Assembly: GCA_947477655.1 (NCBI GenBank)
Contig: CANJTS010000008.1
Coordinates: 53,929 to 117,928 of the forward strand
DNA length: 64,000 nucleotides
DNA from: Gammaproteobacteria bacterium
Lineage (GTDB): Bacteria > Pseudomonadota > Gammaproteobacteria > Pseudomonadales > Pseudohongiellaceae
Direction of reading: 5' to 3'
Shown here: positions 1 to 64,000 of the stretch, one piece after another
How positions within the stretch are numbered: position 1 is the first letter of the stretch
Layout of the letters: each line of letters opens with the position of its first letter
Made by a program: the position numbers and the translations under genes
The notes under the pieces: model-generated
What the model was told of the DNA's origin: nothing
Databases searched by the model: none
The model's input: the letters and a program-made list of their open reading frames with translations, nothing else

Positions 1-189
1 TTCCATGATACGGCTACCCATTGCAGGTGGATAAGTTTCCAAATGATCTATTATGAAATAACTGGAAAACCATACTTTATCTCCATGAATTTCTGGCGCT
101 TCAGACTCATCCAATAATTTTTTTAGGGCAGGATTTTTTTTGGTTAGAATTTTAAGACCGCGCACAGTCTGAACGTTGGTAGTAAACAC
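1..189 (-). CDS. ORF truncated by the left window edge, product unknown
   Basis: Hand translation of the minus strand is open from about 237 down to base 1 (..NPVFTTNVQTVRGLKILTKKNPALKKLLDESEAPEIHGDKVWFSSYFIIDHLETYPPAMGSRIME). The only start candidate I see is GTG at 189. Absent from the ORF track because it is incomplete. No family recognised. Confidence 0.3.
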   Translation of the reverse strand, partial: MFTTNVQTVRGLKILTKKNPALKKLLDESEAPEIHGDKVWFSSYFIIDHLETYPPAMGSRIME

Positions 190-259
190 GGGATTATCAA
201 TATCCTTTGTTAGTATTTTAGCAAGATTATAATAAGGGTTTGTTAGGCAGCATTAAGAA

Positions 260-1645
260 TTATTCTTGTAATGCTGTTTGTGCATGGCTCGCTACTACTG
301 TGCTGATAATTTCTCCTTGATCCAATCGAGTATGAATTGTAACACCAGGTTCTACTTGCTCGTAATTGGTGATGACTGCACCATTTTTTGTGCTTGCGAT
401 GGCATAGCCCCTAGCTAGAGTTGCAAGTGGGCTGACTGCATGCAAGGCACGACTTTGAATTTGTATTTGTTGTTCATATTTGAGCAGATTTCCGCGTAGT
501 TTGCTGGTCAGTTGTTGATGCAAATGCTGCACCTGCTGAACTTTTTGTTGCACTTTACTTTGAGGGTTGTGGCTCAATAAGCCTGCCTGATGCAGTGCAA
601 CATGATGCCGTGAATTTTGCAATTGGGTGTTAATTGCGCGTTTAAAACGGGTCTCTAGCTCATCCAGCCGTTGTACTTGTTCTTGCAGTCTGTAGCCAGG
701 ATGGCGCAATTGTTTGCGTAAACTTACCAAGTTAAGCTGTAATTGTTCAATGTGTGATTGGATCAGGGTTAGCAACTGTTTCTGTAAGGCAAGCAACAGT
801 TGTCGATAAGCATCTTGATGTCCGGAGATTAGTTCAGCAGCTGCAGATGGCGTAGCTGCTCTTACATCTGCAACGAAATCTGCAATTGTAAAATCGCTAT
901 CGTGTCCCACTGCGCTAATGACAGGTAAAGTGGATGCAAAAATTGCTCGGGCCAGACCCTCATCGTTAAAACTCCATAAATCTTCCAGCGAACCACCACC
1001 ACGACCCAACAGAATAAGCTCGACATCGTGTAAACAGCCGGTTCTGGAATTGACCAACTGCAGGGCGCTGATGATTTCTGTGGCGGCATTAACTCCTTGC
1101 ACAGCAACAGGGATGATGGTTATTTCGATAGCAGGAAAGCGGCGTTGCAGTACACTTATAATGTCATGTATGGCAGCTCCAGTAGGAGAAGTTATAACCG
1201 CAATATGGTGCGGGAGTGCAGGTAATGGTTTTTTATGTTGCGCGTCGAATAACCCTTCCTGTTGTAAGCGGATCTTTAGAATTTCGAAGGCTTGACGTAA
1301 GGCTCCTGCGCCTGTTTCTTCCATGTTTTCGAGTAATAATTGATAGTCACCGCGGCCTTCGTACAGGCTTAATTTGGCCTTCACCAAAACTTTCATACCG
1401 TCTTTTGGGCGTAAGCGCATGAGCATATTACGGTTGCGAAACATAGCGCAGCGTACCTGTGAGTTGGCATCTTTTAGTGTCAGATACCAATGCCCGGAAG
1501 CCGGGACGGAAAAATTGGAGATTTCACCTTCTACTAATACAGCAGGAAAGTTTTCTTCCAATAACAGTCGTGCCAGTCTGTTCAACTGGCTGACAGAAAG
1601 GGTGGGGTTATTTTGCTTGGGAATTGTGGGATAAGTAACAGACAT
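260..1645 (-). CDS. xseA: Exodeoxyribonuclease VII large subunit
   Basis: N-terminal OB-fold region (LSVSQLNRLARLLLEENFPAVLVEGEISNFSVPASGHWYLTLKD) matches the XseA pattern and is followed by a long coiled-coil tail. Start moved to the internal Met (MSVTYPT) at 1645. Divergent from guaBA, as in many gammaproteobacteria. Confidence 0.9.
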   Translation of the reverse strand: MSVTYPTIPKQNNPTLSVSQLNRLARLLLEENFPAVLVEGEISNFSVPASGHWYLTLKDANSQVRCAMFRNRNMLMRLRPKDGMKVLVKAKLSLYEGRGDYQLLLENMEETGAGALRQAFEILKIRLQQEGLFDAQHKKPLPALPHHIAVITSPTGAAIHDIISVLQRRFPAIEITIIPVAVQGVNAATEIISALQLVNSRTGCLHDVELILLGRGGGSLEDLWSFNDEGLARAIFASTLPVISAVGHDSDFTIADFVADVRAATPSAAAELISGHQDAYRQLLLALQKQLLTLIQSHIEQLQLNLVSLRKQLRHPGYRLQEQVQRLDELETRFKRAINTQLQNSRHHVALHQAGLLSHNPQSKVQQKVQQVQHLHQQLTSKLRGNLLKYEQQIQIQSRALHAVSPLATLARGYAIASTKNGAVITNYEQVEPGVTIHTRLDQGEIISTVVASHAQTALQE

Positions 1646-1742
1646 CAACTTATGATACGTAGGTATGCCTTTAAAGAGCAAATTTCAAATTGAAAAGCTA
1701 AACCAAGGTGTTTTTTATTATTTCCCCATGTGTTTGAGCTAG

Positions 1743-3278
<1,536 letters not shown>

Positions 3279-3358
3279 TTGATAGTAAACATATGCTGTC
3301 TGCGTGCTGTTCAGCACCCGGCTAAAGTTGTTCTTTCACTTACATTGCGGAAATCTGC

Positions 3359-4936
3359 ATGACAATAAACATTCATGAGCAAAAGATCCTTATTCTGGAC
3401 TTTGGCTCACAATATACCCAATTGATTGCACGGCGTGTGCGTGAAGCTGGTGTTTATTGTGAAATTCATCATTACTCAATGACCGAGGCAGATTTTAGAG
3501 CCTTCTCGCCCCGCGGCGTAATTTTTTCTGGCAGTCCCGAGTCTGCCAACCTTGCTCTGTCACCTAGAGCTCCTGCTTATATTCTGCACAGTAGCCTACC
3601 CATCCTCGGCATTTGTTATGGAATGCAAACCATGGCTGAACAGTTGGGCGGCAAAGTTGAGGGATCCTCACGCTCAGAATTCGGCCATGCAAAAGTAGAA
3701 ATTATTGGCAGCAATCCTTTGTTGTACGCGCTGGAACATGCAAGTACCGAAGCAGGTCGCACCTTACAAAATGTTTGGATGAGTCACGGTGACAAAGTTA
3801 CCAAAATGCCAGACGGATTTAGAGTAATAGCCGCCACCGAAAGTGCGCCCATTGCGGCGATGGCCGATGAAAGTCGCCGTATGTATGGTTTGCAATTTCA
3901 TCCCGAAGTTACCCATACCGCAGCCGGACAAGAAATACTTAACCGATTTGTACATGAGATTTGTGGCTGTGAACGGTTATGGACACCCGCCAATATCGTC
4001 ACTGATGCTATAGCTACAATTCGACGACAGGTCGGTTCAGATAAGGTTTTGCTGGGTTTATCCGGCGGTGTCGATTCTTCGGTCGTGGCTGCACTTTTGC
4101 ATAAAGCCATCGGTGCGCAACTCACCTGCGTTTTTGTCGATAACGGTTTGTTACGTTTGCACGAAGGCGATCAGGTGATGGCCACTTTTGCACAAAACAT
4201 GGGTGTAAAAGTAATTCGTGCAGATGCTGAGAATTTATTTCTGGGCAAACTCAGTGGTATTAGCGACCCTGAAGCCAAGCGCAAAATTATTGGCAATGTT
4301 TTCATAGAAATTTTTGATGCACAGGCCGGCAAGCTGGGCAAAGTGCCTTGGTTGGCACAGGGTACTATCTACCCTGATGTTATTGAATCGGCACAGTCAA
4401 AATATGGAAATGCCCATGTCATTAAATCCCATCATAATGTGGGTGGATTACCAGAGCATATGAAGATGGGGCTGGTCGAACCACTGCGCGAACTCTTTAA
4501 GGATGAGGTGCGTAGAATTGGTGTGGAGCTGGGCTTACCTTACGACATGGTGTATCGCCATCCTTTCCCTGGCCCTGGTTTAGGGGTGCGTATTCTGGGC
4601 GAAGTGAAAAAAGAATATTGCGAAGTGCTCAGGCAAGCCGATGCAATTTTTCTTGAAGAATTACGCCGTGCCGATTGGTATCACAAAGTTAGTCAGGCTT
4701 TTGTGGTTTTTTTGCCTGTTAAATCCGTTGGTGTTGTAGGTGATGCGCGTCGTTATGCCTGGGTGCTGGCCTTGCGTGCAGTAGAAACTATCGACTTCAT
4801 GACGGCCCGCTGGGCGCATCTACCCTACGAATTACTAGAAAGAGTGTCCAACCGCATTATCAACGAAATACCAAGTGTCTCGCGTGTTAGTTACGATATT
4901 TCCAGCAAACCACCGGCTACTATTGAGTGGGAGTGA
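3359..4936 (+). CDS. guaA: GMP synthase (glutamine-hydrolysing)
   Basis: GATase motif GICYGMQ, ATP-pyrophosphatase P-loop SGGVDSSV, C-terminal ..KPPATIEWE, 525 aa, directly downstream of guaB. Confidence 0.97.
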
Positions 4937-5004
4937 CTTAGACAAAAAAGGTCGTCACAATGAGCGGAGCAACCAAGTGCTAAAGGTTTTGTATTGGAAA
5001 GAAA

Positions 5005-5667
5005 ATGATAAAACGTGCTGATCAGATTTTTCTTGCGGGATTGTGCTTACTATTTGCGAGTTCGGTAATGGCCATTGAAGAACCAAAATACATTGTGATT
5101 GAGAGCGCTAAACCTTTTGAGTTGCGTCAGTATGAGTCCATGATTGTTGCCGAGGCCTATGTTGATGGTGATATGAGTGATGCGGGTGGTAAAGGCTTTA
5201 GTCTCATCGCCGGCTATATCTTTGGCAAGAATCAATCTAAAACCAAGTTGATCGACGACCAACCGGGCAGCGAGAAGATTGCGATGACAGCACCTGTGAC
5301 GATGGAATCAAAGAAAGGTGCTAGTGAAAAGATTGCAATGACGGCACCTGTGACGATGGAGGCCGAAAAGACAAACCCTAATCAATGGCGTATGTCTTTT
5401 GTCATGCCTAGCCAATACACACTTGCTAGCTTACCAACTCCCATTAGCCCAGAAGTGAAGCTTATAGAGATCCCACCGCAGAAAAAAGCGGTGATTACTT
5501 ATACTGGTTTTAATTCAGAACAGAAGACGCAAGAGAAAGCCCAAGAATTACGTGTCTGGATGAAATCGAAAAACTTGAATCCCACTGGTGAGCCACAACT
5601 CGCGCGCTATAACCCACCGTGGACCCTTCCATTTTTGCGTCGTAACGAAGTTATGTTGGACTATTAA
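5005..5667 (+). CDS. SOUL/HBP-family haem-binding-like exported protein
   Basis: Signal peptide (..FASSVMA/IEEP). SOUL-type motifs YE.R.Y, IAMTAPV and RYNPPWT.PFLRRNEV near the C-terminus. Contains an internal 18-codon duplication (see repeat feature). Confidence 0.7.
   Translation: MIKRADQIFLAGLCLLFASSVMAIEEPKYIVIESAKPFELRQYESMIVAEAYVDGDMSDAGGKGFSLIAGYIFGKNQSKTKLIDDQPGSEKIAMTAPVTMESKKGASEKIAMTAPVTMEAEKTNPNQWRMSFVMPSQYTLASLPTPISPEVKLIEIPPQKKAVITYTGFNSEQKTQEKAQELRVWMKSKNLNPTGEPQLARYNPPWTLPFLRRNEVMLDY
5269..5376 (+). repeat. In-frame 54-nt tandem duplication inside the SOUL-like gene
   Basis: SEKIAMTAPVTMESKKGA followed by SEKIAMTAPVTMEAEKTN. The copies start at 5269 and 5323 and differ by several mostly synonymous changes. 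Confidence 0.85.
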
Positions 5668-5892
5668 GAATCTCATAAGACGCCCCAACTTCTTCGCCCA
5701 AAGCAGTTTCTAGATAGGAATTTAAGGTCCATACGCGATTAATAATGAACATCCCGTTTGCCTGCAGACGGCGTTTGGTCGCAAAGACCTGTCGAGTAGT
5801 AGCAATCGGTGTGTTATTTCCCATAAAGGCGATTTAACACGTTCGCTCAAGAAAAGATAAATTTAAACAAGCCAAATTTAGAGATTCAAATT

Positions 5893-7188
5893 TTGAAATA
5901 TAAGAAGATTGCCATCGTGGGTGCGGGCATCTCTGGGTTAGCGGTAGCGCATAGCCTTAAAAAGCACGCCGACATCACTGTTTACGAGGCAGGGGCGTAT
6001 TTTGGTGGGCATGCAAACACAGTGGACATTTGTTTGCCGACGCCTGATGGCATGGTGACACATGGAGTAGACACGGGCTTTTTGGTCTTCAATGAAAGAA
6101 CTTATCCCAATCTTATTAGATTATTTGCAGAATTGGGCGTGGAGACTTCGTTGTCTGACATGTCGTTTTCGGTCAAAGTACCCAAAGCATGGGGAGATGA
6201 AACTTTGGAGTGGAGCGGCAGCAATTTAGATACTGTTTTTGCGCAACGTAAAAATTTGATTCGACCCAAGTTTTTAAAAATGTTGGTCGAGGTGTTGCGC
6301 TTTAATACCTTATGCAGGCAGATTGCTGAGCAAAATCAAGAAGCAGAAATGCGGCAATCTCTTTCAGTCTTTTTAACGCAACATGGATTCAGTGAAGTAT
6401 TTAAAAATTGGTACTTCTTACCTATGATGGGTTGTATCTGGAGTTGCCCAACTGATCAAATGCTAGCGTTTCCCGTGGCTACCATGATCAGGTTTTGTCA
6501 CAACCATGGATTGATTCAAGTCAATAACCGCCCGCGTTGGTTCACGGTTACAGGTGGCTCTCGAAACTATGTTCAAAAGATTGTGGCCGAGTTGCCCGAT
6601 AAACGTTTGAACACGCCGGTTGAATTGATTGAAAGAGACCTAAACGGTGTAACGGTGTTCACTCAAGGACTTGCAGAGCGCTTTGACGAAGTGGTGCTGT
6701 GTACACACTCCAATCAGGCTTTGAGAATGCTCAGTGCCCCCGCTGCTAGTGAAACAAGGGTCCTGTCAGCCATTCGTTACCAAGACAATGAAGCAGTTTT
6801 GCACACTGATGAAAAAGTTCTGCCTACCCGGCGTAAAGCTTGGGCGGCCTGGAACTATGAACGTTCTGAAAATAACAGCCAAGAAAGTTCACGCGTTTGC
6901 TTGCATTACTTGTTGAATAAACTGCAGCCATTGCCCTACGAGCAAGCGGTGGTGGTCTCATTAAACCCAACGCGATCGATCGATCCTACCCGAGTTATTC
7001 AACGCTTTAACTACGCACATCCCGTGTTTGATTTAGCAGCGATGGATGCGCAGCAAGAAATGAAACAGCTGCAAGGTTACCAGCATACCTGGTATGCGGG
7101 TGCATGGCTGGGTTATGGCTTTCACGAAGATGGATTGAAGTCAGGTCTTTCGGTAGCTCGAGAGTTGCTTTTGAAGGTAAATGCATGA
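5893..7188 (+). CDS. NAD(P)/FAD-dependent oxidoreductase (amine-oxidase-like), first gene of the lipid-modification cluster
   Basis: Dinucleotide fold KIAIVGAGISGLAVAH..YEAGAYFGGH at the N-terminus. TTG start. Stop overlaps the next start (ATGA at 7185-7188). Confidence 0.8.
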   Translation: MKYKKIAIVGAGISGLAVAHSLKKHADITVYEAGAYFGGHANTVDICLPTPDGMVTHGVDTGFLVFNERTYPNLIRLFAELGVETSLSDMSFSVKVPKAWGDETLEWSGSNLDTVFAQRKNLIRPKFLKMLVEVLRFNTLCRQIAEQNQEAEMRQSLSVFLTQHGFSEVFKNWYFLPMMGCIWSCPTDQMLAFPVATMIRFCHNHGLIQVNNRPRWFTVTGGSRNYVQKIVAELPDKRLNTPVELIERDLNGVTVFTQGLAERFDEVVLCTHSNQALRMLSAPAASETRVLSAIRYQDNEAVLHTDEKVLPTRRKAWAAWNYERSENNSQESSRVCLHYLLNKLQPLPYEQAVVVSLNPTRSIDPTRVIQRFNYAHPVFDLAAMDAQQEMKQLQGYQHTWYAGAWLGYGFHEDGLKSGLSVARELLLKVNA

Positions 7189-7997
7189 CGGAGGGCGGCA
7201 TAAAAATTGGCCACGGCCAAGTCAGGCATGTCCGCTTGCGACCAACCAAGCATGCGTTCAACTACAGCGCGTATTTTTTAATGCTGCCCATGCGGCAATT
7301 GCAAAAACTCAATGCAAGCAAGCCCCAAGAAAAAACTCACTTAGCCATTAACAAGTCGGGTCTGTTGTCTTTTTATGATGTCGACCATGGCGATGGCCGC
7401 TTACCTGAGCACGGTGGCGCTTTGGCATGGGTTGATGAGTTGCTCATCAAAGAAAATATCATGGATGCGAAAGGCGAGATATGGTTGCAAACATTTCCAC
7501 GTGTGTTGGGTTACACCTTCAAGCCCGTGAGCTTTTGGTATTGTCATCGGCAAGATGGGTTGTTGGCAGCTATCGTAGTAGAAGTTCACAATACCTTCGG
7601 CGAGAGGCATAGCTACTTGTTAGATGCACCGAAATTTGGGCGAACCGAGCAAGCCAGCAAAGTCTTCCATGTGTCGCCCTTTTGCAGTGTTTCGGGCCTT
7701 TACCATTTTAGATTTAAGCGTACATTTTTAAATGAGAAAGAGCGATTGGTAGCCTGCATAGACCACGGTGATGAGCAAGGGCCACTCATTAAAACTAGCA
7801 TGAGTGGGGTTCTGGTGCCCGCCACAGTTGCTGAACTCAAGCGAACTTTTTGGTACTATCCAGTTTTTACATTTGCAGTGATATTCAGAATACATTGGCA
7901 TGCTTTGTTGTTATGGCTCAAGCGAGTACCATTTTTCAGTAAGCCAGAACCACCTGCAGAATTTGTCTCTCGCGGACAAACACATTCAAAGTCTTGA
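7185..7997 (+). CDS. DUF1365-family protein
   Basis: G.V.H.R..P..H.F.Y..Y pattern (IGHGQVRHVRLRPTKHAFNYSAYF) typical of DUF1365. Start set at the ATG that overlaps the upstream stop. This family is commonly found between an FAD oxidoreductase and a cfa-like gene. Confidence 0.75.
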   Translation: MTEGGIKIGHGQVRHVRLRPTKHAFNYSAYFLMLPMRQLQKLNASKPQEKTHLAINKSGLLSFYDVDHGDGRLPEHGGALAWVDELLIKENIMDAKGEIWLQTFPRVLGYTFKPVSFWYCHRQDGLLAAIVVEVHNTFGERHSYLLDAPKFGRTEQASKVFHVSPFCSVSGLYHFRFKRTFLNEKERLVACIDHGDEQGPLIKTSMSGVLVPATVAELKRTFWYYPVFTFAVIFRIHWHALLLWLKRVPFFSKPEPPAEFVSRGQTHSKS

Positions 7998-8014
7998 TAA
8001 AAAATTAGTTGATC

Positions 8015-9238
8015 ATGAGTACCATCAATTTACCTAAAGATAATTCTGGAATTCAATCCAGACCTATGGCTGTTCGTCGCGTCTTAAAATTGCTTGAAAG
8101 AATTGAGAATGGAACCTTAACTGTGCACTTTCCTGACCACAGTACTAAAGTTTATGGCAATGCTTCACTGCCCCACGCGACCATCATTTTGAACAACTGG
8201 CAGGTTTTTTTTGCAAGCTTGAAATCAGGTGACATTGGCTTTGCTGAAACCTATGTTGCTGGCGATTGGAGTACGGCTTCATTGAGTGATTTACTTCGCG
8301 TATTGATTCACAACCGGCGCACGGTTGAAAGCCTTATGTTCGGCTCATGGTGGGGCCGCATTGCTTATCGCGTTAAGCATTTTCTCAATCGCAATAACAA
8401 AGCAAACAGCCGCAAAAATATTCATGCCCACTACGACTTGGGCAACGCCTTTTATGAGCTTTGGTTAGACGGCACCATGAATTATTCCTCTGCATTTTTT
8501 GAGGGTGATTATTCGCAAAAAATGGAAGATGCACAGCGTGCCAAAATCAGGCGTGCTTTGCGCATGACCGATGTAGACATTGGTTCGCGTGTTTTGGAAA
8601 TTGGTTGTGGATGGGGCGCTTTAGCTGAGATGGCTACTTTGGATTTTGGTGCCAGCGTAACGGGTATCACTTTGTCGGCTGAACAATTGATTTTTGCCAA
8701 AGATCGAATGACGGCGATTGGAAAATCAGCCCAAACAGATTTGCGTTTACAAGACTACCGCGACATCGACGATGGTCCTTATGACGCGATTTGTTCTATT
8801 GAAATGATCGAAGCTGTTGGTCAAGAATATTGGCCCACGTACTTCAAAACCCTAGGAAAGTTGCTTAAGCCTGGTGGAAAAGCTTGCATTCAAAGCATTG
8901 TTATTGATGACGCTCTGTTTGACCGCTATGAAAAGTCAACCGACTTTATTCAGCAATATATTTTTCCTGGCGGTTGCTTACCCAGCCCCACGGCATTTAG
9001 AAAACAAGCTCGCATTGCTGGCTTCGAGGTGATTGACGAATTGAGTTTTGGTGCTGATTATGCAGAAACTTTGAAGCGTTGGCGGCATGATTTCATGGCT
9101 CAACAAAAGAAAGTGTTGGCGTTGGGCTTTGATGATAAATTCTTGCGCCTGTGGGAGTTTTACTTGGCTTATTGCGAAGCAGCTTTTACTGAAGCTAATA
9201 CAGATGTGATTCAGTTCACGCTGCAAAAGTCAGTCTAA
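8015..9238 (+). CDS. Cyclopropane-fatty-acyl-phospholipid synthase family SAM-dependent methyltransferase
   Basis: HYDLGNAFYELWLD, SAM motif I VLEIGCGWG, and C-terminal W..YL.YCEA.F pattern, all characteristic of the CFA/mycolic-acid methyltransferase family. Confidence 0.85.
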   Translation: MSTINLPKDNSGIQSRPMAVRRVLKLLERIENGTLTVHFPDHSTKVYGNASLPHATIILNNWQVFFASLKSGDIGFAETYVAGDWSTASLSDLLRVLIHNRRTVESLMFGSWWGRIAYRVKHFLNRNNKANSRKNIHAHYDLGNAFYELWLDGTMNYSSAFFEGDYSQKMEDAQRAKIRRALRMTDVDIGSRVLEIGCGWGALAEMATLDFGASVTGITLSAEQLIFAKDRMTAIGKSAQTDLRLQDYRDIDDGPYDAICSIEMIEAVGQEYWPTYFKTLGKLLKPGGKACIQSIVIDDALFDRYEKSTDFIQQYIFPGGCLPSPTAFRKQARIAGFEVIDELSFGADYAETLKRWRHDFMAQQKKVLALGFDDKFLRLWEFYLAYCEAAFTEANTDVIQFTLQKSV

Positions 9239-9308
9239 AATGATATATAAAGACCTTAAAACCTAATCGATTGACCCTAGGCCCAGCGCCGACTCACCGG
9301 AGTAGTAT

Positions 9309-9923
9309 ATGAATAGACGTTTATTGCTACAGGGCCTCACAACCCAACTTAGCGCCTCACTTTTTTTGCGCTCTGCGGGTATCGCCGCTGGTTCAGCAGG
9401 ATTTTTGAGTTTGACAGGTTGCGCTTCCCCGCAAGTCTCTGACTACGCGTCGGAAACTCCGCACCTAGATTTGCGGACCTATTTTGACGGAACCGTCGAT
9501 GCGTGGGGGATTTTCACTGACCGTAGTGGTCAAGTGGTAAAAAGGTTTACCGTTGTGATGGATTGCAAATGGCAAGGTGACGAAGGCGTATTGGATGAAG
9601 ATTTTAGTTATTCCGATGGCACCAAGCAGCGACGCATCTGGCGCTTAAAGGCGCTCGCAAACGGTCAATACGAAGGACGCGCTGATGACGTCGTGGGCGT
9701 CGCATCTGGCGAAGTCCAAGGCAACGCATTACGGTGGCGATATACTTTGGCCTTACCGGTAGGGGGGTCTATTTGGCATGTTCAATTTGATGACTGGATG
9801 TATTTGATTGACGACCGCGTCATGATCAACAAGGCTGCTATGAGCAAGTTTGGATTGTTCTTAGGTGAAGTCACTTTGTCGTTCACGCGTCGTGTTCCGC
9901 TTGTAGCGGCACTCACCACATGA
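9309..9923 (+). CDS. DUF3833-family lipoprotein (lipocalin-like)
   Basis: Lipobox LSLTGC. L.LR.YF.G...AWG.F.DRSG.V.RRF pattern recalled for DUF3833. Its stop overlaps the next gene's start (ATGA at 9920). Confidence 0.65.
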   Translation: MNRRLLLQGLTTQLSASLFLRSAGIAAGSAGFLSLTGCASPQVSDYASETPHLDLRTYFDGTVDAWGIFTDRSGQVVKRFTVVMDCKWQGDEGVLDEDFSYSDGTKQRRIWRLKALANGQYEGRADDVVGVASGEVQGNALRWRYTLALPVGGSIWHVQFDDWMYLIDDRVMINKAAMSKFGLFLGEVTLSFTRRVPLVAALTT

Positions 9924-10792
9924 GCGTTGAAGATTCTAGTATTTCTAAAAATGATGCGCCTAATTCGGCAACAGCGCACAGGTTGCCACCACTCAAGCGG
10001 CGCTTTGGCGCGGCACTGAACTTGCCTGTGACAAACTGGCAAGGCCAACGCATTTGGTTGGTGGGCGCGTCCAGTGGCATTGGGTTGGCGTGTGCCAAAG
10101 CATTGCATAAGTCTGGTGCGAAGGTCATCATTTCTGCCCGCGAATTATCTACGCTGTCCGACTGGGCGGTGGCTGCCGAACTTGAGGGTAACCCCCTAGA
10201 GTTGATACCGCTAGATGTCACTGATGAGTTACAAGTGAAATACGTAGCGAGGCAAGTTGCAAGCCGCGGCACATTGGACTTCATGCTGTATTGTGCTGGT
10301 CACTATCTGGCACAGCGAGCCACATCGTTTGATCTAACAGAAATGTTGCGCCATCAGGATGTTAACTACAAAGGCCTGCTGCACGTATTGGATGGTGTCT
10401 TACCCATTTTTTTGCAGCAAGGTGCAGGCCACATTAGTATCGTCAGCAGTGTGGCCGGTTGGCGAGGCTTGCCTAATAGTTTGGCTTATGGCCCTACCAA
10501 AGCGGCAATCACTAATTTGGCCGAGACCTTGTACATTGATTTACAAGACAAGGGCATTGGCGTGAGTGTAGTCAATCCTGGCTTTGTGGCAACGCCGCTG
10601 ACAGCACAAAATACTTTTGCCATGCCGGCCCTCATCACACCCTACGAAGCGGCCAAGGCTATGCTTGCGGGTTGGGAACAAGGTTCGTTTGACATTAATT
10701 TTCCAAGGCGCTTTACATTTTGGTTGCAACTTTTGCGCTTGTTGCCCTACCGTATTTATTTTGCAATTGTTCGTCGATTGACGGGGCTTTGA
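9920..10792 (+). CDS. Short-chain dehydrogenase/reductase (SDR)
   Basis: Cofactor motif VGASSGIG, catalytic Y..xK (YGPTKAA), NPG motif. Confidence 0.85.
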   Translation: MSVEDSSISKNDAPNSATAHRLPPLKRRFGAALNLPVTNWQGQRIWLVGASSGIGLACAKALHKSGAKVIISARELSTLSDWAVAAELEGNPLELIPLDVTDELQVKYVARQVASRGTLDFMLYCAGHYLAQRATSFDLTEMLRHQDVNYKGLLHVLDGVLPIFLQQGAGHISIVSSVAGWRGLPNSLAYGPTKAAITNLAETLYIDLQDKGIGVSVVNPGFVATPLTAQNTFAMPALITPYEAAKAMLAGWEQGSFDINFPRRFTFWLQLLRLLPYRIYFAIVRRLTGL

Positions 10793-10794
10793 AT

Positions 10795-11241
10795 ATGCTT
10801 AGTGATATTTGCGCACGACAACAATTCACCAAAATTGCTAACTACTTCGAATTACTCACACCACAAAGTGTGGAGCAGATCAAAAATTATTACAGCGCGT
10901 CTGCCCGATTTAAAGATCCGTTCAACGACGTGCAGGGAGTTGCCGAAATTGAACGCATTTTCCAGCACATGTATGTGTCGTTAGACAACCCCCGCTTTGT
11001 GATCACTGCAACAGTGGTGGACGGCTCGCAAGCCTTTCTCACTTGGGAGTTTAAGTTTCGATTTAAGCGCTTTGATACCACCACTGAACAAGTGATTTTG
11101 GGTGCCAGTCATTTGGTGATAGATGATCAGAACCTTATTAGCCTTCATCGCGATTATTGGGATGCAGCGGAGGAGCTTTATCAAAAGCTGCCCGTGGTAG
11201 GCAGCTTGATGCGGTGGATTAAAAAGCGTGTTAGCTCTTAA
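10795..11241 (+). CDS. NTF2/SnoaL-like small protein, last gene of the cluster
   Basis: About 148 aa from the ATG 3 nt after the SDR stop. The longer track ORF from 10720 would overlap the SDR gene. Fold assigned from size and pattern only. Confidence 0.55.
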   Translation: MLSDICARQQFTKIANYFELLTPQSVEQIKNYYSASARFKDPFNDVQGVAEIERIFQHMYVSLDNPRFVITATVVDGSQAFLTWEFKFRFKRFDTTTEQVILGASHLVIDDQNLISLHRDYWDAAEELYQKLPVVGSLMRWIKKRVSS

Positions 11242-11318
11242 TTACGTGACACCACTTAATTAAAGTGCGAACCAAAAATTACGCAATTTTAAGCTAACGT
11301 GATTTTCCCAATCCTAGA

Positions 11319-13868
11319 TCAAAAATTGATCTGCAAGCCAGCTGTCACACGATGTTCCGTACCATCGTCTACACCTATTTTTGCGCCATAGTTTACCCAC
11401 CAGTTCAGCCGCGCAGTTTCAAGTCCGGTCAGTATCAGCGAAGGTTCGGTGTATGCCTGCGTAAAGTTGGTGTATTCCACTGTTTGTGTGCCCATCGCAT
11501 GGGCTGCACTTGCAAGACGCAATGATGATGTACTGTTGTCGGCATCGTTTGCGGTGTTGTAGGTGATCCGGAAAATAGAACGTATAACACCCATCGCCAC
11601 TGACATTTCGCCGCCGAAGTAGCCGGTAACATCGCTGGTACCGTTGTTTGGATAAATGATGTTGCCGCCGCTTGCGCCAATTTCTGTATACCCATCGATG
11701 TCGGTTTCAAGCCAGCGAAAGCCTGCCAATGGACCGAAATTCAGATCATCCTTTTGTGTAATGAAGTAGCCTGCTTCTGTAGAAACTGTCAAGTTGGAAC
11801 CCTTGGTGTTCCCCAGTGCGTTCAGTCCGTAGGCGCCAGTGCGGTAAATGTCGTCGAAGCCCATACTGCCGTAGCTTGCTGAGGCATTCGTGTAAAAGCT
11901 ACCGCTGGTAAAAGCGCCGTACAGGGACAGTTGGTAAGCATCATAGTCTACACTTACACCGCCACTGCTTTCGGCATCGCCAGTTAAAAAGCCGCCTGCC
12001 ATTCCAAAAATGGTAGTGTCATTGAGCGCAACATCGTAACCCACAACAATATTGTTCATCAGTGCTTCAGTTGTCTTGGCGCTTTCCTCTCGTTCTCTCC
12101 GGTTGCCTGCTACCCAGAGTGAACCCTCTGTGCCGTTTGCAGTTGAACTTATATTCGCGTGCCGCAAGGTTGATAGATGCTGAGCAATGTTGTCTGTGTT
12201 CGCAGTGGCCATGTCGCGCGCTGCCGATGAAGTAAGGTTAAGCGTTAACGAGCCTACCTCGTGCATCGCAAGAAGATATTGTGAATCAACATACGTAGGT
12301 AGTGTCAGTCGGTACGCCAGTATCAGCGCATCACTATTGACAGCCTGTGCACATTTCTGACCGCCAACGCTGCAGGTAGACGAGAGAAAATCATTATCGT
12401 TGCCGATAAACAAGAAATAATCCTGCGGTGCCTTCTCGTCCAGTACCGGCACGAGCGCCATGCTTTCTAGTTTTTCGGTGAGCGTAAGACGCGTGGCAGA
12501 GACATTGGTGATATTGATACCGAACTTACCAAGCTGAGTTGTGTTGAGGATGTTGACGATTTCCACCTGGCTGACTGGCGTGATACCTGAATTGAGAACA
12601 CCGCCAGGTGAGATTGGAGTTGTAGTGGTTTCAAAAGAGGTGCCTGCAATATTGGTAGCACCTGCAATATCGACTAGCAAGATGCTTTTGAAAACCGGAT
12701 TAAGATTAGCCTGGCCGAGTCCGTTACCATCGCGTGCTAGCACGAGAAACTGGCTGTCATTAAGTGCCAGAATCTCTGACTGCGCAGCTGTGCGATTAAC
12801 CGCACCACCGTTGCCATTTGAAGTAAATACTGGCAGTTGCATGACATAATCTGCAATGGGGTTAATGGGAGTATTAGTCTGCGATATGTCATAGATCATC
12901 AGACGTGTATTGGTGCGCGTCTGCTGGTTAGTTGTGCTGTCTTGCATCGCCGCGCTCTGGAGCAAGGTTACAAGTTTTTTGTTGTCTGGGGTCAGAGTGA
13001 TGCCTTCCAGGCCCTGGTTCAGGCGTCGACCAGTTGTGGCATCTGTGAGCGATGTATACGAAAGACCGCCGTCGGATGCTCGGGCAGTCAGTGCAGATGG
13101 CGGTTGAATAATACCGAGCATTGCACCAGATTTGTTAAAGTAATAAACGTTTGCACCATATTCGTCGGACACATAGAAGCTGCCATTGTTGAGAAAGCGC
13201 ATGCTCTCTGCATCAAGGCTGATTTTTCCCGCGGCAGCGCCAACCGTTGAGCCTGGCAGCATCATGCCGTTCTGCGTGACGAAAGCAGTAGCACCAGTGC
13301 CCGGATCCAGTCCTGTAGTGACACGCCCATTAAAATCTTTTAAGAAAAAACCGCCTGTTTGGGTGAGCCCCAACTGGTGCTGAGAATCGGCGCTGACAGG
13401 CAAGCTGGCACTGTCGAGATAGGGTTTGAAGTTCATGTCAAAGCGGCTGACTCGACCAGCGTAATCACTGAAGGTGACTGAACCGACTCCGTTAGGTCCG
13501 CGATCGGGCAGGGAATACAGTACACCAGTATAACCTGCTGCGGTCATGCGCCAGCTACCCGGTACGATATCCATACCTGAAAAGGCGCCAAAGGTGTCAC
13601 CATTGAAATCAAGGGTAGTTTCTGCGGCCAGGCGTGCCACGCCTTGCAAACCCTGGTTTATAAAAGTCTGACCTTTGAATACGATCGATGTTGCACCGCT
13701 GGTAGTGACCACATTGGGTGTTGTGTACGCGACTGGATCAGCGAGTGTGTTAGTTGCTGTAATAGTTCCTAGTGCGATACCCATAAATAATGCGGAATAG
13801 CAAAAACTGGGCAGTTTGTAAGGTGACAGCATAAAGAGGTTCCTTGTGAATTGAGAATTCATCCGCAA
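11319..13868 (-). CDS. Autotransporter outer-membrane protein with phytase-like esterase passenger domain
   Basis: N-terminal signal peptide. Passenger carries GLEGITLTPDNKKL-type repeats recalled from the 'esterase-like activity of phytase' family. The C-terminal roughly 270 aa is an alternating beta-strand pattern ending ..RVTAGLQINF (terminal aromatic residue). Confidence 0.8.
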   Translation of the reverse strand: MRMNSQFTRNLFMLSPYKLPSFCYSALFMGIALGTITATNTLADPVAYTTPNVVTTSGATSIVFKGQTFINQGLQGVARLAAETTLDFNGDTFGAFSGMDIVPGSWRMTAAGYTGVLYSLPDRGPNGVGSVTFSDYAGRVSRFDMNFKPYLDSASLPVSADSQHQLGLTQTGGFFLKDFNGRVTTGLDPGTGATAFVTQNGMMLPGSTVGAAAGKISLDAESMRFLNNGSFYVSDEYGANVYYFNKSGAMLGIIQPPSALTARASDGGLSYTSLTDATTGRRLNQGLEGITLTPDNKKLVTLLQSAAMQDSTTNQQTRTNTRLMIYDISQTNTPINPIADYVMQLPVFTSNGNGGAVNRTAAQSEILALNDSQFLVLARDGNGLGQANLNPVFKSILLVDIAGATNIAGTSFETTTTPISPGGVLNSGITPVSQVEIVNILNTTQLGKFGINITNVSATRLTLTEKLESMALVPVLDEKAPQDYFLFIGNDNDFLSSTCSVGGQKCAQAVNSDALILAYRLTLPTYVDSQYLLAMHEVGSLTLNLTSSAARDMATANTDNIAQHLSTLRHANISSTANGTEGSLWVAGNRREREESAKTTEALMNNIVVGYDVALNDTTIFGMAGGFLTGDAESSGGVSVDYDAYQLSLYGAFTSGSFYTNASASYGSMGFDDIYRTGAYGLNALGNTKGSNLTVSTEAGYFITQKDDLNFGPLAGFRWLETDIDGYTEIGASGGNIIYPNNGTSDVTGYFGGEMSVAMGVIRSIFRITYNTANDADNSTSSLRLASAAHAMGTQTVEYTNFTQAYTEPSLILTGLETARLNWWVNYGAKIGVDDGTEHRVTAGLQINF

Positions 13869-14223
13869 ACGGGCTTTTTACAAGTTATCAAGAAGAAATT
13901 AGATTTATATAAAGAATGACCTTGCAATTTATAAAGCCAAAGACCTACCAGTTTGACTGGAGCAAGGGGCAGGGGCACATACTGACCAACAAATTAGGAC
14001 AATTTTGCTCAGGATTCAGTTATGCTCTAGAACATTGCCGTATGTTCATGACATACACTGTGCAACCAGCTGAGTGTAGGCGCGTGAATTGATGTTCTGA
14101 ATTTCACGTTTCATGCTGATAGATTTCCACATGATTAGACTATTATTGTGGATCTCACGCCTTTTCACGCCACGTCCACCAACGCGGCATTTTAAGTTTT
14201 CATCGATCCTTCAGGGGGAAAGT

Positions 14224-14943
14224 ATGACCTTTAAAATCAAGACAATCATTGCAAGCATGGGGCTAACACTGGCACTGGGCACAAGTGCGTGGGCTGCACC
14301 TGCTGCCGATTTCATGGAAAAGCTAGAGGCCGAAACGCGTCCTCTGGTAGACCGCGAACGTGACGGCGCACGCCGGCCTTTTCAAGTTATCAACTTGCTC
14401 GGCATTTCTGAGGGCATGACAGTTATAGATGTGGGCGCCGCCGATGGCTGGTTTACCCGTGTGTTGTCAGCAGCTGTTGGTCCATCAGGAAAAGTGATCA
14501 TGCAGGAAGGCGCGCGTGCACTTGAGACAGACGAGGGGGCTGCACCCAAGGCAACCGCTGCAGCTCTGGGCAATGTAGAAGTATCCTTTGAAGCTCTTGG
14601 CGGCGTTGGCACCAACGTTGCCGATGCCGCAATAACTGCGCTCAATCTCCATCATGCTAATGACGAGCGCGGCACTGCAGCAATGAAAGATCTTTTCCAG
14701 GTTCTCAAGCCTGGTGGAGTAGCAGCAGTGATCGACCACGTTGGTACGCTCATAACTCCTGCCAATTCTCATCGTATTTTGGCTACTATAGTCAAAGGGT
14801 GGATTCAAGCAGCAGGATTCGAGATCGTGGTGGAATCCGACATCCTCCGCAACACAGCCGACGACCATATGCTTTCGGCTATGGCTCCAGAACTTGGCCG
14901 CGATACCGATCAGTTCATGTTTGTGGTACGCAAGCCGAAGTAA
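14224..14943 (+). CDS. Exported class I SAM-methyltransferase-like protein (COG4798-like)
   Basis: GGGGGAA Shine-Dalgarno sequence upstream of the ATG at 14224. Signal peptide ..GTSAWA/AP. MTVIDVGAADGWF is a motif I-like segment. Confidence 0.6.
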   Translation: MTFKIKTIIASMGLTLALGTSAWAAPAADFMEKLEAETRPLVDRERDGARRPFQVINLLGISEGMTVIDVGAADGWFTRVLSAAVGPSGKVIMQEGARALETDEGAAPKATAAALGNVEVSFEALGGVGTNVADAAITALNLHHANDERGTAAMKDLFQVLKPGGVAAVIDHVGTLITPANSHRILATIVKGWIQAAGFEIVVESDILRNTADDHMLSAMAPELGRDTDQFMFVVRKPK

Positions 14944-14959
14944 TAAGAAAACGAAATGT

Positions 14960-15028
14960 GGGGCTTGGAATAGCTTGATTAAGTGGTTATTAACTACCTT
15001 GATCAGATGAATCCAAGCCCCTTTTTTA
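14960..15028 (+). terminator. Putative rho-independent terminator with a long loop
   Basis: GGGGCTTGGA (14960-14969) pairs perfectly with TCCAAGCCCC (15012-15021) and is followed by TTTTTTA. The 42-nt loop is atypically long. Confidence 0.45.
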
Positions 15029-15065
15029 TTTGTATCAAACTACTCCATCCATGATGGACACGAAG

Positions 15066-15536
15066 ATGTCAGCACAAGATGAATACTGGATGGGCAAGGC
15101 TCTGGCATTGGCCCAACAAGCCGCAGCTGTAGGTGAAGTTCCGGTGGGTGCGGTGCTGATATTCAATGATGTATTAGTAGGGGAAGGCAGCAACCGGGCG
15201 ATTACCACTAATGATCCCACTGCGCATGCAGAAATAGTTGCGTTGCGACATGCCGCCTACCATCTTCAAAATTATCGTCTGCCAGACACAACTTTGTATG
15301 TCACCCTCGAACCTTGCACTATGTGTGTGGGTGCGCTCGTTCATGCACGTATCAAGCGCTTAGTATTTGGCGCGTTAGAACCCAAGGCAGGGGCAGTGTG
15401 CAGTCGCTTTCAGTTGTTGCAACAAAAAGGCTTCAATCATCAACTTGAATGTCAGCAAGGCATATTGGAGAGTGAGTGCGGCCAAGTTTTGAGTGATTTT
15501 TTTCACCAGCGGCGTGAGCAAAAGAAATTAAGTTGA
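15066..15536 (+). CDS. tadA: tRNA adenosine(34) deaminase
   Basis: CDA zinc motifs HAEIVALR and PCTMCVGAL. Size and the MSAQDEYWMGKAL N-terminus fit TadA. Start chosen at the internal ATG. Confidence 0.9.
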   Translation: MSAQDEYWMGKALALAQQAAAVGEVPVGAVLIFNDVLVGEGSNRAITTNDPTAHAEIVALRHAAYHLQNYRLPDTTLYVTLEPCTMCVGALVHARIKRLVFGALEPKAGAVCSRFQLLQQKGFNHQLECQQGILESECGQVLSDFFHQRREQKKLS

Positions 15537-15576
15537 TGGCAGTTTGATCACAACTTCTGCAATTAAATTATTCAGT

Positions 15577-15612
15577 AAAAAATCCGATAAATTGACTTTA
15601 TCGGATTTTTTT
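15577..15612. terminator. Bidirectional rho-independent terminator between convergent tadA and OMP genes
   Basis: AAAAAATCCGATAAA-ttgac-TTTATCGGATTTTTTT: a perfect stem flanked by an A-run and a T-run. Confidence 0.8.
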
Positions 15613-15661
15613 GTGCGGAGAAAAAACGGATAGGATCTGCTTAGGCTCTACAGTGAAACAA

Positions 15662-16303
15662 TTACCAAGTCTTGGAAACGGTGAAGACCAACGCCTGACT
15701 TGCATCGGGCTTGCCACTGCTGTCCAGTTGATCGGAAAGTTCGTCGCTGCTAAATATGACATCTAGGCCAAAGTCAATTTCGGAAATGGAAGTGTCATAC
15801 CCCACTTCAAAATAGTCACCAGCAAAATCTTTACCAGAAGAACCAAATGTGCCGTGGAAACCGGATTGGCTAAGTGTTAAACCTAGAAAATCGTAATCAG
15901 CAGGAGTGCCGAAACCGTCGTACTCACCGTTGGAATATTCCACGCTGAGAATCTTGTATCCTGCTTTAAGATTAAATTCCTGGTAGGTGTCATCAAATTG
16001 TCCGGTGTAGTAGTAGCCGGTCATGCCAGCGCTGGCAGTAAAATCGCCAGAAGTAATGCCGTAACCAAAAAATCCATCAACTTCCAGGCCATCACCTACA
16101 TCTCCGGTCCAGCCACCAGCGAAAAAACCATTTTCGGTTAAAGTAACACCAGCACTTGCTGACGCTGCTTTTTGTAGAATACCTCTAAAGTAATATTCGG
16201 ACGCAAAACCTGCGTTGTAGGAGACTTCTGCAAAGGCGCTGGCAGATGCCAAACCGCAAGTAACAAGCGCAATGCCTACAGCCAATTTTGAAACTTTTTT
16301 CAT
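15662..16303 (-). CDS. Small beta-barrel outer-membrane protein (TIGR02001 / Gcw_chp-like)
   Basis: Start at MKKVSKLAVGIALV preceded by an AGGAGA Shine-Dalgarno sequence. Signal peptide ..SAFA/EVSYNAGFASEYYFRG. Ends ..FTVSKTW. Confidence 0.7.
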   Translation of the reverse strand: MKKVSKLAVGIALVTCGLASASAFAEVSYNAGFASEYYFRGILQKAASASAGVTLTENGFFAGGWTGDVGDGLEVDGFFGYGITSGDFTASAGMTGYYYTGQFDDTYQEFNLKAGYKILSVEYSNGEYDGFGTPADYDFLGLTLSQSGFHGTFGSSGKDFAGDYFEVGYDTSISEIDFGLDVIFSSDELSDQLDSSGKPDASQALVFTVSKTW

Positions 16304-16711
16304 AAGTCTTTCTCCTGAAAGTCTAAAAAGAACGGTTTTTTTGCGTTTAAAGGAATGGTTTTCCCTTGTTTGATAGTTAGCAAAGACTAAGCCAACTCTT
16401 ATATCTACTTGAATCGTATGAATAAAAAACAAATAACTTGCCAAAGAGGAGAATCCTGCCCCGTTACCGTTCTTGTTGTGGGAACATTTCGGAGCGCAAA
16501 TAAACCTATATGCACCAAAAAAGCACGCTGCTACAGGAAATATTAAGTTTTAGTGAAAGATAGTGGAGAAAATCCATTAAGGTTAGGCAAGTGAAAGGGT
16601 AAAAAAGAGGGTTATCTAGCTTTAGCTTTAGCCTGTCTTTACCCGGGCGTTGCCTTTAGAATGCGCGCTGCCAAGCACAGCTTGCTCTCCCATTATCAGG
16701 CCTGTTTAAAG

Positions 16712-19700
16712 ATGCTGATTCTTCATGGTGCCCCAGCGCTCTCTCGCTTTGCTTCTGCCAAACTCCTGCACAAATTAAAGTCTCATTTCGCTGCGATTAG
16801 CAGTCTTGACAGCAGCTGGGTCCACTTTGTAGATGTCCAATCTCCACTTGATAAGCATGAAGCAGAGTTGCTGGATAGCTTACTGCGTTATGGACCTAGG
16901 CTAGTACCGGATGTAAATGTAAATGCAGATCAGGTGGCTGAATTTATTGTGGTGCCTAGACCAGGTACGATTTCACCTTGGTCGAGTAAAGCAACCGACA
17001 TCGCACATAATTGCGGCCTCACTAAAATCATTCGCTTGGAGCGTGGCATCATTTACCGCTTGGAAGGTGCAGGTGCATGTGATGAGGCAGTTGTTGGCGG
17101 GTTATTACATGATCGTATGACCCAGTCGGTGCTGCGTGAATTGGCACAAGTAGGTATGCTGTTTGCCCACTCCAATCCCAAAGCCATGCATACTGTGGAC
17201 GTGTTGGGGGGTGGCAAGAAAGTATTGCAGGCGGCCAATCTAAGCATGGGACTGGCACTGGCTGAAGATGAAATTGATTACCTTGTACAAAGTTTTACCG
17301 AACTTGCGCGCAATCCTAACGACATCGAACTGATGATGTTTGCGCAGGCCAACTCCGAACACTGCCGACACAAAATTTTTAACGCCAGTTGGACCATTGC
17401 TGATGAACCGCAGGAAAATTCCCTGTTTGGCATGATTCGCAATACTTATGCATGCAATAGCAAAGGGGTGTTGTCTGCCTACAAGGATAATGCTGCGGTG
17501 TTTGCCGGGTTTAACGCCGGCCGATTTTTCCCCGACCCCGACACCCATACTTACAACTTCCATCAAGAAGAGATTCATATCCTGATCAAAGTGGAAACCC
17601 ATAACCATCCCACCGCCATTGCTCCCATGTCTGGCGCTGCTACCGGTGCCGGTGGGGAAATTCGTGACGAAGGTGCCACCGGAATAGGCTCGAAACCCAA
17701 AGCGGGTTTAACCGGCTTTACGGTTTCCAATTTGAAAATACCGGATTTTTTGCAGCCCTGGGAAACCGATTTTGGTAAGCCGGGTCACATAGCTTCGGCA
17801 CTCGACATCATGCTCGAAGGCCCCATTGGTGGCGCAGCATTTAACAATGAATATGGCCGTCCTAATCTGTGTGGTTATTTTCGCACCTTTGAAATGCAAA
17901 CACCGCAAGCACAACAGGCAGAGGCTGGCACCATCGAAATAAGGGGTTATCACAAACCCATCATGATCGCGGGTGGTTACGGCAATATACGTGCCGAACA
18001 TGTGGAAAAAAAGAATATTCCCGTGGGTGCCAAGTTGATCGTGCTAGGTGGTCCGGCTATGTTGATTGGTTTGGGTGGAGGTGCTGCATCATCGATGACT
18101 GCAGGTGCCAGCCAACTGGATCTGGATTTTGCTTCTGTGCAACGCGACAACGCTGAAATGGAGCGTCGTTGTCAGGAAGTAATTGATCAATGCTGGGCCT
18201 TAGGAGCGCGTAATCCAATTTGTTTTATCCATGATGTGGGCGCTGGTGGTTTGTCCAATGCCTTGCCCGAATTGGTGAAAGACGGTGAACGAGGTGGTCG
18301 TTTCAATTTGGCAGCTATTCCAAGTGCAGAGGCGCAGATGTCGCCCTTGGAAATTTGGTGCAATGAAGCGCAAGAGCGTTATGTGCTAGCAGTTGCACCA
18401 GAGGATTTGCAGCGATTTGAACAAATTTGCAGTCGCGAACGTTGTCCTTTTGCTGTGGTAGGTCACGCAACTAAAGAGTTGCATTTGAGCTTGCATGACC
18501 AAAAAAACAACGAATATCCCATTGATTTGCCCATGTCTCTGCTGTTTGGCAAAGCTCCCAAGATGCATCGCTATGCCACCAAAGTGCGCCATAACCAAAA
18601 AAGTTTTGCCACCAGTGCAATCGATCTCGCCGAAGCTGCTGAGAGAGTATTACGCTTGCCTGCGGTTGCTAGTAAAAGTTTTCTGATCACCATAGGCGAT
18701 CGTTCAATTACCGGTATGGTGGCACGCGAACAAATGGTAGGCCCATGGCAAGTGCCGGTGGCAGATGCGGCAGTTACCACACTCGCTTACGACACCTATA
18801 AAGGTGAAGCCATGGCTATGGGAGAGCGTACGCCATTGGCCTTACTCAATGCGCCTGCATCTGGTCGTATGGCCATTGCCGAAGCACTTACTAATATTGC
18901 TTCGGCAAGAATCGAAAAATTAAGTGATGTACGTCTTTCTGCCAATTGGATGGCAGCAGCCGGCCATCCTGGTGAAGATGAAAAACTGTTTGCCACTGTA
19001 CAGGCTGTTGGTATGGAGTTATGTCCGGAACTTGGCATCACTATTCCGGTTGGTAAAGATTCTATGTCTATGCGCACAGTGTGGGACGATGCAGTGGGCA
19101 AAAAGAATATGGCAGCGCCTTTGTCGCTGATTATTTCAGCATTTGCTCCTGTGCTTGATGTGCGTTTGACAGTGACCCCGCAGTTACGAACTGATAAAGG
19201 CGCCAGCACTTTGTTGCTGATGGATTTAGGATTGGGTTCCAATCGTCTAGGTGGTTCAGCTTTGGCGCAGGTGTATGGTCAATTAGGTGCAGTAGCCCCC
19301 GATTTGCATAGTGCAAGCGATTTACAACGATTTTTTGATTTCATTCAGGACTGCTTGGAACAAAAACTCCTGCTGGCTTATCACGATCGATCTGACGGAG
19401 GGCTTTTTACCACCTTGGTGGAAATGGCGTTCGCAGGGCATTGCGGTCTTGCTATCAACCTCGACAACATCACCAGTGCCGGTCAAGTGGTAGATTCCAT
19501 GTTTACCGAAGAATTGGGGGCTGTGCTCCAAGTACGTGATGAACAGTTGGCACAAGTACGGGAATTGGCCGATGAAAAGGGTCTGGGAGATATTCTTTTC
19601 TCGATAGGTACAGTGCACCCTACCGACAACATCAGCTTTAGTTTTTCTGACAAAATAGTATTGAGTTCAACTCGTACTCATTATCAAAGCGCGTGGGCTG

Positions 19701-20629
19701 AAACCAGTTATCGAATGCAGGCCCTGCGCGACAACTCTGAATGTGCCCGGCAAGAATTCAAGTTGCTGCAGGACGTCGAAAATCCGGGTTTACATTCCAT
19801 CTTGAGTTTTGATATTAACGACGATATTGCCGCGCCCTATATCAGGCGTGGACATCGCCCACGCATTGCAGTGCTGCGTGAACAAGGTGTCAATGGTCAG
19901 ATGGAAATGGCAGCGGCATTTCATCGTGCTGGGTTTGAATCTGTGGACGTTCACATGACTGACATAATCAGTGGTCGTATCACCCTCGATAATTTCAATG
20001 CCATGGTGGCCTGTGGTGGTTTTTCATATGGTGATGTTCTCGGTGCAGGGGAAGGTTGGGCCAAGTCGATTTTGTTTAATGCCCGTGTCCGTGCTCAGTT
20101 TGAAGAATTTTTTGCTCGTCAATCTACCCTTGCTTTTGGAATCTGCAACGGTTGTCAGATGATGTCCAATTTGCGTGAATTAATTCCTGGTGCTGAACAT
20201 TGGCCACATTTTGTTCGTAATGCTTCCGAGCAGTTTGAAGGCCGTACTGTGATGGTCGCGGTGCAGGAAACGCCTTCCGTGTTACTGGCAGGCATGCAAG
20301 GTTCACACTTCCCGATTGCCCTGGCGCATGGCGAGGGCAGAGCAGAATTTGCAGATGCCTTAGCCCAGCAACTGGCCATTCAAAGTGGCACAGTTGCCAT
20401 GCAGTATCTAGATAACTATGGCAAGGTAACTCAGCAATATCCTGCTAATCCCAACGGCTCTCCTCTTGGTATAGCTGGACTTTGTAATACTGATGGCCGT
20501 GTCACCATCATGATGCCGCATCCAGAACGTGTGTTTAGAGCTATCACCAATTCATGGCGCGCCGATTCTTGGCAGGAAGACAGCCCAACCATGCGCATGT
20601 TTCGTAATGCGAGAGTATGGTTGAATTAG
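16712..20629 (+). CDS. purL: Phosphoribosylformylglycinamidine synthase (large single-chain form)
   Basis: About 1305 aa from [22 protein letters not shown] motif and C-terminal GATase with GICNGCQ and PHPER. Confidence 0.97.
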
Positions 20630-20658
20630 CACTCTATTAGATCTAACAGGAGTTGAGC

Positions 20659-21516
20659 ATGGCACAGACCAAGCAGCGCAGTCACGGCTATTCCCGGCGA
20701 GATATGTTGGCCTGCTTGTCCTTGAGCATGGGGGTGGGTTTAAGCGTTTCTCCATTGGTTGTTTTTGCACAACAGCTGGCTACTCAAAATAACAGTGGAG
20801 CTCTGCCTCAACTGCTTGAGTTCCAACGACTGGTTGCTGCTAATCGAATTCTGGCCAATGAAAATGTAGTAGATGCTTTTGGTCATGTCAGTGTGCGTAA
20901 TCCTGAAAATCCGGATAGATTTATTTTGTCGCGTGCACGCAGCCCCGCGCTGGTTGAATTTGATGACTTGATGGAATTTGATCTGGAAGGCTCAGCAATC
21001 GATCCGCGTGGTCGCACAGCTTATGGCGAGCGGATGATCCACGCTGCCGTTTATGCAGCTCGTGAAGATGTTCATTCAGTAGTACATCACCATTCCTATG
21101 CAGTGCTACCTTTTACTATAACTGATGTGCCCATGCGTCCAGTCATCCACACCGCTGCGGTGATTGGTGCGCAAATTCCTGTTTGGGATATTCATACCGA
21201 AAGTGGCGACACTGACATGTTGGTGCGCACCATGGAACAGGGCAGAAATCTCGCTACAACGCTGGCGAACAATACCTGCTTGTTGATGCGAGGTCACGGT
21301 GCTGTAGTAGTAGGTACAAGTATCGAAAGAGCTGTGCTCACTGCGGTTTATCTGCAAGTAAATGCCAATGTGTTGTTGCAAGCTAAAACACTGGGCGCAC
21401 CAATCCCTCTGAGTGAAGCTGAGATTAAACTCGCCACTGAGTCCCAATTTTCTACTCTTGCTTTACCACGAGCTTGGGAATATTTTTGTCAGCGTGCCGG
21501 TGTCGAACCGATCTAA
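20659..21516 (+). CDS. Class II aldolase/adducin-family protein with Tat-type signal peptide
   Basis: ACAGGAG Shine-Dalgarno sequence 6 nt upstream. N-terminus ..YSRRDMLACLSLSMGVGLSVSPLVVFAQQ. Aldolase II metal-ligand regions FGHVSVR, VVHHHS and MRGHGAVVVG. Confidence 0.75.
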   Translation: MAQTKQRSHGYSRRDMLACLSLSMGVGLSVSPLVVFAQQLATQNNSGALPQLLEFQRLVAANRILANENVVDAFGHVSVRNPENPDRFILSRARSPALVEFDDLMEFDLEGSAIDPRGRTAYGERMIHAAVYAAREDVHSVVHHHSYAVLPFTITDVPMRPVIHTAAVIGAQIPVWDIHTESGDTDMLVRTMEQGRNLATTLANNTCLLMRGHGAVVVGTSIERAVLTAVYLQVNANVLLQAKTLGAPIPLSEAEIKLATESQFSTLALPRAWEYFCQRAGVEPI

Positions 21517-21538
21517 TATTATTATTCGAGGTGTATCA

Positions 21539-22597
21539 ATGGCGAGTAAACTCTACAGCTTGTTGTTCACTACAATCCTTTCACTTTTTTTTATCCATAA
21601 TGTCAGTGCGCATCATTCCCGATCTGCTTTCTACGACACTACACAATTGATTCAATTGGAAGGTGAAATAACCCGTGTATTGTGGCGTCATCCACATGTA
21701 CGTTACTGGATGCAGGCTGATCAAGCCAGTGGCGGCGGCTTGTGGGAATTAGAAACAACCCCGCCCAGTATTTTGGAACGTGAAGGGATAAATAAGGAAT
21801 TAGTTGCTGTCGGTACTCGCGTGCGAGTAGCGGGGCCACCTGCACGTTTTACTGCTAATGCTATGGAGGTTAGTCATGTCCTGTTGCCCGACGGTCGTGA
21901 AGTTCATCTGTACGCTAATCTTGACACCTTATGGTCAGAGCAGACTGTAGAGCGATCTTTGCAGGCTTTTGATCCTGCCGCAGTTGTAGCAGCTCAAGCT
22001 TCTGCCAAGGGGATTTTCCGCGTATGGAGTCGGGAAGGCGGCGTCAATAATCAGCCGCGTTTCTGGTTAAACGAATATCCTCTTACTGATTCTGCCGTTA
22101 CTGCAGCCGCCGCCTGGGATGTGTTGGTAGATACTGATACTGGCTGTAATGCGAAAGGCTTTCCCAATATCATGAGTAATATCTGGCCTTTTGAATTTGT
22201 AGATGAGGGTGAACAGATTCGATTAAAGATCGAAGAATTTGACCAGCAAAGAATTGTGTATTTGGTTAACAGTTCTGCACAACACGCACCTTCGCCAATG
22301 GGATATTCTTTGGGACATTGGGAAGGATCAGACTTGGTAGTAACAACCCGTGATTTTTCACCTGCGTATTTTGGTGCGGCGGGTATTGAACTAGGATCTT
22401 CAGCAGAGATCGTAGAGCGTTTTATATTGAGTGCTGATGCCAACCGCCTTGATTATCAGATGACAGTAACTGATCCGGCCACTTTTACTGGGCCCGTTAC
22501 CCAAAGTTCTTACTGGATATGGCGACCTGGTGAAATCCTCAAACCTTACGATTGTGTAGAAGTTCCAGAATCGTGGACTACCTCCAAAAACAAGTAG
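21539..22597 (+). CDS. Secreted two-domain protein, paralogue 1 (DUF6152-like N-domain plus conserved C-domain), function unknown
   Basis: GAGGTG Shine-Dalgarno sequence. Signal peptide with predicted cleavage VSA/HHSRSAFYD. Motif W.HPH. C-domain GHWEG.DLVV.T. Cys in DTGCNAKGFP and KPYDCVE. Paralogous to 58022-59155 and 59188-60057. Confidence 0.75.
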   Translation: MASKLYSLLFTTILSLFFIHNVSAHHSRSAFYDTTQLIQLEGEITRVLWRHPHVRYWMQADQASGGGLWELETTPPSILEREGINKELVAVGTRVRVAGPPARFTANAMEVSHVLLPDGREVHLYANLDTLWSEQTVERSLQAFDPAAVVAAQASAKGIFRVWSREGGVNNQPRFWLNEYPLTDSAVTAAAAWDVLVDTDTGCNAKGFPNIMSNIWPFEFVDEGEQIRLKIEEFDQQRIVYLVNSSAQHAPSPMGYSLGHWEGSDLVVTTRDFSPAYFGAAGIELGSSAEIVERFILSADANRLDYQMTVTDPATFTGPVTQSSYWIWRPGEILKPYDCVEVPESWTTSKNK

Positions 22598-22681
22598 CGC
22601 TGCTTTCCATTACCGTCAGCGGTTTCAAAAGTTACGCATGAAGGAAGCAATCATTTGAATATAAGTAATGTTAGGCAATGT

Positions 22682-23098
22682 ATGCCTGCGGTTTTGCTAG
22701 CACTCACTGGTGTTGGTGTTGCCTTAAATGGATACAACTTTAAGATTGGTAGTCTTACTGCGATGGGACCGGGTTTTATGCCATTGGTGTTGGGTATGGG
22801 TTTGGTATTGTTGGCCCTACTTTTATTTTGGACTGCTTGGAATACTGCAGAAGAAACTGTAACAGCGTTGCCAATGCGTCCTTTGCTATTTGTTGGGGCA
22901 GGTATGTTGAGTTGGTATCTGCTCATAGACACCTTGGGTTTTTTCCCGGCTAGTCTCGCGCAACTATTATTATGTTCCTGTGCCATGCCTCAGCAACTTT
23001 GGTTTAAACAAACTCTATTAATGCTGGTCGTGGCCATAACAGGTTACGGTTTGTTTGTGGTTTTTCTCGGCGTGCCTGTTTCGCCATTTGGTTCTTGA
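22682..23098 (+). CDS. tctB: Tripartite tricarboxylate transporter small membrane subunit
   Basis: About 140 aa, four hydrophobic segments, immediately upstream of TctA with a 1-nt gap. Confidence 0.65.
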   Translation: MPAVLLALTGVGVALNGYNFKIGSLTAMGPGFMPLVLGMGLVLLALLLFWTAWNTAEETVTALPMRPLLFVGAGMLSWYLLIDTLGFFPASLAQLLLCSCAMPQQLWFKQTLLMLVVAITGYGLFVVFLGVPVSPFGS

Positions 23099-23099
23099 T

Positions 23100-24599
23100 A
23101 TGGACACGCTGCTCAATCTTAGCCTAGGTTTTCAGCAGGCACTGACACCTGAGGCATTGTTGTATTGTTTGCTTGGAGTAACACTCGGCACAGTAGTAGG
23201 TGTGTTACCCGGTATTGGCACTCTTACTACCATTTCACTGTGTCTTCCCCTGACGCTTAATCTTGATCCTCTATTAGGCCTGATCATGCTGGCCGGAATT
23301 TTTTACGGGGCGCAGTACGGCGGGTCAATCACTTCTATTCTGCTCAATGTGCCGGGCAGCGCACCTTCTGCTGTAACTTGTCTAGATGGTTATCAAATGA
23401 CCAAACATGGCAGGGCAGGAGTTGCCTTGTTCGTAACTACCATTGCATCCTTCATTGGGGGTTCGTTTGCAATTGTGTTGATGATTTTATTTGCGCCGGT
23501 GTTGGCTGACTTTGCTGTCAGTTTTTCAGCAGCTGATTATTTCGCGATTATGCTACTGGCTCTGACAGCGGCTTCTACCCTTGCCATAGGTTCGCCTTTA
23601 AAAGGTTTGTCGATGGTGATGTTGGGATTGGTGCTGGGATTGGTTGGTACCGATATTAACTCTGGTCAATTTCGTTTTACTTTTGGGTTTCCTGCACTTG
23701 CCGATGGCATCAATTTGGCGGCGTTAGCGATGGGATTGTTCGGTGTCAGCGAAATCCTGACAAATCTGGTGAGTGGAGATTTGCCCCAACTGGTTAATGC
23801 CCGTATTACGTTCCGCTCCATGATCCCAACCAAACTCGATATTCAACAGTTTTGGGGTGCTTGCACGCGTGGCACTTTGCTGGGCTCGTTTGTGGGTATG
23901 TTGCCTGGCACCGGGCCGACTATTGCAGCTTTCATGGCCTATGCACTGGAAAAAAAAGTGGCGGTAGAGCCAGCACGTTTTGGACGTGGAGCAATCGAAG
24001 GAGTTGTCGCACCGGAAGCCGCCAACAATGCCTCAGTACAAGCTGCATTTATTCCTACTATGACCTTGGGTATTCCTGGTGATGCCATCATGGCAGTAAT
24101 GATTGGTGGCCTGCTCATTCACGGGATAACGCCCGGCCCGCAATTGATCAATGAGAATCCGGAATTATTCTGGGGTGTGGTGGCTAGTTTCTGGGTTGGG
24201 AATATTCTGCTGCTGATCCTAAATTTGCCGTTAATTGGTGTGTGGGTGAAATTACTCAGCATTCCCTACCGAGTGTTGTTTCCTGCGGTGTTGTTTTTGA
24301 TTTGTATTGGCGTATACAGTATTAACAACAGCAGTTTTGATGTGCTACTCACTTTTATCTTTGGCATTGTCGGGTTTTGGTTTAATCGTCACGGTTTCCC
24401 TTCAGCGCCCTTGTTGCTGGGTTTTGTGTTAGGCCCCATGCTGGAAGAAAACTTTCGTCGTGCTCTACTGCTAGCCAACGGTGACCTGCTAACCTTTGTG
24501 CAGCGGCCGGTGAGTCTGCTTTTTTTGGTGATTACTCTGGTGTTGTTAGTTACCGCAATTGTCTCAAGTAGCTTATTGGCAAACCGCAGGAGCATTTAA
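23100..24599 (+). CDS. tctA: Tripartite tricarboxylate transporter large permease
   Basis: About 499 aa polytopic protein. GVLPGIG and GMLPGTGP repeated motifs typical of TctA. Confidence 0.85.
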   Translation: MDTLLNLSLGFQQALTPEALLYCLLGVTLGTVVGVLPGIGTLTTISLCLPLTLNLDPLLGLIMLAGIFYGAQYGGSITSILLNVPGSAPSAVTCLDGYQMTKHGRAGVALFVTTIASFIGGSFAIVLMILFAPVLADFAVSFSAADYFAIMLLALTAASTLAIGSPLKGLSMVMLGLVLGLVGTDINSGQFRFTFGFPALADGINLAALAMGLFGVSEILTNLVSGDLPQLVNARITFRSMIPTKLDIQQFWGACTRGTLLGSFVGMLPGTGPTIAAFMAYALEKKVAVEPARFGRGAIEGVVAPEAANNASVQAAFIPTMTLGIPGDAIMAVMIGGLLIHGITPGPQLINENPELFWGVVASFWVGNILLLILNLPLIGVWVKLLSIPYRVLFPAVLFLICIGVYSINNSSFDVLLTFIFGIVGFWFNRHGFPSAPLLLGFVLGPMLEENFRRALLLANGDLLTFVQRPVSLLFLVITLVLLVTAIVSSSLLANRRSI

Positions 24600-24630
24600 A
24601 TTGAGTACTATAAAAGCCAAGATCACGCAG

Positions 24631-25659
24631 ATGCGCACGTCATACCATTTTAAATTTAGTAAGGGTTTTTTGATCAGTATGGTGTTGCTGCTGGTAGCCT
24701 GTAATGGTGATAACAACTCTAGTGCTACCACCAGTAACGAAACGGTCAGTACGCAGACAGAGTTTTATCCTCAACGTCCGGTTCGAGTAATCGTGCCCTT
24801 TGGACCAGGCGGACTGGCTGATGTCACCATGCGGGTAGCCGGGGAAGAATTGAGCAAGACCCTTGGGCAGGCCATAGTCATAGAAAATCATCCGGGTGCA
24901 GGAGGTGTTGCAGCAACCAGCACTATGCTTAATGCCGCTGCAGATGGTTACACTCTGATTGTTCTGACTAACGGTACCACCATCGCCGAATCACAGTTTG
25001 ATGATTTGCCCTACAAAATCACTACAGATTTACGACCGATTTCTGCTTTAGCCTGGTTTGATCTAGTGCTGCTCACAAGTCCAGACTCTGGGTTAGATAC
25101 CTTGCAAGCGGTACTCGATCGCGCTCACAGCAACCCAAACGGCATTCGTATAGCCACCATTAATCCAGGCAGCACGCAACATTTGAGTGCCGAGTTATTC
25201 AAGACCCGTGCCGGCATCCAGGCTACTGTTATTTCTTATCGCAGTACGCCGGATGTATTGGGGGCATTGTTACGCCAAGAAGTAGATCTGGTGATTGATG
25301 GCTACACCGGCCTGAAAGGAGCGATTGATGGTGGTCAGGCCTTGCCAGTTGCGGTAACCGGAGCAGAGCGTAATCCCGCTATGCCGAATGTACCAACGGT
25401 GCAGGAAGCGGGTGTGGCAGATTATGTTGTTACGGGCTGGAATGCTGTTTATACCCACAGTGCAACGCCAGATTTTATTGTTGCCAAACTCAATGAAGTA
25501 TTTCTAGCAGTGACAGCGCTACCTGCAATAAAAATGCAGTTTAGCGAGTTGGGTGTAGAAGCTAGAGGATCTACGCCGGATGAAATTCAGCAACGGTTAC
25601 TGGCTGATATTGTGAAATGGCGTGAGGTGATGGTGGCTTCAAATTTAATCGAGAAGTAA
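24631..25659 (+). CDS. tctC: Tripartite tricarboxylate transporter substrate-binding protein (Bug family), lipoprotein
   Basis: Lipobox LLVAC. YPQRPVRVIVPFGPGGLADV and ENHPGAGG motifs of the Bug/TctC family. Confidence 0.8.
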   Translation: MRTSYHFKFSKGFLISMVLLLVACNGDNNSSATTSNETVSTQTEFYPQRPVRVIVPFGPGGLADVTMRVAGEELSKTLGQAIVIENHPGAGGVAATSTMLNAAADGYTLIVLTNGTTIAESQFDDLPYKITTDLRPISALAWFDLVLLTSPDSGLDTLQAVLDRAHSNPNGIRIATINPGSTQHLSAELFKTRAGIQATVISYRSTPDVLGALLRQEVDLVIDGYTGLKGAIDGGQALPVAVTGAERNPAMPNVPTVQEAGVADYVVTGWNAVYTHSATPDFIVAKLNEVFLAVTALPAIKMQFSELGVEARGSTPDEIQQRLLADIVKWREVMVASNLIEK

Positions 25660-25674
25660 CGGTATCTGAACGCC

Positions 25675-26487
25675 ATGAAGACGATACCAAATTATCCACT
25701 TGTTGATACACATGCACATATCTTTACTACTGGCATGCCGCTAATCATGCAGCCGCGCCACAAACCAAACTATTCTTTTACTGTTAGTGATTACCTCACG
25801 CAACTTGATCTACATAAAGTGCAGTATGGCGTAATTGCTGCTGCAAGCCCGTGGGGGGACTACAACGATTACACGCTGGAAAGTGTCGGTAATAATCTGG
25901 ACAGATTGCGTGGCACGGTCATTCTTCATCCTGGCAAAAAATAGGATCTGAGTGCGATGAGCAAGCAAGGTATTGTGGGTGTACGTTTACCGTTTATTGG
26001 TCTTGCTACTGTGCCTGACATTACTACAGCAGAATACCGCACTATGTTTAAGCAAATTGCCGATCTGAATTGGCATGTGCATTTACATGTGGAAAGCAAA
26101 CATATGTCGGTATTGTTACCGCTGCTGGAAAATGCTGGACCAAATATCGTGATTGATCATCTAGGTCGCCCGGCGGCCGCCGATGACATCAACTGTGCTG
26201 GGTTTAGAGCGATTGTTAAATCAGTTGCAGCTGGAAAAAGTTGGATCAAAGTAAGTTGTGCTTATCGCATTGGCGTAAGAGCCGCACAGCATTTGCAAGG
26301 GTTTTTACAGGAACTCGGCCCCGATCAAATGTTTTGGGCGAGTGACTGTCCATTTGTGGGTCATGAAGGCACTCTTACTTATGCACAGTCAATCTTATGG
26401 CTGACGGAACAGGTGACAGAAATAAATGATTTGAAAAAGATGTTTAGCACTAATGCATTGGCGTTTTATTTCGGTTTTACATCCTAA
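25675..26487 (+). pseudogene. LigI/ACMSD-type amidohydrolase interrupted by one in-frame TAG (25942-25944)
   Basis: Track ORFs 25675-25944 and 25957-26487 are in the same frame. Together they align end to end with the intact paralogue at 47084-47959 (DTHAHIF.. / ..RGTVILHPGKK*DLSAMSKQGIVGVRLPF.. / ..IDHLGRP.. / ..WASDCPF). Confidence 0.65.
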
Positions 26488-26509
26488 TCCCAAGCTTCCT
26501 ACGCAAGCC

Positions 26510-27013
26510 TCAGTCTGTTTTTTCCAGATTGTAGGAAGTCTCGTGGGGAGTTCTCTCCAGTTGCAATAGTTGTGCTTTCAATTGCAGCCCACCCGCATAA
26601 CCTGTAAGTGAGCCATTGCTGCCTATCACCCGATGACAGGGAATAAACAGGGCTACCGGGTTTTGGCCAATGGCGTTGGCAACGGCACGCACTGCAGTAG
26701 GCTTGCCAATGCCAGTTGCAACTTTTGCATAGGAGGCTGTGGTTCCATACGCGATGGTTTGCAAGAACTGCCATACGCTGAGTTGGAATGGTGTGCCTTG
26801 CAGTGTGTAACTTAAATCAAAATCTGGATTAAGACCTTGGAAATACCGGTCTAAAATATTTATGGCATGACTGAATGGTGTTGCATGAGAAATCCAGTCG
26901 GTAGCAATAGGCAGTAGCTTTTTCCCGTCTTGGAAATTGACCATGCAAAGGCCCTTCTCAGAGCCAGCGAGGGCGATAGCGCCTAGCGGTGATTTATAAA
27001 TTGTGTAGTACAT
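26510..27013 (-). CDS. ogt: Methylated-DNA--protein-cysteine methyltransferase
   Basis: Active-site IPCHRVIG. F.L.VW..L..I.YG.T.SY pattern. 167 aa. Confidence 0.9.
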   Translation of the reverse strand: MYYTIYKSPLGAIALAGSEKGLCMVNFQDGKKLLPIATDWISHATPFSHAINILDRYFQGLNPDFDLSYTLQGTPFQLSVWQFLQTIAYGTTASYAKVATGIGKPTAVRAVANAIGQNPVALFIPCHRVIGSNGSLTGYAGGLQLKAQLLQLERTPHETSYNLEKTD

Positions 27014-27079
27014 ATCAAACCTTGGTAAAACAGGTTGAGATAGAGTTGTTTAAGTAGAACGGCACTTGCTTAAATGCAA

Positions 27080-27325
27080 ATTGAGAATAGTTAGCTATCT
27101 CGACGTAAGCCGAAAACCAGTAAGCCAGAGCTTATTTTTCCGAAAACTCATTGGATCCAGGCTTACGCCAGATTGACGCTAGCTTAAGTCAGTGCCATTC
27201 TTGTCAGAGCAAACCACTATCGATGTTCTATAGGATCAAATTCTTCACGATTAAGATGAGTTTACTCCAGCATCTTTCACTGCTTCAATCTTGAAATCAT
27301 CTGGATAGAGGTTACTGCTCATCAT
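27080..27325 (-). pseudogene. Possible decayed IS3-family orfA fragment
   Basis: A minus-strand reading from the ATG at 27325 gives MMSSNLYPDDFKIEAVKDAGVNSS*, which resembles the ..FS.EFK.EAV.. N-terminus of IS3 OrfA. Downstream frames give broken HTH-like pieces (..MALT*ASVNLA*AWIQ). Lies in a 460-bp AT-rich gap with no other ORF. Confidence 0.3.
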
Positions 27326-27472
27326 TAGACACTTCTTTCTTGTGTTATTGGAATCCTATCAAGTGTTTAAAATATCGAGGCCTTACTTAAGGTGGTATTT
27401 TTTTATAGCGATATCAACGCGCAGTAATTTGGATTTGCTCTACTAACCTTATTCTCGAAATGGAAATAGTAT

Positions 27473-27802
27473 ATGTACAAACTAGGTTTCTATGTTCCCC
27501 CAGCGTATCTGGAGACAGTTAAGTCCGCATTGTTTGCGGCAGGAGCAGGTCGCATCGGCAACTACGACTCCTGTGTGTGGCAATGCCTTGGACTAGGACA
27601 GTTTCGGCCTTTGGTTGACAGCCAGCCGTATCTTGGACAAACAGGTTTTGTCGAGACGGTAGCGGAATATCGCGTAGAACTGGTCTGTGAAGATAATTTA
27701 TTACATGCTGTAGTGGCTGCGCTCATAAATACTCATCCCTATGAAGAGCCCGCTTTTGATGTTGTTAAACTTGTGGACATAAACGCTTTTGTGGGCAAAT
27801 AA
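27473..27802 (+). CDS. NIF3/YqfO C-terminal-like small protein
   Basis: 109 aa. MYKL.FYVP....E.VK.ALF.AGAG.IGNY..C.W...G.G.FRP pattern recalled from the stand-alone YqfO/NIF3 insert-domain family. Confidence 0.55.
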   Translation: MYKLGFYVPPAYLETVKSALFAAGAGRIGNYDSCVWQCLGLGQFRPLVDSQPYLGQTGFVETVAEYRVELVCEDNLLHAVVAALINTHPYEEPAFDVVKLVDINAFVGK

Positions 27803-27907
27803 CTTGCTAGTTTCCTCAGTGCTTGCACAGCCAAACATGGCTATGGTTGCTAAACTTCTCTATAGTCGACTCATTATTTGATTAACATAAATTCGTACCT
27901 TTTAATC

Positions 27908-28702
27908 ATGCGTTTGTACTTGTTGTCATTCATCTCGCTTTGCCTCTTTTGCCTTGTCGGGCTGGCACCTGTTTGTTTACAGGCACAACCAGAAACTGAT
28001 GGTATTTATCCAATAGCTGAATTCCATATGGCGCGTATGGTTTATGCCGATGGTGGTTCAGCGCGTCGTGGTCGAGGCGGTTTCAGGCGTGGCTGGTGGG
28101 CCATTGACTATCCACAAGCGGAACTACATTTTCAGGGTGGTATTAGTCGCCTTACCAATGTAGATATGGCCGAAGATAGTCATCATATTCAATTAACCGA
28201 TGACTCTTTGTTTGATCACCCTTGGCTTTTTGCACAACAGGTTGGGCAGGGTGGATGGGATCCCACTGATGAAGAAGCAGCCAGGCTGCGCGAGTATTTG
28301 TTGAAGGGTGGTTTTTTGGTGATCGATGATTTCCACACCGAATTTGAGTGGCCCATCATGGCGGCTGCGATGCGTAAAGTATTGCCTGATCATGCCATCG
28401 TTGATCTGAGTACTACTGATGAAGTGTTTCATGTGCTCTATGATCTGGATACGCTTACTCAAATTCCTGGTGAACGTCATTTATATCGGGCAGCGGACGG
28501 CACCATTCAAGCGCAATTGGGTGGCGTGCAAAAATGGGCTGGTATTTATGATACACAAGGCCGTTTGATGGTCGCCATCAATTTCAACATGGATATGGGT
28601 GATGCCTGGGAACATGCTGATGATCCTAACTATCCCGAACCGATGACAGCACTAGCTTATCGGTTTGGCATTAACTATGTCATCTATGCGATGACACATT
28701 AG
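27908..28702 (+). CDS. DUF4159-like exported protein
   Basis: Signal/TM segment. ..WAIDYPQAE..F......T......V.LTDD.LFDHPWLF..G.G.W....EA..LREYLLKGGFLVIDDF pattern recalled for DUF4159. Start moved to the ATG at 27908. Confidence 0.55.
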   Translation: MRLYLLSFISLCLFCLVGLAPVCLQAQPETDGIYPIAEFHMARMVYADGGSARRGRGGFRRGWWAIDYPQAELHFQGGISRLTNVDMAEDSHHIQLTDDSLFDHPWLFAQQVGQGGWDPTDEEAARLREYLLKGGFLVIDDFHTEFEWPIMAAAMRKVLPDHAIVDLSTTDEVFHVLYDLDTLTQIPGERHLYRAADGTIQAQLGGVQKWAGIYDTQGRLMVAINFNMDMGDAWEHADDPNYPEPMTALAYRFGINYVIYAMTH

Positions 28703-28764
28703 TAGCCAGTAATGAGCAATGTAATTTCAAGTCGCTACACACTCCCGATATATAAATTTTCTGT

Positions 28765-29379
28765 TTATAAAACTGGTCTTATTTCCATCAGACCTGTAGG
28801 TGTACCAATCTTGCCTATGGGAATAACGTTAAACGCTATTGAATAACGTTTGTCGTGACTGGTCGACGGCAGTACACAATGCATCATGCCGGAGGGGAAC
28901 ATGATGATGCGACTAACTTTGGGTTTGATTGTAAAAGATTCCAGCGCCCGGTAATTGTCGCCAGGGGTTAGGGCTGGTGCAAAACCAAACAATTCTCGAA
29001 ACCCGCTGTTCAAAATATTAAAGGATGATCCTTCAGTGAGATAGAACGAGCCACTAATATAGGCATTGCTGTGTTTGTGGTAATGAATGTTGTCACCGAA
29101 ATTGACTACATTGCCCCATGAATTGCAGATGTGAAAGTCTTCCACAATGTGCGAATAGGCGTTGGCGAATTCGCGGCAATAACTGAGGATTTCCAGTTTT
29201 ATCGAGGCGAACAATGGTTCGTTGAGCAATTGCTGGTTAGCGGTATAACCACCGTCGCCAGCAATTTCCACAGCGCAGCTTTTATCGATGAGTAGCTTGG
29301 CCTGGCTAATAATTTCCGGGGTCAAACTCTTCAATTCACCCACCCCAATAGTTTTGGGAAATAGATCAACAAATTCCAT
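28765..29379 (-). CDS. TIGR02466-like putative 2OG-Fe(II) oxygenase superfamily protein
   Basis: About 204 aa. W.N......H..H.H.N..ISG.FY and later ..FPS...H.V pattern (HYHKHSNAYISGSFYL .. MFPSGMMHCV). Confidence 0.6.
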   Translation of the reverse strand: MEFVDLFPKTIGVGELKSLTPEIISQAKLLIDKSCAVEIAGDGGYTANQQLLNEPLFASIKLEILSYCREFANAYSHIVEDFHICNSWGNVVNFGDNIHYHKHSNAYISGSFYLTEGSSFNILNSGFRELFGFAPALTPGDNYRALESFTIKPKVSRIIMFPSGMMHCVLPSTSHDKRYSIAFNVIPIGKIGTPTGLMEIRPVL

Positions 29380-29553
29380 AACAAGTTCCTGTATTTTGAC
29401 TGTATGTAAATATGATGCAGTGCTTTATGTTTTTAAGCAAAGTCTTTTATAACAGTAAGTTAGCCTTAAAAGTTGAGCATAATAGTGCTTGTCAACGCAC
29501 AAGTGGTGCTTTACCCTGCAGACATCAAAAGTAGGGGGGTGTTTGGCAACGAT

Positions 29554-31689
29554 ATGGCTTACAAATCAAGGTTTGTCCGTCTCGTATGCGCATCTCTGCT
29601 GGCTGTATTGTCTACAGTCACTCTGTTACCAGTTCAGGCCGATGAAAATGACTTTCCTATCCCCGCCAATATCCGACCTGCCGTAGATTTCTGGATAAAA
29701 GTTTTCACCCAACCCGATACAGAACATGGTTATTTACACGATTCTGAAAATCTCGCTGTTGTATACGCAGAACTCCCACGCGGTAGCGCGGGTATTGATT
29801 CGCGCCGCAAGGAAATTATTACCGACCTAAATGTACTGGCCTCTGGCAAACGTACCGATCTAACCACAGACCAGCAATATTTGCTGTCTTTGTGGGGCAG
29901 TAATGTGAGCGCTACTCGTTTACAAGAAGCAGCCAAAAATATCCGTTGGCAACTCGGCCAGTCAGATCGATTTAAAGAAGGGCTCATTCGGTCCGGCGCC
30001 TATCGCGCCCATATCGAAAATCTGGCGCGGGCCAAAGGTTTGCCAACGGAACTTGCCGCTCTACCACACGTAGAATCCTCCTATCATCCAGGGGCCAATT
30101 CCAGTGTTGCCGCTACAGGCCTGTGGCAATTTATGCGTGAATCAGCCAAGCCTTATATGCGGGTAGATGCGCTGGTTGACGAACGACTAGATCCTTACAA
30201 AGCTTCGAATGCTGCTCTTGATATGTTGCAGGATAACTACGAGGCGTTGGGCTCTTGGCCGCTGGCTCTAACTGCATATAACCACGGGGTTAATGGTATG
30301 GCCCGTGCAGTCCGTGACACTGGTTCTCGGGACATCGGAAGAATTATCAGCGAATACACCGGACCACGTTTCGGTTTTGCATCACGCAATTTTTATCCGG
30401 AATTTTTGGCTGCGCTGGAAGTTGAGCGAGAGGCCGAGCGTTATTTTGGTAGTTTTAGTAAAGATGCTGCTCCTGATTTTGCACAATATGAACTAACAGC
30501 ATTTGTTGACGCCAATGTGATTGCCCATAATCTGGGTGTGGGATTGGAAGATTTGCGTAAGGATAATCCGGCGCTGCAAGCTGCAATTTGGTCTGGTAAT
30601 AAACGTGTTCCCAAAGGTTATATTCTCAAAATCAACAAGAACTTACTCAAGCGCGATATCGTTACTGGATTCAACGCCATCGCCGCTAGCGAATTTTATC
30701 CAGCCCAAGTGCCCGATGTGTCGTATCTAGTCAAAAGTGGCGATTCTCTGTCTGGTATCGCAAGTCAATACAACACAACAGTAGCCGAACTGGTTGCAAT
30801 TAATCAGCTACGTAATCGCAATGCCATCAGAGTTGGCCAAAAAATTATTTTGCCTCAGCGTAACGGGGTAGTGCCTACTTTGGTCGTAAACAATGCAACC
30901 GAGATTCCCCAAGATGGCGAGTATCAAGTACGCAGAGGTGACACTATTTCAACTATTGCCGCAAAGTTCAAACTAACTACGACAACTTTGCTGGCATTGA
31001 ACAATATGCGCACTGGCAATCTTATTCATCCTGGCCAAATGCTGCGCCTGAACCCAGAAAACACCACTGTACAGACGAAAACTGACATCAACACACAACA
31101 GCAGGATACTGTGCAGACTACTGTAGAGGTCGTTCCGCCTGCTATTGCAACTTTGGCGCCTACTGTATCGTCTACAACTGCAACTGTTCCAGTAGAGACA
31201 TTGGCAGCGAACATTCCAACTGCCGCGAACTCACAAAATGTAAGCTTACTTCCAGCACAATTGACACAGCTGTACGAAGTTGCCACCGACAACACTATCG
31301 AAATTCTTGCTGATGAGACCTTGGGGCATTATGCAAATTGGCTGGGACAGGATGCTGGTGTGTTACGCCGTTTGAACAATATGCGCGCTAATGCATCGGT
31401 ACAATTGGGAAAACGTATCAAGCTGGATTTCAGCAAAGTGGATAAAACTGATTTTGAAAAAAAGCGTGCTGCCCATCATCAAAACTTGCATGCCAGTTTT
31501 TTTGACACATGGCGGGTAACTGATACTCAAAATTACAGCATCAAGAAGAACGATCTCGTCTTAAATCTGGCGCGCGAACGCGCCATCCCGATGTGGTTGT
31601 TCAAGCAATACAACCAAGAAGTAGACAGCTCAGATGTAAAAATTGGGCAGGTTGTTGTTTTTCCCGTAGTAGAAAAAATCGTTAACTAA
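29554..31689 (+). CDS. Lytic murein transglycosylase with multiple LysM domains (MltD-like)
   Basis: Signal peptide. SLT catalytic region LPHVESSYHPGANSSVAATGLWQFM. At least two clear LysM repeats (YLVKSGDSLSGIASQY.., YQVRRGDTISTIAAKF..) plus two degenerate ones. Thr/Gln-rich linker. Confidence 0.85.
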   Translation: MAYKSRFVRLVCASLLAVLSTVTLLPVQADENDFPIPANIRPAVDFWIKVFTQPDTEHGYLHDSENLAVVYAELPRGSAGIDSRRKEIITDLNVLASGKRTDLTTDQQYLLSLWGSNVSATRLQEAAKNIRWQLGQSDRFKEGLIRSGAYRAHIENLARAKGLPTELAALPHVESSYHPGANSSVAATGLWQFMRESAKPYMRVDALVDERLDPYKASNAALDMLQDNYEALGSWPLALTAYNHGVNGMARAVRDTGSRDIGRIISEYTGPRFGFASRNFYPEFLAALEVEREAERYFGSFSKDAAPDFAQYELTAFVDANVIAHNLGVGLEDLRKDNPALQAAIWSGNKRVPKGYILKINKNLLKRDIVTGFNAIAASEFYPAQVPDVSYLVKSGDSLSGIASQYNTTVAELVAINQLRNRNAIRVGQKIILPQRNGVVPTLVVNNATEIPQDGEYQVRRGDTISTIAAKFKLTTTTLLALNNMRTGNLIHPGQMLRLNPENTTVQTKTDINTQQQDTVQTTVEVVPPAIATLAPTVSSTTATVPVETLAANIPTAANSQNVSLLPAQLTQLYEVATDNTIEILADETLGHYANWLGQDAGVLRRLNNMRANASVQLGKRIKLDFSKVDKTDFEKKRAAHHQNLHASFFDTWRVTDTQNYSIKKNDLVLNLARERAIPMWLFKQYNQEVDSSDVKIGQVVVFPVVEKIVN

Positions 31690-31690
31690 T

Positions 31691-32776
31691 TTAGACTGCC
31701 ACTTCCTTCCAGACAAACAACCGTATAGCCAGCACCAGCGCCACGATTGCCCATGCCAGCAAGCCTGCAATAGAAGGAATTATCTGCAGAATTGTGGCGC
31801 CATTCACGGCTATTTCCCGCAATGAAGTTACTACAAAGCTCAACGGTAACAACTGTGCCACGGGCTGGATAAGCGCGGGCAGATTTTCGATGGGATAAAA
31901 AATTCCGGACAAAAACATTTGCGGAAATGTCACTAGAGTTCCTAGTGCCTGAATCGCTTGCTGGGTTTTGGCTAAACTGCCCAAACAAAATCCAAGACTG
32001 AGAAAAAGAGCAGTTCCCATCATAATCACCAGATACAGCGCTGCAAAATTGCCAGCTATATTTACGCCAATGACCCACACAGCAAAACTCAACAATAAAC
32101 TTAGTTGGAACAGGCATATTAAGGAGCGCGCAAGCACCAGACCACCGATAAAATTACGCGGTTGAATCGGAGTAACAAACAGGCGTTTGAGAATACCTTT
32201 ACGCCTAAATTCCACGATATTGTAGCCACTGCCGGCAATGCTGATCTGCATCAGCGTAAACGCTAAGAGGCCAGGCAACAGAAAATCCAAATAATTTTGC
32301 GAACGTGCTTTTACATCTTCTACGTTGAGACTGAATAATGGTTGGCTAGCGCGTAGTTGCCTTTCTACGTCCAGCAGGGCTTGTTCTAGCACTGGCATGA
32401 TTAGAGCAAGTTCGCGTACCTGCGCCGCATCCACCAATAATCTGAGATCGACCGGTGATCCGTTGTCCTGAAAATTAGCGGGTAGTACCAGTACCAGTTG
32501 TTGGTTGCCGGTTATTATCTGTTGGCGAAATTCAGCTTCAGTACCCTCGGTAACGGTGAATAAGGGATTGCTGCTCAGATCAGCAATAAAATTGACCGCA
32601 AGAGTGTTGTTGGCGTTATTAACAATACCAATAGGCAAAGGTTTGTCGTTGGCATTGCCGGCAAAACTGAACACTGTCATGAAAACAATTGGAAAAAACA
32701 GCGAAAAAATTATGGCCTGACGATCGCGGGAAAAAATACGTAAAAAAACTTTGGTCATCACTAAGGTTAGTTTCAT
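31691..32776 (-). CDS. ABC-2 type transporter permease
   Basis: Start at MKLTLVMTK, 2 nt after the ATPase stop. N-terminal TM segment, large external loop and five C-terminal TM segments typical of ABC-2. The track ORF extension to 33019 overlaps the ATPase gene and is rejected. Confidence 0.8.
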   Translation of the reverse strand: MKLTLVMTKVFLRIFSRDRQAIIFSLFFPIVFMTVFSFAGNANDKPLPIGIVNNANNTLAVNFIADLSSNPLFTVTEGTEAEFRQQIITGNQQLVLVLPANFQDNGSPVDLRLLVDAAQVRELALIMPVLEQALLDVERQLRASQPLFSLNVEDVKARSQNYLDFLLPGLLAFTLMQISIAGSGYNIVEFRRKGILKRLFVTPIQPRNFIGGLVLARSLICLFQLSLLLSFAVWVIGVNIAGNFAALYLVIMMGTALFLSLGFCLGSLAKTQQAIQALGTLVTFPQMFLSGIFYPIENLPALIQPVAQLLPLSFVVTSLREIAVNGATILQIIPSIAGLLAWAIVALVLAIRLFVWKEVAV

Positions 32777-32778
32777 GT

Positions 32779-33543
32779 TCACTCCCTGAGCGCCGAACCG
32801 GTGAGATGCAAAAACACATCTTCGAGATTGCCATGTAAAGGCGATGTGGGAGGTTCTGGTGCGTGTTGCAATATAAGTTCTTGTGGTGTGCCCAATGCAA
32901 TTACTTTGCCATGATCCATGATGGCGATACGGTCGCACAGTTGTTCTGCTTCTTCCATGTTGTGGGTAGTCAGTACTATGGTCATGCCTTTGGCGTTGAG
33001 ATCTTTCACCAGATCCCACAGGTTACGTTTGGCGTGGGGATCGAGGCCGGTGGTGGGTTCGTCCAGAAACAAAACTTTGGGATCATTGACCAGGGCACAG
33101 GCTATGGAAAAGCGTTGTTTCTGGCCGCCAGATAACTTGGATGGTTTAGCGTTGCCTTTATCCAATAGATTTACTTTTTCGAGCACCGTGTCAGGCGCTA
33201 CGTTTCGGCCATAAAGTGCGGTAAATAAGCTGAGCAATTCGCGCAAAGACAGATGATCGAGATATTCGTTTGCCTGCAGTTGTACACCAATTAGTTGTTT
33301 GACCTTGTAGGGTTCGGTCTGTACATCAAAATCCACGATGGTAGCGCTACCGGAGTCGATATCAGTCAGACCTTCCAGCATCTCTAGGGTGGTTGTTTTG
33401 CCCGCGCCATTGGGTCCCAAGATGCCGAAAATTTCCCCAGTCTTGATGCTGAGAGACACACCATCGACTGCATGAAACCATTCGCCCTTTTTGTCGGGGC
33501 GAGGATATTTTTTAACCAGATTATTGGCTATGACTATGGGCAT
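32779..33543 (-). CDS. ABC transporter ATP-binding protein
   Basis: Walker [10 protein letters not shown], signature LSGGQKQR, Walker B LFLDEPT. Confidence 0.9.
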   Translation of the reverse strand: MPIVIANNLVKKYPRPDKKGEWFHAVDGVSLSIKTGEIFGILGPNGAGKTTTLEMLEGLTDIDSGSATIVDFDVQTEPYKVKQLIGVQLQANEYLDHLSLRELLSLFTALYGRNVAPDTVLEKVNLLDKGNAKPSKLSGGQKQRFSIACALVNDPKVLFLDEPTTGLDPHAKRNLWDLVKDLNAKGMTIVLTTHNMEEAEQLCDRIAIMDHGKVIALGTPQELILQHAPEPPTSPLHGNLEDVFLHLTGSALRE

Positions 33544-33836
33544 AAGATTCTAGATCACCTATAAAAAATTAGATTTCATCCCAACTGCTTTGTTATGTAA
33601 AAAATTATTTTAGTTGTTAACTTTATAAGGGGGTGCGAAATATTTGCCAAGCGTCTCATTTGTGCGAAGCTTGAATTTTAGAAGATGCCCACTATTTAAA
33701 CAGGAATGAAGAGTTTTTTCTTGGCAGGATTCAATCGCGAGGTGAAAAATAGTTCAAGTAGTAAAAGGCAAAATAGGAACAAACACGGGCAAGAATGATT
33801 TCTTGGCGAATGTTGTCAGTTCCCCAATAATCTATG

Positions 33837-34808
33837 TCATATACACTTATTAATCTCGACAGTAACGTGCACGAGTTCCTCGTGTACTTGCAGGGCCGAT
33901 CTGACGATATCGGGTGTTAAGTTGTGGTCATTGGTAACTACGACCAGTGCGACAGAATATGCACTCTTACCAACCCGCCAAACGTGTAAATCGGCAATGG
34001 TAGTGTCGAGGTCGGAAAAGTCTTTCAGTATAACTTCGCGGATCTCTGCAACTACGGCGTGATCCATTTCACGGTCCAGCAAAATTTTGCTTGTGTCGGC
34101 AATCAAACCACGTGACCAATTGATAACAAGGCCGGCACCAATGATGCCCATGATTGGATCAAGCCAAAGCCATCCATAGAGCCAACCGCCCACGAGAGCA
34201 AAAAGAGCCAATACAGAAGTAGCAGCATCTGCAATCACATGAACATAGGCGGACTTTAAATTCAAATCATGTTGGTTGTGATCGTGTTGATGATCGTGTT
34301 GATGATCGTGTTGATGATCGTGTTGATGATCGTTCGTGTGAGCGTGTTTGTGGTGCGCGCTACCTAGTATATAAGCGCACAAAATATTTACAGCCAAACC
34401 GAAGGTTGCTATGAACATTGCTTCCTGAAAGTGGATTGGCTGAGGAAAAAGTAGACGCTCAACAGAAATGACTACCATGACGATGGCTACGCATATCAAC
34501 AAAATAGCACTGGTATAGCCTGCAAGGATCTCAATTTTCCAGGTTCCAAACGCGAATCGAGAATCTCTTGCATAGTGACGCGCTGCTGCATATGCGAACG
34601 CGCTCAAGCCAAGCGCCAAGGCATGCGAACTCATATGCCAGCCATCTGCGAGTAGTGCCATGGAGTTGAACCACCAGCCGCCCACAATCTCGACCACCAT
34701 CATTGCGAGGGTGATCCACATCACAATTTTGGTCCCGCGTTCTGCCAGTTGATTACCGGAATCAAACACGTGTTCGTGCTGCCACCGAGTTAGGTCGTGA
34801 TTTTGCAT
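33837..34808 (-). CDS. Cation diffusion facilitator (CzcD/ZitB-like) divalent-metal efflux protein
   Basis: Six TM segments. HMSSHALALG and HVIADA motifs. His-rich cytoplasmic loop HHKHAHTNDHQHDHQHDHQHDHQHDHNQHD. C-terminal CDF dimerisation domain. Confidence 0.85.
   Translation of the reverse strand: MQNHDLTRWQHEHVFDSGNQLAERGTKIVMWITLAMMVVEIVGGWWFNSMALLADGWHMSSHALALGLSAFAYAAARHYARDSRFAFGTWKIEILAGYTSAILLICVAIVMVVISVERLLFPQPIHFQEAMFIATFGLAVNILCAYILGSAHHKHAHTNDHQHDHQHDHQHDHQHDHNQHDLNLKSAYVHVIADAATSVLALFALVGGWLYGWLWLDPIMGIIGAGLVINWSRGLIADTSKILLDREMDHAVVAEIREVILKDFSDLDTTIADLHVWRVGKSAYSVALVVVTNDHNLTPDIVRSALQVHEELVHVTVEINKCI
34279..34334. repeat. 12-nt tandem repeat (about 4.5 units) encoding the (DHQH)n loop of the CDF protein
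   Basis: The plus strand reads atcgtgttgatg four times, then atcgtt. In frame on the minus strand. Confidence 0.9.
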
Positions 34809-34928
34809 ATAAATTATTTTCGTTTTGCTGTGCGTGAAAATTTGAAAAGTTTTTTGAAAGGTTTGATGTCGTCTTAGAGCGAGCTATGCCGAATTTATAG
34901 TTGCAGCAAACTAAAGCAGCTAACTAAA

Positions 34929-34954
34929 GCAGCAAAGGCGTAAGCTTTGCCGCT
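34929..34954 (-). terminator. Putative terminator after the ankyrin gene
   Basis: The minus strand reads AGCGGCAAAG-cttacgc-CTTTGCTGC (9-bp stem including one G-U pair) followed by TTTAGTT. The T-tract is weak. Confidence 0.4.
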
Positions 34955-34963
34955 AAATAAATA

Positions 34964-36613
34964 TTATTGAATGGTTGCGGGTGCAGACACATCCACAGGC
35001 TCTGGAATAACACAGTTGTCTACTTTTTTACATTCTTCGGCCAATAGTTCGCCGGTGGCTACCAAAGGCTCTGGACGTGCGCCCAAGTAAGCTGCTGGAA
35101 AGCGACCCATAGCCAAGTCGTAAGGCGTACGACCTGAAGTATCGACAACTTGTTGGACTGCACCGTTATCAATCAGAAATTTTACGATAAGGTTCCAGCC
35201 TTTTTTGGCCGCGGCATGTAAGGCAGTTTGGCCGTCGACCTGGCCAGCACCACGAATGGCAGGTTGCAGGCCGGCACCTCGTTCGTTATCACTGAGCTGA
35301 GTAATAGGGCGTTTAGCGGGATCACCCGTTATGGCATTTATGTTGGCACCATGTTCCAGCAGTATCTGCAAGGTCTCGATACTGGCTTCTTCAGTTTTAT
35401 AACGGCCACGGGTTGGAGCTGCTGACCAATCGATGCCGGCAACAATTAACAGAGGTGTGTGACCACGAGCATTGGGTAAGTCGACCAAGGCACCGTGTTC
35501 CAATAAAAGTTTTACTGAAGCAACATCGGCCGCGCGTGCTGCTCGAATCAAAGGGGTTGCACCCTCAGCCAAAGAATTATCTGAACCACGATCAAAGACA
35601 GCATTGCGATAAGGCGGACGTACTTTTAATTGCATGTTGGGGTTGGCGCCTCGTTCCAGCAACATTCTGGCAACATCTACACCGGTGTGTACATCTTCGG
35701 AAGGAATATCCGTGCGACCACCAACAGGAAGAGTGTTTAAATCTATGGCGTTATATAGCGGTGCGCGGCCAAAAATATCCCATTGATTAACGTCAGCACC
35801 CGCTTCGATCAAGGCCACGGCAGTATCAAAATGCAAATTTATCAAGGCCAGATTGAGTGCGGAAATACGGTCTGGATCAGTTGCGTTTAAGTCGGCACCC
35901 CCATTAGCAAGAATAGCCACACATGCAGTGCAACCTTGGCGGGCTGCGTAAAGCAAGGGCGAAAACCCACCTTTGTTCATGTCTTTCGGCCGCGGCTCTG
36001 ACAAGATGCGACGATCCCACAAACGTGCAGCACCGTGTTCGTTGACATCAGCACCATGGGCTAACAAGAGCTTCAGCATATCGGGTTGGCTTTGCGCTGC
36101 AGCCCACATCAAGGCGGACTGCCCACCCCAACTTTCTTTGGCATTTATAGCAGCGCCTTGCTCGAGCAACAGTTCAGCGGCAGGGAGGTTGCCGGAACGT
36201 GCGGCAATCATCAGGGCCGTTTCACCTTCTAGGTTGGCTTGATCTGGCAGTGCACCGTGTTCGAGCAACAGTTGCATGATTTCGATATTGCCTTGCATGG
36301 CAGCTTCCGCCATCGGTACAGCACCGTATTCGTTGCCGTGGTTGGCATCGGCACCGGCTGCCAATAACTGCTTAACAAGTTCAACATCGCCCGCGTAAAC
36401 AGCATATAACAAGGCAGAGGAACCATCACTTTGGGTGGCATTTACATCAGTGCCAGTGGCCAATAATGATAAGGCCTGCTCTCGATCACCTGAGCTGACA
36501 ATATCGGCGAGATTCTGCGCTTGTGTAGCGTTCGTGCTGGCGCAAAATAACAATCCTGCAGCTACCAGTTTAGTTGCCAGTAGTTTGAGAACTGCCCGAT
36601 TTATTGTTTTCAT
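34964..36613 (-). CDS. Periplasmic ankyrin-repeat protein
   Basis: Sec signal (..FCASTNATQA/QN) followed by more than ten ANK-type repeats (G.TALM.AA..G......LL..GAD.N). Confidence 0.85.
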   Translation of the reverse strand: MKTINRAVLKLLATKLVAAGLLFCASTNATQAQNLADIVSSGDREQALSLLATGTDVNATQSDGSSALLYAVYAGDVELVKQLLAAGADANHGNEYGAVPMAEAAMQGNIEIMQLLLEHGALPDQANLEGETALMIAARSGNLPAAELLLEQGAAINAKESWGGQSALMWAAAQSQPDMLKLLLAHGADVNEHGAARLWDRRILSEPRPKDMNKGGFSPLLYAARQGCTACVAILANGGADLNATDPDRISALNLALINLHFDTAVALIEAGADVNQWDIFGRAPLYNAIDLNTLPVGGRTDIPSEDVHTGVDVARMLLERGANPNMQLKVRPPYRNAVFDRGSDNSLAEGATPLIRAARAADVASVKLLLEHGALVDLPNARGHTPLLIVAGIDWSAAPTRGRYKTEEASIETLQILLEHGANINAITGDPAKRPITQLSDNERGAGLQPAIRGAGQVDGQTALHAAAKKGWNLIVKFLIDNGAVQQVVDTSGRTPYDLAMGRFPAAYLGARPEPLVATGELLAEECKKVDNCVIPEPVDVSAPATIQ

Positions 36614-36657
36614 ATTTACTCCAACGGTCTGTACGCTTTGTTGCTGCTGATTGCTGC

Positions 36658-37968
36658 TTACACTTCAGCAAATGCGCCGGTGCTGTCACCAAAAGATTCT
36701 TCGGCAATGCCAGCACGATTTAGCATGGTGAGCAGCAAGTTAGCTTGCGGCGTATCTTGGGGGTAAAGTAGATGTTGGCCGCCTTTTATTGTGCCAGCAC
36801 CGCGGCCAAAGATCGCGTTGGGCTGCGGATCGTGGTTATGTTTGTCGCTGTTACTCATGTTCGAACCAAATAGAATAATTGAGTTGTCGAGTACTGTGCT
36901 GTTGCCTTCTGGCATGGCGTCCAGTTTTTCGAGGAAATAATTGAAAACGCTGGTATGGAAAGCTTGTACTTTTGCCAGCCGGCCCATTTTTTCGGGATCA
37001 TCACCGTGGTGAGACAGCGGATGGAAAGCATCAGCCACACCGATATTAGTATAGGTACGCATACTGACTTCTTTTTCCATCATCATACTGGCGACATGGG
37101 TCAGATTGATCTGGTAAGACAGCGCAACTAAGTCGAACATGATTTTCAGATGATCTTCAAAGCTGGTGGGGATGCCAACCGGTGCATTAGGAATTTCGAC
37201 ATTACTCAAGTCCTGACTTTTCATCATCTGAACGCGGCGTTCAATTTCGCGCACTGATTCCAGATAGTCAGACACCATTGCCGTATCTGCTGCACCCAAT
37301 TTACGTTGCAAGGAAGAGGCATCACCCATGATGGAATCGAGAATACTACCGGTTTGATCAACGATTGCTGCGCGTTCTGCGGCATCATCGCCTTGGCCAA
37401 ACAACTGGAAAAACAGTTTGCGCGGGTTGGTTTCAATGGGCAGTGACTGTTGTGGGGTACGGAATGACAGGGAAGATCCAAAGGAACAGGAATAACCTGG
37501 TGCACAGGGGCCGCCATTGGGCGTGCCTACTTCGATGGAAGGGAAGGTAGTACCTTGACCAATATAACGTGCAGCGATTTGGTCGGCGGTGGTGCCTTTG
37601 CTCGGATCACTCACATCGTTGGGCGCAACGCAACGTAACCAGGTGCCGGCCACAATGCCGTGTGGGTCGTTGCTTTCAGCGGGTTTGTTGCGCAAGCCGG
37701 AAATAATAGTCATACGATCTTTGAATTTGGCTGCCGGCGCCAGAATTTCCGGTACTACAAAATCAGTACCAACAGTGGTGGGTGTCCACTTGCTCATTAC
37801 CGCGCCATGCGGAAAAAATACGAAACCCATTCGCGCTTGGGGATTGGCAGCAGTTTGTGCCCACGCAGTAGACGCAGGAATCATCGCGTCCAGCAGCGGC
37901 AAAGCCACTGAGCTACCCAAACCGCGTAGTACCATTCGACGTGATAAATGCTTTTTGGTGATAAACAT
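36658..37968 (-). CDS. DUF1552-family protein with twin-arginine signal
   Basis: MFITKKHLSRRMVLRGLGSSVALPLLDAM is the typical DUF1552 N-terminus. C-terminal ..FGSNMSNSDKHNHD.. metal-site-like motif. Confidence 0.75.
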   Translation of the reverse strand: MFITKKHLSRRMVLRGLGSSVALPLLDAMIPASTAWAQTAANPQARMGFVFFPHGAVMSKWTPTTVGTDFVVPEILAPAAKFKDRMTIISGLRNKPAESNDPHGIVAGTWLRCVAPNDVSDPSKGTTADQIAARYIGQGTTFPSIEVGTPNGGPCAPGYSCSFGSSLSFRTPQQSLPIETNPRKLFFQLFGQGDDAAERAAIVDQTGSILDSIMGDASSLQRKLGAADTAMVSDYLESVREIERRVQMMKSQDLSNVEIPNAPVGIPTSFEDHLKIMFDLVALSYQINLTHVASMMMEKEVSMRTYTNIGVADAFHPLSHHGDDPEKMGRLAKVQAFHTSVFNYFLEKLDAMPEGNSTVLDNSIILFGSNMSNSDKHNHDPQPNAIFGRGAGTIKGGQHLLYPQDTPQANLLLTMLNRAGIAEESFGDSTGAFAEV

Positions 37969-38000
37969 GGACTTTCTCCCTCGTGGGTAGTTGTGCGCAA

Positions 38001-40565
38001 TTATTTATGAAAAGTTATTTGTTGTGAGTTATTTGGGCTTGTGTTGTTTTGCACTACGGCATCAGTGTTGGCGACGCTGCTTAACTGTGGTGCTGTTTGT
38101 TTGCGGAACAAATCGCTGTTGATGATACCCATCACCAGTGTTGAAAAATGATAATCGTTAGTAGCGGCGGCGCGCACCACGCTGCGTAATACGGGCATGT
38201 CCCGTGCTTCCAGCGAGCGACCCAGCGCATAGATCATCAGTTTTTCAGTTAGCGCCTGCACAAACAAGTTGGGGCGTGCCATTAGTGCTGTCCTTAAATC
38301 TGCAGGGCCGTTTACCAGGCTGCCGTTGGGCATAACACCGGACGCATCCACCACTGTACCGGTCTGAATATCACGCTCGCGCCATTTGCCAGTGGCATCA
38401 AAATTATCCAGCGCAAAGCCGAGCGGATCCATTACAGCGTGGCAGGCATTACAGGTGGGATTGGAGCGGTGTTGTTCCAATCTTTCGCGTACCGTAGTTG
38501 CGATTTTGCCTGCTATATTTTCCCCCAAGACGGGTATATTGGGTGGCGGCACGGGCGGCGGACTGCCGATAATGGTTTCCAAAATCCAGGCTCCACGTAA
38601 CACCGGGCTGGTTCGGTTGGGATAAGCGGTTGCCATCAACACGCCACCTTTGCCCAGTAAGCCCCAGCGGTTGCTGTCGGTTAGTTCTACCCGCCGGAAG
38701 CGGTCCCCTTTTACCGTGGTGATGCCGTAGTGCAAGGCCAAACGTTCATTGAGGTATGAATAAGAGCCATCTAGCAAACGCATAACGTTTTGATCTTCGC
38801 GGAACACGCTGTCGATAAATAGAGCGATCTCCTGCACGAATTCACCCCGCAAATCACCGACACCCGAGGCGTAGGGAAAGAGGGTTTCATCCGGATTGAT
38901 CTCGTCAAGCTTGGCCAGTTTGAGCCACTGGGCAGCAAAGTTTTCCGCCAGAGCACTGGCGCGTGGATCGGCCAGCATGCGGGTAACTTGGGCTTCGAGC
39001 ACTGCCGGATCCTGCAGTTGATCGGTTATGGCGAGTTCCAGTAAGGTAGGATCCGGCACGCTGCTCCACAGGAAAAACGACAAACGTGAGGCCAAGTCCA
39101 CACTGCTTAATTGATAGACAGTACCTGGACTCAGGTCGGTGGGTGCAAGTTCGGCACGGTACAGGAAGTTAGGGCTGGCTAGCGTACGGGTAAGGGCACG
39201 GCGAATGCCTTCTTCAAACCCGCCTAGTTCTTGACCACTTCGATAAAAACTCAACAACGGAGCCATATCTTCAGTAGTGACAGGCCGGCGATACGCGGCG
39301 GTGGCAAACTCTTGAATAATTTGCGCGGCACAGTCGGCTTCCTGGCTGCTGGCATCCGGATAGCACGAAAAAAGCACGTTGCGCGTAGGTGTTGTGCTCA
39401 TGCCAGTGACGGTATATGGACCGCGTACTTCTAGTGATGGTATGGAGAGGATGCGATCCTGTACCGCGCCGGGTACAAAATGCTGCAAAGTGTCATCGGA
39501 TTCAGCAAAACTACGCCGTACAAAACTGATGCCGACTTTATGAGGGCCGGCTGTTGTGGTGAAACGAATGTCTTTGGTGCGAGCATTAATTTCATCAAGT
39601 GGGCCACTCTGTACTAAATCAAGAGACTTACGGTCAGCATCACCTCCTAAAATGGTTTCGTACACTTTGACACCATCGATGGTAACCAGCATCTTATTTT
39701 CAAATTCAATGTTATACATCCATAACGATAAATTGAAATCACCTGCACTGACTGCGTATTCTCCGTCGGCCGGAAACCAGTGTTCTATCAACATACCACC
39801 CCGAGTTCCAAGCGGTAGACCATCGATATGAAATTGTTGTGAGCCACCGCCCGTGGCGCGCGCAGGTAATATTTCGGGTGCTTGATATACAGTGCTGCCG
39901 AGGGAGGGGGTCGGATCACCCACGGCTTGTTCCGCAATAATACGTGCTGCAGAAACATACTGATTTATAAACGCAGGCGAGACTTGCAGTGCTTCGGCAA
40001 TATTATCGAACCCGTCGCTGGTGTCGTCTTCGGGCAGGATGTCGGTGGGGTCAATTTCTAGACCCAATAAATCACGAATGGCGTTAGCATATTCTTTACG
40101 GTTGAGGCGGTGAATGGCGACATGGCCAGGATCGGTTTGTTGCAGGCCTGCGGAATCCAGATAAGTTTCCAGCCAGTCTACGAAAGCAAAGGTGGTGGTT
40201 TCGTCCGGACGGATATCCTGATTAGGGGGTGGCATCATGCCGCCGCGTAACTTTTTCAGGACTTTTTCGAACAATGCTGGATCGTTGGCAACATCAAGCG
40301 GGCTGAGGCCGGTAAAATCGACACCGCCGGAAAAGTCGTCGGCGTTATGGCATTTGGTGCAATATTGTTCAAACAGCGGCCAGAATTGTTCGGCTTGCTG
40401 TAAGGAAAGTGCGGAGGTTGTCGCAGCACTTGGCTGAGCTTGTACAACAGCAGCATTAAACGCAGCCCCAGAAAAAGCAGCAAGAGCAAACATAACGCTG
40501 GGAAATATTTGTTTGCGGTGTTGAAGCTTGCCAAGGCCAGAATGTAGAAAAGTTTTGTTACGCAT
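38001..40565 (-). CDS. DUF1592/DUF1595/DUF1588/DUF1587/DUF1585-type multidomain exported protein with two CXXCH motifs
   Basis: Signal peptide. CTKCH at 40347-40361 and CNACH at 38439-38453 (..HRSNPTCNACHAVMDPLGF is the DUF1585-type C-terminal signature). 854 aa. 32-nt gap to the DUF1552 gene. Confidence 0.75.
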   Translation of the reverse strand: MRNKTFLHSGLGKLQHRKQIFPSVMFALAAFSGAAFNAAVVQAQPSAATTSALSLQQAEQFWPLFEQYCTKCHNADDFSGGVDFTGLSPLDVANDPALFEKVLKKLRGGMMPPPNQDIRPDETTTFAFVDWLETYLDSAGLQQTDPGHVAIHRLNRKEYANAIRDLLGLEIDPTDILPEDDTSDGFDNIAEALQVSPAFINQYVSAARIIAEQAVGDPTPSLGSTVYQAPEILPARATGGGSQQFHIDGLPLGTRGGMLIEHWFPADGEYAVSAGDFNLSLWMYNIEFENKMLVTIDGVKVYETILGGDADRKSLDLVQSGPLDEINARTKDIRFTTTAGPHKVGISFVRRSFAESDDTLQHFVPGAVQDRILSIPSLEVRGPYTVTGMSTTPTRNVLFSCYPDASSQEADCAAQIIQEFATAAYRRPVTTEDMAPLLSFYRSGQELGGFEEGIRRALTRTLASPNFLYRAELAPTDLSPGTVYQLSSVDLASRLSFFLWSSVPDPTLLELAITDQLQDPAVLEAQVTRMLADPRASALAENFAAQWLKLAKLDEINPDETLFPYASGVGDLRGEFVQEIALFIDSVFREDQNVMRLLDGSYSYLNERLALHYGITTVKGDRFRRVELTDSNRWGLLGKGGVLMATAYPNRTSPVLRGAWILETIIGSPPPVPPPNIPVLGENIAGKIATTVRERLEQHRSNPTCNACHAVMDPLGFALDNFDATGKWRERDIQTGTVVDASGVMPNGSLVNGPADLRTALMARPNLFVQALTEKLMIYALGRSLEARDMPVLRSVVRAAATNDYHFSTLVMGIINSDLFRKQTAPQLSSVANTDAVVQNNTSPNNSQQITFHK

Positions 40566-40678
40566 GATGCTTACCCATCAATCTATTACAGCTATATTCA
40601 TTAAATTTTTTTTGTATGAGACCGGATTTAACCAGCCTGTCGCTGCAGTTCGTTAAATAAAGTCTGTACAGATAATTT

Positions 40679-41602
40679 TCAGGCATCTGGTGTGTAATGC
40701 GGAATCAGACTCCAGTGGGACAGTTCGATAAACATATCCGAAGCTCCCAATTGCCCCTCAAATGTGCCTGCAGGTTTGGCTGCCAAGGTTTCGGGCACAT
40801 TACTCGCCTGCATGAATAACTCACGCACACTGGCAAAAATCTGGGCATACATATCACGCATGACCACCAGTTGCGCTTTGGTCATTACGGGGCCGGTCGC
40901 AGGTACGATAATAGTGCTGTCGTTGGCAATGCTGAGGAGGGTTTCTATGCCGTCTACCAAGCCACCTATCCATCCACCCGTCCACCAGTCCATCAATGGC
41001 CAAGCATCAGTGGAAATAATACCGCCAGTGTGCAACACGTTGTCGGTCGGCAAAAAAATGTACATGTCGCCATCTGTATGAGCTTGACGCATATAACCGT
41101 ATTCAACCACATCATTACCATGAGGCATGTTGCCGTAGTGATAAAAAATTTCTGTGGGTAAGGCTTGTGCAGGAAGGGGTTCGAAAATGACATCTTCCCA
41201 GGGCCGTTCGATACTTGTGCCCAACCATTGGCGAGTATTTTCATGCGCAAAAATTTTAGTATCACGATTGCCTAGTTCTTCATTCAAACCGGTTTGTTCG
41301 CGATGCCAGTGGGTGTTGATCAAAGTAGATATGCGGCGACTATCGAGTGTGCGTTCAATAGTGCTTCTTAGCGCAGCAGCGTTGGCTTGCAACCCACCAT
41401 CCACTACCAGTAATTCGCTGTTGGCAGCTTTTTTTACTAAAACATTGCAACCACTGCCAGTAATTAAAGCAGTAGTTGAATTGATGCTCTGCACCGCTAG
41501 ATTGGTGTTTTGCGCCAATAGTTTTTGATTCAAACCTTGGCTCAATACCAAAGTAGCACTAGCACTCATGGAGAATTGCAGTAAATTTCTACGGTTAATC
41601 AT
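40679..41602 (-). CDS. MBL-fold protein with twin-arginine signal and a variant metal motif
   Basis: MINRRNLLQFSMSASATLVLS. The MBL motif position reads THWHREQTG instead of HxHxDH. Later candidate ligand positions are FAHENT, HTDGD and LHTGG. Confidence 0.7.
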   Translation of the reverse strand: MINRRNLLQFSMSASATLVLSQGLNQKLLAQNTNLAVQSINSTTALITGSGCNVLVKKAANSELLVVDGGLQANAAALRSTIERTLDSRRISTLINTHWHREQTGLNEELGNRDTKIFAHENTRQWLGTSIERPWEDVIFEPLPAQALPTEIFYHYGNMPHGNDVVEYGYMRQAHTDGDMYIFLPTDNVLHTGGIISTDAWPLMDWWTGGWIGGLVDGIETLLSIANDSTIIVPATGPVMTKAQLVVMRDMYAQIFASVRELFMQASNVPETLAAKPAGTFEGQLGASDMFIELSHWSLIPHYTPDA

Positions 41603-41956
41603 GGATATTCAGACGTTTTGACAGTAAGGATGTGTTGGTTAGACCGACTCAAAAGGAGTATATGAAACCGATATGAATTTTGATTGAGTATAAAGCAGTT
41701 GCCAATAGTGCGCCACAGTAGCTGAGAAGGCTGATATACCGAAAAAATCAGTGGATTTATAGAAATTTCACCCATTTTTGTTGCACAAATATCATGGCTC
41801 AAACTGGCAAAAATGGCCGCTACGGATTGCTTGTTATATATAAGCCGGTGATTTATGCTTCGACCACTTGCTGTGTTTATATAAGCAGCAACAAACAAAT
41901 GAAAAAAAAATAACAAAATAGTTAATCCAGTTGTGACCCTAGGGGGAGCCAAAGCC

Positions 41957-43321
41957 ATGAATGATCCACGCGATATTATCGATAAGGGCGCGATGACTAC
42001 AATGCAATTTGTAATTGTAGCTATCACAGTATTATTAAATGCCTTGGATGGGTTTGACGTACTGGCAATCAGTGTGTCGGGTCCTGGCATCATGAGTGAA
42101 TGGGGGATAGATCGCGCTCAGTTAGGTGTAATCCTGTCCATGGAACTGATCGGCATGGCATTCGGATCAATCCTACTTGGTGGCGTGGCGGACAAATATG
42201 GTCGACGCAGCATGACTCTTGGTTGTTTGATGGTGATGGCGTTTGGCATGTACATGGCAACCACTGCAACCAGCCCAACTACCCTCAGTCTCTGGCGCGT
42301 GTTTACTGGTCTTGGTATTGGTGGCATGTTGTCTACTACCAATGCTGTAGTCGCTGAGTTTTCTAACAACCGTCGCCGTGCTATGTGTATCTCTATGATG
42401 GTGATTGGTTATCCTATTGGTGGTATTTTCTGCGGAGAAATTGGCAAGGCCTTGCTGGATGCTACCGGTAGCAATTGGCGCACTATGTTTATTTCTGGCG
42501 CTGTTATGTCTGCTGCCCTGATTCCGGTTGTATATTTCCTGGTGCCGGAGTCAATTCACTGGCTAGCGCGTAAACAACCCGCTGGAGCTTTAGAAAAAAT
42601 AAATGCTGCGTTGACCAAGCTTGGTCATGCAGCAGTCAACGCTTTGCCGGCAATCCCAGCAGATCTACGCAAAAAATCAGTGTTGGATATTTTTTCTCCT
42701 TCGCTGGCCATGATTACCATTCTGGTGACATGCGCTTATTTCTTTCACATCATTACTTTCTATTACATCCTGAAATGGACCCCGACTCTAGTTGTGCAAA
42801 TGGGCATGAATGCGAGTGCAGCTTCCGGTGTGCTGACATGGGCCAACGTTGGTGGAGCATTAGGTGGTGCAGCGTTTGGTTTGTTAACGACCCGTTTTGG
42901 TTTAAAACCACTTTCCATAGCTATTCTGTTATTAGCGGCAGTGGGAGTCACATTGTTCGGACGCTCTGAGCCCAATATAACCTCCTTGAGCTATTGGGCA
43001 GCCTTTGCTGGTTTCTTCGGTAATGCTGGAGTTTCAGGTCTGTATTCCATTGTGGCTTATGCTTTCCCAACCCATGTGCGAGCGACAGGTACAGGTTTTG
43101 TAATTGGTGTGGGCAGGGGTGGAGCAGTATTGTCGCCAATGATTGCAGGTTATTTATTGCAAAGCGGAACGACGCTAGCTAATGTTGGTATGGTTATGGC
43201 CATTGGTTCGTTACTGGCAGCAGGTGTACTCTGCTTCCTGAAAATGGGTACCGACAAAACTGCAGATGCCGCAGTGACGGATACTAAAACTAGTCCAAGC
43301 ATGAAAGCTTCCATGGCTTAA
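41957..43321 (+). CDS. MFS transporter, aromatic acid:H+ symporter-like
   Basis: AGGGGGAG Shine-Dalgarno sequence 8 nt upstream of the ATG at 41957. LNALDGFDVLAIS and GG.ADKYGRR motifs. Twelve hydrophobic segments. Confidence 0.85.
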   Translation: MNDPRDIIDKGAMTTMQFVIVAITVLLNALDGFDVLAISVSGPGIMSEWGIDRAQLGVILSMELIGMAFGSILLGGVADKYGRRSMTLGCLMVMAFGMYMATTATSPTTLSLWRVFTGLGIGGMLSTTNAVVAEFSNNRRRAMCISMMVIGYPIGGIFCGEIGKALLDATGSNWRTMFISGAVMSAALIPVVYFLVPESIHWLARKQPAGALEKINAALTKLGHAAVNALPAIPADLRKKSVLDIFSPSLAMITILVTCAYFFHIITFYYILKWTPTLVVQMGMNASAASGVLTWANVGGALGGAAFGLLTTRFGLKPLSIAILLLAAVGVTLFGRSEPNITSLSYWAAFAGFFGNAGVSGLYSIVAYAFPTHVRATGTGFVIGVGRGGAVLSPMIAGYLLQSGTTLANVGMVMAIGSLLAAGVLCFLKMGTDKTADAAVTDTKTSPSMKASMA

Positions 43322-43360
43322 AGCCAAAGCAGGTAAATACAAAGCAGGTAAATACAAAAA

Positions 43361-43390
43361 AGGTAGACCTAGGTCTGCCTTTTTTTATTT
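43361..43390 (+). terminator. Rho-independent terminator after the MFS gene
   Basis: AGGTAGAC-ctag-GTCTGCCT followed by TTTTTTATTT. Confidence 0.75.
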
Positions 43391-43434
43391 CGGTTACTTA
43401 TAGTCAAGTCTCATCACATTTCAGTTGAAGCTAT

Positions 43435-44358
43435 ATGACCAGCATTATTTCTATTCAAAATTTGAGCAAAACCTACGCCACCGGGTTTAAAGCACTTTCC
43501 AATATAAATCTTGAAATTCAGCAGGGTGAAATTATCGCGCTGCTAGGCCCCAATGGCGCCGGTAAAACTACATTGATCAATATTATCTGCGGCATAGTTA
43601 CTGCCAGCATGGGTACTATCAGTATTGGTGGCTATGACATTGTGAAAGATTATCGTGCGGCTCGTTCGCAGGTAGGGTTGGTTCCGCAGGAGTTGGCAAC
43701 TGATGCGTTTGAAACCGTGACGGCGACATTTACTTTCAGCCGTGGTCTGTTCGGTAAAAAACCAGACGCAGCTCACATTGAATATGTACTAAAGGCATTG
43801 TCACTGTACGACAAAAAAGATAGCAAGATCATGACCCTTTCCGGCGGTATGAAACGGCGCGTGATGATTGGCAAAGCGCTTGCGCATGAACCGCGCATTT
43901 TGTTTTTGGATGAGCCCACTGCAGGTGTGGATGTAGAACTGCGCAAAGACATGTGGAATGTAGTACGTAAGCTCAAAGAATCCGGTGTGACAATTATTCT
44001 TACTACACACTATATCGAAGAAGCCGAAGAAATGGCTGATCGAATTGGAATCATTAACAAAGGTGAGTTGATGTTGGTGGAAGACAAAGATGTGTTGATG
44101 CAAAAGCTCGGAGAGAAACGACTCTTATTGCAGCTGCGTTCACCATTAACATTAATTCCTGCCGCGCTCGCACATTTTAAACTTCAATTGCAGAATCAGG
44201 ACAGTACCCTAGTTTATACCTACGATGCTAAAAATAGTGAAAGCTCGGACATCACTCATTTGCTGGATGCAATTACAGCTGCCGGAATACAATTTAAAGA
44301 CCTGGAAACAAAACAGAATTCTTTGGAAGAAATTTTTGTTAATTTGGTAAAAAAATAG
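43435..44358 (+). CDS. ABC transporter ATP-binding protein (YadG-like)
   Basis: Walker [10 protein letters not shown], signature LSGGMKRR, Walker B LFLDEPT. 307 aa with a C-terminal extension, as in YadG. Confidence 0.85.
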
Positions 44359-45120
44359 ATGAATATTTACGCCATCAAAGCCATCTACAAATTTGAAATG
44401 GCACGTACTTTTCGTACCCTTGCACAAAGTATTATTTCGCCGGTGTTATCTACTTCACTGTATTTCGTGGTGTTTGGCGGTGCTATCGGCTCGCGTATGA
44501 GCGCAGTGGAAGGAATCAGTTATGGCGCTTTTCTAGTGCCGGGTCTGATTCTGTTATCCATTTTGACGGAAGCGATATCCAATGCTTCTTTTGGAATTTA
44601 TTTCCCGCGTTTTCTTGGCACTATATACGAAGTCTTGTCGGCCCCCGTATCACCTCTTGAACTAGTTATTGGTTATGTAGGGGCGGCAGCAAGTAAATCC
44701 ATTCTGATTGGTTTAATTATACTGTTGACGGCTTCCTTGTTTGTGCCGCTACAAATCCTGCATCCTGGCATCATGCTAATGTTTCTCGTACTGATCTCAT
44801 TAACCTTTAGTATGTTTGGTTTCATTATTGGTATTTGGGCTGATAGTTTTGAAAAATTGCAGATCATTCCCTTACTTATCATTACACCGCTAACCTTTCT
44901 CGGTGGCAGTTTTTATTCTATTAGTATGCTGCCCCCGCTTTGGCAGACCATTACTTTGTTTAATCCGGTGGTTTATCTAGTGAGCGGTTTTCGCTGGAGT
45001 TTTTACGAGATTGCAGACGTGAATGTGGTTACAAGTATGTTGATGACAGGTGTGTTCCTACTGATTTGTGTTGTGCTGTTGCATTGGATATTCAAAACAG
45101 GTTATCGACTTAAAAAATAA
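44359..45120 (+). CDS. ABC-2 permease (YadH-like)
   Basis: Starts immediately after the ATPase stop. 253 aa with six TM segments. Confidence 0.8.
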
Positions 45121-45149
45121 CACTACCCACTCTAGACCGCTTGTTAGTA

Positions 45150-46100
45150 TTAACTATCAAGCCCAGTCGTTGCTTTCATTCCGAGCATAAGATTCAAATT
45201 TTGTATTGCCGCACCTGAAGCCCCCTTGCCGAGATTATCGTAAACAGCAATAAGCAGCACTTGCGCTTGCTTGTCGTCGGCAAAAACATGCATACGCATA
45301 CGGTTAGTGTTGTTGAGACTCTCTGGATTCAGTTGTGAAGTGCGTTCTAGGCTTGCGAGGGGGGCGACTTCCACACACCCGTCTTTGATAGCCGAAAAAT
45401 GCTCGGTAAGAGCTGAGTGAATTTCTTTGCCTGTTGGTATTTTGGACAGTCCAGCAAGTTGTAAGGGCACCACAGTTAACATGCCCTGTAAAAAATTACC
45501 CACTGCCGGCATAAACAAAGGGGCTGTATCGAGCAAGGCATAACGCTGCATTTCTGGCAGATGTTTATGCGCAAATGTTAGCCCGTATGGCATGAATTCT
45601 GGTGGTGTTTCTGTCTTAGACTGATAGTCGGCGATCATGGCGTTACCACCGCCAGAATATCCTGTAATACCGTTAACACTCACTGGGAATGTTGAAGGTA
45701 ATAATCTAGCTGCAAGCAAGGGTCTAAGCGCAGCTATCACACCTTGTGGCCAACACCCAGGATTTGAAACACGTGAGGCTGTTGCAATAAGGCTCGCTTG
45801 CTTGCTGTCCATTTCCGCGAAACCGTAGATCCAACCGGGAGTAACTCGATATGACGACGAGGCGTCGATTACACGTGTTGCGGGATTAGTGATAAGTGCC
45901 ACACTTTCCATAGCTGCAGCATCAGGTAGGCACAAAATAGCCACATCGGCAGTATTCAAAAAATCTGCGCGTACCGTTATATCCTTGCGCTGTGCTGGGG
46001 GAATTACTAACAATTCGATATCTTTGCGGGCAGCAAGACGTGCGCGGATTTGCAAGCCTGTGGTTCCTGCTTCTCCATCTATAAAAATTTTAGCGAGCAA
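45150..46100 (-). CDS. argC: N-acetyl-gamma-glutamyl-phosphate reductase (short type-2 form)
   Basis: KIFIDGEAGTTGLQI N-terminus, catalytic Cys in VSNPGCWPQG, C-terminal DNLGKGASGAA.QN.NLMLG. Confidence 0.85.
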   Translation of the reverse strand: MLAKIFIDGEAGTTGLQIRARLAARKDIELLVIPPAQRKDITVRADFLNTADVAILCLPDAAAMESVALITNPATRVIDASSSYRVTPGWIYGFAEMDSKQASLIATASRVSNPGCWPQGVIAALRPLLAARLLPSTFPVSVNGITGYSGGGNAMIADYQSKTETPPEFMPYGLTFAHKHLPEMQRYALLDTAPLFMPAVGNFLQGMLTVVPLQLAGLSKIPTGKEIHSALTEHFSAIKDGCVEVAPLASLERTSQLNPESLNNTNRMRMHVFADDKQAQVLLIAVYDNLGKGASGAAIQNLNLMLGMKATTGLDS

Positions 46101-46121
46101 AGCGTGTCTCCGTCAAAATGA

Positions 46122-47039
46122 TCAGGCGGTAAATAAATCATCGATGGATAAATAGCGTTCACCTGTGTCATAACAAAAAATCATTACACGTTTACCGGCA
46201 GGGATTTCGGGTAATTTTTGTGCCAGGGCTGCCAAGCTTGCGCCTGAAGAAATGCCGATGAACACACCTTCTTCTTTTGCACAGCGGCGTGTCATATCGA
46301 AGGCCGCTGTTTCGCTGACAGCAATTGTGCCGTCAAGTAAACGCGTGTCGAGAATTGCGGGTACAAACCCGGCACCGATGCCTTGAATACGATGCAAGCC
46401 TTTTTCTTTGCCTGCAATTACCTGAGATTTTTCTGGCTCAACTGCAAATACTTGTAGTTGTGGAAATTTAGCTTTTAACACTTCGGCGCAGCCGCTGATG
46501 TGGCCACCGGTGCCCACACCGGTAATCAAATAATCTATACCATTTGGGAAATCAGCTAGAATTTCCTGAGCAGTAGTTTGTTTGTGAATGGTTACATTTA
46601 CCGGATTGGTAAACTGCGAAGGCATCCAGCTGTTAGGCGTTTCTTGTAACAGCACTTTAGCTTTCTCAATTGCGCCACCCATGCCTTTTTCACGTTCTGT
46701 GAGCACAATTTCTGCTCCCAGCGCCTTCATAATTTTACGGCGTTCTATCGACATTGATTCGGGCATGGTCAAAATCAACCGATAACCTTTCACAGCAGCA
46801 ACCATGGCCAAGCCAATGCCAGTATTGCCCGAAGTAGGTTCGATAATCACAGTGTTTTGCTGCAGTGCTCCGGAAAGTTCTGCCGCCTCGATCATGGCTT
46901 TGGCAATACGATCCTTGATACTAGCGCCTGGATTGGCACGTTCCATCTTCATCCACACTTCATGTTTGTTGCCAAACAATTTATTGATGCGTAAATGCGG
47001 GGTATTGCCGATGCTGTCGAGGATGCTGTTGATTTTCAT
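46122..47039 (-). CDS. cysK: Cysteine synthase A (O-acetylserine sulfhydrylase)
   Basis: IGNTP..R....., PLP-lysine motif [26 protein letters not shown]. Confidence 0.9.
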
Positions 47040-47083
47040 AGTAGATCTCTTGGCAGTTAACGTCAGTGACTCAAAACATTTTG

Positions 47084-47959
47084 CTAAATATTTCCAAACC
47101 CGTACAAACGATGCGGATTGTCCACCAGCAGTTTTTGCTGCAACTGGGCAGTTTCAGCCATCAGTGGGATGAGATCCACCAAATCACCATCATTGGGCAT
47201 ATGTTCTTTAATGTTTGGATGGGGCCAATCTGTACCCCAGAGCACACGATCCGGTGCTAGCTGGATCAGTGCTTTGGCAAAAGGTATGGCATCAGTAAAA
47301 GGCGGGCCTGCCGAAGAGATGCGTTCGGCCCCACATACTTTCACCCAGCAATTATCGCGTTTGGCAAATTCGAGCAAAATCTTAAAAGGTTGTTGCTCAA
47401 GGCCGTCTTTGGTTGGCACACGGCCCATATGATCAATTACGTAAGGGATGGGCAAGTTATCAAGCAGGTCTTTATGAGCGACCAGGTCAATGGCATCAAA
47501 ATGCATGACGACATGCCATTTAAATTGTTTGATACGATTTACGATGAGATGAAACTCATTCATGTCGGGCACACCACCCAGATGTTTAACAAAATTAAAG
47601 CGGCAACCCCGAATACCTTTGCTATCGAGATCAGCAATCGCTTTTTCATCGAAAGTACTATCGATATTAGCGACACCCCGAAAGGTGCCGCCACTGGCAG
47701 CAATGGCATCAATAATGGGAGAGTTGTTTACGCCATGACAGCTGGCATTAACCAGTACGGCGCGACTAAGCCCCAGCTTTTTTTGCAAGGCAATGAAAAG
47801 GTCGACACCGGCATCCGGCGGTGTATAAGTTCGATCAGCAGCAAAGGGATATTGGGCTGCGGGACCAAAAATATGACAATGCGCATCAGTGGCATTACGC
47901 GGTAATTTAAATGAGGGAGTTTTAGTGTTAGGGTCTGGAGCCCGGCAAGGTTTTGTCAT
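47084..47959 (-). CDS. Amidohydrolase-2 family (LigI / 2-pyrone-4,6-dicarboxylate hydrolase-like)
   Basis: DAHCHIFGP.., ..IDHMGRV.., ..WGTDWPHP motifs. Intact paralogue of the TAG-interrupted gene at 25675-26487. Confidence 0.75.
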
Positions 47960-48368
47960 GAGTTGCTGTACTTCCGTTAACTGTAGATATTAAAAGTGGA
48001 TTGTATAAATGCAGTCGAACCTGCAAATAAAACGCAGCTAATTTACCACAACAGCTTTGTCCCTGAAGCAATTTTTTCCCTACGATTTATGCTGTCCTTG
48101 GGTATACTGTAGCCATAATTTTATGGACTGCTGGTTTCATGACTGATACCCCTGTTTTTATTAGCGGCTTTCCCGGTGGCACCGCTTTGTTGATCAATTT
48201 TCTGGATATGCATCTGGCCTTCAGTCCCTGGTTTAAAGTCAAGGAACAGTGTGATGCATTGCGGAGTTCTCGAATATTGCAGCAGCCAGCTGCTGCAGAA
48301 TTTGAATAACATTATCACTCTCCTGCCACCCCTATAGTACTCACTCAATTGCCCGGCTGAATAATTAT

Positions 48369-48755
48369 ATGTATTTGACTATTAAGACTTTTCACATGAT
48401 GTTCGCCTTGCTTAGTTTCACGGGTTTTTTGTTGCGCGCCTATTTGATGGTGATTGAATCCAAGTGGCAAACGCACAAAGCCATTCTGATTACCCCGCAT
48501 ATCATTGATAGTTTTTTTCTGTTGAGTGGGGCGACCATGGCATTCATGGTAAATTTTGGTTTATTCAATCAATTATGGCTGACAACTAAAATCACATGTT
48601 TAATGTTTTATCTATTGTTTGTAGGCATTGCCCTCAATCGGGGTCGCACCAAAACAATAAGGATTGCATGTTTTTTTCTGGCTATTTTTACCTTCATCTA
48701 TATTGGCGGTATCGCCGTTAATAAATCAGCTACAAGCTGGTTCGTGTTGCTGTAA
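48369..48755 (+). CDS. SirB2-family small membrane protein
   Basis: 128 aa with four TM segments. MYL.IK..H......S...F..R pattern. Confidence 0.6.
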   Translation: MYLTIKTFHMMFALLSFTGFLLRAYLMVIESKWQTHKAILITPHIIDSFFLLSGATMAFMVNFGLFNQLWLTTKITCLMFYLLFVGIALNRGRTKTIRIACFFLAIFTFIYIGGIAVNKSATSWFVLL

Positions 48756-48810
48756 CAAGTTGGCTACTAGCTAGCATCGGAATCTGAAATTATAGGGACT
48801 GGGGGGCTGG

Positions 48811-48877
48811 ATGGCTGAGGAACACGCTTGAAAACATCCATGTGGCTCTGATCATCTTCCATGCCGATGAGGTCTGC
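48811..48877. repeat. Interspersed intergenic repeat, copy 1 (degenerate)
   Basis: By hand alignment, 54 of 67 positions are identical (ungapped) to 53336-53402. Lacks the right-hand inverted repeat arm of copy 2. Confidence 0.7.
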
Positions 48878-48979
48878 AATGTCAAGCAGTCGTCAAGCAG
48901 TCGCGACGCAGTCGTAAAACAGCCACGATGATCACTCGTATGCAAGAACCAGCAAACTCAAACCTAGAGACTACCTAAT

Positions 48980-49609
48980 TTAAGGAGCGGGCAGCCGATC
49001 GAATATTCTGGTCAGCTCGATGGGTACTTGAAAGCCTTCCGGTTGAATGAATAACTTAATCTGTAATTGCGTATCGTTGTTGATAAGACTGTATGTTTCA
49101 TCCGCAAATCCACCATCCCTTGGTCTGGCTTCTACCAACAATAAGCCATCTTCCCAATGTGCAAATGAAAAATCTTCTTGTGCATTTAGCGCATTCAAAC
49201 TGACTGAGCGGCTACGATTGTCGGTGTATACAGGTCGCTCAAAATTATCAGCATAAATGAACAGGTAATTATCACCGACAAAAGTAATTGTGAGTTCTCT
49301 ATCATAGGAAATCCGATCGTAGAGTTCTTGCTCAGCAGGGCCACCTCGATAGCGGTCCTGGCGTCGATCAAACCATTTTTTTTTGATTTTTTCACCGGCA
49401 GCTTTTAATGCTTTTTCTACTTTTTTATCAGTGTTATCACTTAAATCCTCGTTGAAGATCCAGCTGTCTGCCATGGCTGGCACAGGTTGCTCAATCCCGA
49501 TCTGCGCAAATCCGATCTGCGCAAACCAGAGTGGGCAAAAAAGAACAGCAGTTAGCCAAACGTAGACCGGCAAACATAGTAAAAATTGTGGGCTTGTATT
49601 TGTGCGCAT
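48980..49609 (-). CDS. Hypothetical exported protein
   Basis: Start taken at MRTNTSPQFLL, followed by a hydrophobic signal region containing the FAQIGFAQIG duplication. No family recognised. Confidence 0.5.
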   Translation of the reverse strand: MRTNTSPQFLLCLPVYVWLTAVLFCPLWFAQIGFAQIGIEQPVPAMADSWIFNEDLSDNTDKKVEKALKAAGEKIKKKWFDRRQDRYRGGPAEQELYDRISYDRELTITFVGDNYLFIYADNFERPVYTDNRSRSVSLNALNAQEDFSFAHWEDGLLLVEARPRDGGFADETYSLINNDTQLQIKLFIQPEGFQVPIELTRIFDRLPAP

Positions 49610-49757
49610 AGAAGCAAGTGTACAACCTTTTGCTAGTGTGTACTTATCATTGCAAAACAAGAAAAAAGCAGGATAGTCGCCTGCAAGGCTTTCATGGCAT
49701 TATGGGCAACCGTGCTATCTAAAATATAACACTAATCAACAGCGGAGACTGCCAACC

Positions 49758-50564
49758 ATGAAACTTTCGTCAGCGATGTTGTCTTTGTTAATCATTGGTT
49801 GTTTAGCAATTAGCAATGGCTGCAGTGATTCTACAGATACCAGCACCGCGCTAATCGACCCAGTCGACAATGCCCGCATAACAGCCATGCGTACTCAATT
49901 AAAAACCCTAAAACTAGAGGCTCAGCGTGTCTTTGATTCCAACTCGATCAAACGTTTGCAGCGTGCCTACGGTTATTATGTTGAAGAAGCTTTGTGGGAT
50001 GAAGTCGTCAATCTTTTTGCAGATAACGCTACTTTAGAGATGGCTAGGGATGGTGTTTACATAGGCAAGGATCGTATTCGTGCTTATTTTTATGCGCTCA
50101 ATGACGGTCAGCAGGGTTTACATACAGGTCAACTTAATGAGCAGTTGCAACTGATGCCTGTGGTGACACTGAGTGCAGATGGTTTGACCGCAAAAGCACG
50201 CTGGCGCAATCTTATGTTACGTGGCCAGTTGGGTGAAAATGCTTATTGGGGCGAAGGTCCGTTTGAAAACGAGTATGTAAAAGAAAATGGCATATGGAAA
50301 TTCAGCAAGGTGCGTTGGCAACAAGCAGTTTTGGTGTCTTATGCAGGAGGTTGGGCAAAAAATAAAGATGCCAACAATGGTATCTGGGTGTCCGATACTT
50401 TGCCCGCAGATGCGCCTCCTACTGATGATCACGGTGCTTGGCCCCAAACTTATTTGCCGCCTTTCTCCTTTGCCAATCCAGTGGGAACCTATTTACCCGC
50501 TGCAGCGTTAAATGCCGAGCCTGCAACCACAGCTGTTGGAGCAACTACAGGAGCACCGCAATAA
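49758..50564 (+). CDS. Lipoprotein with one SnoaL/NTF2-like module
   Basis: Lipobox AISNGC. Module ..RLQRAYGYYVEE.LWDEV..LFADNATLE.. ending in ..YLPPFSFANPVG. Confidence 0.7.
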   Translation: MKLSSAMLSLLIIGCLAISNGCSDSTDTSTALIDPVDNARITAMRTQLKTLKLEAQRVFDSNSIKRLQRAYGYYVEEALWDEVVNLFADNATLEMARDGVYIGKDRIRAYFYALNDGQQGLHTGQLNEQLQLMPVVTLSADGLTAKARWRNLMLRGQLGENAYWGEGPFENEYVKENGIWKFSKVRWQQAVLVSYAGGWAKNKDANNGIWVSDTLPADAPPTDDHGAWPQTYLPPFSFANPVGTYLPAAALNAEPATTAVGATTGAPQ

Positions 50565-51928
50565 TGCATATTGCAAACTTCACTGCTTTAATCACGCGCC
50601 TGCCCTTAATCGTTGTTACTGTTTTTCTGACACTAGTGCATGCGTCTGTATTAGCGCAGCAACCATCACCAGAATTAGAACAAATGGCTGCAGAAATAGC
50701 GCAGTTGCAAGCCGATATTGCCAACATGGAAGCGGAAAACACCATTGAAAATCTACAAGGGATTTTTGGTTTTTACATCGACAAGAATCAGTGGTCACAA
50801 GCTGCAGACTTATTTGCTGATGACGGCACTGTTGAAATCAGTGGTGAAGGTGTTTATGTGGGAAAAGCGCACATAACGCAGTATTTCGAGAGTAAAGGCA
50901 GTGCGGGTCCGCAACCAGGAATACTAAATGAGCACATGCAATTACAACCCGTTATTACGGTGTATACCGGTGGCACCGCCAAAGGCCGCTGGCATCATTT
51001 TTCCCAGGAGGCAGTAGCCGGCGTCAGTCATCATTGGGGCACGGGTATTTATGAAAATGAATATGTATTGCAGAATGGTGTTTGGAAAATCAGCAAGCTC
51101 CATCTGTATTCCTCGATGCGCACACCGTATGACGCTGGTTGGGGTGTTACTGCTTTACCAGTCACCACACCTAGTGCAACCTTACCACCTGATCTGCCGC
51201 CCACCATTGTCTATGAAAATTATCCAGCCGTTTTCGTGCCGCCTTTCCATTATGAAAATCCTGTCACCGGTGCTGTGACCTCAACAGACATAGCTACAGA
51301 AACTCAGCAGTTCAATACTCTGGATGCCATGGAACTGGCATTAGTAAATGCGCAAACACGTGTAGGCCTGTTAACGGATGCCGATGCAGTAGAACGATTG
51401 CATACCATCTATGGCTATTACCTGGCTCACAACCAGTGGGATGAACTGGCTGGTATTTTTACTGAAGATGGCAGTATCGAAATTGCGCTGCGGGGAATTT
51501 ACTTGGGCCGTGCCGGGGTGCGACGCAATTTGGATTTATATGGTGTCCAAAGTGAACTTGAAGGCACGTTACACAACCATATGCAATATCAGCCGGTAAT
51601 TCATATAGCCGCCGATGGCCAAAGCGCCTTGATGCGTTCAAGAGCTTTCAGCATGATGGGAAATTACGAAGGTGTGGGGCGCTGGATGGGCGGCATCTAT
51701 GAGAATAAATTTGTGAAACGCGATGGCATATGGCAAATAGAAAAGGACCAGGTCATCAACACTTATTTTGCAGTTTACGATGAAGGCTGGAAAGATCTTG
51801 CACTACGTCCCGCACCAGGAATTAATGCTGCCAATCCGCCCGATGCGCCACCCAGTGTATATTTTGAAATGTATCCAAGTGCTTATTTACCGGCCTATCA
51901 CTACAAAAATCCGGTAACAGGATTATAA
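50564..51928 (+). CDS. Secreted protein with two tandem SnoaL/NTF2-like modules
   Basis: The ATG overlaps the upstream stop (TAATG). Signal peptide ..HASVLA/QQ. Two modules end in VFVPPFHYENPVTG and YLPAYHYKNPVTG. Confidence 0.7.
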   Translation: MHIANFTALITRLPLIVVTVFLTLVHASVLAQQPSPELEQMAAEIAQLQADIANMEAENTIENLQGIFGFYIDKNQWSQAADLFADDGTVEISGEGVYVGKAHITQYFESKGSAGPQPGILNEHMQLQPVITVYTGGTAKGRWHHFSQEAVAGVSHHWGTGIYENEYVLQNGVWKISKLHLYSSMRTPYDAGWGVTALPVTTPSATLPPDLPPTIVYENYPAVFVPPFHYENPVTGAVTSTDIATETQQFNTLDAMELALVNAQTRVGLLTDADAVERLHTIYGYYLAHNQWDELAGIFTEDGSIEIALRGIYLGRAGVRRNLDLYGVQSELEGTLHNHMQYQPVIHIAADGQSALMRSRAFSMMGNYEGVGRWMGGIYENKFVKRDGIWQIEKDQVINTYFAVYDEGWKDLALRPAPGINAANPPDAPPSVYFEMYPSAYLPAYHYKNPVTGL

Positions 51929-51971
51929 AATGCAGGGCACATCACGGCATACCGTGTTGTGCCCGCTGCTA

Positions 51972-53213
51972 TTACTGGGCTGGCATTATGCGCAACACCG
52001 CACCGTCTTTTTCTTCTGTTGCTACATAAATAAATCCATCCGGTCCTTGTCTCACATCGCGAATACGCTGGTGTAGATCAACCAGCAGACTTTCGCGGCG
52101 TAGTTCTTCCATGTTTTCATTTAGCACTATGCGTTCTACATGGCCGGTGCCGGGTACTTCTCCCATACGCAAGCCGCCCACAAACAAACCGCCGGTCCAT
52201 TGGCGCATGACATCACTAGTATAAAAAGTCATACCCGATACAGCGATAGCTGGCATCCAGTACACCACGGGTGGTTCAAAACCAACATGGTTGGGGCCAT
52301 CACCTTGCCAGGGGCCGGTGTAATTTCGACCTAAACTTACGATGGGCCAACCGTAATTGGCACCTGCTTTTAGGATGTTGATTTCGTCGCCGCCATTAGG
52401 ACCATTTTCGTTTTGCCACATAACCCCTGTGCCCGGATGCAGCGCCAACCCTAGCGAATTGCGATGACCGTAGGTGTACACATCTTTGCGAGCATTAGGC
52501 GTGTTAACAAAGGGATTGTCAGTGGGGATGCTGCCATCGTCGTTGATACGCATAACCTTGCCACCGGCAGTGTTAAGGTCTTGCGGATCGTTGCCACTGG
52601 TGGTGATGAATAAGCTGCCATCATTGCCAAAGGCTAAACGGGTAGCGCCATTGACGGTTGCTTCGCCGCCCCAGATATCTTTGAAATCTACCAAGGTTGT
52701 GCCTGTCCAACGGCCTCTGCCAATTGCTACACCATGTTCATCATTAGGCAAGGGTTTGGTGTAGGCCAAATAAATCATTTGGTTATTAGCAAAATCTGGA
52801 TGCAGGGCGATGTCGAGATAGCCATGCACAGTTGCTGGCGCACCCGATTCGCCGCGGAAAACTGAAGGTGGGCCACCCATAATTTCGGTGGTGGTGCCAT
52901 TTTTCAGCAGATGAATTTTGCCGGGACGCGACACTACCAAAATACCTCCATCAGGCAGAAAGGTAAGTGCCATGGGTAATTCGATGCCACGTGCGACAAC
53001 TTCAACCTTGATGTTCAACCCTTCGGCGGTTGCGTAGGTCCAGGGTCCGGCACCCAATTTCTGGCCGGCTATACCTGTGGGGGCAACCGGAATGCCGCCG
53101 TTAAAGGCAACACTTTGCTGAGCCATAACAGCTGTAGAAATAAAACAGCCTAAAAATAACGGCATGGTGAACATGCGTGTGGTTTTGATGTTGAACAGTC
53201 TATTTTTAATCAT
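51972..53213 (-). CDS. PQQ-dependent sugar dehydrogenase (soluble aldose/sorbosone dehydrogenase, YliI-like)
   Basis: Signal peptide. GHRNSLGLALHP.TG..W..ENGPNGGDEIN....G.NYGWP signature. Confidence 0.8.
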   Translation of the reverse strand: MIKNRLFNIKTTRMFTMPLFLGCFISTAVMAQQSVAFNGGIPVAPTGIAGQKLGAGPWTYATAEGLNIKVEVVARGIELPMALTFLPDGGILVVSRPGKIHLLKNGTTTEIMGGPPSVFRGESGAPATVHGYLDIALHPDFANNQMIYLAYTKPLPNDEHGVAIGRGRWTGTTLVDFKDIWGGEATVNGATRLAFGNDGSLFITTSGNDPQDLNTAGGKVMRINDDGSIPTDNPFVNTPNARKDVYTYGHRNSLGLALHPGTGVMWQNENGPNGGDEINILKAGANYGWPIVSLGRNYTGPWQGDGPNHVGFEPPVVYWMPAIAVSGMTFYTSDVMRQWTGGLFVGGLRMGEVPGTGHVERIVLNENMEELRRESLLVDLHQRIRDVRQGPDGFIYVATEEKDGAVLRIMPAQ

Positions 53214-53334
53214 GGTGCACCCTTTATTGTGCAAAACGTGGTTTGTATGTTTTTGTTTTGGATAAAAAAGCCGGGTTGATTACACCACTTATGGCGCTAG
53301 ATGGGAACTTGCAGCAGGGGGTCAAGGTGTTTTA

Positions 53335-53411
53335 CATGGCTCAGGAGCACGCGTGGACGCTTCCATTTGGCTCTCATCGGCTTCCTTGCCGATGAGGTCT
53401 CCTGAGCCATG
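53335..53411. repeat. Interspersed intergenic repeat, copy 2 (hairpin-competent, 13-bp terminal inverted repeats)
   Basis: CATGGCTCAGGAG (53335-53347) and CTCCTGAGCCATG (53399-53411) are perfect complements. An internal perfect 9-bp stem CTCATCGGC/GCCGATGAG has a 6-nt loop. Confidence 0.75.
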
Positions 53412-53552
53412 TAGGTCATCATGCCATGGTCAGTCCATTGCCATGCTCGAATCCAAATTTATTGGCGTGTAAACTCCAGTACTTAAAGGTTTAGTACGCC
53501 TTACCACCGCGCGTGTTAACCAAAAATTCCGATTTGGTGAGGTATAAAAAAG

Positions 53553-54449
53553 GTGGTTATTAATTCTTCATTACATGCAGCGCTGGAACTCTTTATTGCT
53601 AAAGAAAAACTGCCTTCTACTTATTTAGACACTGTAGAACAGTGGTTTTTACCCTTGGCAGAACAAATTCTGCATAAAGTGTCACGCAGCAACCAAGCGT
53701 TGCTAGTAGGTGTCAGTGGCTGTCAGGGCAGTGGCAAGTCAACCTTGGCCGAGTTGTTGGTGATGTTGCTCAAAGAATTAATGGGGCTCAATTGCATTAA
53801 TTTATCGATAGATGACTTTTATCTTACTTATGCCGAGCGTCAAACTCTGGCGCGGACGGTGCATCCGCTCTTGGCGACCCGAGGTGTGCCGGGCACACAC
53901 GATATTGAGCTGGCCATCTCTACCATTAATAAATTGCGCGCAAGTGGTCATGTCAACATTCCACGTTTTAATAAAGCAATTGACGATCGTTTACCAGTAG
54001 CAGATTGGCAACGCAAACAAGCACCGGTGGACGTCATTGTGCTGGAAGGGTGGTGTCTGGCTGTGCCAGCGCAGTCTGAGCAGGAGTTGTTGCCGGCGCT
54101 TAATGTGCTCGAACAGCAGGAAGACCCTACTGGCATTTGGCGCAACCATGTCAATGAACAAATCCGCACGGTATATACGCCGTTTTACAACATGATCGAC
54201 TACTTGATAATGCTCAAGGCTCCGGACTTTGCCAAGGTGTTTGAGTGGCGCCAAAATCAGGAAAATAAACTCGCAGCCTTGCAAGCAGCAGGGCAAAAAA
54301 ATCGGGTGATGAACAAGGAGCAACTAATACGGTTTATTCATCATTACGAACGGGTAACCCGCCATGGTTTAAAAATATTGCCCCAGCGGGCAGATGTGGT
54401 ATTCGAATTAACAGATGCACAGACGATTAACGGTAGATTAACTGGGTGA
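53553..54449 (+). CDS. P-loop kinase (COG4240 / D-glycerate 3-kinase-like)
   Basis: Walker A GVSGCQGSGKST, LSIDDFYL and GWC motifs. GTG start. Confidence 0.6.
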   Translation: MVINSSLHAALELFIAKEKLPSTYLDTVEQWFLPLAEQILHKVSRSNQALLVGVSGCQGSGKSTLAELLVMLLKELMGLNCINLSIDDFYLTYAERQTLARTVHPLLATRGVPGTHDIELAISTINKLRASGHVNIPRFNKAIDDRLPVADWQRKQAPVDVIVLEGWCLAVPAQSEQELLPALNVLEQQEDPTGIWRNHVNEQIRTVYTPFYNMIDYLIMLKAPDFAKVFEWRQNQENKLAALQAAGQKNRVMNKEQLIRFIHHYERVTRHGLKILPQRADVVFELTDAQTINGRLTG

Positions 54450-54681
54450 GCGCAGATGCTTGGTTTTAAAAAGTCTGACATCACCCATACAAGGCATTCT
54501 TATTTGCTGTTTTATGTAAGAAATATGGAACATTTAATTGCATTAGTGCTTGACGGTATTTTTGCACACAAGCAGATGTTACTGTCTGATAAGCATTTTA
54601 TATTATGAAATGCCCAGTAATAAAATAACGCTACTAAACAAATGCAGACTGCGGCTCTTAACTGAAAAAGGGGGATATGTA

Positions 54682-57600
54682 ATGTATGCAACTAGGAACA
54701 AAAAAATAAAAGTAGGTCGTGTTTTTCCAAGTTCGGCGCTAACCGCTGTAATTGCTAGCATAACGGCTAGCACAGTGATGGCGGCGCAGCTTGAAGAGAT
54801 AACCGTTACTGGCTCGCGTATCCAACGCGATGTGGGCTTCGAGTCCGCTGCGCCAATCACGGCGCTGTTGTCGGCAGAGCTAACTTTGTTTGAACCCGGC
54901 TTGGGTGTTTCTCAACAATTGGCTAATTTGCCCCAGTTTTTCAACAACGTCAGCTCCGATGATATTGCCGGTCGGGTCGGGGGCGATGTTGGTCAGAGCC
55001 AGCTCAACATGCGCGGCATGGGCGGAGAGCGCACCTTGGTACTGCTGGATGGTATGCGCGTAGTGCCTTCCGACAGTCGCAGTTCAGTGTCAGTCGATTA
55101 TCTCCCTAGTCCGCTAATTCAGCGCACCGATATCGTCACTGGCGGCGCGTCTGCGGCCTATGGTTCCGGCGCCCTGACAGGCGTGACTAATTTTGTTATC
55201 AACCGTCAGTTTACCGGTCTCAAGATCACTGCCCGCGGTGGTATCAACGAATTTAACGGTGATGGTCAGAACACACGCTTTACTGCGGCCTGGGGTCGTG
55301 ACTTTTTAGAGGGCGACCGGCTTCATTTGGTAGGATCACTAGAGATTAGAAATAACCGTGAATTCCGTCGGGCTAGGCCCGATGCGTTTGAATTGGACTG
55401 GGATAAATTTTCAGGCTATGTGACCAACCCCGCATGGGTGGCATGGCGAGCAGCTACCCCGGCCAGTGTACTGGCAAGCGCGGCCCCTGTGCCGTTGCGG
55501 CTTTCTGCACAGGGTATAACCTCCACCTCATGGACCGCGACCGGCCTCATCCGTCAGGCCGGATTCTCCTTAGACCGTTACTCGTTCACCGAAGCCGGTA
55601 CTGGTGTTCAGCCGTTCCAGACCCAGAACTGCGATCTCGTTTCTCTACCCAGCGCCTCAGGCTCACAGTCGAACATGGCATGTAATGACTCTTCCTATCA
55701 GTACCAATTGTTCCGAAAAGGCCGTTACATTGAAGACAGAGTGCGCCTCGGGGTTGCCTTGCAAACCGGTTTTCTAGGAGCGGATTTTCAGCTTACAGAC
55801 ACCACCAAACTGTGGGGTCATGTGCTGTATGGTCGCACTATGAATTCTTCTCCACCGACCCAGACCGGTCAGCATGAGGGCATATCCTACGAGACCGTCT
55901 TTTCAGGCAACCCTTATCTGCCGGCAGTTGTGCAGCAAGCTATGACCACCGAGAAGCGCACCAGTATCCGTGTAGACCAGAACGGTTTTTCGGATATTCC
56001 TTGGGGCTTCCAAGAACGCCCAGTGGTTACCAATTACATGTATTCCGTGACCGGGGGCTTCGACACCCAGTTGTGGGGCGATTGGAATATGAAAGGCTCG
56101 CTTACTTCGGGCTATGCCAACAAACACAGCGTGCTCAACAATTGGGAACGCAACGACCGTTTCTTTATGGCGCATGACGCGGTGAAGGATCCGGAGACCG
56201 GCAACATCGTATGTCGGATTCAAACTATCGCCCGTGATTTCCAGCGCAAAGGCCGCAATCTGGAAGCTGAACTAAATGCTTGGGCTCAAAAAAATACTTC
56301 GGTCTATCCTACCGAAGGGTTAAATCCCTACGAGAAAGCCATCCCACTGAAATATCCTTTCGCAGTGGACAGCATCGACGGCACTATTAAGGATTGTGTG
56401 CCAGTGAATATGTTCGGTAAGGGCAATCAGTCCGAAGCAGCCATGCGGTATATATTCTCGGGCCGCAACAAGACTGCTAATTCCACGCAAAAGCAAGATT
56501 TCGCCGAGATTGTAGCCAACGGTACTGTTTACGAAAATTGGGGTCCTGGTGCGATTTCAGGTGCTATTGGCGCCAACTATCGCAAAGAATCCATTTCCCA
56601 AATTGTGCTTGATCCAGATATCGATACTCTTGGGCCACCCTATAACGTGACATTGCCTGACGGCACTGTGGTGATGCGCGGCATTCCCCCACAAATACAA
56701 ACCGGTAGCGCCAACCTGCACCGTTTCAGTAGCCAGCCATCTTACGGTGGCGGCTTCGATGTTACAGAGATGTTTGCCGAAACAATCGTGCCGTTGTTTG
56801 ATTCAGTCGATGGGCCGCAGTATGCCGAACTCAACCTAGCTGCTCGCCATGCCGACTACTCGCGCGCTGGTAAGGTGTGGGTATGGAAGGCGGGCCTGAG
56901 TTTCCAGGTGCTGGAAGACCTGCGTCTGCGCGGTACTTATTCCCACGATATGCGCGAGGGTTCATTTCGCGAACTCTTCACACAACAAGGTGGCGGTGGT
57001 ACTCCTACAGATCCGGAGCCAACCAAAGAGACTCCCACCGGCCCGGCGGTTACCAATAGATCGTACCTAATCTCCAGCCTTGCTGGCGGCAATCCAGACA
57101 TCGCGCCTGAGCAAGCCGATACTACTGCGATGGGTTTTGTCTATCAGCCGTCCTTCATCGACGGACTTCAGTTGTCACTGGACCGCTATGTAGTGAAGTT
57201 GGATCCATCTATCGTGCAATACACGGTGCAACAAATCGTTGATCAGTGCTTTCAATCCAAAATATATTGTGACCGCATCGACCGTGATCCGGTTACCAAT
57301 CAAATTGGGATGATCAGAAATCTCTTCGTTAACTCAGATAAGGCTAGGGTTAGCGGCTGGGATACAGAAATATCCTATCGCATGGAACCTGACTTTCTTG
57401 CCAACCAGGCTGAATCAATGAATCTACGACTAGTGGGCGGTTTAATGGATGAAAATTCCATTACCCCAAAAGGCGGTATCACGATCGAGCGCGCTGGCCA
57501 GTCAGACATGCCAAAAGAAATGGTGACCATCATGGGTGCCTATAATTTTGGCGACTATGGCGTTAATTTGGTACAGACCTGGGCCGGTAAGTCCAAAAGA

Positions 57601-57828
57601 AACAACACTTGGGTAGAAGGGGTTGATGTGGATAGCAACAATGTCCCTTCTTGGCATAACACCAACTTGGGTTTTTCCTGGAATGTAGAGTCAGAATTAC
57701 TTGGCTTCTGGTCGGCGTCCTTCAATGTCACCAATGTGTTCAACCGGGGTGCGATACAACGCGGCAGCACCACTTCGGGAGACGAAGTTGGGCGGCGCTA
57801 TTCGTTGGGGTTCGAAACTTCTTTTTAA
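54682..57828 (+). CDS. TonB-dependent receptor
   Basis: AAGGGGG Shine-Dalgarno sequence. Signal peptide ..STVMA/AQLEEITVTGSRI and plug motifs (R.DIV.GGASA.YGS.A..GV.N). About 1048 aa. Terminal ..YSLGFETSF. Confidence 0.9.
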   Translation: MYATRNKKIKVGRVFPSSALTAVIASITASTVMAAQLEEITVTGSRIQRDVGFESAAPITALLSAELTLFEPGLGVSQQLANLPQFFNNVSSDDIAGRVGGDVGQSQLNMRGMGGERTLVLLDGMRVVPSDSRSSVSVDYLPSPLIQRTDIVTGGASAAYGSGALTGVTNFVINRQFTGLKITARGGINEFNGDGQNTRFTAAWGRDFLEGDRLHLVGSLEIRNNREFRRARPDAFELDWDKFSGYVTNPAWVAWRAATPASVLASAAPVPLRLSAQGITSTSWTATGLIRQAGFSLDRYSFTEAGTGVQPFQTQNCDLVSLPSASGSQSNMACNDSSYQYQLFRKGRYIEDRVRLGVALQTGFLGADFQLTDTTKLWGHVLYGRTMNSSPPTQTGQHEGISYETVFSGNPYLPAVVQQAMTTEKRTSIRVDQNGFSDIPWGFQERPVVTNYMYSVTGGFDTQLWGDWNMKGSLTSGYANKHSVLNNWERNDRFFMAHDAVKDPETGNIVCRIQTIARDFQRKGRNLEAELNAWAQKNTSVYPTEGLNPYEKAIPLKYPFAVDSIDGTIKDCVPVNMFGKGNQSEAAMRYIFSGRNKTANSTQKQDFAEIVANGTVYENWGPGAISGAIGANYRKESISQIVLDPDIDTLGPPYNVTLPDGTVVMRGIPPQIQTGSANLHRFSSQPSYGGGFDVTEMFAETIVPLFDSVDGPQYAELNLAARHADYSRAGKVWVWKAGLSFQVLEDLRLRGTYSHDMREGSFRELFTQQGGGGTPTDPEPTKETPTGPAVTNRSYLISSLAGGNPDIAPEQADTTAMGFVYQPSFIDGLQLSLDRYVVKLDPSIVQYTVQQIVDQCFQSKIYCDRIDRDPVTNQIGMIRNLFVNSDKARVSGWDTEISYRMEPDFLANQAESMNLRLVGGLMDENSITPKGGITIERAGQSDMPKEMVTIMGAYNFGDYGVNLVQTWAGKSKRNNTWVEGVDVDSNNVPSWHNTNLGFSWNVESELLGFWSASFNVTNVFNRGAIQRGSTTSGDEVGRRYSLGFETSF

Positions 57829-58021
57829 GCAACCTTGATATTTTTATATCCACAGTATGAAAGGAGGCCAAGGATGGCTCTCTTCCATCCCCTTAATATG
57901 CTTGAGTAATACAGGACGTGGAATGATTCGAGTTAATGTGCCTGCCCATAAAGAACACATGTCACCGCCGACCATGTGTTAACCAGGGCTGTACATTCTT
58001 TTTAAACAACCGGGAGTTGTT

Positions 58022-59155
58022 ATGAAAAAGCAATATATACAATGCCGCCTTATTACAGTAACGGCAGTTCTGGCAGCGTTTTACGCGCCCTACGTTTTGG
58101 CACATCATCCCGTATCAGCCAAGTTCGACACGACACAGTCGGTAACACTCACCGGTCGCGTGACGGAAGTCGACTGGGCCAATCCCCACACCCACATTTT
58201 CATGAGCGTGGAAGACAAATCCGGCGCCGTCAAGAACTGGGCAATCGAACTGGAAAGTCCTATCGAACTCGAGTGGGGCGGTTGGCGACCAGACACACTT
58301 GCCATAGGCGCTGTGATCACGGTTGAAGGGCCATTAGCCCGCAATGGCACTGGGCAGATCTGGGCCAACAGCATCATCAAGGAAGACGGCAACAGCGTGT
58401 TCGATCTGCCCGATAACATTCTTGAATCGCAATTGGGATCTCGCGTGGAAGGTCCCGCGCCGCGCTGGCCCGACGGTCATCCCCGGCTTGGTTCAGAACC
58501 TGGGCAAAGCGGCTATTGGTCCGTGCCGAGCCAACATTCGCTTGTGGAAAGCGGGGTGAGTGTGGCGATGGACAAGCATGGCATCCTCGCCAATATCGAA
58601 GATGCTGCAAGTGTTGCTCCTTTCCAAGACTGGGCACGCGATCTTTACGTTATACGCCAGCAGAATTTCATGAAAGATGATCCTCTGTTTCTTTACTGCA
58701 TCCCACCCGGTGGACCACGCATGTTCCAGGTTCCGTACGGTGTGCAGTTTCTCGAGCAGCCCATCCATCAGCGCGTCACCGTGCTAATGGGCGGTGGCAA
58801 CAGTAACTGGCGTTTGATCCACCTGGATGGCCGCGAGCAGATAGGCCAGGTGACTGGCAACGACAACAATCCGCTTTTTTTTGGCCGTGGCCTAGGTCGT
58901 TGGGAAGGAGACAGCTTTGTGGTGGACAGCAACGGCTTCAACGAAAGCTTTTGGTTTTCCAACGGTGGCCTACCACATACCAGTCAGTTGCACTTGATAG
59001 AACGCTTCACACGTGTTGACCTCAACACGCTGCAGTACGAAGTGACAATTGATGATCCCGGGGCCTACACCCGCGAATGGAAAAGTGCATGGACATTACT
59101 CTGGGTGGCGAACAAAGACCTGCCGGATCATTATTGCCAGGATAACCGCCCCTGA
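58022..59155 (+). CDS. Secreted two-domain protein, paralogue 2 (DUF6152-like N-domain plus conserved C-domain), function unknown
   Basis: Signal peptide with predicted cleavage VLA/HHPVSAKFD (His codons at 58103-58108). W.NPH motif. C-domain ..YCIPPGGPR..GRWEGDSFVVDSNGF..GLPHTSQLHLIERFTR..IDDPGAYT..W...YCQDN. Confidence 0.8.
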   Translation: MKKQYIQCRLITVTAVLAAFYAPYVLAHHPVSAKFDTTQSVTLTGRVTEVDWANPHTHIFMSVEDKSGAVKNWAIELESPIELEWGGWRPDTLAIGAVITVEGPLARNGTGQIWANSIIKEDGNSVFDLPDNILESQLGSRVEGPAPRWPDGHPRLGSEPGQSGYWSVPSQHSLVESGVSVAMDKHGILANIEDAASVAPFQDWARDLYVIRQQNFMKDDPLFLYCIPPGGPRMFQVPYGVQFLEQPIHQRVTVLMGGGNSNWRLIHLDGREQIGQVTGNDNNPLFFGRGLGRWEGDSFVVDSNGFNESFWFSNGGLPHTSQLHLIERFTRVDLNTLQYEVTIDDPGAYTREWKSAWTLLWVANKDLPDHYCQDNRP

Positions 59156-59187
59156 TTCACGCTGACCCTACTATGAGTGAACATCCA

Positions 59188-60057
59188 ATGAAAAACACAT
59201 TCAAGCGCAATTCTGGAATTTTTATGCTGGCACCGTTACTCGCGGTGCTGGGCGCGTGTTCGCAGTCTGATGAAAGCATAACCGAGCAAACTAAATCCGC
59301 TGTAACACAAACTACAACTGTAACTGCCGATGGTCCGCCACGCCTTGAAGACGGCAGTGTAAACCTCGGACCGCCTCCGGGCTCGATGGGCTTCTGGACC
59401 GCGAACAACGGTAGGCTCGTCAATGATCCCAATAATTACGAGGCTGCCCGCAGGGAAATGAATTCGCGCGTTAACATCGAGGATGCACCGCTGCAACCCT
59501 GGACACTCGCGCTCACTAACTATCGGCAAGACACATTTATCGCGAGTGAGCCCTACACCCGTTGCAAGCCAGCAGGTGGTCCGCGCCAGATCATGTCGCC
59601 TTATGGTTTTGAGATCGTGCAGATGCCAGAGATGGAGCGTGTCTACATACTTACTGTATCCAATGCGATGAGCTACCGCACAATTTACATGGACGGCCGC
59701 GAGCATCCGGCTGAGATTCTCCGTCCCACCTACCTGGGCCACTCCATTGGTCACTGGGAAGGCGACACGTTGGTCATCGATACAGTTGGCTTTAGCGAAC
59801 GCTCATGGACAAACCGCGACGGTTTACCCACTACAGACAAGCTTCACCTCACCGAACGTTTGACACGCAGCAGCCTTAACGACATGGACTACACCTTTAC
59901 CATAGATGATCCGGGTGCTTACACCGCGCCATGGACGAGCGGTTTCGGCGTGGAATGGAACGCCGACCAAGAAGTGTTCGAGTACATGTGCCAAGAAAAC
60001 AACATTTCGCCAGCGGCGATGGTGGGAGAGGGAAGGTTGAGTATTATCGTGCCGTAG
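59188..60057 (+). CDS. Lipoprotein, paralogue 3 (C-domain only), function unknown
   Basis: Lipobox LAVLGAC. ..RCKPAGGPR..GHWEGDTLVIDTVGF..GLPTTDKLHLTERLTR..IDDPGAYTAPW..YMCQEN aligns with the C-terminal half of 58022-59155. Confidence 0.75.
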   Translation: MKNTFKRNSGIFMLAPLLAVLGACSQSDESITEQTKSAVTQTTTVTADGPPRLEDGSVNLGPPPGSMGFWTANNGRLVNDPNNYEAARREMNSRVNIEDAPLQPWTLALTNYRQDTFIASEPYTRCKPAGGPRQIMSPYGFEIVQMPEMERVYILTVSNAMSYRTIYMDGREHPAEILRPTYLGHSIGHWEGDTLVIDTVGFSERSWTNRDGLPTTDKLHLTERLTRSSLNDMDYTFTIDDPGAYTAPWTSGFGVEWNADQEVFEYMCQENNISPAAMVGEGRLSIIVP

Positions 60058-60103
60058 GATGGATGCTTAATTAGTATCAGCAGATGTGCCCGGGCTGTCT
60101 TAG

Positions 60104-60155
60104 CTTAAGAGTTTGGCTTAAGAATTTGGCTTAGGCATTTGTCTTAAGAGTTTCG
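60104..60155. repeat. 13-bp direct tandem repeat, four units
   Basis: cttaagagtttgg / cttaagaatttgg / cttaggcatttgt / cttaagagtttcg, in the convergent gap between paralogue 3 and the PQQ-ADH gene. Confidence 0.85.
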
Positions 60156-60232
60156 CGGATCATCACTGACACCAAAATAGGCACACACCAGATCTCCGCC
60201 CGTCTTCAAAATAAGGAGAGCAACTAACCACA

Positions 60233-62299
60233 TTATTTCGCCAATAGTTCTGTTGTTAGATAAGTAGCAACATCATGTGCCTGTTCCGGAGTAAGTACCG
60301 AGCGGAAATTGGGCATGGCATTGCGACCGGTGCCGAGCATGTTCATGATGTCTTGCATGGTTAACAACTCGGTTAATTGCGCGCCACCCCCATGCCCCCC
60401 TTCACCCGTTTCACCGTGGCAATACACACAAGATTGTTGGTAAATAGTTAAACCAACAGCAACATCAGCCACCCGACCTTCCGGTATAGTAATTGCCGTA
60501 GCTGCACCACCTGCAGTCGGGGCTGCAGCAGGTACTTCGTTCAGAATTCCTTTGAGTGAAAACAGCCACACACCATCGCCTTTCTGGCCGCCAAATAAAC
60601 CGCCGCCGGCATAAGTAGTAATGTATTGTTCACCCTTATACATGAAGGTACTTACCGAAGAATTGATAGGTGCATCGGTACGAAATTCCCACACACGTTC
60701 ACCATTGGTGGCATCAAGGGCAATCAAGCGACCATCATTGCGCCCCATAAACACCAGTCCTCCTGCGGTAACCAAAGAGCCGCTACGACAGCCATCATTG
60801 AATTGTTTTTGCCAAACGACTTTATTTGTTTTCAGATCGAGCGCCGAATAAATACCACGTCTGATTAGTCCTGCTCCCACATAAGCACCACCCAAAAATT
60901 GGCCTTCGAAAGTGGGATCTTCATATTGGGAGGCATCGGCTCGCGCTGCATTGGCGGTATCGGTGGCACAGATATACATAGTCTGAGTGGTGGGATCGTA
61001 GGCGCTTGGTGGCCAGTTAACCCCTGCCAGCGGAGTGAAAACGACGGGTTTGTCAAAAAAGGGCGTAAATATCCGACCCTGATTTACCAGTTCATAATTT
61101 TCAGGTGCATAAGCCACATCAAGCGGTATCAGAGAATCTCCCACGGGGTAGGGCTGGGTTGCCGCAGTTGCCTGCCGTGGTTCTTGCAGCACAGCTTTTT
61201 CGTCAATGCCCAGCAGAGGTGCACCGGTTAGCCGGTCAAGAATATAAACCCAGCCAGTCTTGCCGGCCTGGGCCAGCCCTTTGCGCATTACGCCGTTGTA
61301 TTCGGCTTCAAACAGAATGATTGGGTTGGGCGCATCGTAGTCCCAGATATCGTGATGCACTTCTTGAAAATGCCAGCGGTATTCCCCCGTGTGTACATCA
61401 AGTGCAACGATGGAGGCAGTGAACAAGTTGTCGCCGGGACGAACAGCACCCCCTAAAACCGGACCCGCATTGCCAGTAGAAAAATAAATCAGACCTGCCT
61501 GTGCATCGATTGCTGGTGTATGCCAGATGGGCGCACCGCCAAACTGCCACACATCGTTGTCAGCGGGCCAAGTGTCATGGCCGAATTCGCCGGGGCCTGG
61601 AATAGTATAAAAAGTCCAAATTTCGCTACCGTCTTTGGCGTTGTAAGCTTTGATACGGCCACGTGTTCCCAAATCACCACCAGCGTAGCCGGTAATCACC
61701 ATGCCTTCGTAATAAAGCGGGGCAGCTGTCAGGCTGTAACCCACCTTGGGGTCACCGCCTTGAATCGACCAGACAATTTCGCCGGTCTTTTGATCAAGTG
61801 CAATTAATTTGGCATCTAGTTGTCCGACAAAAATTTTTCCATCACCAATGCCAAGACCACGACTTACCCAGCCACAACATACAAACGCATCATCGGGCAG
61901 CAAATTGGAATGGTAAGACCACAATATTTTTCCGCTTTCTACACTGATGGCAAAAACATCGTTTTGCCCAGTAATAATGTAGATCACGCCGTCGTAGACC
62001 AGCGGTTGCGCCTGGTTGTTATGCCGGAATTCCAAAGCAGAATTCAAGCCTGTGCGCCACACACCTTTTAAATTAGCGACATTGTCTTTATTGATTAGGG
62101 TCAGAGGGGAATAACGTTGATTGGACAGCGAGCCGCCGTTGGTGATCCAGCCATCGTCTTGTGGGTTGGACAATTGCTCAATGGAAAAGGCTGGCGCTGG
62201 TGTAATAGCTTCGGCAGCCAACGTGGCAGTGCAAAAAACAGACGAACACACAGCAACAAGAGTTAGTCGGAGTGCGTAATAATAAGTAAATGAAAACAT
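60233..62299 (-). CDS. Quinohaemoprotein (type II) PQQ-dependent alcohol dehydrogenase
   Basis: Start at MFSFTYYY.. with a signal peptide. Vicinal Cys-Cys (DAFVCCGW) typical of PQQ-ADHs, propeller W-motifs, and a C-terminal cytochrome c domain with CVYCH. Confidence 0.9.
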   Translation of the reverse strand: MFSFTYYYALRLTLVAVCSSVFCTATLAAEAITPAPAFSIEQLSNPQDDGWITNGGSLSNQRYSPLTLINKDNVANLKGVWRTGLNSALEFRHNNQAQPLVYDGVIYIITGQNDVFAISVESGKILWSYHSNLLPDDAFVCCGWVSRGLGIGDGKIFVGQLDAKLIALDQKTGEIVWSIQGGDPKVGYSLTAAPLYYEGMVITGYAGGDLGTRGRIKAYNAKDGSEIWTFYTIPGPGEFGHDTWPADNDVWQFGGAPIWHTPAIDAQAGLIYFSTGNAGPVLGGAVRPGDNLFTASIVALDVHTGEYRWHFQEVHHDIWDYDAPNPIILFEAEYNGVMRKGLAQAGKTGWVYILDRLTGAPLLGIDEKAVLQEPRQATAATQPYPVGDSLIPLDVAYAPENYELVNQGRIFTPFFDKPVVFTPLAGVNWPPSAYDPTTQTMYICATDTANAARADASQYEDPTFEGQFLGGAYVGAGLIRRGIYSALDLKTNKVVWQKQFNDGCRSGSLVTAGGLVFMGRNDGRLIALDATNGERVWEFRTDAPINSSVSTFMYKGEQYITTYAGGGLFGGQKGDGVWLFSLKGILNEVPAAAPTAGGAATAITIPEGRVADVAVGLTIYQQSCVYCHGETGEGGHGGGAQLTELLTMQDIMNMLGTGRNAMPNFRSVLTPEQAHDVATYLTTELLAK

Positions 62300-62577
62300 G
62301 GGTGTTTCCTTTAAGAACATAAAGACAGATACAAGGCGGTTACGGGGCATCGTGATTATAGCCAAATAATTAGGCAGAACACGCAGTCTTGTTATGAATT
62401 CCACGGACTATTTAACAATGGATTTGCACATAATTAGTTAGACAATAATGGTTACACAGACCCTTTTTACAGAACAAATATTTCAATCTATTTGTGGGGT
62501 TATTCGCGATAATTTTGACAAACATCTTGTGTTAATCTCACCATATTGAGTATTAACGCTTCGATCAGGAAAGCTTC

Positions 62578-63954
62578 ATGTATCAACTTATCAAAGACTT
62601 AAATTCGGTGCTTTCATCACCCGTGTTAACTGGCGCTGATATCAGTACTCGATATCAGCATGATTGGTCGGCCGAAGAACCGGGGATACCAGTCGCAGTC
62701 GCACGACCGGTGTCGACCGCAGAGGTTTCTGCCATTCTCAAAATATGTAGCGAGTTAGGACAGAGTGTCGTTGTGCAAGGTGGGCTAAGCGGCTTGTGTG
62801 GTGGTGGTAATCCACGTACACAGGAGTTGGCCATTTCGTTGGAGCGGCTAGTGGGCATTGAAGAAATCGATAGCGGTGCGATGACTATGACAGTTAAAGC
62901 AGGTACACCTTTGCAAGTGATTCAGGAAGCAGCAGCAGCGGCAGGTTTCGTGTTTCCACTCGATCTTGGTGCGCGTGGCACTTGTCTTATCGGTGGCAAT
63001 ATTGCCACCAATGCCGGCGGCAATCAGGTATTACGTTTTGGTATGACCCGTAACTTGGTGCTGGGTTTGGAAACCGTGTTGGCCGATGGCACGGTAATTT
63101 CTTCTATGAATAAGATGCTCAAAAATAATGCTGCATACGACCTGAAACATTTGTTTATTGGTTCAGAAGGCACATTGGGTGTGATCACACGTGCGGTATT
63201 GCGTTTGTTTCCCAAAGCTAAAAGTCGCTGCAGTGCTTTGTTAGCGCTTGCTGATTTCGAATCGGTGATCAAACTAATGCACATACTGTCGCGTGATTTT
63301 GGCGGCGGTATGAGCACCTTTGAAGTGATGTGGCACAGTTATTACCACTTTATTACCGACAATGTGCCCAATATAACTTCACCGTTTGCCGTACGACATG
63401 CACTGTATGTATTAACTGAACTGGAAGGCGCCGACTCTGAACGTGATCAGGTTGTGTTTGAAAGTGCGCTAACTGCTGCTATCGAATCGGGACTGGTAGT
63501 GGATGCTGTGCTGGCTTCTTCAGAGCGAGAGAGGGACGGTTTCTGGAAACTTCGTGATGGTGTTGCCGAAATTGGCGCCTTGATTAAAAGTGGCGCCAAT
63601 TTCGATGTCAGTGTGCCTATTTCACTGATGCAGCCATTTTTACAAGCAATTGAGAATGAACTGACGCGAGTAATACCTGCTTGCAAGTTGTTGGTGTTTG
63701 GCCATATTGCCGACTCCAACCTGCATTTTATCTGTTACACCGGCGATAAGGCGGATGTTAAAACCATCTACGATATCGTGTATCGCAACGTGGGTGAGTT
63801 TCAAGGATCGGTTTCGGCAGAACACGGTATAGGTGTGCAGAAACTCAGCTATCTGCCTTACTCACGCTCGCCGGAAGAAATTGCATTAATGCGCACTTTA
63901 AAACTGGCTTTGGATCCGCAAGGAATTCTAAACCGGGGGCGCGTTATTCCTTGA
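62578..63954 (+). CDS. FAD-linked oxidase (GlcD / D-2-hydroxyacid dehydrogenase-like)
   Basis: FAD_binding_4-type region (..VVVQGGLSGLCGG.., GGNIATNAGG) and C-terminal ..SAEHGIG..K motif. Confidence 0.85.
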   Translation: MYQLIKDLNSVLSSPVLTGADISTRYQHDWSAEEPGIPVAVARPVSTAEVSAILKICSELGQSVVVQGGLSGLCGGGNPRTQELAISLERLVGIEEIDSGAMTMTVKAGTPLQVIQEAAAAAGFVFPLDLGARGTCLIGGNIATNAGGNQVLRFGMTRNLVLGLETVLADGTVISSMNKMLKNNAAYDLKHLFIGSEGTLGVITRAVLRLFPKAKSRCSALLALADFESVIKLMHILSRDFGGGMSTFEVMWHSYYHFITDNVPNITSPFAVRHALYVLTELEGADSERDQVVFESALTAAIESGLVVDAVLASSERERDGFWKLRDGVAEIGALIKSGANFDVSVPISLMQPFLQAIENELTRVIPACKLLVFGHIADSNLHFICYTGDKADVKTIYDIVYRNVGEFQGSVSAEHGIGVQKLSYLPYSRSPEEIALMRTLKLALDPQGILNRGRVIP

Positions 63955-64000
63955 CTGGATTTCTACCAGGGCAACAGCACTGCATTGTTGACAAGGATGT

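Follow-up and report, generated by a model that had tools for sequence, protein, structure and literature searches.

The locus raised the question of whether four adjacent genes, each predicted to encode an exported protein, make up one functional unit, and what that unit might do. They lie at 34964-41602 of the window (the whole 64,000-nucleotide stretch of DNA that was analysed), which comes from a Pseudohongiellaceae MAG of the order Pseudomonadales (NCBI taxonomy); placement in the Cellvibrionales was without support. In the ORF listing all four genes were on the minus strand in the order metallo-beta-lactamase fold (MBL), DUF1592-type, DUF1552 and ankyrin (ANK).

40679-41602, minus strand, predicted Tat-exported MBL-fold hydrolase, 307 aa (Pfam Lactamase_B, 30.6 bits against 22.7)
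40566-40678, minus strand, MBL-DUF1592 intergenic gap, 113 nt, terminator-like site not found
38001-40565, minus strand, predicted Sec-exported, two-haem DUF1592-type protein, 854 aa (Pfam)
36658-37968, minus strand, predicted Tat-exported DUF1552/HXXSHH protein, 436 aa (Pfam, 258.7 bits against a cut-off of 30)
34964-36613, minus strand, predicted Sec-exported ankyrin-repeat protein, 549 aa (Pfam Ank families)

From these ORF coordinates the spacings are 113, 32 and 44 nt, the values claimed in a preliminary description of the locus. A scan of the three gaps detected no terminator-like sites, but as promoter and terminator counts for the region equalled the shuffled expectation, this absence carries no weight. 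Shine-Dalgarno-like sequences preceded the start codons of DUF1552 (GAGGGAG) and ANK (GGAG). The preliminary description had also given all four products an export signal, and reading by eye agreed, with two twin-arginine and two Sec-type leaders. Among homologs the Tat-type RR motif was present in 53/63 MBL, 77/79 DUF1552, 11/74 DUF1592 and 9/67 ANK proteins, making DUF1552 and MBL the only two of the four with conserved Tat motifs; the N-termini of ANK and DUF1592, in the window and in homologs, were judged by reading to be Sec-like signal peptides. A Pfam scan placed the central proteins in the DUF1592/1587/1588/1585/1595 and DUF1552 families to which they had been provisionally assigned.

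Conservation of the gene set was assessed across 81 related loci with DUF1552 identities of 44-81%; by record title these came from Gammaproteobacteria (about 46), Acidobacteriota (about 22), Alphaproteobacteria (4) and an Acidimicrobiia MAG (1). All four genes were present in 43 of the 54 loci with enough flank, and the counts for individual partners were ANK 66/73, DUF1592 64/69 and MBL 48/54. The order DUF1592, DUF1552, ANK was fixed, with median gaps of 23 nt between the first two and 8 nt between the last two and with frequent overlaps. The MBL gene was mobile, lying upstream on the same strand (31), upstream on the opposite strand (6), after ANK (16), between DUF1552 and ANK (6) or directly after DUF1552 where ANK was missing (6), and has been retained in at least five arrangements. 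From locus to locus, the identity of DUF1552 to its window counterpart co-varied with that of ANK (r=0.76) and of MBL (0.68). The four-gene module is real and has stayed intact in two bacterial phyla or more. DUF1552 occurred without DUF1592 in a few lineages (loci L007, L008, L011, L039 and L072), and therefore the haem partner is not strictly obligatory.

Our best explanation, to which we give a probability of roughly 0.55, is that the products of the four genes form a single conserved module in the periplasm, a haem-wired metalloenzyme complex with an ankyrin subunit dedicated to it and a SoxH-like hydrolase as accessory. We infer the mechanism and, from gene order only, the complex itself. 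DUF1552 would be the catalytic subunit, a sulfatase fold with replacements at the formylglycine nucleophile and at the beta1 aspartates, and with a metal centre built from five family-wide invariant His residues together with Asp, Gln and Ser. Loading would take place in the cytoplasm, with Tat then exporting the folded protein. The DUF1592 protein would be docked on DUF1552, its jelly-roll segment may bind ligand or substrate, and its two c-type haems would pass electrons between the DUF1552 centre and periplasmic carriers, either cytochromes or the PQQ dehydrogenases encoded near the module in part of the loci. The ANK protein could serve as a stoichiometric scaffold or assembly subunit, by analogy with AnkB for the catalase KatB, and the SoxH-like MBL may hydrolyse a product or precursor of the same pathway. 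The module can now be described as defined parts that are open to testing.

The predicted catalytic subunit carries the following features.

37936-37941, minus strand, RR of the twin-arginine motif LSRRMVLRG of DUF1552
37660-37662, minus strand, H103 of DUF1552
37006-37023, minus strand, HPLSHH of DUF1552
36838-36840, minus strand, H377 of DUF1552
36772-36774, minus strand, H399 of DUF1552

The AlphaFold2 model of DUF1552 (pLDDT 85, pTM 0.83) was searched with Foldseek, and the top matches were all sulfatases, LtaS or phosphonate monoester hydrolases (E 8e-6 to 1e-3, probability 1.0, TM about 0.4, identity about 10%). An alkaline-phosphatase/sulfatase fold is thus predicted from one model, whose core matches type I sulfatases and other members of the superfamily such as human steroid sulfatase (1p49), choline sulfatase (6fny) and LtaS (2w5q). 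At the sequence level nothing linked DUF1552 to other families of the alkaline-phosphatase clan. R10 and R11 were invariant, and thirteen further residues were invariant in 154 DUF1552 sequences of two clades (H103, D129, Q130, S144, S208, D211, D228, E243, H316, S319, H320, H377 and H399). The C/S-x-P-x-R formylglycine motif of the sulfatases is absent, and the invariant His103 appears to occupy the nucleophile position, which is our own reading of motif spacing rather than a computed alignment; by the same reading the family consensus has an L-T-G-like motif at the sulfatase spacing after this residue. At the end of strand beta1 lies P-[HN]-G in place of the metal-binding D-D of sulfatases, and residues 196-286 form a long helical insertion that sulfatases lack. 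The phosphatase/sulfatase-like site first proposed for this protein is therefore consistent with the predicted fold, but the site itself is non-canonical, with an invariant His, P-H-G at beta1 and no clan match. DUF1552 further differs from the superfamily in its cytochrome partner, and we know of no characterised alkaline-phosphatase-superfamily member that is paired with a cytochrome. A redox role for DUF1552 would be unprecedented, because to our knowledge no enzyme of the superfamily is redox.

The proposed electron-transfer partner is built as follows.

about 40434-40565, minus strand, signal peptide of the 854-aa protein
about 40146-40427, minus strand, cytochrome c domain
40347-40361, minus strand, CTKCH in the cytochrome c domain
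40227-40235, minus strand, M111-P-P in the cytochrome c domain
39921-40109, minus strand, PSD3 (Pfam)
about 39396-39908, minus strand, jelly-roll segment (Foldseek local matches)
39150-39332, minus strand, PSD5 (Pfam)
38721-39110, minus strand, PSD4 (Pfam)
38370-38669, minus strand, PSCyt3 (Pfam)
38439-38453, minus strand, CNACH within PSCyt3
38106-38324, minus strand, PSD2 (Pfam)

All five Pfam domains listed scored far over their gathering scores, and PSCyt2 was sub-threshold (17.3 bits against 29.8). The coordinates given earlier for the two CXXCH motifs were exact, and the count was exactly two in 59 of 59 full-length homologs. C69, C72, H73, M111, P112, P113, C401, C412, C705, C708 and H709 were invariant in 53 DUF1592-type sequences. 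The AlphaFold2 model (pLDDT 80) had no PDB relative with E<0.001 by Foldseek, only local jelly-roll matches of the CBM35/CBM6/C1q type.

These data bear on a purely hydrolytic alternative, in which DUF1552, as a diverged hydrolase of the sulfatase/phosphatase type, would attack a polymer or metabolite ester, the DUF1592 protein would bind substrate or sense, with structural or regulatory haems, and MBL would be a second hydrolase in this pathway. All structural neighbours of DUF1552 are alkaline-phosphatase-superfamily hydrolases or transferases, the MBL fold is typically hydrolytic, and the jelly-roll segment resembles carbohydrate-binding modules, which occur on some family members elsewhere (He et al. 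2017, PMC5615132), including a CBM2-DUF1592 protein of a Cellvibrio lignocellulose secretome (PMC6004670). However, a His in place of Cys, Ser or Thr at the nucleophile position and the absent beta1 metal-binding Asp do not fit such an enzyme, two invariant CXXCH motifs and a conserved Met ligand in all homologs argue for functional haems, and no glycoside hydrolase or other CAZyme genes recurred in the 81 loci. We consider this explanation doubtful.

The MBL protein has the following motifs.

41588-41593, minus strand, RR motif of MBL, within MINRRNLL
41294-41311, minus strand, motif 2, HWHREQ
41066-41080, minus strand, HTDGD
40988-40990, minus strand, D205

Its assignment to the MBL fold was borne out by Pfam Lactamase_B, but alignment to BcII revealed neither the canonical HxHxDH nor the fifth-motif His. 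Across 61 homologs conservation was H98 50/61, H100 53/61, H175 57/61 and D205 60/61, with E or D at 102 and Q or H at 103, giving a motif 2 consensus of HWHx[ED][QH]; one motif-2 His was missing in 8-11 of the 61 and the fifth-motif His was not conserved. Matches to NCBIfam were all weak and far under cut-off (subclass B1, 44.9 against 200; SoxH_rel_PQQ_2, 38.3 against 280). SoxH and the SoxH-related zinc metallohydrolases (TIGR04559, 'quinoprotein relay system') share the MBL fold, SoxH itself has a Tat leader, and the SoxH-related model scored best apart from beta-lactamases (E 1e-9). At 38.3 bits the window MBL is nonetheless not a member of that family, from which its motif 2 and lack of a conserved fifth-motif His also set it apart.

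By analogy the module might instead be a Sox-like thiol-carrier relay, with the haem protein oxidatively attaching substrate to a Cys (cf. SoxAX), the sulfatase-fold protein hydrolysing it off (cf. SoxB), the ANK CxxC as carrier or redox site and MBL as the SoxH counterpart. The parts run parallel (a c-type cytochrome, a hydrolase fold, a Tat-exported MBL with a SoxH-related model as its closest non-lactamase match, and C228/C231 of ANK, the only conserved free Cys pair of the module), and as in the NCBIfam system PQQ dehydrogenases are nearby: PQQ propeller genes, in some cases as fusions to cytochrome c, were found in 22 of 81 loci (27%, a partial association), 9 of them at a distance of no more than 600 nt from the module. 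We nevertheless judge such a relay improbable, as no module protein matched a Sox model, no SoxYZ-like carrier gene was seen here, the SoxH-related score is far too low, the simplest reading of a periplasmic CxxC is a structural disulfide, and the hosts (by record title) are ordinary aerobic heterotrophs and not known sulfur oxidisers.

The Cys pair lies in the ankyrin-repeat protein.

35921-35932, minus strand, conserved C228-x-x-C231 of ANK

It was kept in 61 of 64 ANK homologs; full-length homologs were 35-71% identical over about 450-540 aa, with signal peptides throughout (read by eye). The precedent given in the preliminary description is genuine: optimal KatB activity needs AnkB, encoded in the P. 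aeruginosa katB-ankB operon (Howell et al. 2000, cited in PMC12754779). AnkB and the ANK protein are alike in being exported, in having ankyrin repeats and in sharing an operon with a haem-containing, periplasm-related enzyme. Unlike AnkB, which is 183 aa long, the ANK protein is about three times larger, bears the conserved CxxC and is encoded alongside a sulfatase-fold protein and a c-type cytochrome rather than a catalase. The precedent, together with the two predicted haems and the enrichment of PSCyt genes in oxic lake layers (PMC5615132), would also suit a defence against peroxide or oxidative stress, with the two-haem protein as a periplasmic peroxidase (cf. di-haem cytochrome c peroxidases) that ANK supports as AnkB does KatB. 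This is very improbable, since the haem protein resembles neither cytochrome c peroxidases nor catalases in sequence or fold, ANK is coupled to DUF1552 and not to the haem gene, the invariant DUF1552 centre and MBL are left unexplained, and no OxyR-/PerR-type regulator or peroxiredoxin was seen among recurrent neighbours.

Inherited synteny with no functional link, making ANK and MBL mere neighbours in one lineage, is scarcely tenable and is contradicted by the comparative data. Close relatives (74-78% identity) do have the window's MFS and ABC transporter genes beside the module as well, and to that extent the conservation reflects synteny alone. But the four genes stay together in different phyla and among other flanking genes (the Haliea locus L001 versus the window, for example), the MBL gene is retained despite several rearrangements, ANK overlaps or abuts DUF1552, and the sister subfamily has neither ANK nor MBL.

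The central pair resembles the PSCyt3/PSD (DUF1585/1587/1588/1592/1595) plus HXXSHH (DUF1552) pair in domain architecture, adjacency and order (cytochrome first), and shares with it the DUF1552 Tat leader, the two CXXCH motifs and the family-wide invariant DUF1552 residues. A second pair, PSCyt1/DUF1549/DUF1553 plus DUF1501, likewise joins a large multidomain c-type cytochrome to a Tat-exported alkaline-phosphatase-clan protein, from Pfam families different from those of the window. The definition of the former came from Rhodopirellula baltica, and its presence in Verrucomicrobia has been noted (He et al. 2017); the latter is a parallel uncharacterised pair (PMC5615132). In agreement with the earlier claim that the DUF1592-DUF1552 pair has no assigned function, our literature search found no paper assigning one. 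In a distant DUF1552 subfamily DUF1592 was always there, whereas ANK was found in 0/43 loci (Fisher p=8e-25) and MBL in 0/17 (p=1e-11), with no conserved downstream gene. The co-occurrence of ANK and MBL genes with DUF1592-DUF1552 pairs thus held across phyla and despite rearrangement, but in one clade of the much larger family, to which these partners are specific, and not for the pairs generally. What is new over the known uncharacterised pair is the addition, in this clade, of a tightly coupled downstream periplasmic ankyrin gene and a mobile but retained MBL gene. Hosts of the window's clade were mainly Gammaproteobacteria and Acidobacteriota, whereas those of the known pair are Planctomycetes or Verrucomicrobia.

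The module comprises four minus-strand ORFs separated by gaps of 113, 32 and 44 nt. Both coordinates and gaps agreed with the preliminary description, whose observation was thereby confirmed. In the deposited annotation the four products follow one another as MFN0003283-86 and bear only generic names.

40679-41602, minus strand: MBL-fold protein (MBL), 307 aa
38001-40565, minus strand: DUF1592-type protein, 854 aa
36658-37968, minus strand: DUF1552 protein, 436 aa
34964-36613, minus strand: ankyrin protein (ANK), 549 aa

The two central proteins had been assigned to the DUF1592-group and DUF1552 families, and Pfam HMMs placed both there above their cut-offs; NCBIfam gave no models for either. 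The upstream flank of the module holds a divergent aromatic-acid-type MFS transporter, and downstream come genes for a CDF transporter of the DmeF type and for ABC-2 transporters. The DmeF-type gene (Co/Ni CDF efflux transporter, 33837-34808, same strand, scoring 367.6 bits in NCBIfam, where the cut-off is 250) lies directly downstream of the ANK gene and encodes a long His-rich loop, HKHAHTNDHQHDHQHDHQHDHQHDH; this neighbour was not kept in related loci. A promoter and terminator scan returned counts equal to the shuffled expectation, carrying no information either way.

Homologs of the DUF1552 protein with 74-97% identity were common in marine Gammaproteobacteria, and Haliea sp. AH-315-K21 (possibly an isolate, to judge by its strain-style name) carried relatives of all four genes, ordered as in the window, between unrelated flanking genes. 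A genome scan using one genome per species and a 12-sequence alignment yielded 80 loci at 44-78% identity. By record label, a few of which may reflect MAG binning errors, these belonged to Gammaproteobacteria (Steroidobacteraceae, Pseudohongiellaceae and others), Acidobacteriota (Bryobacteraceae, Vicinamibacterales, Solibacteraceae), Alphaproteobacteria and one Acidimicrobiia MAG. Neighbours were counted using tblastn with the window proteins; a simple ORF caller gave spurious clusters of antisense ORFs in high-GC loci. Full-length relatives of all four proteins were found in 43/54 loci with enough flank, strongly confirming the proposed co-occurrence of ANK and MBL genes with the DUF1592-DUF1552 pair in related genomes. 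ANK followed DUF1552 in 66/73 loci, DUF1592 preceded it in 64/69 and MBL was present in 48/54. The order DUF1592, DUF1552, ANK was constant among the compared loci, with median gaps of 23 nt (DUF1592-DUF1552) and 8 nt (DUF1552-ANK), and these short gaps together with many overlaps of 1-4 nt suggest translational coupling. Identities to the window proteins co-varied among loci (r=0.76 for DUF1552 versus ANK). The MBL gene occupied several positions.

Placement of the MBL gene relative to the other module genes
Upstream, same strand: 31 loci
Upstream, opposite strand: 6 loci
After ANK: 16 loci
Between DUF1552 and ANK: 6 loci
Directly after DUF1552, in loci without ANK: 6 loci

A distantly related subfamily of DUF1552 served as specificity control; its 80 metagenome loci encode proteins 32-42% identical to that of the window. 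A DUF1592-type gene lay upstream wherever the contig allowed, and an ANK relative was found in 0/43 control loci that had 1.7 kb or more downstream and an MBL relative in 0/17 with room on both sides (Fisher test, module clade versus control, p=8e-25 for ANK and 1e-11 for MBL). The control subfamily had no conserved downstream genes. Within the module clade the ANK partner persisted down to 40% DUF1552 identity in two related loci, L087 (8357-9724) and L088 (2435-3790), where direct hmmscan detected strong ankyrin-repeat proteins (E 1e-62). The empty precomputed Pfam annotation of these proteins was not evidence of absence, and an end of the triad at about 44% identity was rejected on the direct scan of the third gene of L087. 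The most divergent ANK-bearing loci (L069, L073, L079, L083 and L084) were without MBL. The control and these divergent loci indicate that the cytochrome-DUF1552 core is family-wide, ANK clade-specific and MBL slightly narrower.

DUF1552 occurred without DUF1592 in five loci, L007 (Candidatus Eutrophocola salsuginis), L008, L011, L039 and L072, and a search for a substitute in the last three found nothing consistent. The arrangement in L007 (8829-12974, L004 contig) and L008 (2230-5069, Pseudomonadales MAG) was MBL, about 245 nt, then DUF1552. The ANK gene of L004/L007 was split into two overlapping ORFs, which may be due to decay, to a frameshift or to an error of long-read assembly. Where MBL is absent, the long ANK ORFs contained no ANK-MBL fusions. 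One of these ORFs, in L069 (6702-9053, Bryobacteraceae), is 783 aa from a script-chosen start that may be over-extended, and carries C-terminal to its repeats a DUF4214 match (E 2e-14) and a weak BACON match (E 2e-4, below gathering score).

The 854-aa protein, whose gene adjoins that of the DUF1552 protein across the 32-nt gap, contained five Pfam domains, each well above its gathering score, in the order PSD3/DUF1587, PSD5/DUF1595, PSD4/DUF1592, PSCyt3/DUF1588 and PSD2/DUF1585 (82.7, 74.0, 136.9, 114.7 and 77.1 bits). Its two described CXXCH motifs were present as CTKCH (40347-40361) and CNACH (38439-38453), and exactly two occurred in 59/59 full-length homologs. CNACH is invariant and lies inside PSCyt3 (residues 705-709). 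CTKCH lies in a putative N-terminal class I c-type cytochrome domain that was borderline in Pfam (PSCyt1 22.5 bits against 22, Cytochrome_CBB3 26.2 against 27) and also has an invariant M111-P-P, likely the distal ligand of haem 1. Both CXXCH motifs, M111-P-P and C401/C412 were invariant among homologs. The AlphaFold2 model (pLDDT 80) had no global PDB relative in Foldseek; a beta-rich stretch at about residues 220-390 matched CBM35, CBM6 and C1q-type jelly rolls (probability 0.98-0.99, TM to target about 0.5).

The DUF1552 protein matched DUF1552/HXXSHH (PF07586) over residues 46-342 with 258.7 bits against a cut-off of 30. In 154 sequences from the module clade and the control subfamily, 17 residues were invariant (R10, R11, P53, G55, H103, D129, Q130, S144, S208, D211, D228, E243, H316, S319, H320, H377 and H399), with H316, S319 and H320 lying in the HPLSHH motif (residues 316-321). 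None of the core residues differed between the clades, and the family as a whole therefore probably shares one chemistry. The AlphaFold2 model (pLDDT 85, pTM 0.83) was compared with the PDB using Foldseek and every top match belonged to the alkaline-phosphatase superfamily, including steroid, carrageenan, chondroitin and choline sulfatases, LtaS and phosphonate monoester hydrolases (E from 8e-6, probability 1.0, TM about 0.4, identity about 10%). The core alpha/beta fold is therefore predicted to be that of the alkaline-phosphatase/type I sulfatase superfamily. Searches with single sequences and profiles gave no meaningful sequence link to PDB chains for either the DUF1552 or the DUF1592-type protein, and when 55 DUF1552 members were scanned with Pfam at E<=10, none matched Sulfatase, DUF1501, Phosphodiest or any other clan family, the sole recurrent match being TAT_signal.

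We read the sulfatase signature C-x-P-x-R-x3-L-T-G against the secondary structure of the model. The CxPxR formylglycine motif is absent and its position appears to hold the invariant His103, which begins the helix after the second core strand, with W-L-T-G at sulfatase spacing in the family consensus. This location and spacing would put H103 in the position of the formylglycine nucleophile. The metal-binding Asp pair (D-D) at the end of strand beta1 is also absent; beta1 (residues 46-51) is followed by F-P-H-G, with P53 and G55 invariant and H or N at position 54. Members of the alkaline-phosphatase/type I sulfatase superfamily use formylglycine made from C/S-x-P-x-R, or a Ser/Thr nucleophile, at the N-terminus of the helix after strand beta2, where DUF1552 appears to have His103. 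Of the sulfatase- or phosphatase-like character attributed to this protein in the preliminary description, the fold stood in the predicted model but the canonical nucleophile and the beta1 Asp did not.

Export signals fitted the two Tat and two Sec leaders described for the window. R10 and R11 of DUF1552 were invariant in the homologue alignment, and a Tat-type RR motif was found in 77/79 DUF1552 and 53/63 MBL homologs and was scarce elsewhere (11/74 DUF1592, 9/67 ANK). Read by eye, the ANK and DUF1592 N-termini of the window and its relatives look like Sec signal peptides. Sec for a haem c protein and Tat for metal-enzyme folds is the expected pattern.

The MBL protein scored 30.6 bits against 22.7 for Pfam Lactamase_B. 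Aligned to BcII it retained the Zn1 ligands H98, H100 and H175, with D120 replaced by Glu and the equivalents of Cys221 and His263 missing. Set against the five canonical metal-binding motifs of the fold (D, HxHxDH, H, D/C, H), it has D68, H98-W-H100-R-E102-Q103, H175 and D205, with T236 at the fifth-motif His. In 61 homologs H-W-H-x-[E/D]-[Q/H], H175 and D205 were kept and the fifth-motif His was not conserved; position 102 was E in 34 and D in 22, and position 103 Q in 35 and H in 19. A subclass B1/B2 resistance beta-lactamase was rejected on the missing Cys221 and His263 equivalents and a score far below the NCBIfam equivalog cut-off (44.9 bits against 200), and membership of SoxH-related TIGR04559 (quinoprotein relay system) on 38.3 bits against 280. 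By its motifs the protein looks like a diverged hydrolase, probably metal-binding, and not a resistance enzyme. The 549-aa protein consists of ankyrin repeats (Pfam Ank families), and its homologs were conserved over their full length and carried signal peptides. A C-x-x-C motif in one of the repeats (C228/C231, 35921-35932, 'AARxGCxxC') was present in 61/64 members where ankyrin repeats usually show G-H-x-x-x-V; its role could be structural, as a disulfide, or that of a redox or metal site.

From the conservation, gene order, motifs and predicted folds we infer a plausible functional interpretation. The DUF1592-type protein, DUF1552 and ANK would form a periplasmic complex in which DUF1552, assembled in the cytoplasm and then exported by Tat, provides a metal centre rich in His on its sulfatase scaffold. 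Through its two c-type haems the DUF1592-type protein would link this centre to electron carriers of the periplasm and through its jelly-roll segment bind ligand, and the loosely linked SoxH-like MBL may process a product or precursor. ANK would act in stoichiometric amounts as scaffold or assembly factor, a role like that of AnkB for KatB. We put the probability of the specific combination, a redox metal centre in which His replaces formylglycine, a docked subunit whose two haems supply or remove electrons, and ANK holding the complex together, at roughly one in four.

The closest rival is a purely hydrolytic enzyme with non-catalytic haems; it is consistent with the predicted sulfatase-type fold and sits less easily with the apparently lost canonical nucleophile and the two CXXCH motifs of every full-length homolog, and we consider it unlikely. 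A Sox-like relay in which the ANK CxxC serves as the thiol site is improbable; the motif is nearly universal in the family, and the SoxH-related score of MBL is low. The literature on SoxH with MBL held nothing useful. Peroxide defence takes its appeal from AnkB, which supports the haem catalase KatB (Howell et al. 2000, cited in PMC12754779), a precedent the preliminary description had invoked and which this source bears out. Like AnkB, the window ANK is exported, has ankyrin repeats and shares an operon with a two-haem protein; unlike AnkB, it has no catalase partner, none being encoded in the window region or among the genes that recur nearby, and this reading is doubtful in the extreme. 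Mere synteny is effectively excluded, since retention of MBL through rearrangement is strong evidence for a functional link rather than inherited gene order.

The cytochrome-DUF1552 pairing itself is already known and uncharacterised (He et al.). The literature covered, which took in few subscription journals, gave no function for DUF1552, DUF1592, PSCyt, HXXSHH or the parallel DUF1501/1549/1553 pair, in keeping with the earlier statement that the pair has no published functional assignment. Within the same scope ankyrin or MBL partners of the pair were unmentioned, which fits the suggestion that the four-gene combination is undescribed. The novelty here therefore lies in a clade that has two further conserved partners, ANK and MBL. 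The DUF1592-DUF1552 pair is among the largest sets of exported proteins without known function (DUF1552, 15,467 50%-identity clusters at E<=0.001), and the family is abundant in Planctomycetes, Verrucomicrobia, Acidobacteria and marine Gammaproteobacteria. The two partners narrow the hypotheses and offer handles for pull-downs, co-expression and genetics, and Haliea sp. AH-315-K21 and Pseudohongiellaceae carriers are expected to be easier to handle than Planctomycetes. Few bacterial systems are known to have a dedicated periplasmic ankyrin subunit, and a second haem-coupled case would extend the AnkB-KatB precedent. If the redox reading were true, the His-for-formylglycine centre would be new chemistry for the alkaline-phosphatase superfamily, the module would represent a new class of periplasmic oxidoreductase, and the PSCyt/PSD-DUF1552 family (>15,000 50%-identity clusters) would gain its first biochemical role.

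Other genes recurred near the module. PQQ beta-propeller proteins were found in 22/81 loci, nine of them within 600 nt, and some bear an N-terminal cytochrome c domain. A DUF6152 protein with a domain of about 250 aa of no known family was found in some 22 loci, frequently as the gene just upstream of MBL, and TonB-dependent receptors in about 10. The window has the same families in a separate cluster 13-20 kb from the module, and in many other genomes relatives of them directly adjoin the module.

54550-57828: TonB-dependent receptor
58022-59155: DUF6152-domain fusion protein
59173-60057: 294-aa protein, paralogous, no family match
60233-62404, minus strand: PQQ quinohaemoprotein, alcohol-dehydrogenase-like

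These partial associations hint at a periplasmic oxidative context and not at further parts of the module. Three further observations were made. A DUF1552 gene in L085 (7001-8329, 33% identical to the window protein) stood alone without a DUF1592 partner among phage- or mobile-element-like neighbours (GIY-YIG/NUMOD3, N6/N4 methylase, IS1595 transposase and many small ORFs). In the window, two adjacent overlapping ORFs of 268 and 496 aa (49758-51928) gave no NCBIfam match and by eye share repeated blocks. The window also encodes an amidohydrolase (47084-47959) closest to 4-sulfomuconolactone hydrolase, at 273 bits against a cut-off of 500.

Follow-up and report, generated by a model that had tools for sequence, protein, structure and literature searches.

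Proposed periplasmic module of DUF6152 proteins with a predicted N-terminal His-His and calycin-like barrel proteins in a Pseudohongiellaceae bacterium

What is the role of secreted proteins whose mature chains are predicted to begin with two histidines, and do these histidines form a site? The question is raised by a stretch of 64,000 nucleotides from a Pseudohongiellaceae bacterium (GCA_947477655.1), the whole of which is called the window here. A preliminary description of this DNA had noted a family of three secreted paralogues, which we call A, B and C (Table 1). All three ORFs were present, and their relationship was evident in pairwise BLASTP: A matched C over the full length at 24% identity (E 1e-21), A matched B at 38% identity over 234 C-domain columns (E 8e-54), and C matched B at 29% identity over 150 columns (E 1e-13). 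The sequence-level statements of the preliminary description all held. Protein A is recorded publicly as MFN0001225.1 ('DUF6152 family protein') and protein B, for which an alternative ATG lies at 59173, as MFN0001224.1 ('hypothetical protein'); the gene of protein C has a gene for a Tat-signal class II aldolase on one side and tctBAC on the other. No characterised or solved relative of A, B or C was found, and PDB sequence searches with single sequences and with profiles gave no match below E 0.4. AF2 models were available for A (pLDDT 82.7, pTM 0.80) and B (pLDDT 73). On the grounds set out below, we propose that all three proteins are parts of a widespread and uncharacterised module located in the periplasm.

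Table 1. Features of the locus, numbered from the first nucleotide of the window
Feature	Position (strand)	Basis or remark
TonB-dependent receptor directly upstream of A	54550..57828 (+)	plug and barrel Pfam domains; likely true start ATG 54682
Protein A, fused 'F-type'	58022..59155 (+)	377 aa; signal peptide, DUF6152 OB-fold and calycin-like C-domain (folds from models)
A, predicted Sec signal peptide, residues 1-27, ending V-L-A	58022..58102 (+)	-3/-1 rule and conservation
A, His28-His29, predicted mature residues 1-2	58103..58108 (+)	0.99 conserved, 363 unique N-domains
A, predicted OB-fold N-domain (DUF6152), residues 28-125	58103..58396 (+)	Pfam PF19649, E 2.3e-21
A, loop W52-A-N-P55-H56-T-H58 between strands 1 and 2	58175..58195 (+)	strands from AF2 model
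A, Glu76, end of strand 3 (pairs with start of strand 2)	58247..58249 (+)	0.99 conserved
A, C-domain, residues 144-377	58451..59152 (+)	PRWPDG...GYW lead-in, then calycin-like beta-barrel; fold inferred from model of B
A, Cys226, motif C-x-P-P-G-G-P-R	58697..58699 (+)	1.00 conserved, low-pLDDT loop
A, Cys372, motif Y-C-Q-D-N-R-P	59135..59137 (+)	1.00 conserved
Protein B, barrel-domain-only paralogue downstream of A	59188..60057 (+)	289 aa ORF
B, predicted lipoprotein signal peptide, lipobox A-V-L-G-A then C24	59188..59259 (+)	sequence
B, Cys126 and Cys268	59563..59565 and 59989-59991 (+)	sequence, alignment
B, His triad H173, H185, H220	59704..59847 (+): 59704-59706, 59740-59742, 59845-59847	alignment
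Protein C, diverged fused paralogue (C-type subfamily)	21539..22597 (+)	352 aa ORF
C, predicted cleavage site A24/H25-H26; H25-H26	21611-21616 (+)	sequence
C, W-R-H-P52-H53-V-R55; P52-H53	21692-21697 (+)	sequence

Leader peptides and predicted mature N-termini

Cleavage sites were assigned by the -3/-1 rule together with conservation. A hydrophobic leader stood directly before His-His in 118/120 A-type and 116/120 C-type homologues, and its last residue was Ala in 96-97% of the A-type and C-type homologues. Within the A-type set, Ala occupied position -1 in 115/118 leaders and a hydrophobic core was seen in 118/118. Homologues lacking an Ala-ended leader before His-His turned out to be truncated or mis-started gene calls. 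The mature His-His that had been predicted for A and C was supported by an Ala-ended leader in 234/240 homologues of both types together. The -3 residue was Leu in 45% of A-type leaders, and since Leu at this position is less favoured by signal peptidase, the A-type cleavage site is a prediction only.

Protein B had been described as a lipoprotein. Its AVLGA/C24 segment fits the lipobox pattern [LVI]-x-[GAS]-C after a hydrophobic leader, and to this extent the description stood, but the predicted lipidation is specific to a clade: the lipobox was retained only in close orthologues (P0128, P0131 and P0138), whereas more distant orthologues of B carried ordinary signal peptides. Export signals were found on every part of the module to which these proteins belong.

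Conserved histidines of the DUF6152 domain

The N-domain had been likened to DUF6152, and a search with the Pfam model (PF19649) bore this out. Protein A scored 76.2 bits (E 2.3e-21) and protein C 54.0 bits (E 1.9e-14), both above the gathering threshold of 27 bits, and B had no match to the model. The N-domains of A and C are therefore members of this entry, which covers only a domain of ~100 residues of unknown function and contains neither the C-domain nor the gene module nor the histidine unit described here; no mention of DUF6152 or PF19649 was found in the literature searched. The strands and helix in the model of A follow the order expected of an OB fold, in which five strands make a closed barrel and a helix is inserted after strand 3, before strand 4. 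With this model, Foldseek matched SSB, PriB and the N-domain of LysRS at a probability of 1.0 and TM (target) values of 0.5-0.63. Judging from the model, the N-domain of A is an OB fold.

Conservation in this domain is concentrated on a few residues. Among 363 unique N-domains, P55 (1.00), H56 (0.99) and W52 (0.96) were retained in the loop, and H28, H29, H56 and E76 were each 0.99 conserved across all DUF6152 subfamilies, stand-alone ones included. Positions other than the conserved histidines and glutamate were mostly variable. The offset from the first histidine to that of the Pro-His pair was exactly 28 in all A-type and 111 C-type sequences. The distal Pro-His pointed out in the preliminary description was confirmed, and it is conserved across phyla. 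H58, which had been read as part of the same motif (PHTH), had to be dropped from the conserved unit: position 58 was H in 190, R in 107 and W in 56 sequences, His58 being specific to the A-type subfamily, and H58 stayed where His-His and H56 were lost.

We then considered the sequences in which the histidines have changed. H56 was replaced in five N-domains, and the N-terminal His-His was lost in 5/5 of them. Four of these showed mature N-termini of ER, HQ, QP and QH, with H56 replaced by Y, Q, R and Y (L083, L067, L095 and L156, respectively). In the fifth, P0397 (H56 to R), the OB domain is internal to a D-N-C fusion and has neither His-His nor a free amino terminus. A relative of L083 at 84% identity retained both His-His and H56, and loss of His-His alone or of H56 alone was found nowhere among ~500 full-length sequences. 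The idea that an N-terminal and a distal histidine act together drew independent support from this pattern, and the co-loss, together with the internal copy in P0397, supports a site that requires a free N-terminus. As far as the sequences can tell, this is probably a metal site.

Glu76 is a candidate carboxylate ligand near the H56 loop, as suggested by the strand register of the model. By our own reading of the modelled strands, strand 1 would begin towards one end of the barrel and the strand 1-2 loop would lie towards the other, so that the N-terminal segment, seven residues long, could reach H56 only by folding back. Mean-field DCA for a contact between the N-terminal segment and the strand 1-2 loop was set aside, its top pairs being i/i+4 gap artefacts (363 N-domains, Meff 184).

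N-terminal-His copper sites are an established class found on several unrelated folds; the bacterial ones are mostly periplasmic, and the bacterial brace proteins other than LPMOs are small periplasmic beta-proteins (PMC10952591). The N-domains of A and C resemble brace proteins such as LPMOs (AA9-17), PmoB, CopC, PCuAC/PmoF1, X325/Bim1 and YcnI/DUF1775 in that removal of the signal peptide is predicted to expose His1, and in that a second conserved histidine lies elsewhere in the domain, here H56, which is invariantly paired with His-His. However, brace proteins have Ig-like, cupredoxin-like, PCuAC or DUF1775 folds, whereas the model of the present N-domain is an OB fold; A and C further differ in having a second histidine directly after His1, an obligatory calycin-like domain, and no copper-trafficking genes nearby. 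Homology to LPMO, CopC, PCuAC, YcnI or X325 was detected neither by Pfam, NCBIfam and PDB sequence nor by fold, and no histidine brace on an OB fold is described in the literature searched. In our view the conserved unit most likely binds a metal, and its fold has so far not been associated with N-terminal-His metal sites.

The same residues might instead form a non-metal catalytic or proton-relay site, in which the three histidines, Glu76 and Asp36 would make up a periplasmic hydrolase or lyase acting on imported organics. The many invariant polar residues and the very high cross-phylum conservation do suggest an enzyme, and many catabolic enzymes are encoded nearby, among them sulfatases, amidohydrolases, LigB and PQQ/molybdenum dehydrogenases. 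However, the need for a mature N-terminus is unusual in acid-base catalysis and typical of metal chelation, OB folds are rarely catalytic, and no similarity to any enzyme family was found by sequence or fold. We regard this possibility as distinctly improbable.

Barrel domain and the partner protein B

The C-domain matched neither Pfam nor NCBIfam, no enzyme was met by sequence or fold, and the domain could be assigned to no characterised family. None of the more than 7,386 homologues of B carried a Pfam domain. A G-x-W motif precedes the barrel, seven arginines are conserved, and the C-domain of A terminates in the invariant C-terminus YCQDNRP. The strand meander in the model of B fits an up-and-down antiparallel barrel. 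As Foldseek on the two-domain model of A gave OB-fold matches only, the barrel was searched via this separate model; the top matches were all calycins, namely avidins, nitrophorins and proteins that bind fatty acids, retinoids or bile acids, and all were weak (E 0.03-0.5, TM at most 0.51). These matches suggest that the C-domain may be a calycin-like beta-barrel, closest, at this weak level, to the FABP-like/avidin-like up-and-down barrels among the calycins (lipocalins, FABPs, avidins, nitrophorins). Unlike these families, it has a lead-in that is long and conserved, a loop insertion, and Cys and Arg residues that are invariant; no Pfam lipocalin or FABP model matched it.

The pair of cysteines reported to be common to A, B and C (C203 and C339 in protein C) was confirmed, both columns being Cys in 100% of 371 unique C-domains. 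The pair sits in low-confidence segments of the models of A and B; its conservation suggests that it probably forms a disulfide holding the barrel. A second set of residues is confined to one type of barrel. H173, H185 and H220 were invariant in 32/32 B-type sequences, and the corresponding HHH pattern was present in 39/45 barrel-only proteins encoded after an F gene and in 23/36 encoded after an N gene. In contrast, F-type C-domains have Q/R/H at these positions. The B-type triad, missing from F-type C-domains, shows that histidine clusters recur across the module.

Two known envelope proteins invite comparison. ZinT/YodA binds zinc in the periplasm; it is calycin-like, its mature N-terminus is rich in histidine, and it has a 3-His site. 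It resembles B in its calycin-type barrel and three histidines (cf. H173/H185/H220) and A and C in its mature N-terminal histidines; the present locus differs in having no Zur box above chance and no znuABC nearby, and ZinT was absent among the Pfam, PDB sequence and Foldseek matches. NlpE/CutF of E. coli is an envelope lipoprotein of lipocalin-like and OB-fold domains engaged in copper/redox sensing. To our knowledge, it is the only characterised envelope protein to combine a lipocalin-like barrel, an OB fold, functional cysteines and a copper-related phenotype. However, its two domains come in the opposite order, an N-terminal His-His is lacking, and it is a single-copy stress sensor rather than a multi-paralogue module; NlpE family models in Pfam and NCBIfam had no match to A, B or C down to E 1.

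The triad of the partner also bears on a different view of His-His. In TIMPs, the N-domain is an OB fold whose first mature residue ligates the catalytic zinc of a partner. By analogy, the His-His of the OB domain might act as a plug or regulator that completes or blocks the metal centre of a partner, with the site between subunits; this metal centre could be the His triad of the barrel-only paralogue or belong to some other metalloenzyme of the periplasm. Consistent with this, N- and C-domains co-occur, fused or adjacent, at nearly all loci, the triad is found in barrel-only partners and not in F-type C-domains, and a free N-terminus is needed. H56, however, is co-lost with His-His, which argues that the OB domain itself supplies at least three ligands. 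Moreover, homology to TIMPs is lacking, and neither a metalloprotease gene nor any other gene for a possible target is conserved in the neighbourhood. Such a role therefore appears very unlikely to us.

Gene module, neighbourhood and proposed function

Synteny shows that the genes of A and B form a conserved pair. They belong to a module that comprises a fused protein (F), an optional stand-alone DUF6152 protein (N), a barrel-only protein (labelled C in gene orders, as distinct from our protein C) and often a secreted protein of 131 aa. Gene orders among ~81 loci included FC (40) and FNC (27), and N- and C-domains were adjacent or fused in nearly all of them. Natural fusions, tandem C-C and D-N-C, link all module parts; the long family members were tandem barrels or DUF6152 fusions only, with no known domain attached, and hhalign revealed no relationship of the D protein to the N- and C-domains. 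For the barrel domain, which lacks a Pfam model, matches were found in 15,232 clusters at 50% identity; A-type proteins share 55-60% identity between Gammaproteobacteria, Hyphomicrobiales and Acidobacteriota. The module is multi-copy in the genomes of dominant soil bacteria (Vicinamibacterales, Terriglobia) and of dominant freshwater or marine ones (Pseudohongiellaceae and their relatives), and it is abundant among Acidobacteriota of soil and Gammaproteobacteria of aquatic habitats. New here are the conserved A-B pair within a four-part module, the B-type His triad and the clade-specific lipidation predicted for B.

Several paralogues of the module occur per genome, set among catabolic genes (sulfatases, amidohydrolases, LigB, PQQ or molybdenum dehydrogenases), MFS and Tct transporters and TonB receptors. 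Paralogues in such surroundings are more in keeping with enzymes or binding proteins than with a metal chaperone. Upstream neighbours varied widely: they included 48 Pfam families, each seen at no more than 2/69 loci. No neighbour family other than D occurred in more than 12 of ~84 loci, and the neighbourhood analysis, covering up to ~84 loci, found no conserved neighbour for Cu/Zn/Ni homeostasis or inner-membrane metal transport. A lanthanide function, prompted by the neighbouring PedH-like dehydrogenase, was rejected: PQQ enzymes adjoin only 8 other loci, the lanthanide-type Asp is present in only about half of these, and histidine sites are poor lanthanide ligands.

Another possibility is that the proteins carry or bind a ligand in the periplasm without any metal. 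The barrel would then take a hydrophobic or anionic nutrient handed over by the outer-membrane receptor and pass it to enzymes or inner-membrane transporters, with the N-terminal histidines serving only folding, pH sensing or docking. The ligand-binding proteins among the Foldseek matches, the seven arginines and the many paralogues beside catabolic genes, MFS/Tct transporters and TonB receptors all agree with a carrier. So do the variants that have lost His-His and H56, as they retain an intact C-domain, which indicates that part of the function is independent of the histidine site. A carrier would, however, leave unexplained the 99% conservation, exact spacing, strict co-loss and free-N-terminus dependence of the three histidines, as well as the separate His triad of B-type proteins; the 55-60% identity across phyla is high for a diversifying specificity, and the fold matches, with E 0.03 and TM 0.51 at best, are weak. 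On balance we think a carrier unlikely, and we return to the metal site as the preferred reading.

The TonB-dependent receptor upstream of A had no equivalog and no close solved relative. The order receptor-F-C recurs in the nearest relatives (L007, L008 and L026), and TonB receptors also adjoin unfused versions on a Sphingomonadales plasmid and C-type copies in L087. The earlier suggestion that these proteins work downstream of outer-membrane uptake is therefore upheld for the nearest relatives and some other lineages, but not for the family as a whole, since a TonB-type barrel was found within 10 kb at only ~13/84 loci. Another protein family, Zcp/DUF4198, is likewise linked to TonB receptors. 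Zcp/DUF4198, an example of periplasmic metal-capture proteins (PMC12663993), belongs to a different family and fold from A, B and C; by comparison, the receptor linkage of the present family is partial. No Fur box with 3 or fewer mismatches occurred anywhere in the window, and the one Zur-like core match in the receptor promoter was at chance level. A promoter/terminator scan of 54300-60400 was uninformative on the receptor, A and B as one operon.

Our best explanation as a whole joins an N-terminal-His metal site, a barrel and the partner B behind a receptor, and we hold it tentatively, at slightly less than an even chance. Sec export and signal-peptidase cleavage would expose His-His on the small OB-fold domain of A and C. 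His-His, the free amino terminus, the histidine 28 residues on and probably Glu76 would then make one mononuclear metal site of the N-terminal-histidine, histidine-brace-like kind, with Cu(II) as the most likely metal and Zn or Ni also possible. The OB domain would be coupled to a calycin-like barrel, in A and C within one chain and elsewhere through the product of a neighbouring gene; a Cys-Cys disulfide probably holds the barrel together, and the conserved arginines of the barrel suggest that it binds a small, probably anionic, ligand. A would work together with B, possibly as a complex, the three-histidine site of B being placed at one mouth of its barrel. In this organism the pair appears to be expressed behind a TonB-dependent receptor, and would therefore probably handle cargo brought into the periplasm, either capturing it or processing it chemically; this cargo would be a metal, a chelated metal or an organic substrate that depends on a metal centre. 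A more specific version, in which DUF6152 domains are OB-fold N-terminal-His copper centres that form, with the triad-bearing barrels and the small D protein, a widespread periplasmic metalloenzyme system transforming (e.g. oxidising) small organics, seems rather doubtful to us.

In summary, a barrel domain of ~15,000 clusters that has no Pfam model, together with its obligate DUF partner, makes up a conserved, self-contained periplasmic module. The co-loss pattern, the natural fusions and the natural His-less variants offer cheap and clear experimental handles. If the His-His/His unit is a metal centre, it would add a new scaffold to the few N-terminal-histidine metal sites, and would suggest that oligotrophs handle metals, or carry out oxidative chemistry, in the periplasm in a way not yet recognised.

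Three exported paralogues and their folds

In pairwise sequence comparison, similarity among the three exported proteins A, B and C is well above chance. A and C (signal peptide, N-domain, barrel-type C-domain) aligned over their full length (24% identity, E 1e-21), A and B (barrel alone) over the C-terminal 234 residues (38%, E 8e-54), and C and B over 150 residues (29%, E 1e-13), which bears out the three-member paralogue family of the preliminary description. No further member was found in the window by a profile scan of all six frames. The N-domain, described earlier as resembling DUF6152, belongs to this Pfam family in both A (E 2.3e-21) and C (E 1.9e-14). The C-domain and B had no match in Pfam or NCBIfam, and the PDB gave no relative either by sequence or by profile, so that the C-domain maps to no characterised family. 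By exact look-up, the public records of A and B, which come from a Pseudohongiellaceae MAG, are MFN0001225.1 ('DUF6152 family protein') and MFN0001224.1 ('hypothetical protein ACKVOF_00280').

The AlphaFold2 model of A (32-sequence alignment; pLDDT 82.7, pTM 0.80) was called confident and has two domains. In a Foldseek comparison with the PDB only its N-domain was matched, to the classical OB folds of PriB, SSB and the LysRS anticodon-binding domain. B, modelled in a separate run (pLDDT 73), formed an up-and-down strand meander, and its best PDB matches were all calycin-type barrels but weak (E 0.03-0.5, TM <=0.51): tardigrade SAHS4, FABP7, streptavidin, bile-acid and retinoid binders, and nitrophorin. 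Conservation is highest in two loops, C-x-P-x-G-G-P-R and Y-C-Q-(D/E)-N at the C-terminal tail, and it is here that both models are least confident. These loops hold the Cys pair, proposed as a putative disulfide, whose conservation was confirmed: all 371 unique C-domains have Cys in both columns.

The family is large. Word-indexed searching gave 3,694 homologues of A, 55-60% identical in Pseudomonadales, Hyphomicrobiales, Vicinamibacterales and Rokubacteria, more than 7,386 of B, none with a Pfam domain, and 798 of C. An exhaustive search with a B-alignment profile gave 15,232 representative clusters at E <=1e-3 and 8,287 at E <=1e-10. In the longer members, barrels were repeated in tandem or fused to DUF6152, with no further known domain attached. 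Genomes carry several copies: six of the top 80 loci came from one Vicinamibacterales MAG, and loci L086 and L087 hold four to six genes of the protein C subfamily per 15 kb. Between them lie sulfatase, arylsulfotransferase, alkyl-sulfatase, amidohydrolase, YceI and molybdenum-hydroxylase genes, as well as a FecR/STN-type TonB receptor gene.

The lipobox of B (AVLGA/C24) is kept in close orthologues only. Three histidines are invariant in B-type proteins (H173, H185 and H220); from the model strand order they would all lie at the same barrel end. Across loci, this HHH pattern was present in 39/45 barrel-only proteins behind a fused gene and 23/36 behind a stand-alone DUF6152 gene; all three are absent from certain small barrel-only proteins (e.g. 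L-Y-K), and the C-domains of fused proteins have Q, R/H/N and H.

Joint loss of the N-terminal and Pro-His histidines

Predicted cleavage leaves His-His at the mature N-terminus of A (YVLA/HHPVSAKFD, then DWANPHTH) and of C (NVSA/HHSRSAFYD, then LWRHPHVR). A hydrophobic leader followed by HH was found in 234 of 240 homologues from the subfamilies of A and C, with Ala at -1 in 96-97% of them; the other six are truncated or mis-started gene calls. Wherever the Pro-His motif was found in the 240, its histidine lay exactly 28 residues from His1. In 363 unique N-domains, taken from all subfamilies and including stand-alone DUF6152 proteins, conservation (A numbering) was 0.99 for H28 (His1), H29, H56 and E76, 1.00 for P55 and 0.93 for D36, so that the mature His-His and Pro-His motif predicted earlier are indeed conserved. 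The second His of PHTH, H58, had been counted in this unit and drops out of the conserved core, because residue 58 is H, R or W according to subfamily.

Adding 137 sequences from a metagenome scan gave about 500 N-domains. H56 was replaced in only five of these, and in all five the N-terminal His-His was destroyed as well (Table); no full-length sequence had lost one element only. These losses count as independent events, since both the replacements and the lineages differ. A relative 84% identical to the L083 protein keeps both elements. The most telling case is P0397, whose OB domain stands behind a D domain (a secreted protein described below) and has no free amino terminus: here HH and H56 are both missing. 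All five variants retain H58, D36, E76 and the entire C-domain. A single site built from the free N-terminus, His1/His2 and His56 would produce such a pattern, which is the strongest support obtained for the earlier idea that the N-terminal and distal histidines act together. The four fused variants could be used as ready-made negative controls for metal binding.

Features of the window and of related loci (L-numbers)
Feature	Position	Remarks
Protein A ORF	window 58022-59155	377 aa
Protein B ORF	window 59188-60057	289 aa; alternative ATG at 59173
Protein C ORF	window 21539-22597	352 aa
Class II aldolase/adducin-family gene	window 20653-21516 (+)	directly upstream of protein C and tctB-tctA-tctC
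tctB-tctA-tctC	window 22655-25659	
Ankyrin/DUF1552/DUF1592 block	window 34964-41602 (-)	
SnoaL_4 ORFs	window 49758-51928 (+)	two, adjacent/overlapping; 496-aa ORF with two copies
Glucose/sorbosone dehydrogenase (GSDH) gene	window 51972-53234	adjoins SnoaL_4 ORFs
Zur-box core match	window 54596-54610 (+)	weak, 3 mismatches
PQQ alcohol dehydrogenase gene	window 60233-62404 (-)	
D gene	L001 10413-10808	
D gene	L006 10515-10913	also in 39 other loci
His-less fused variant	L083 4099-5229	HH to ER; H56 to Y; C-domain fully conserved
His-less fused variant	L067 1374-2537	HH to HQ; H56 to Q; C-domain fully conserved
His-less fused variant	L095 2818-4113	HH to QP; H56 to R; C-domain fully conserved
His-less fused variant	L156 81-1196	HH to QH; H56 to Y; C-domain fully conserved
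P0397 (homologous protein)		OB domain internal, no HH; H56 to R

A conserved gene module and its surroundings

HMMs of both domains were run against 85 related loci. The fused gene (F) was directly followed by a barrel-only gene (C in arrangement strings) in 40 loci, by a stand-alone DUF6152 gene (N) and then a barrel-only gene in 27 (including one F-N-C-C), and by N with no barrel-only gene called in three; seven had F without a downstream partner, and in the remainder the contig ended or F was not called. At 46-58% identity, the barrel-only proteins encoded downstream are true orthologues of B, which makes A-B a conserved pair. Apart from these genes, one neighbour alone is widely conserved: D, a secreted protein of about 131 aa with mature N-terminus Q-E-G-H-P-L-x-G-x-W, no Pfam match and, by hhalign, no relationship to either the N- or the C-domain. 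D occurs in 41 of about 83 loci, upstream, downstream or both (fullest form D-F-N-C-D), and is missing from the window. Natural fusions join the parts as N-C (A, C), C-C (P0199) and D-N-C (P0397). The 85-locus survey revealed no conserved membrane or cytoplasmic component.

A and B follow a TonB-dependent receptor (1,048-1,092 aa) after a 193-bp gap. A role downstream of outer-membrane uptake, as proposed earlier, is supported in part: the receptor-F-C order is repeated in the nearest relatives (L007; L008 and L026, twice each), a Croceibacterium plasmid has N-N-C-receptor, and L087 has FecR, an STN-type receptor and two F genes of the protein C subfamily. This linkage does not extend to the whole family, in which a proteobacterial receptor lay within 10 kb in only 5 independent loci and an acidobacterial CarboxypepD_reg barrel in 8. 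Metal-homeostasis genes did not recur in the surveyed neighbourhoods. The window has no Fur box at up to 3 mismatches, and its Zur-box matches do not exceed chance. The one Zur-like match coincides in part with the sole promoter-like site ahead of the receptor gene; chance alone would give about two matches of this quality in the window, so it is no evidence of regulation.

Recurrence was also seen for PQQ dehydrogenases (8 loci), for the DUF1592/DUF1552/ankyrin block (about 10 loci) and for metallo-beta-lactamase-fold proteins. The PQQ quinohaemoprotein alcohol dehydrogenase gene convergent with A and B encodes a C-terminal cytochrome c domain and the active-site motif W-D-Y-D-A-P, whose second Asp lines up with the Asp that coordinates the lanthanide in PedH (WDFDG) and XoxF (WDYDG); the Ca-type enzymes 1kb0 and 1yiq have Thr there. 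Its best PDB matches are PedH 6zcv/6zcw, and it may be lanthanide-dependent. L085 has the identical motif and a cytochrome c domain beside a related F-N-C-D module. The block in the window encodes an ankyrin-repeat protein, DUF1552 (HXXSHH), a DUF1592/PSD cytochrome-c-like protein and a metallo-beta-lactamase-fold protein; about 10 other loci, from both Gammaproteobacteria and Acidobacteriota, have the same block no more than 10 kb from an F-(N)-C module, which may reflect function or inherited gene order. C is flanked by tctBAC and a class II aldolase gene, whose product is related to 3,4-dihydroxyphthalate decarboxylase models. Its twin-arginine-type leader (SRRDMLACLSL) suggests a periplasmic location, unusual for its family.

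A putative periplasmic metal site

The most economical reading is a periplasmic module in which the OB domain would carry an N-terminal-histidine metal site and act alongside one calycin-like barrel or two, a His site of its own would belong to the barrel-only member, and, in this organism, the module would be coupled to an outer-membrane receptor. Histidine-brace proteins are defined by site, not fold, and the bacterial ones are mostly periplasmic copper handlers (PMC10952591). Homology tests place the N-domain in none of their known families; it may work like them, and copper is favoured solely by this analogy. Three-histidine sites would suit Zn or Ni just as well. The module could serve either metal trafficking, favoured by the receptor linkage and bacterial precedents, or chemistry on (or binding of) an organic ligand, favoured by the several paralogues per genome and the catabolic surroundings. 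The main weakness of this reading is the geometry of the putative site. For contact with H56, the strand topology appears to require an N-terminal segment folded back over the barrel.

The domain combination of A and C is reminiscent of NlpE/CutF, and the His-rich calycin of ZinT; neither likeness had support from sequence or fold searches. No mention of the DUF6152 family was found in the literature searched. N-terminal-histidine periplasmic metalloproteins are already known as a kind; new here would be the scaffold carrying such a putative site, together with a previously undescribed four-part module.
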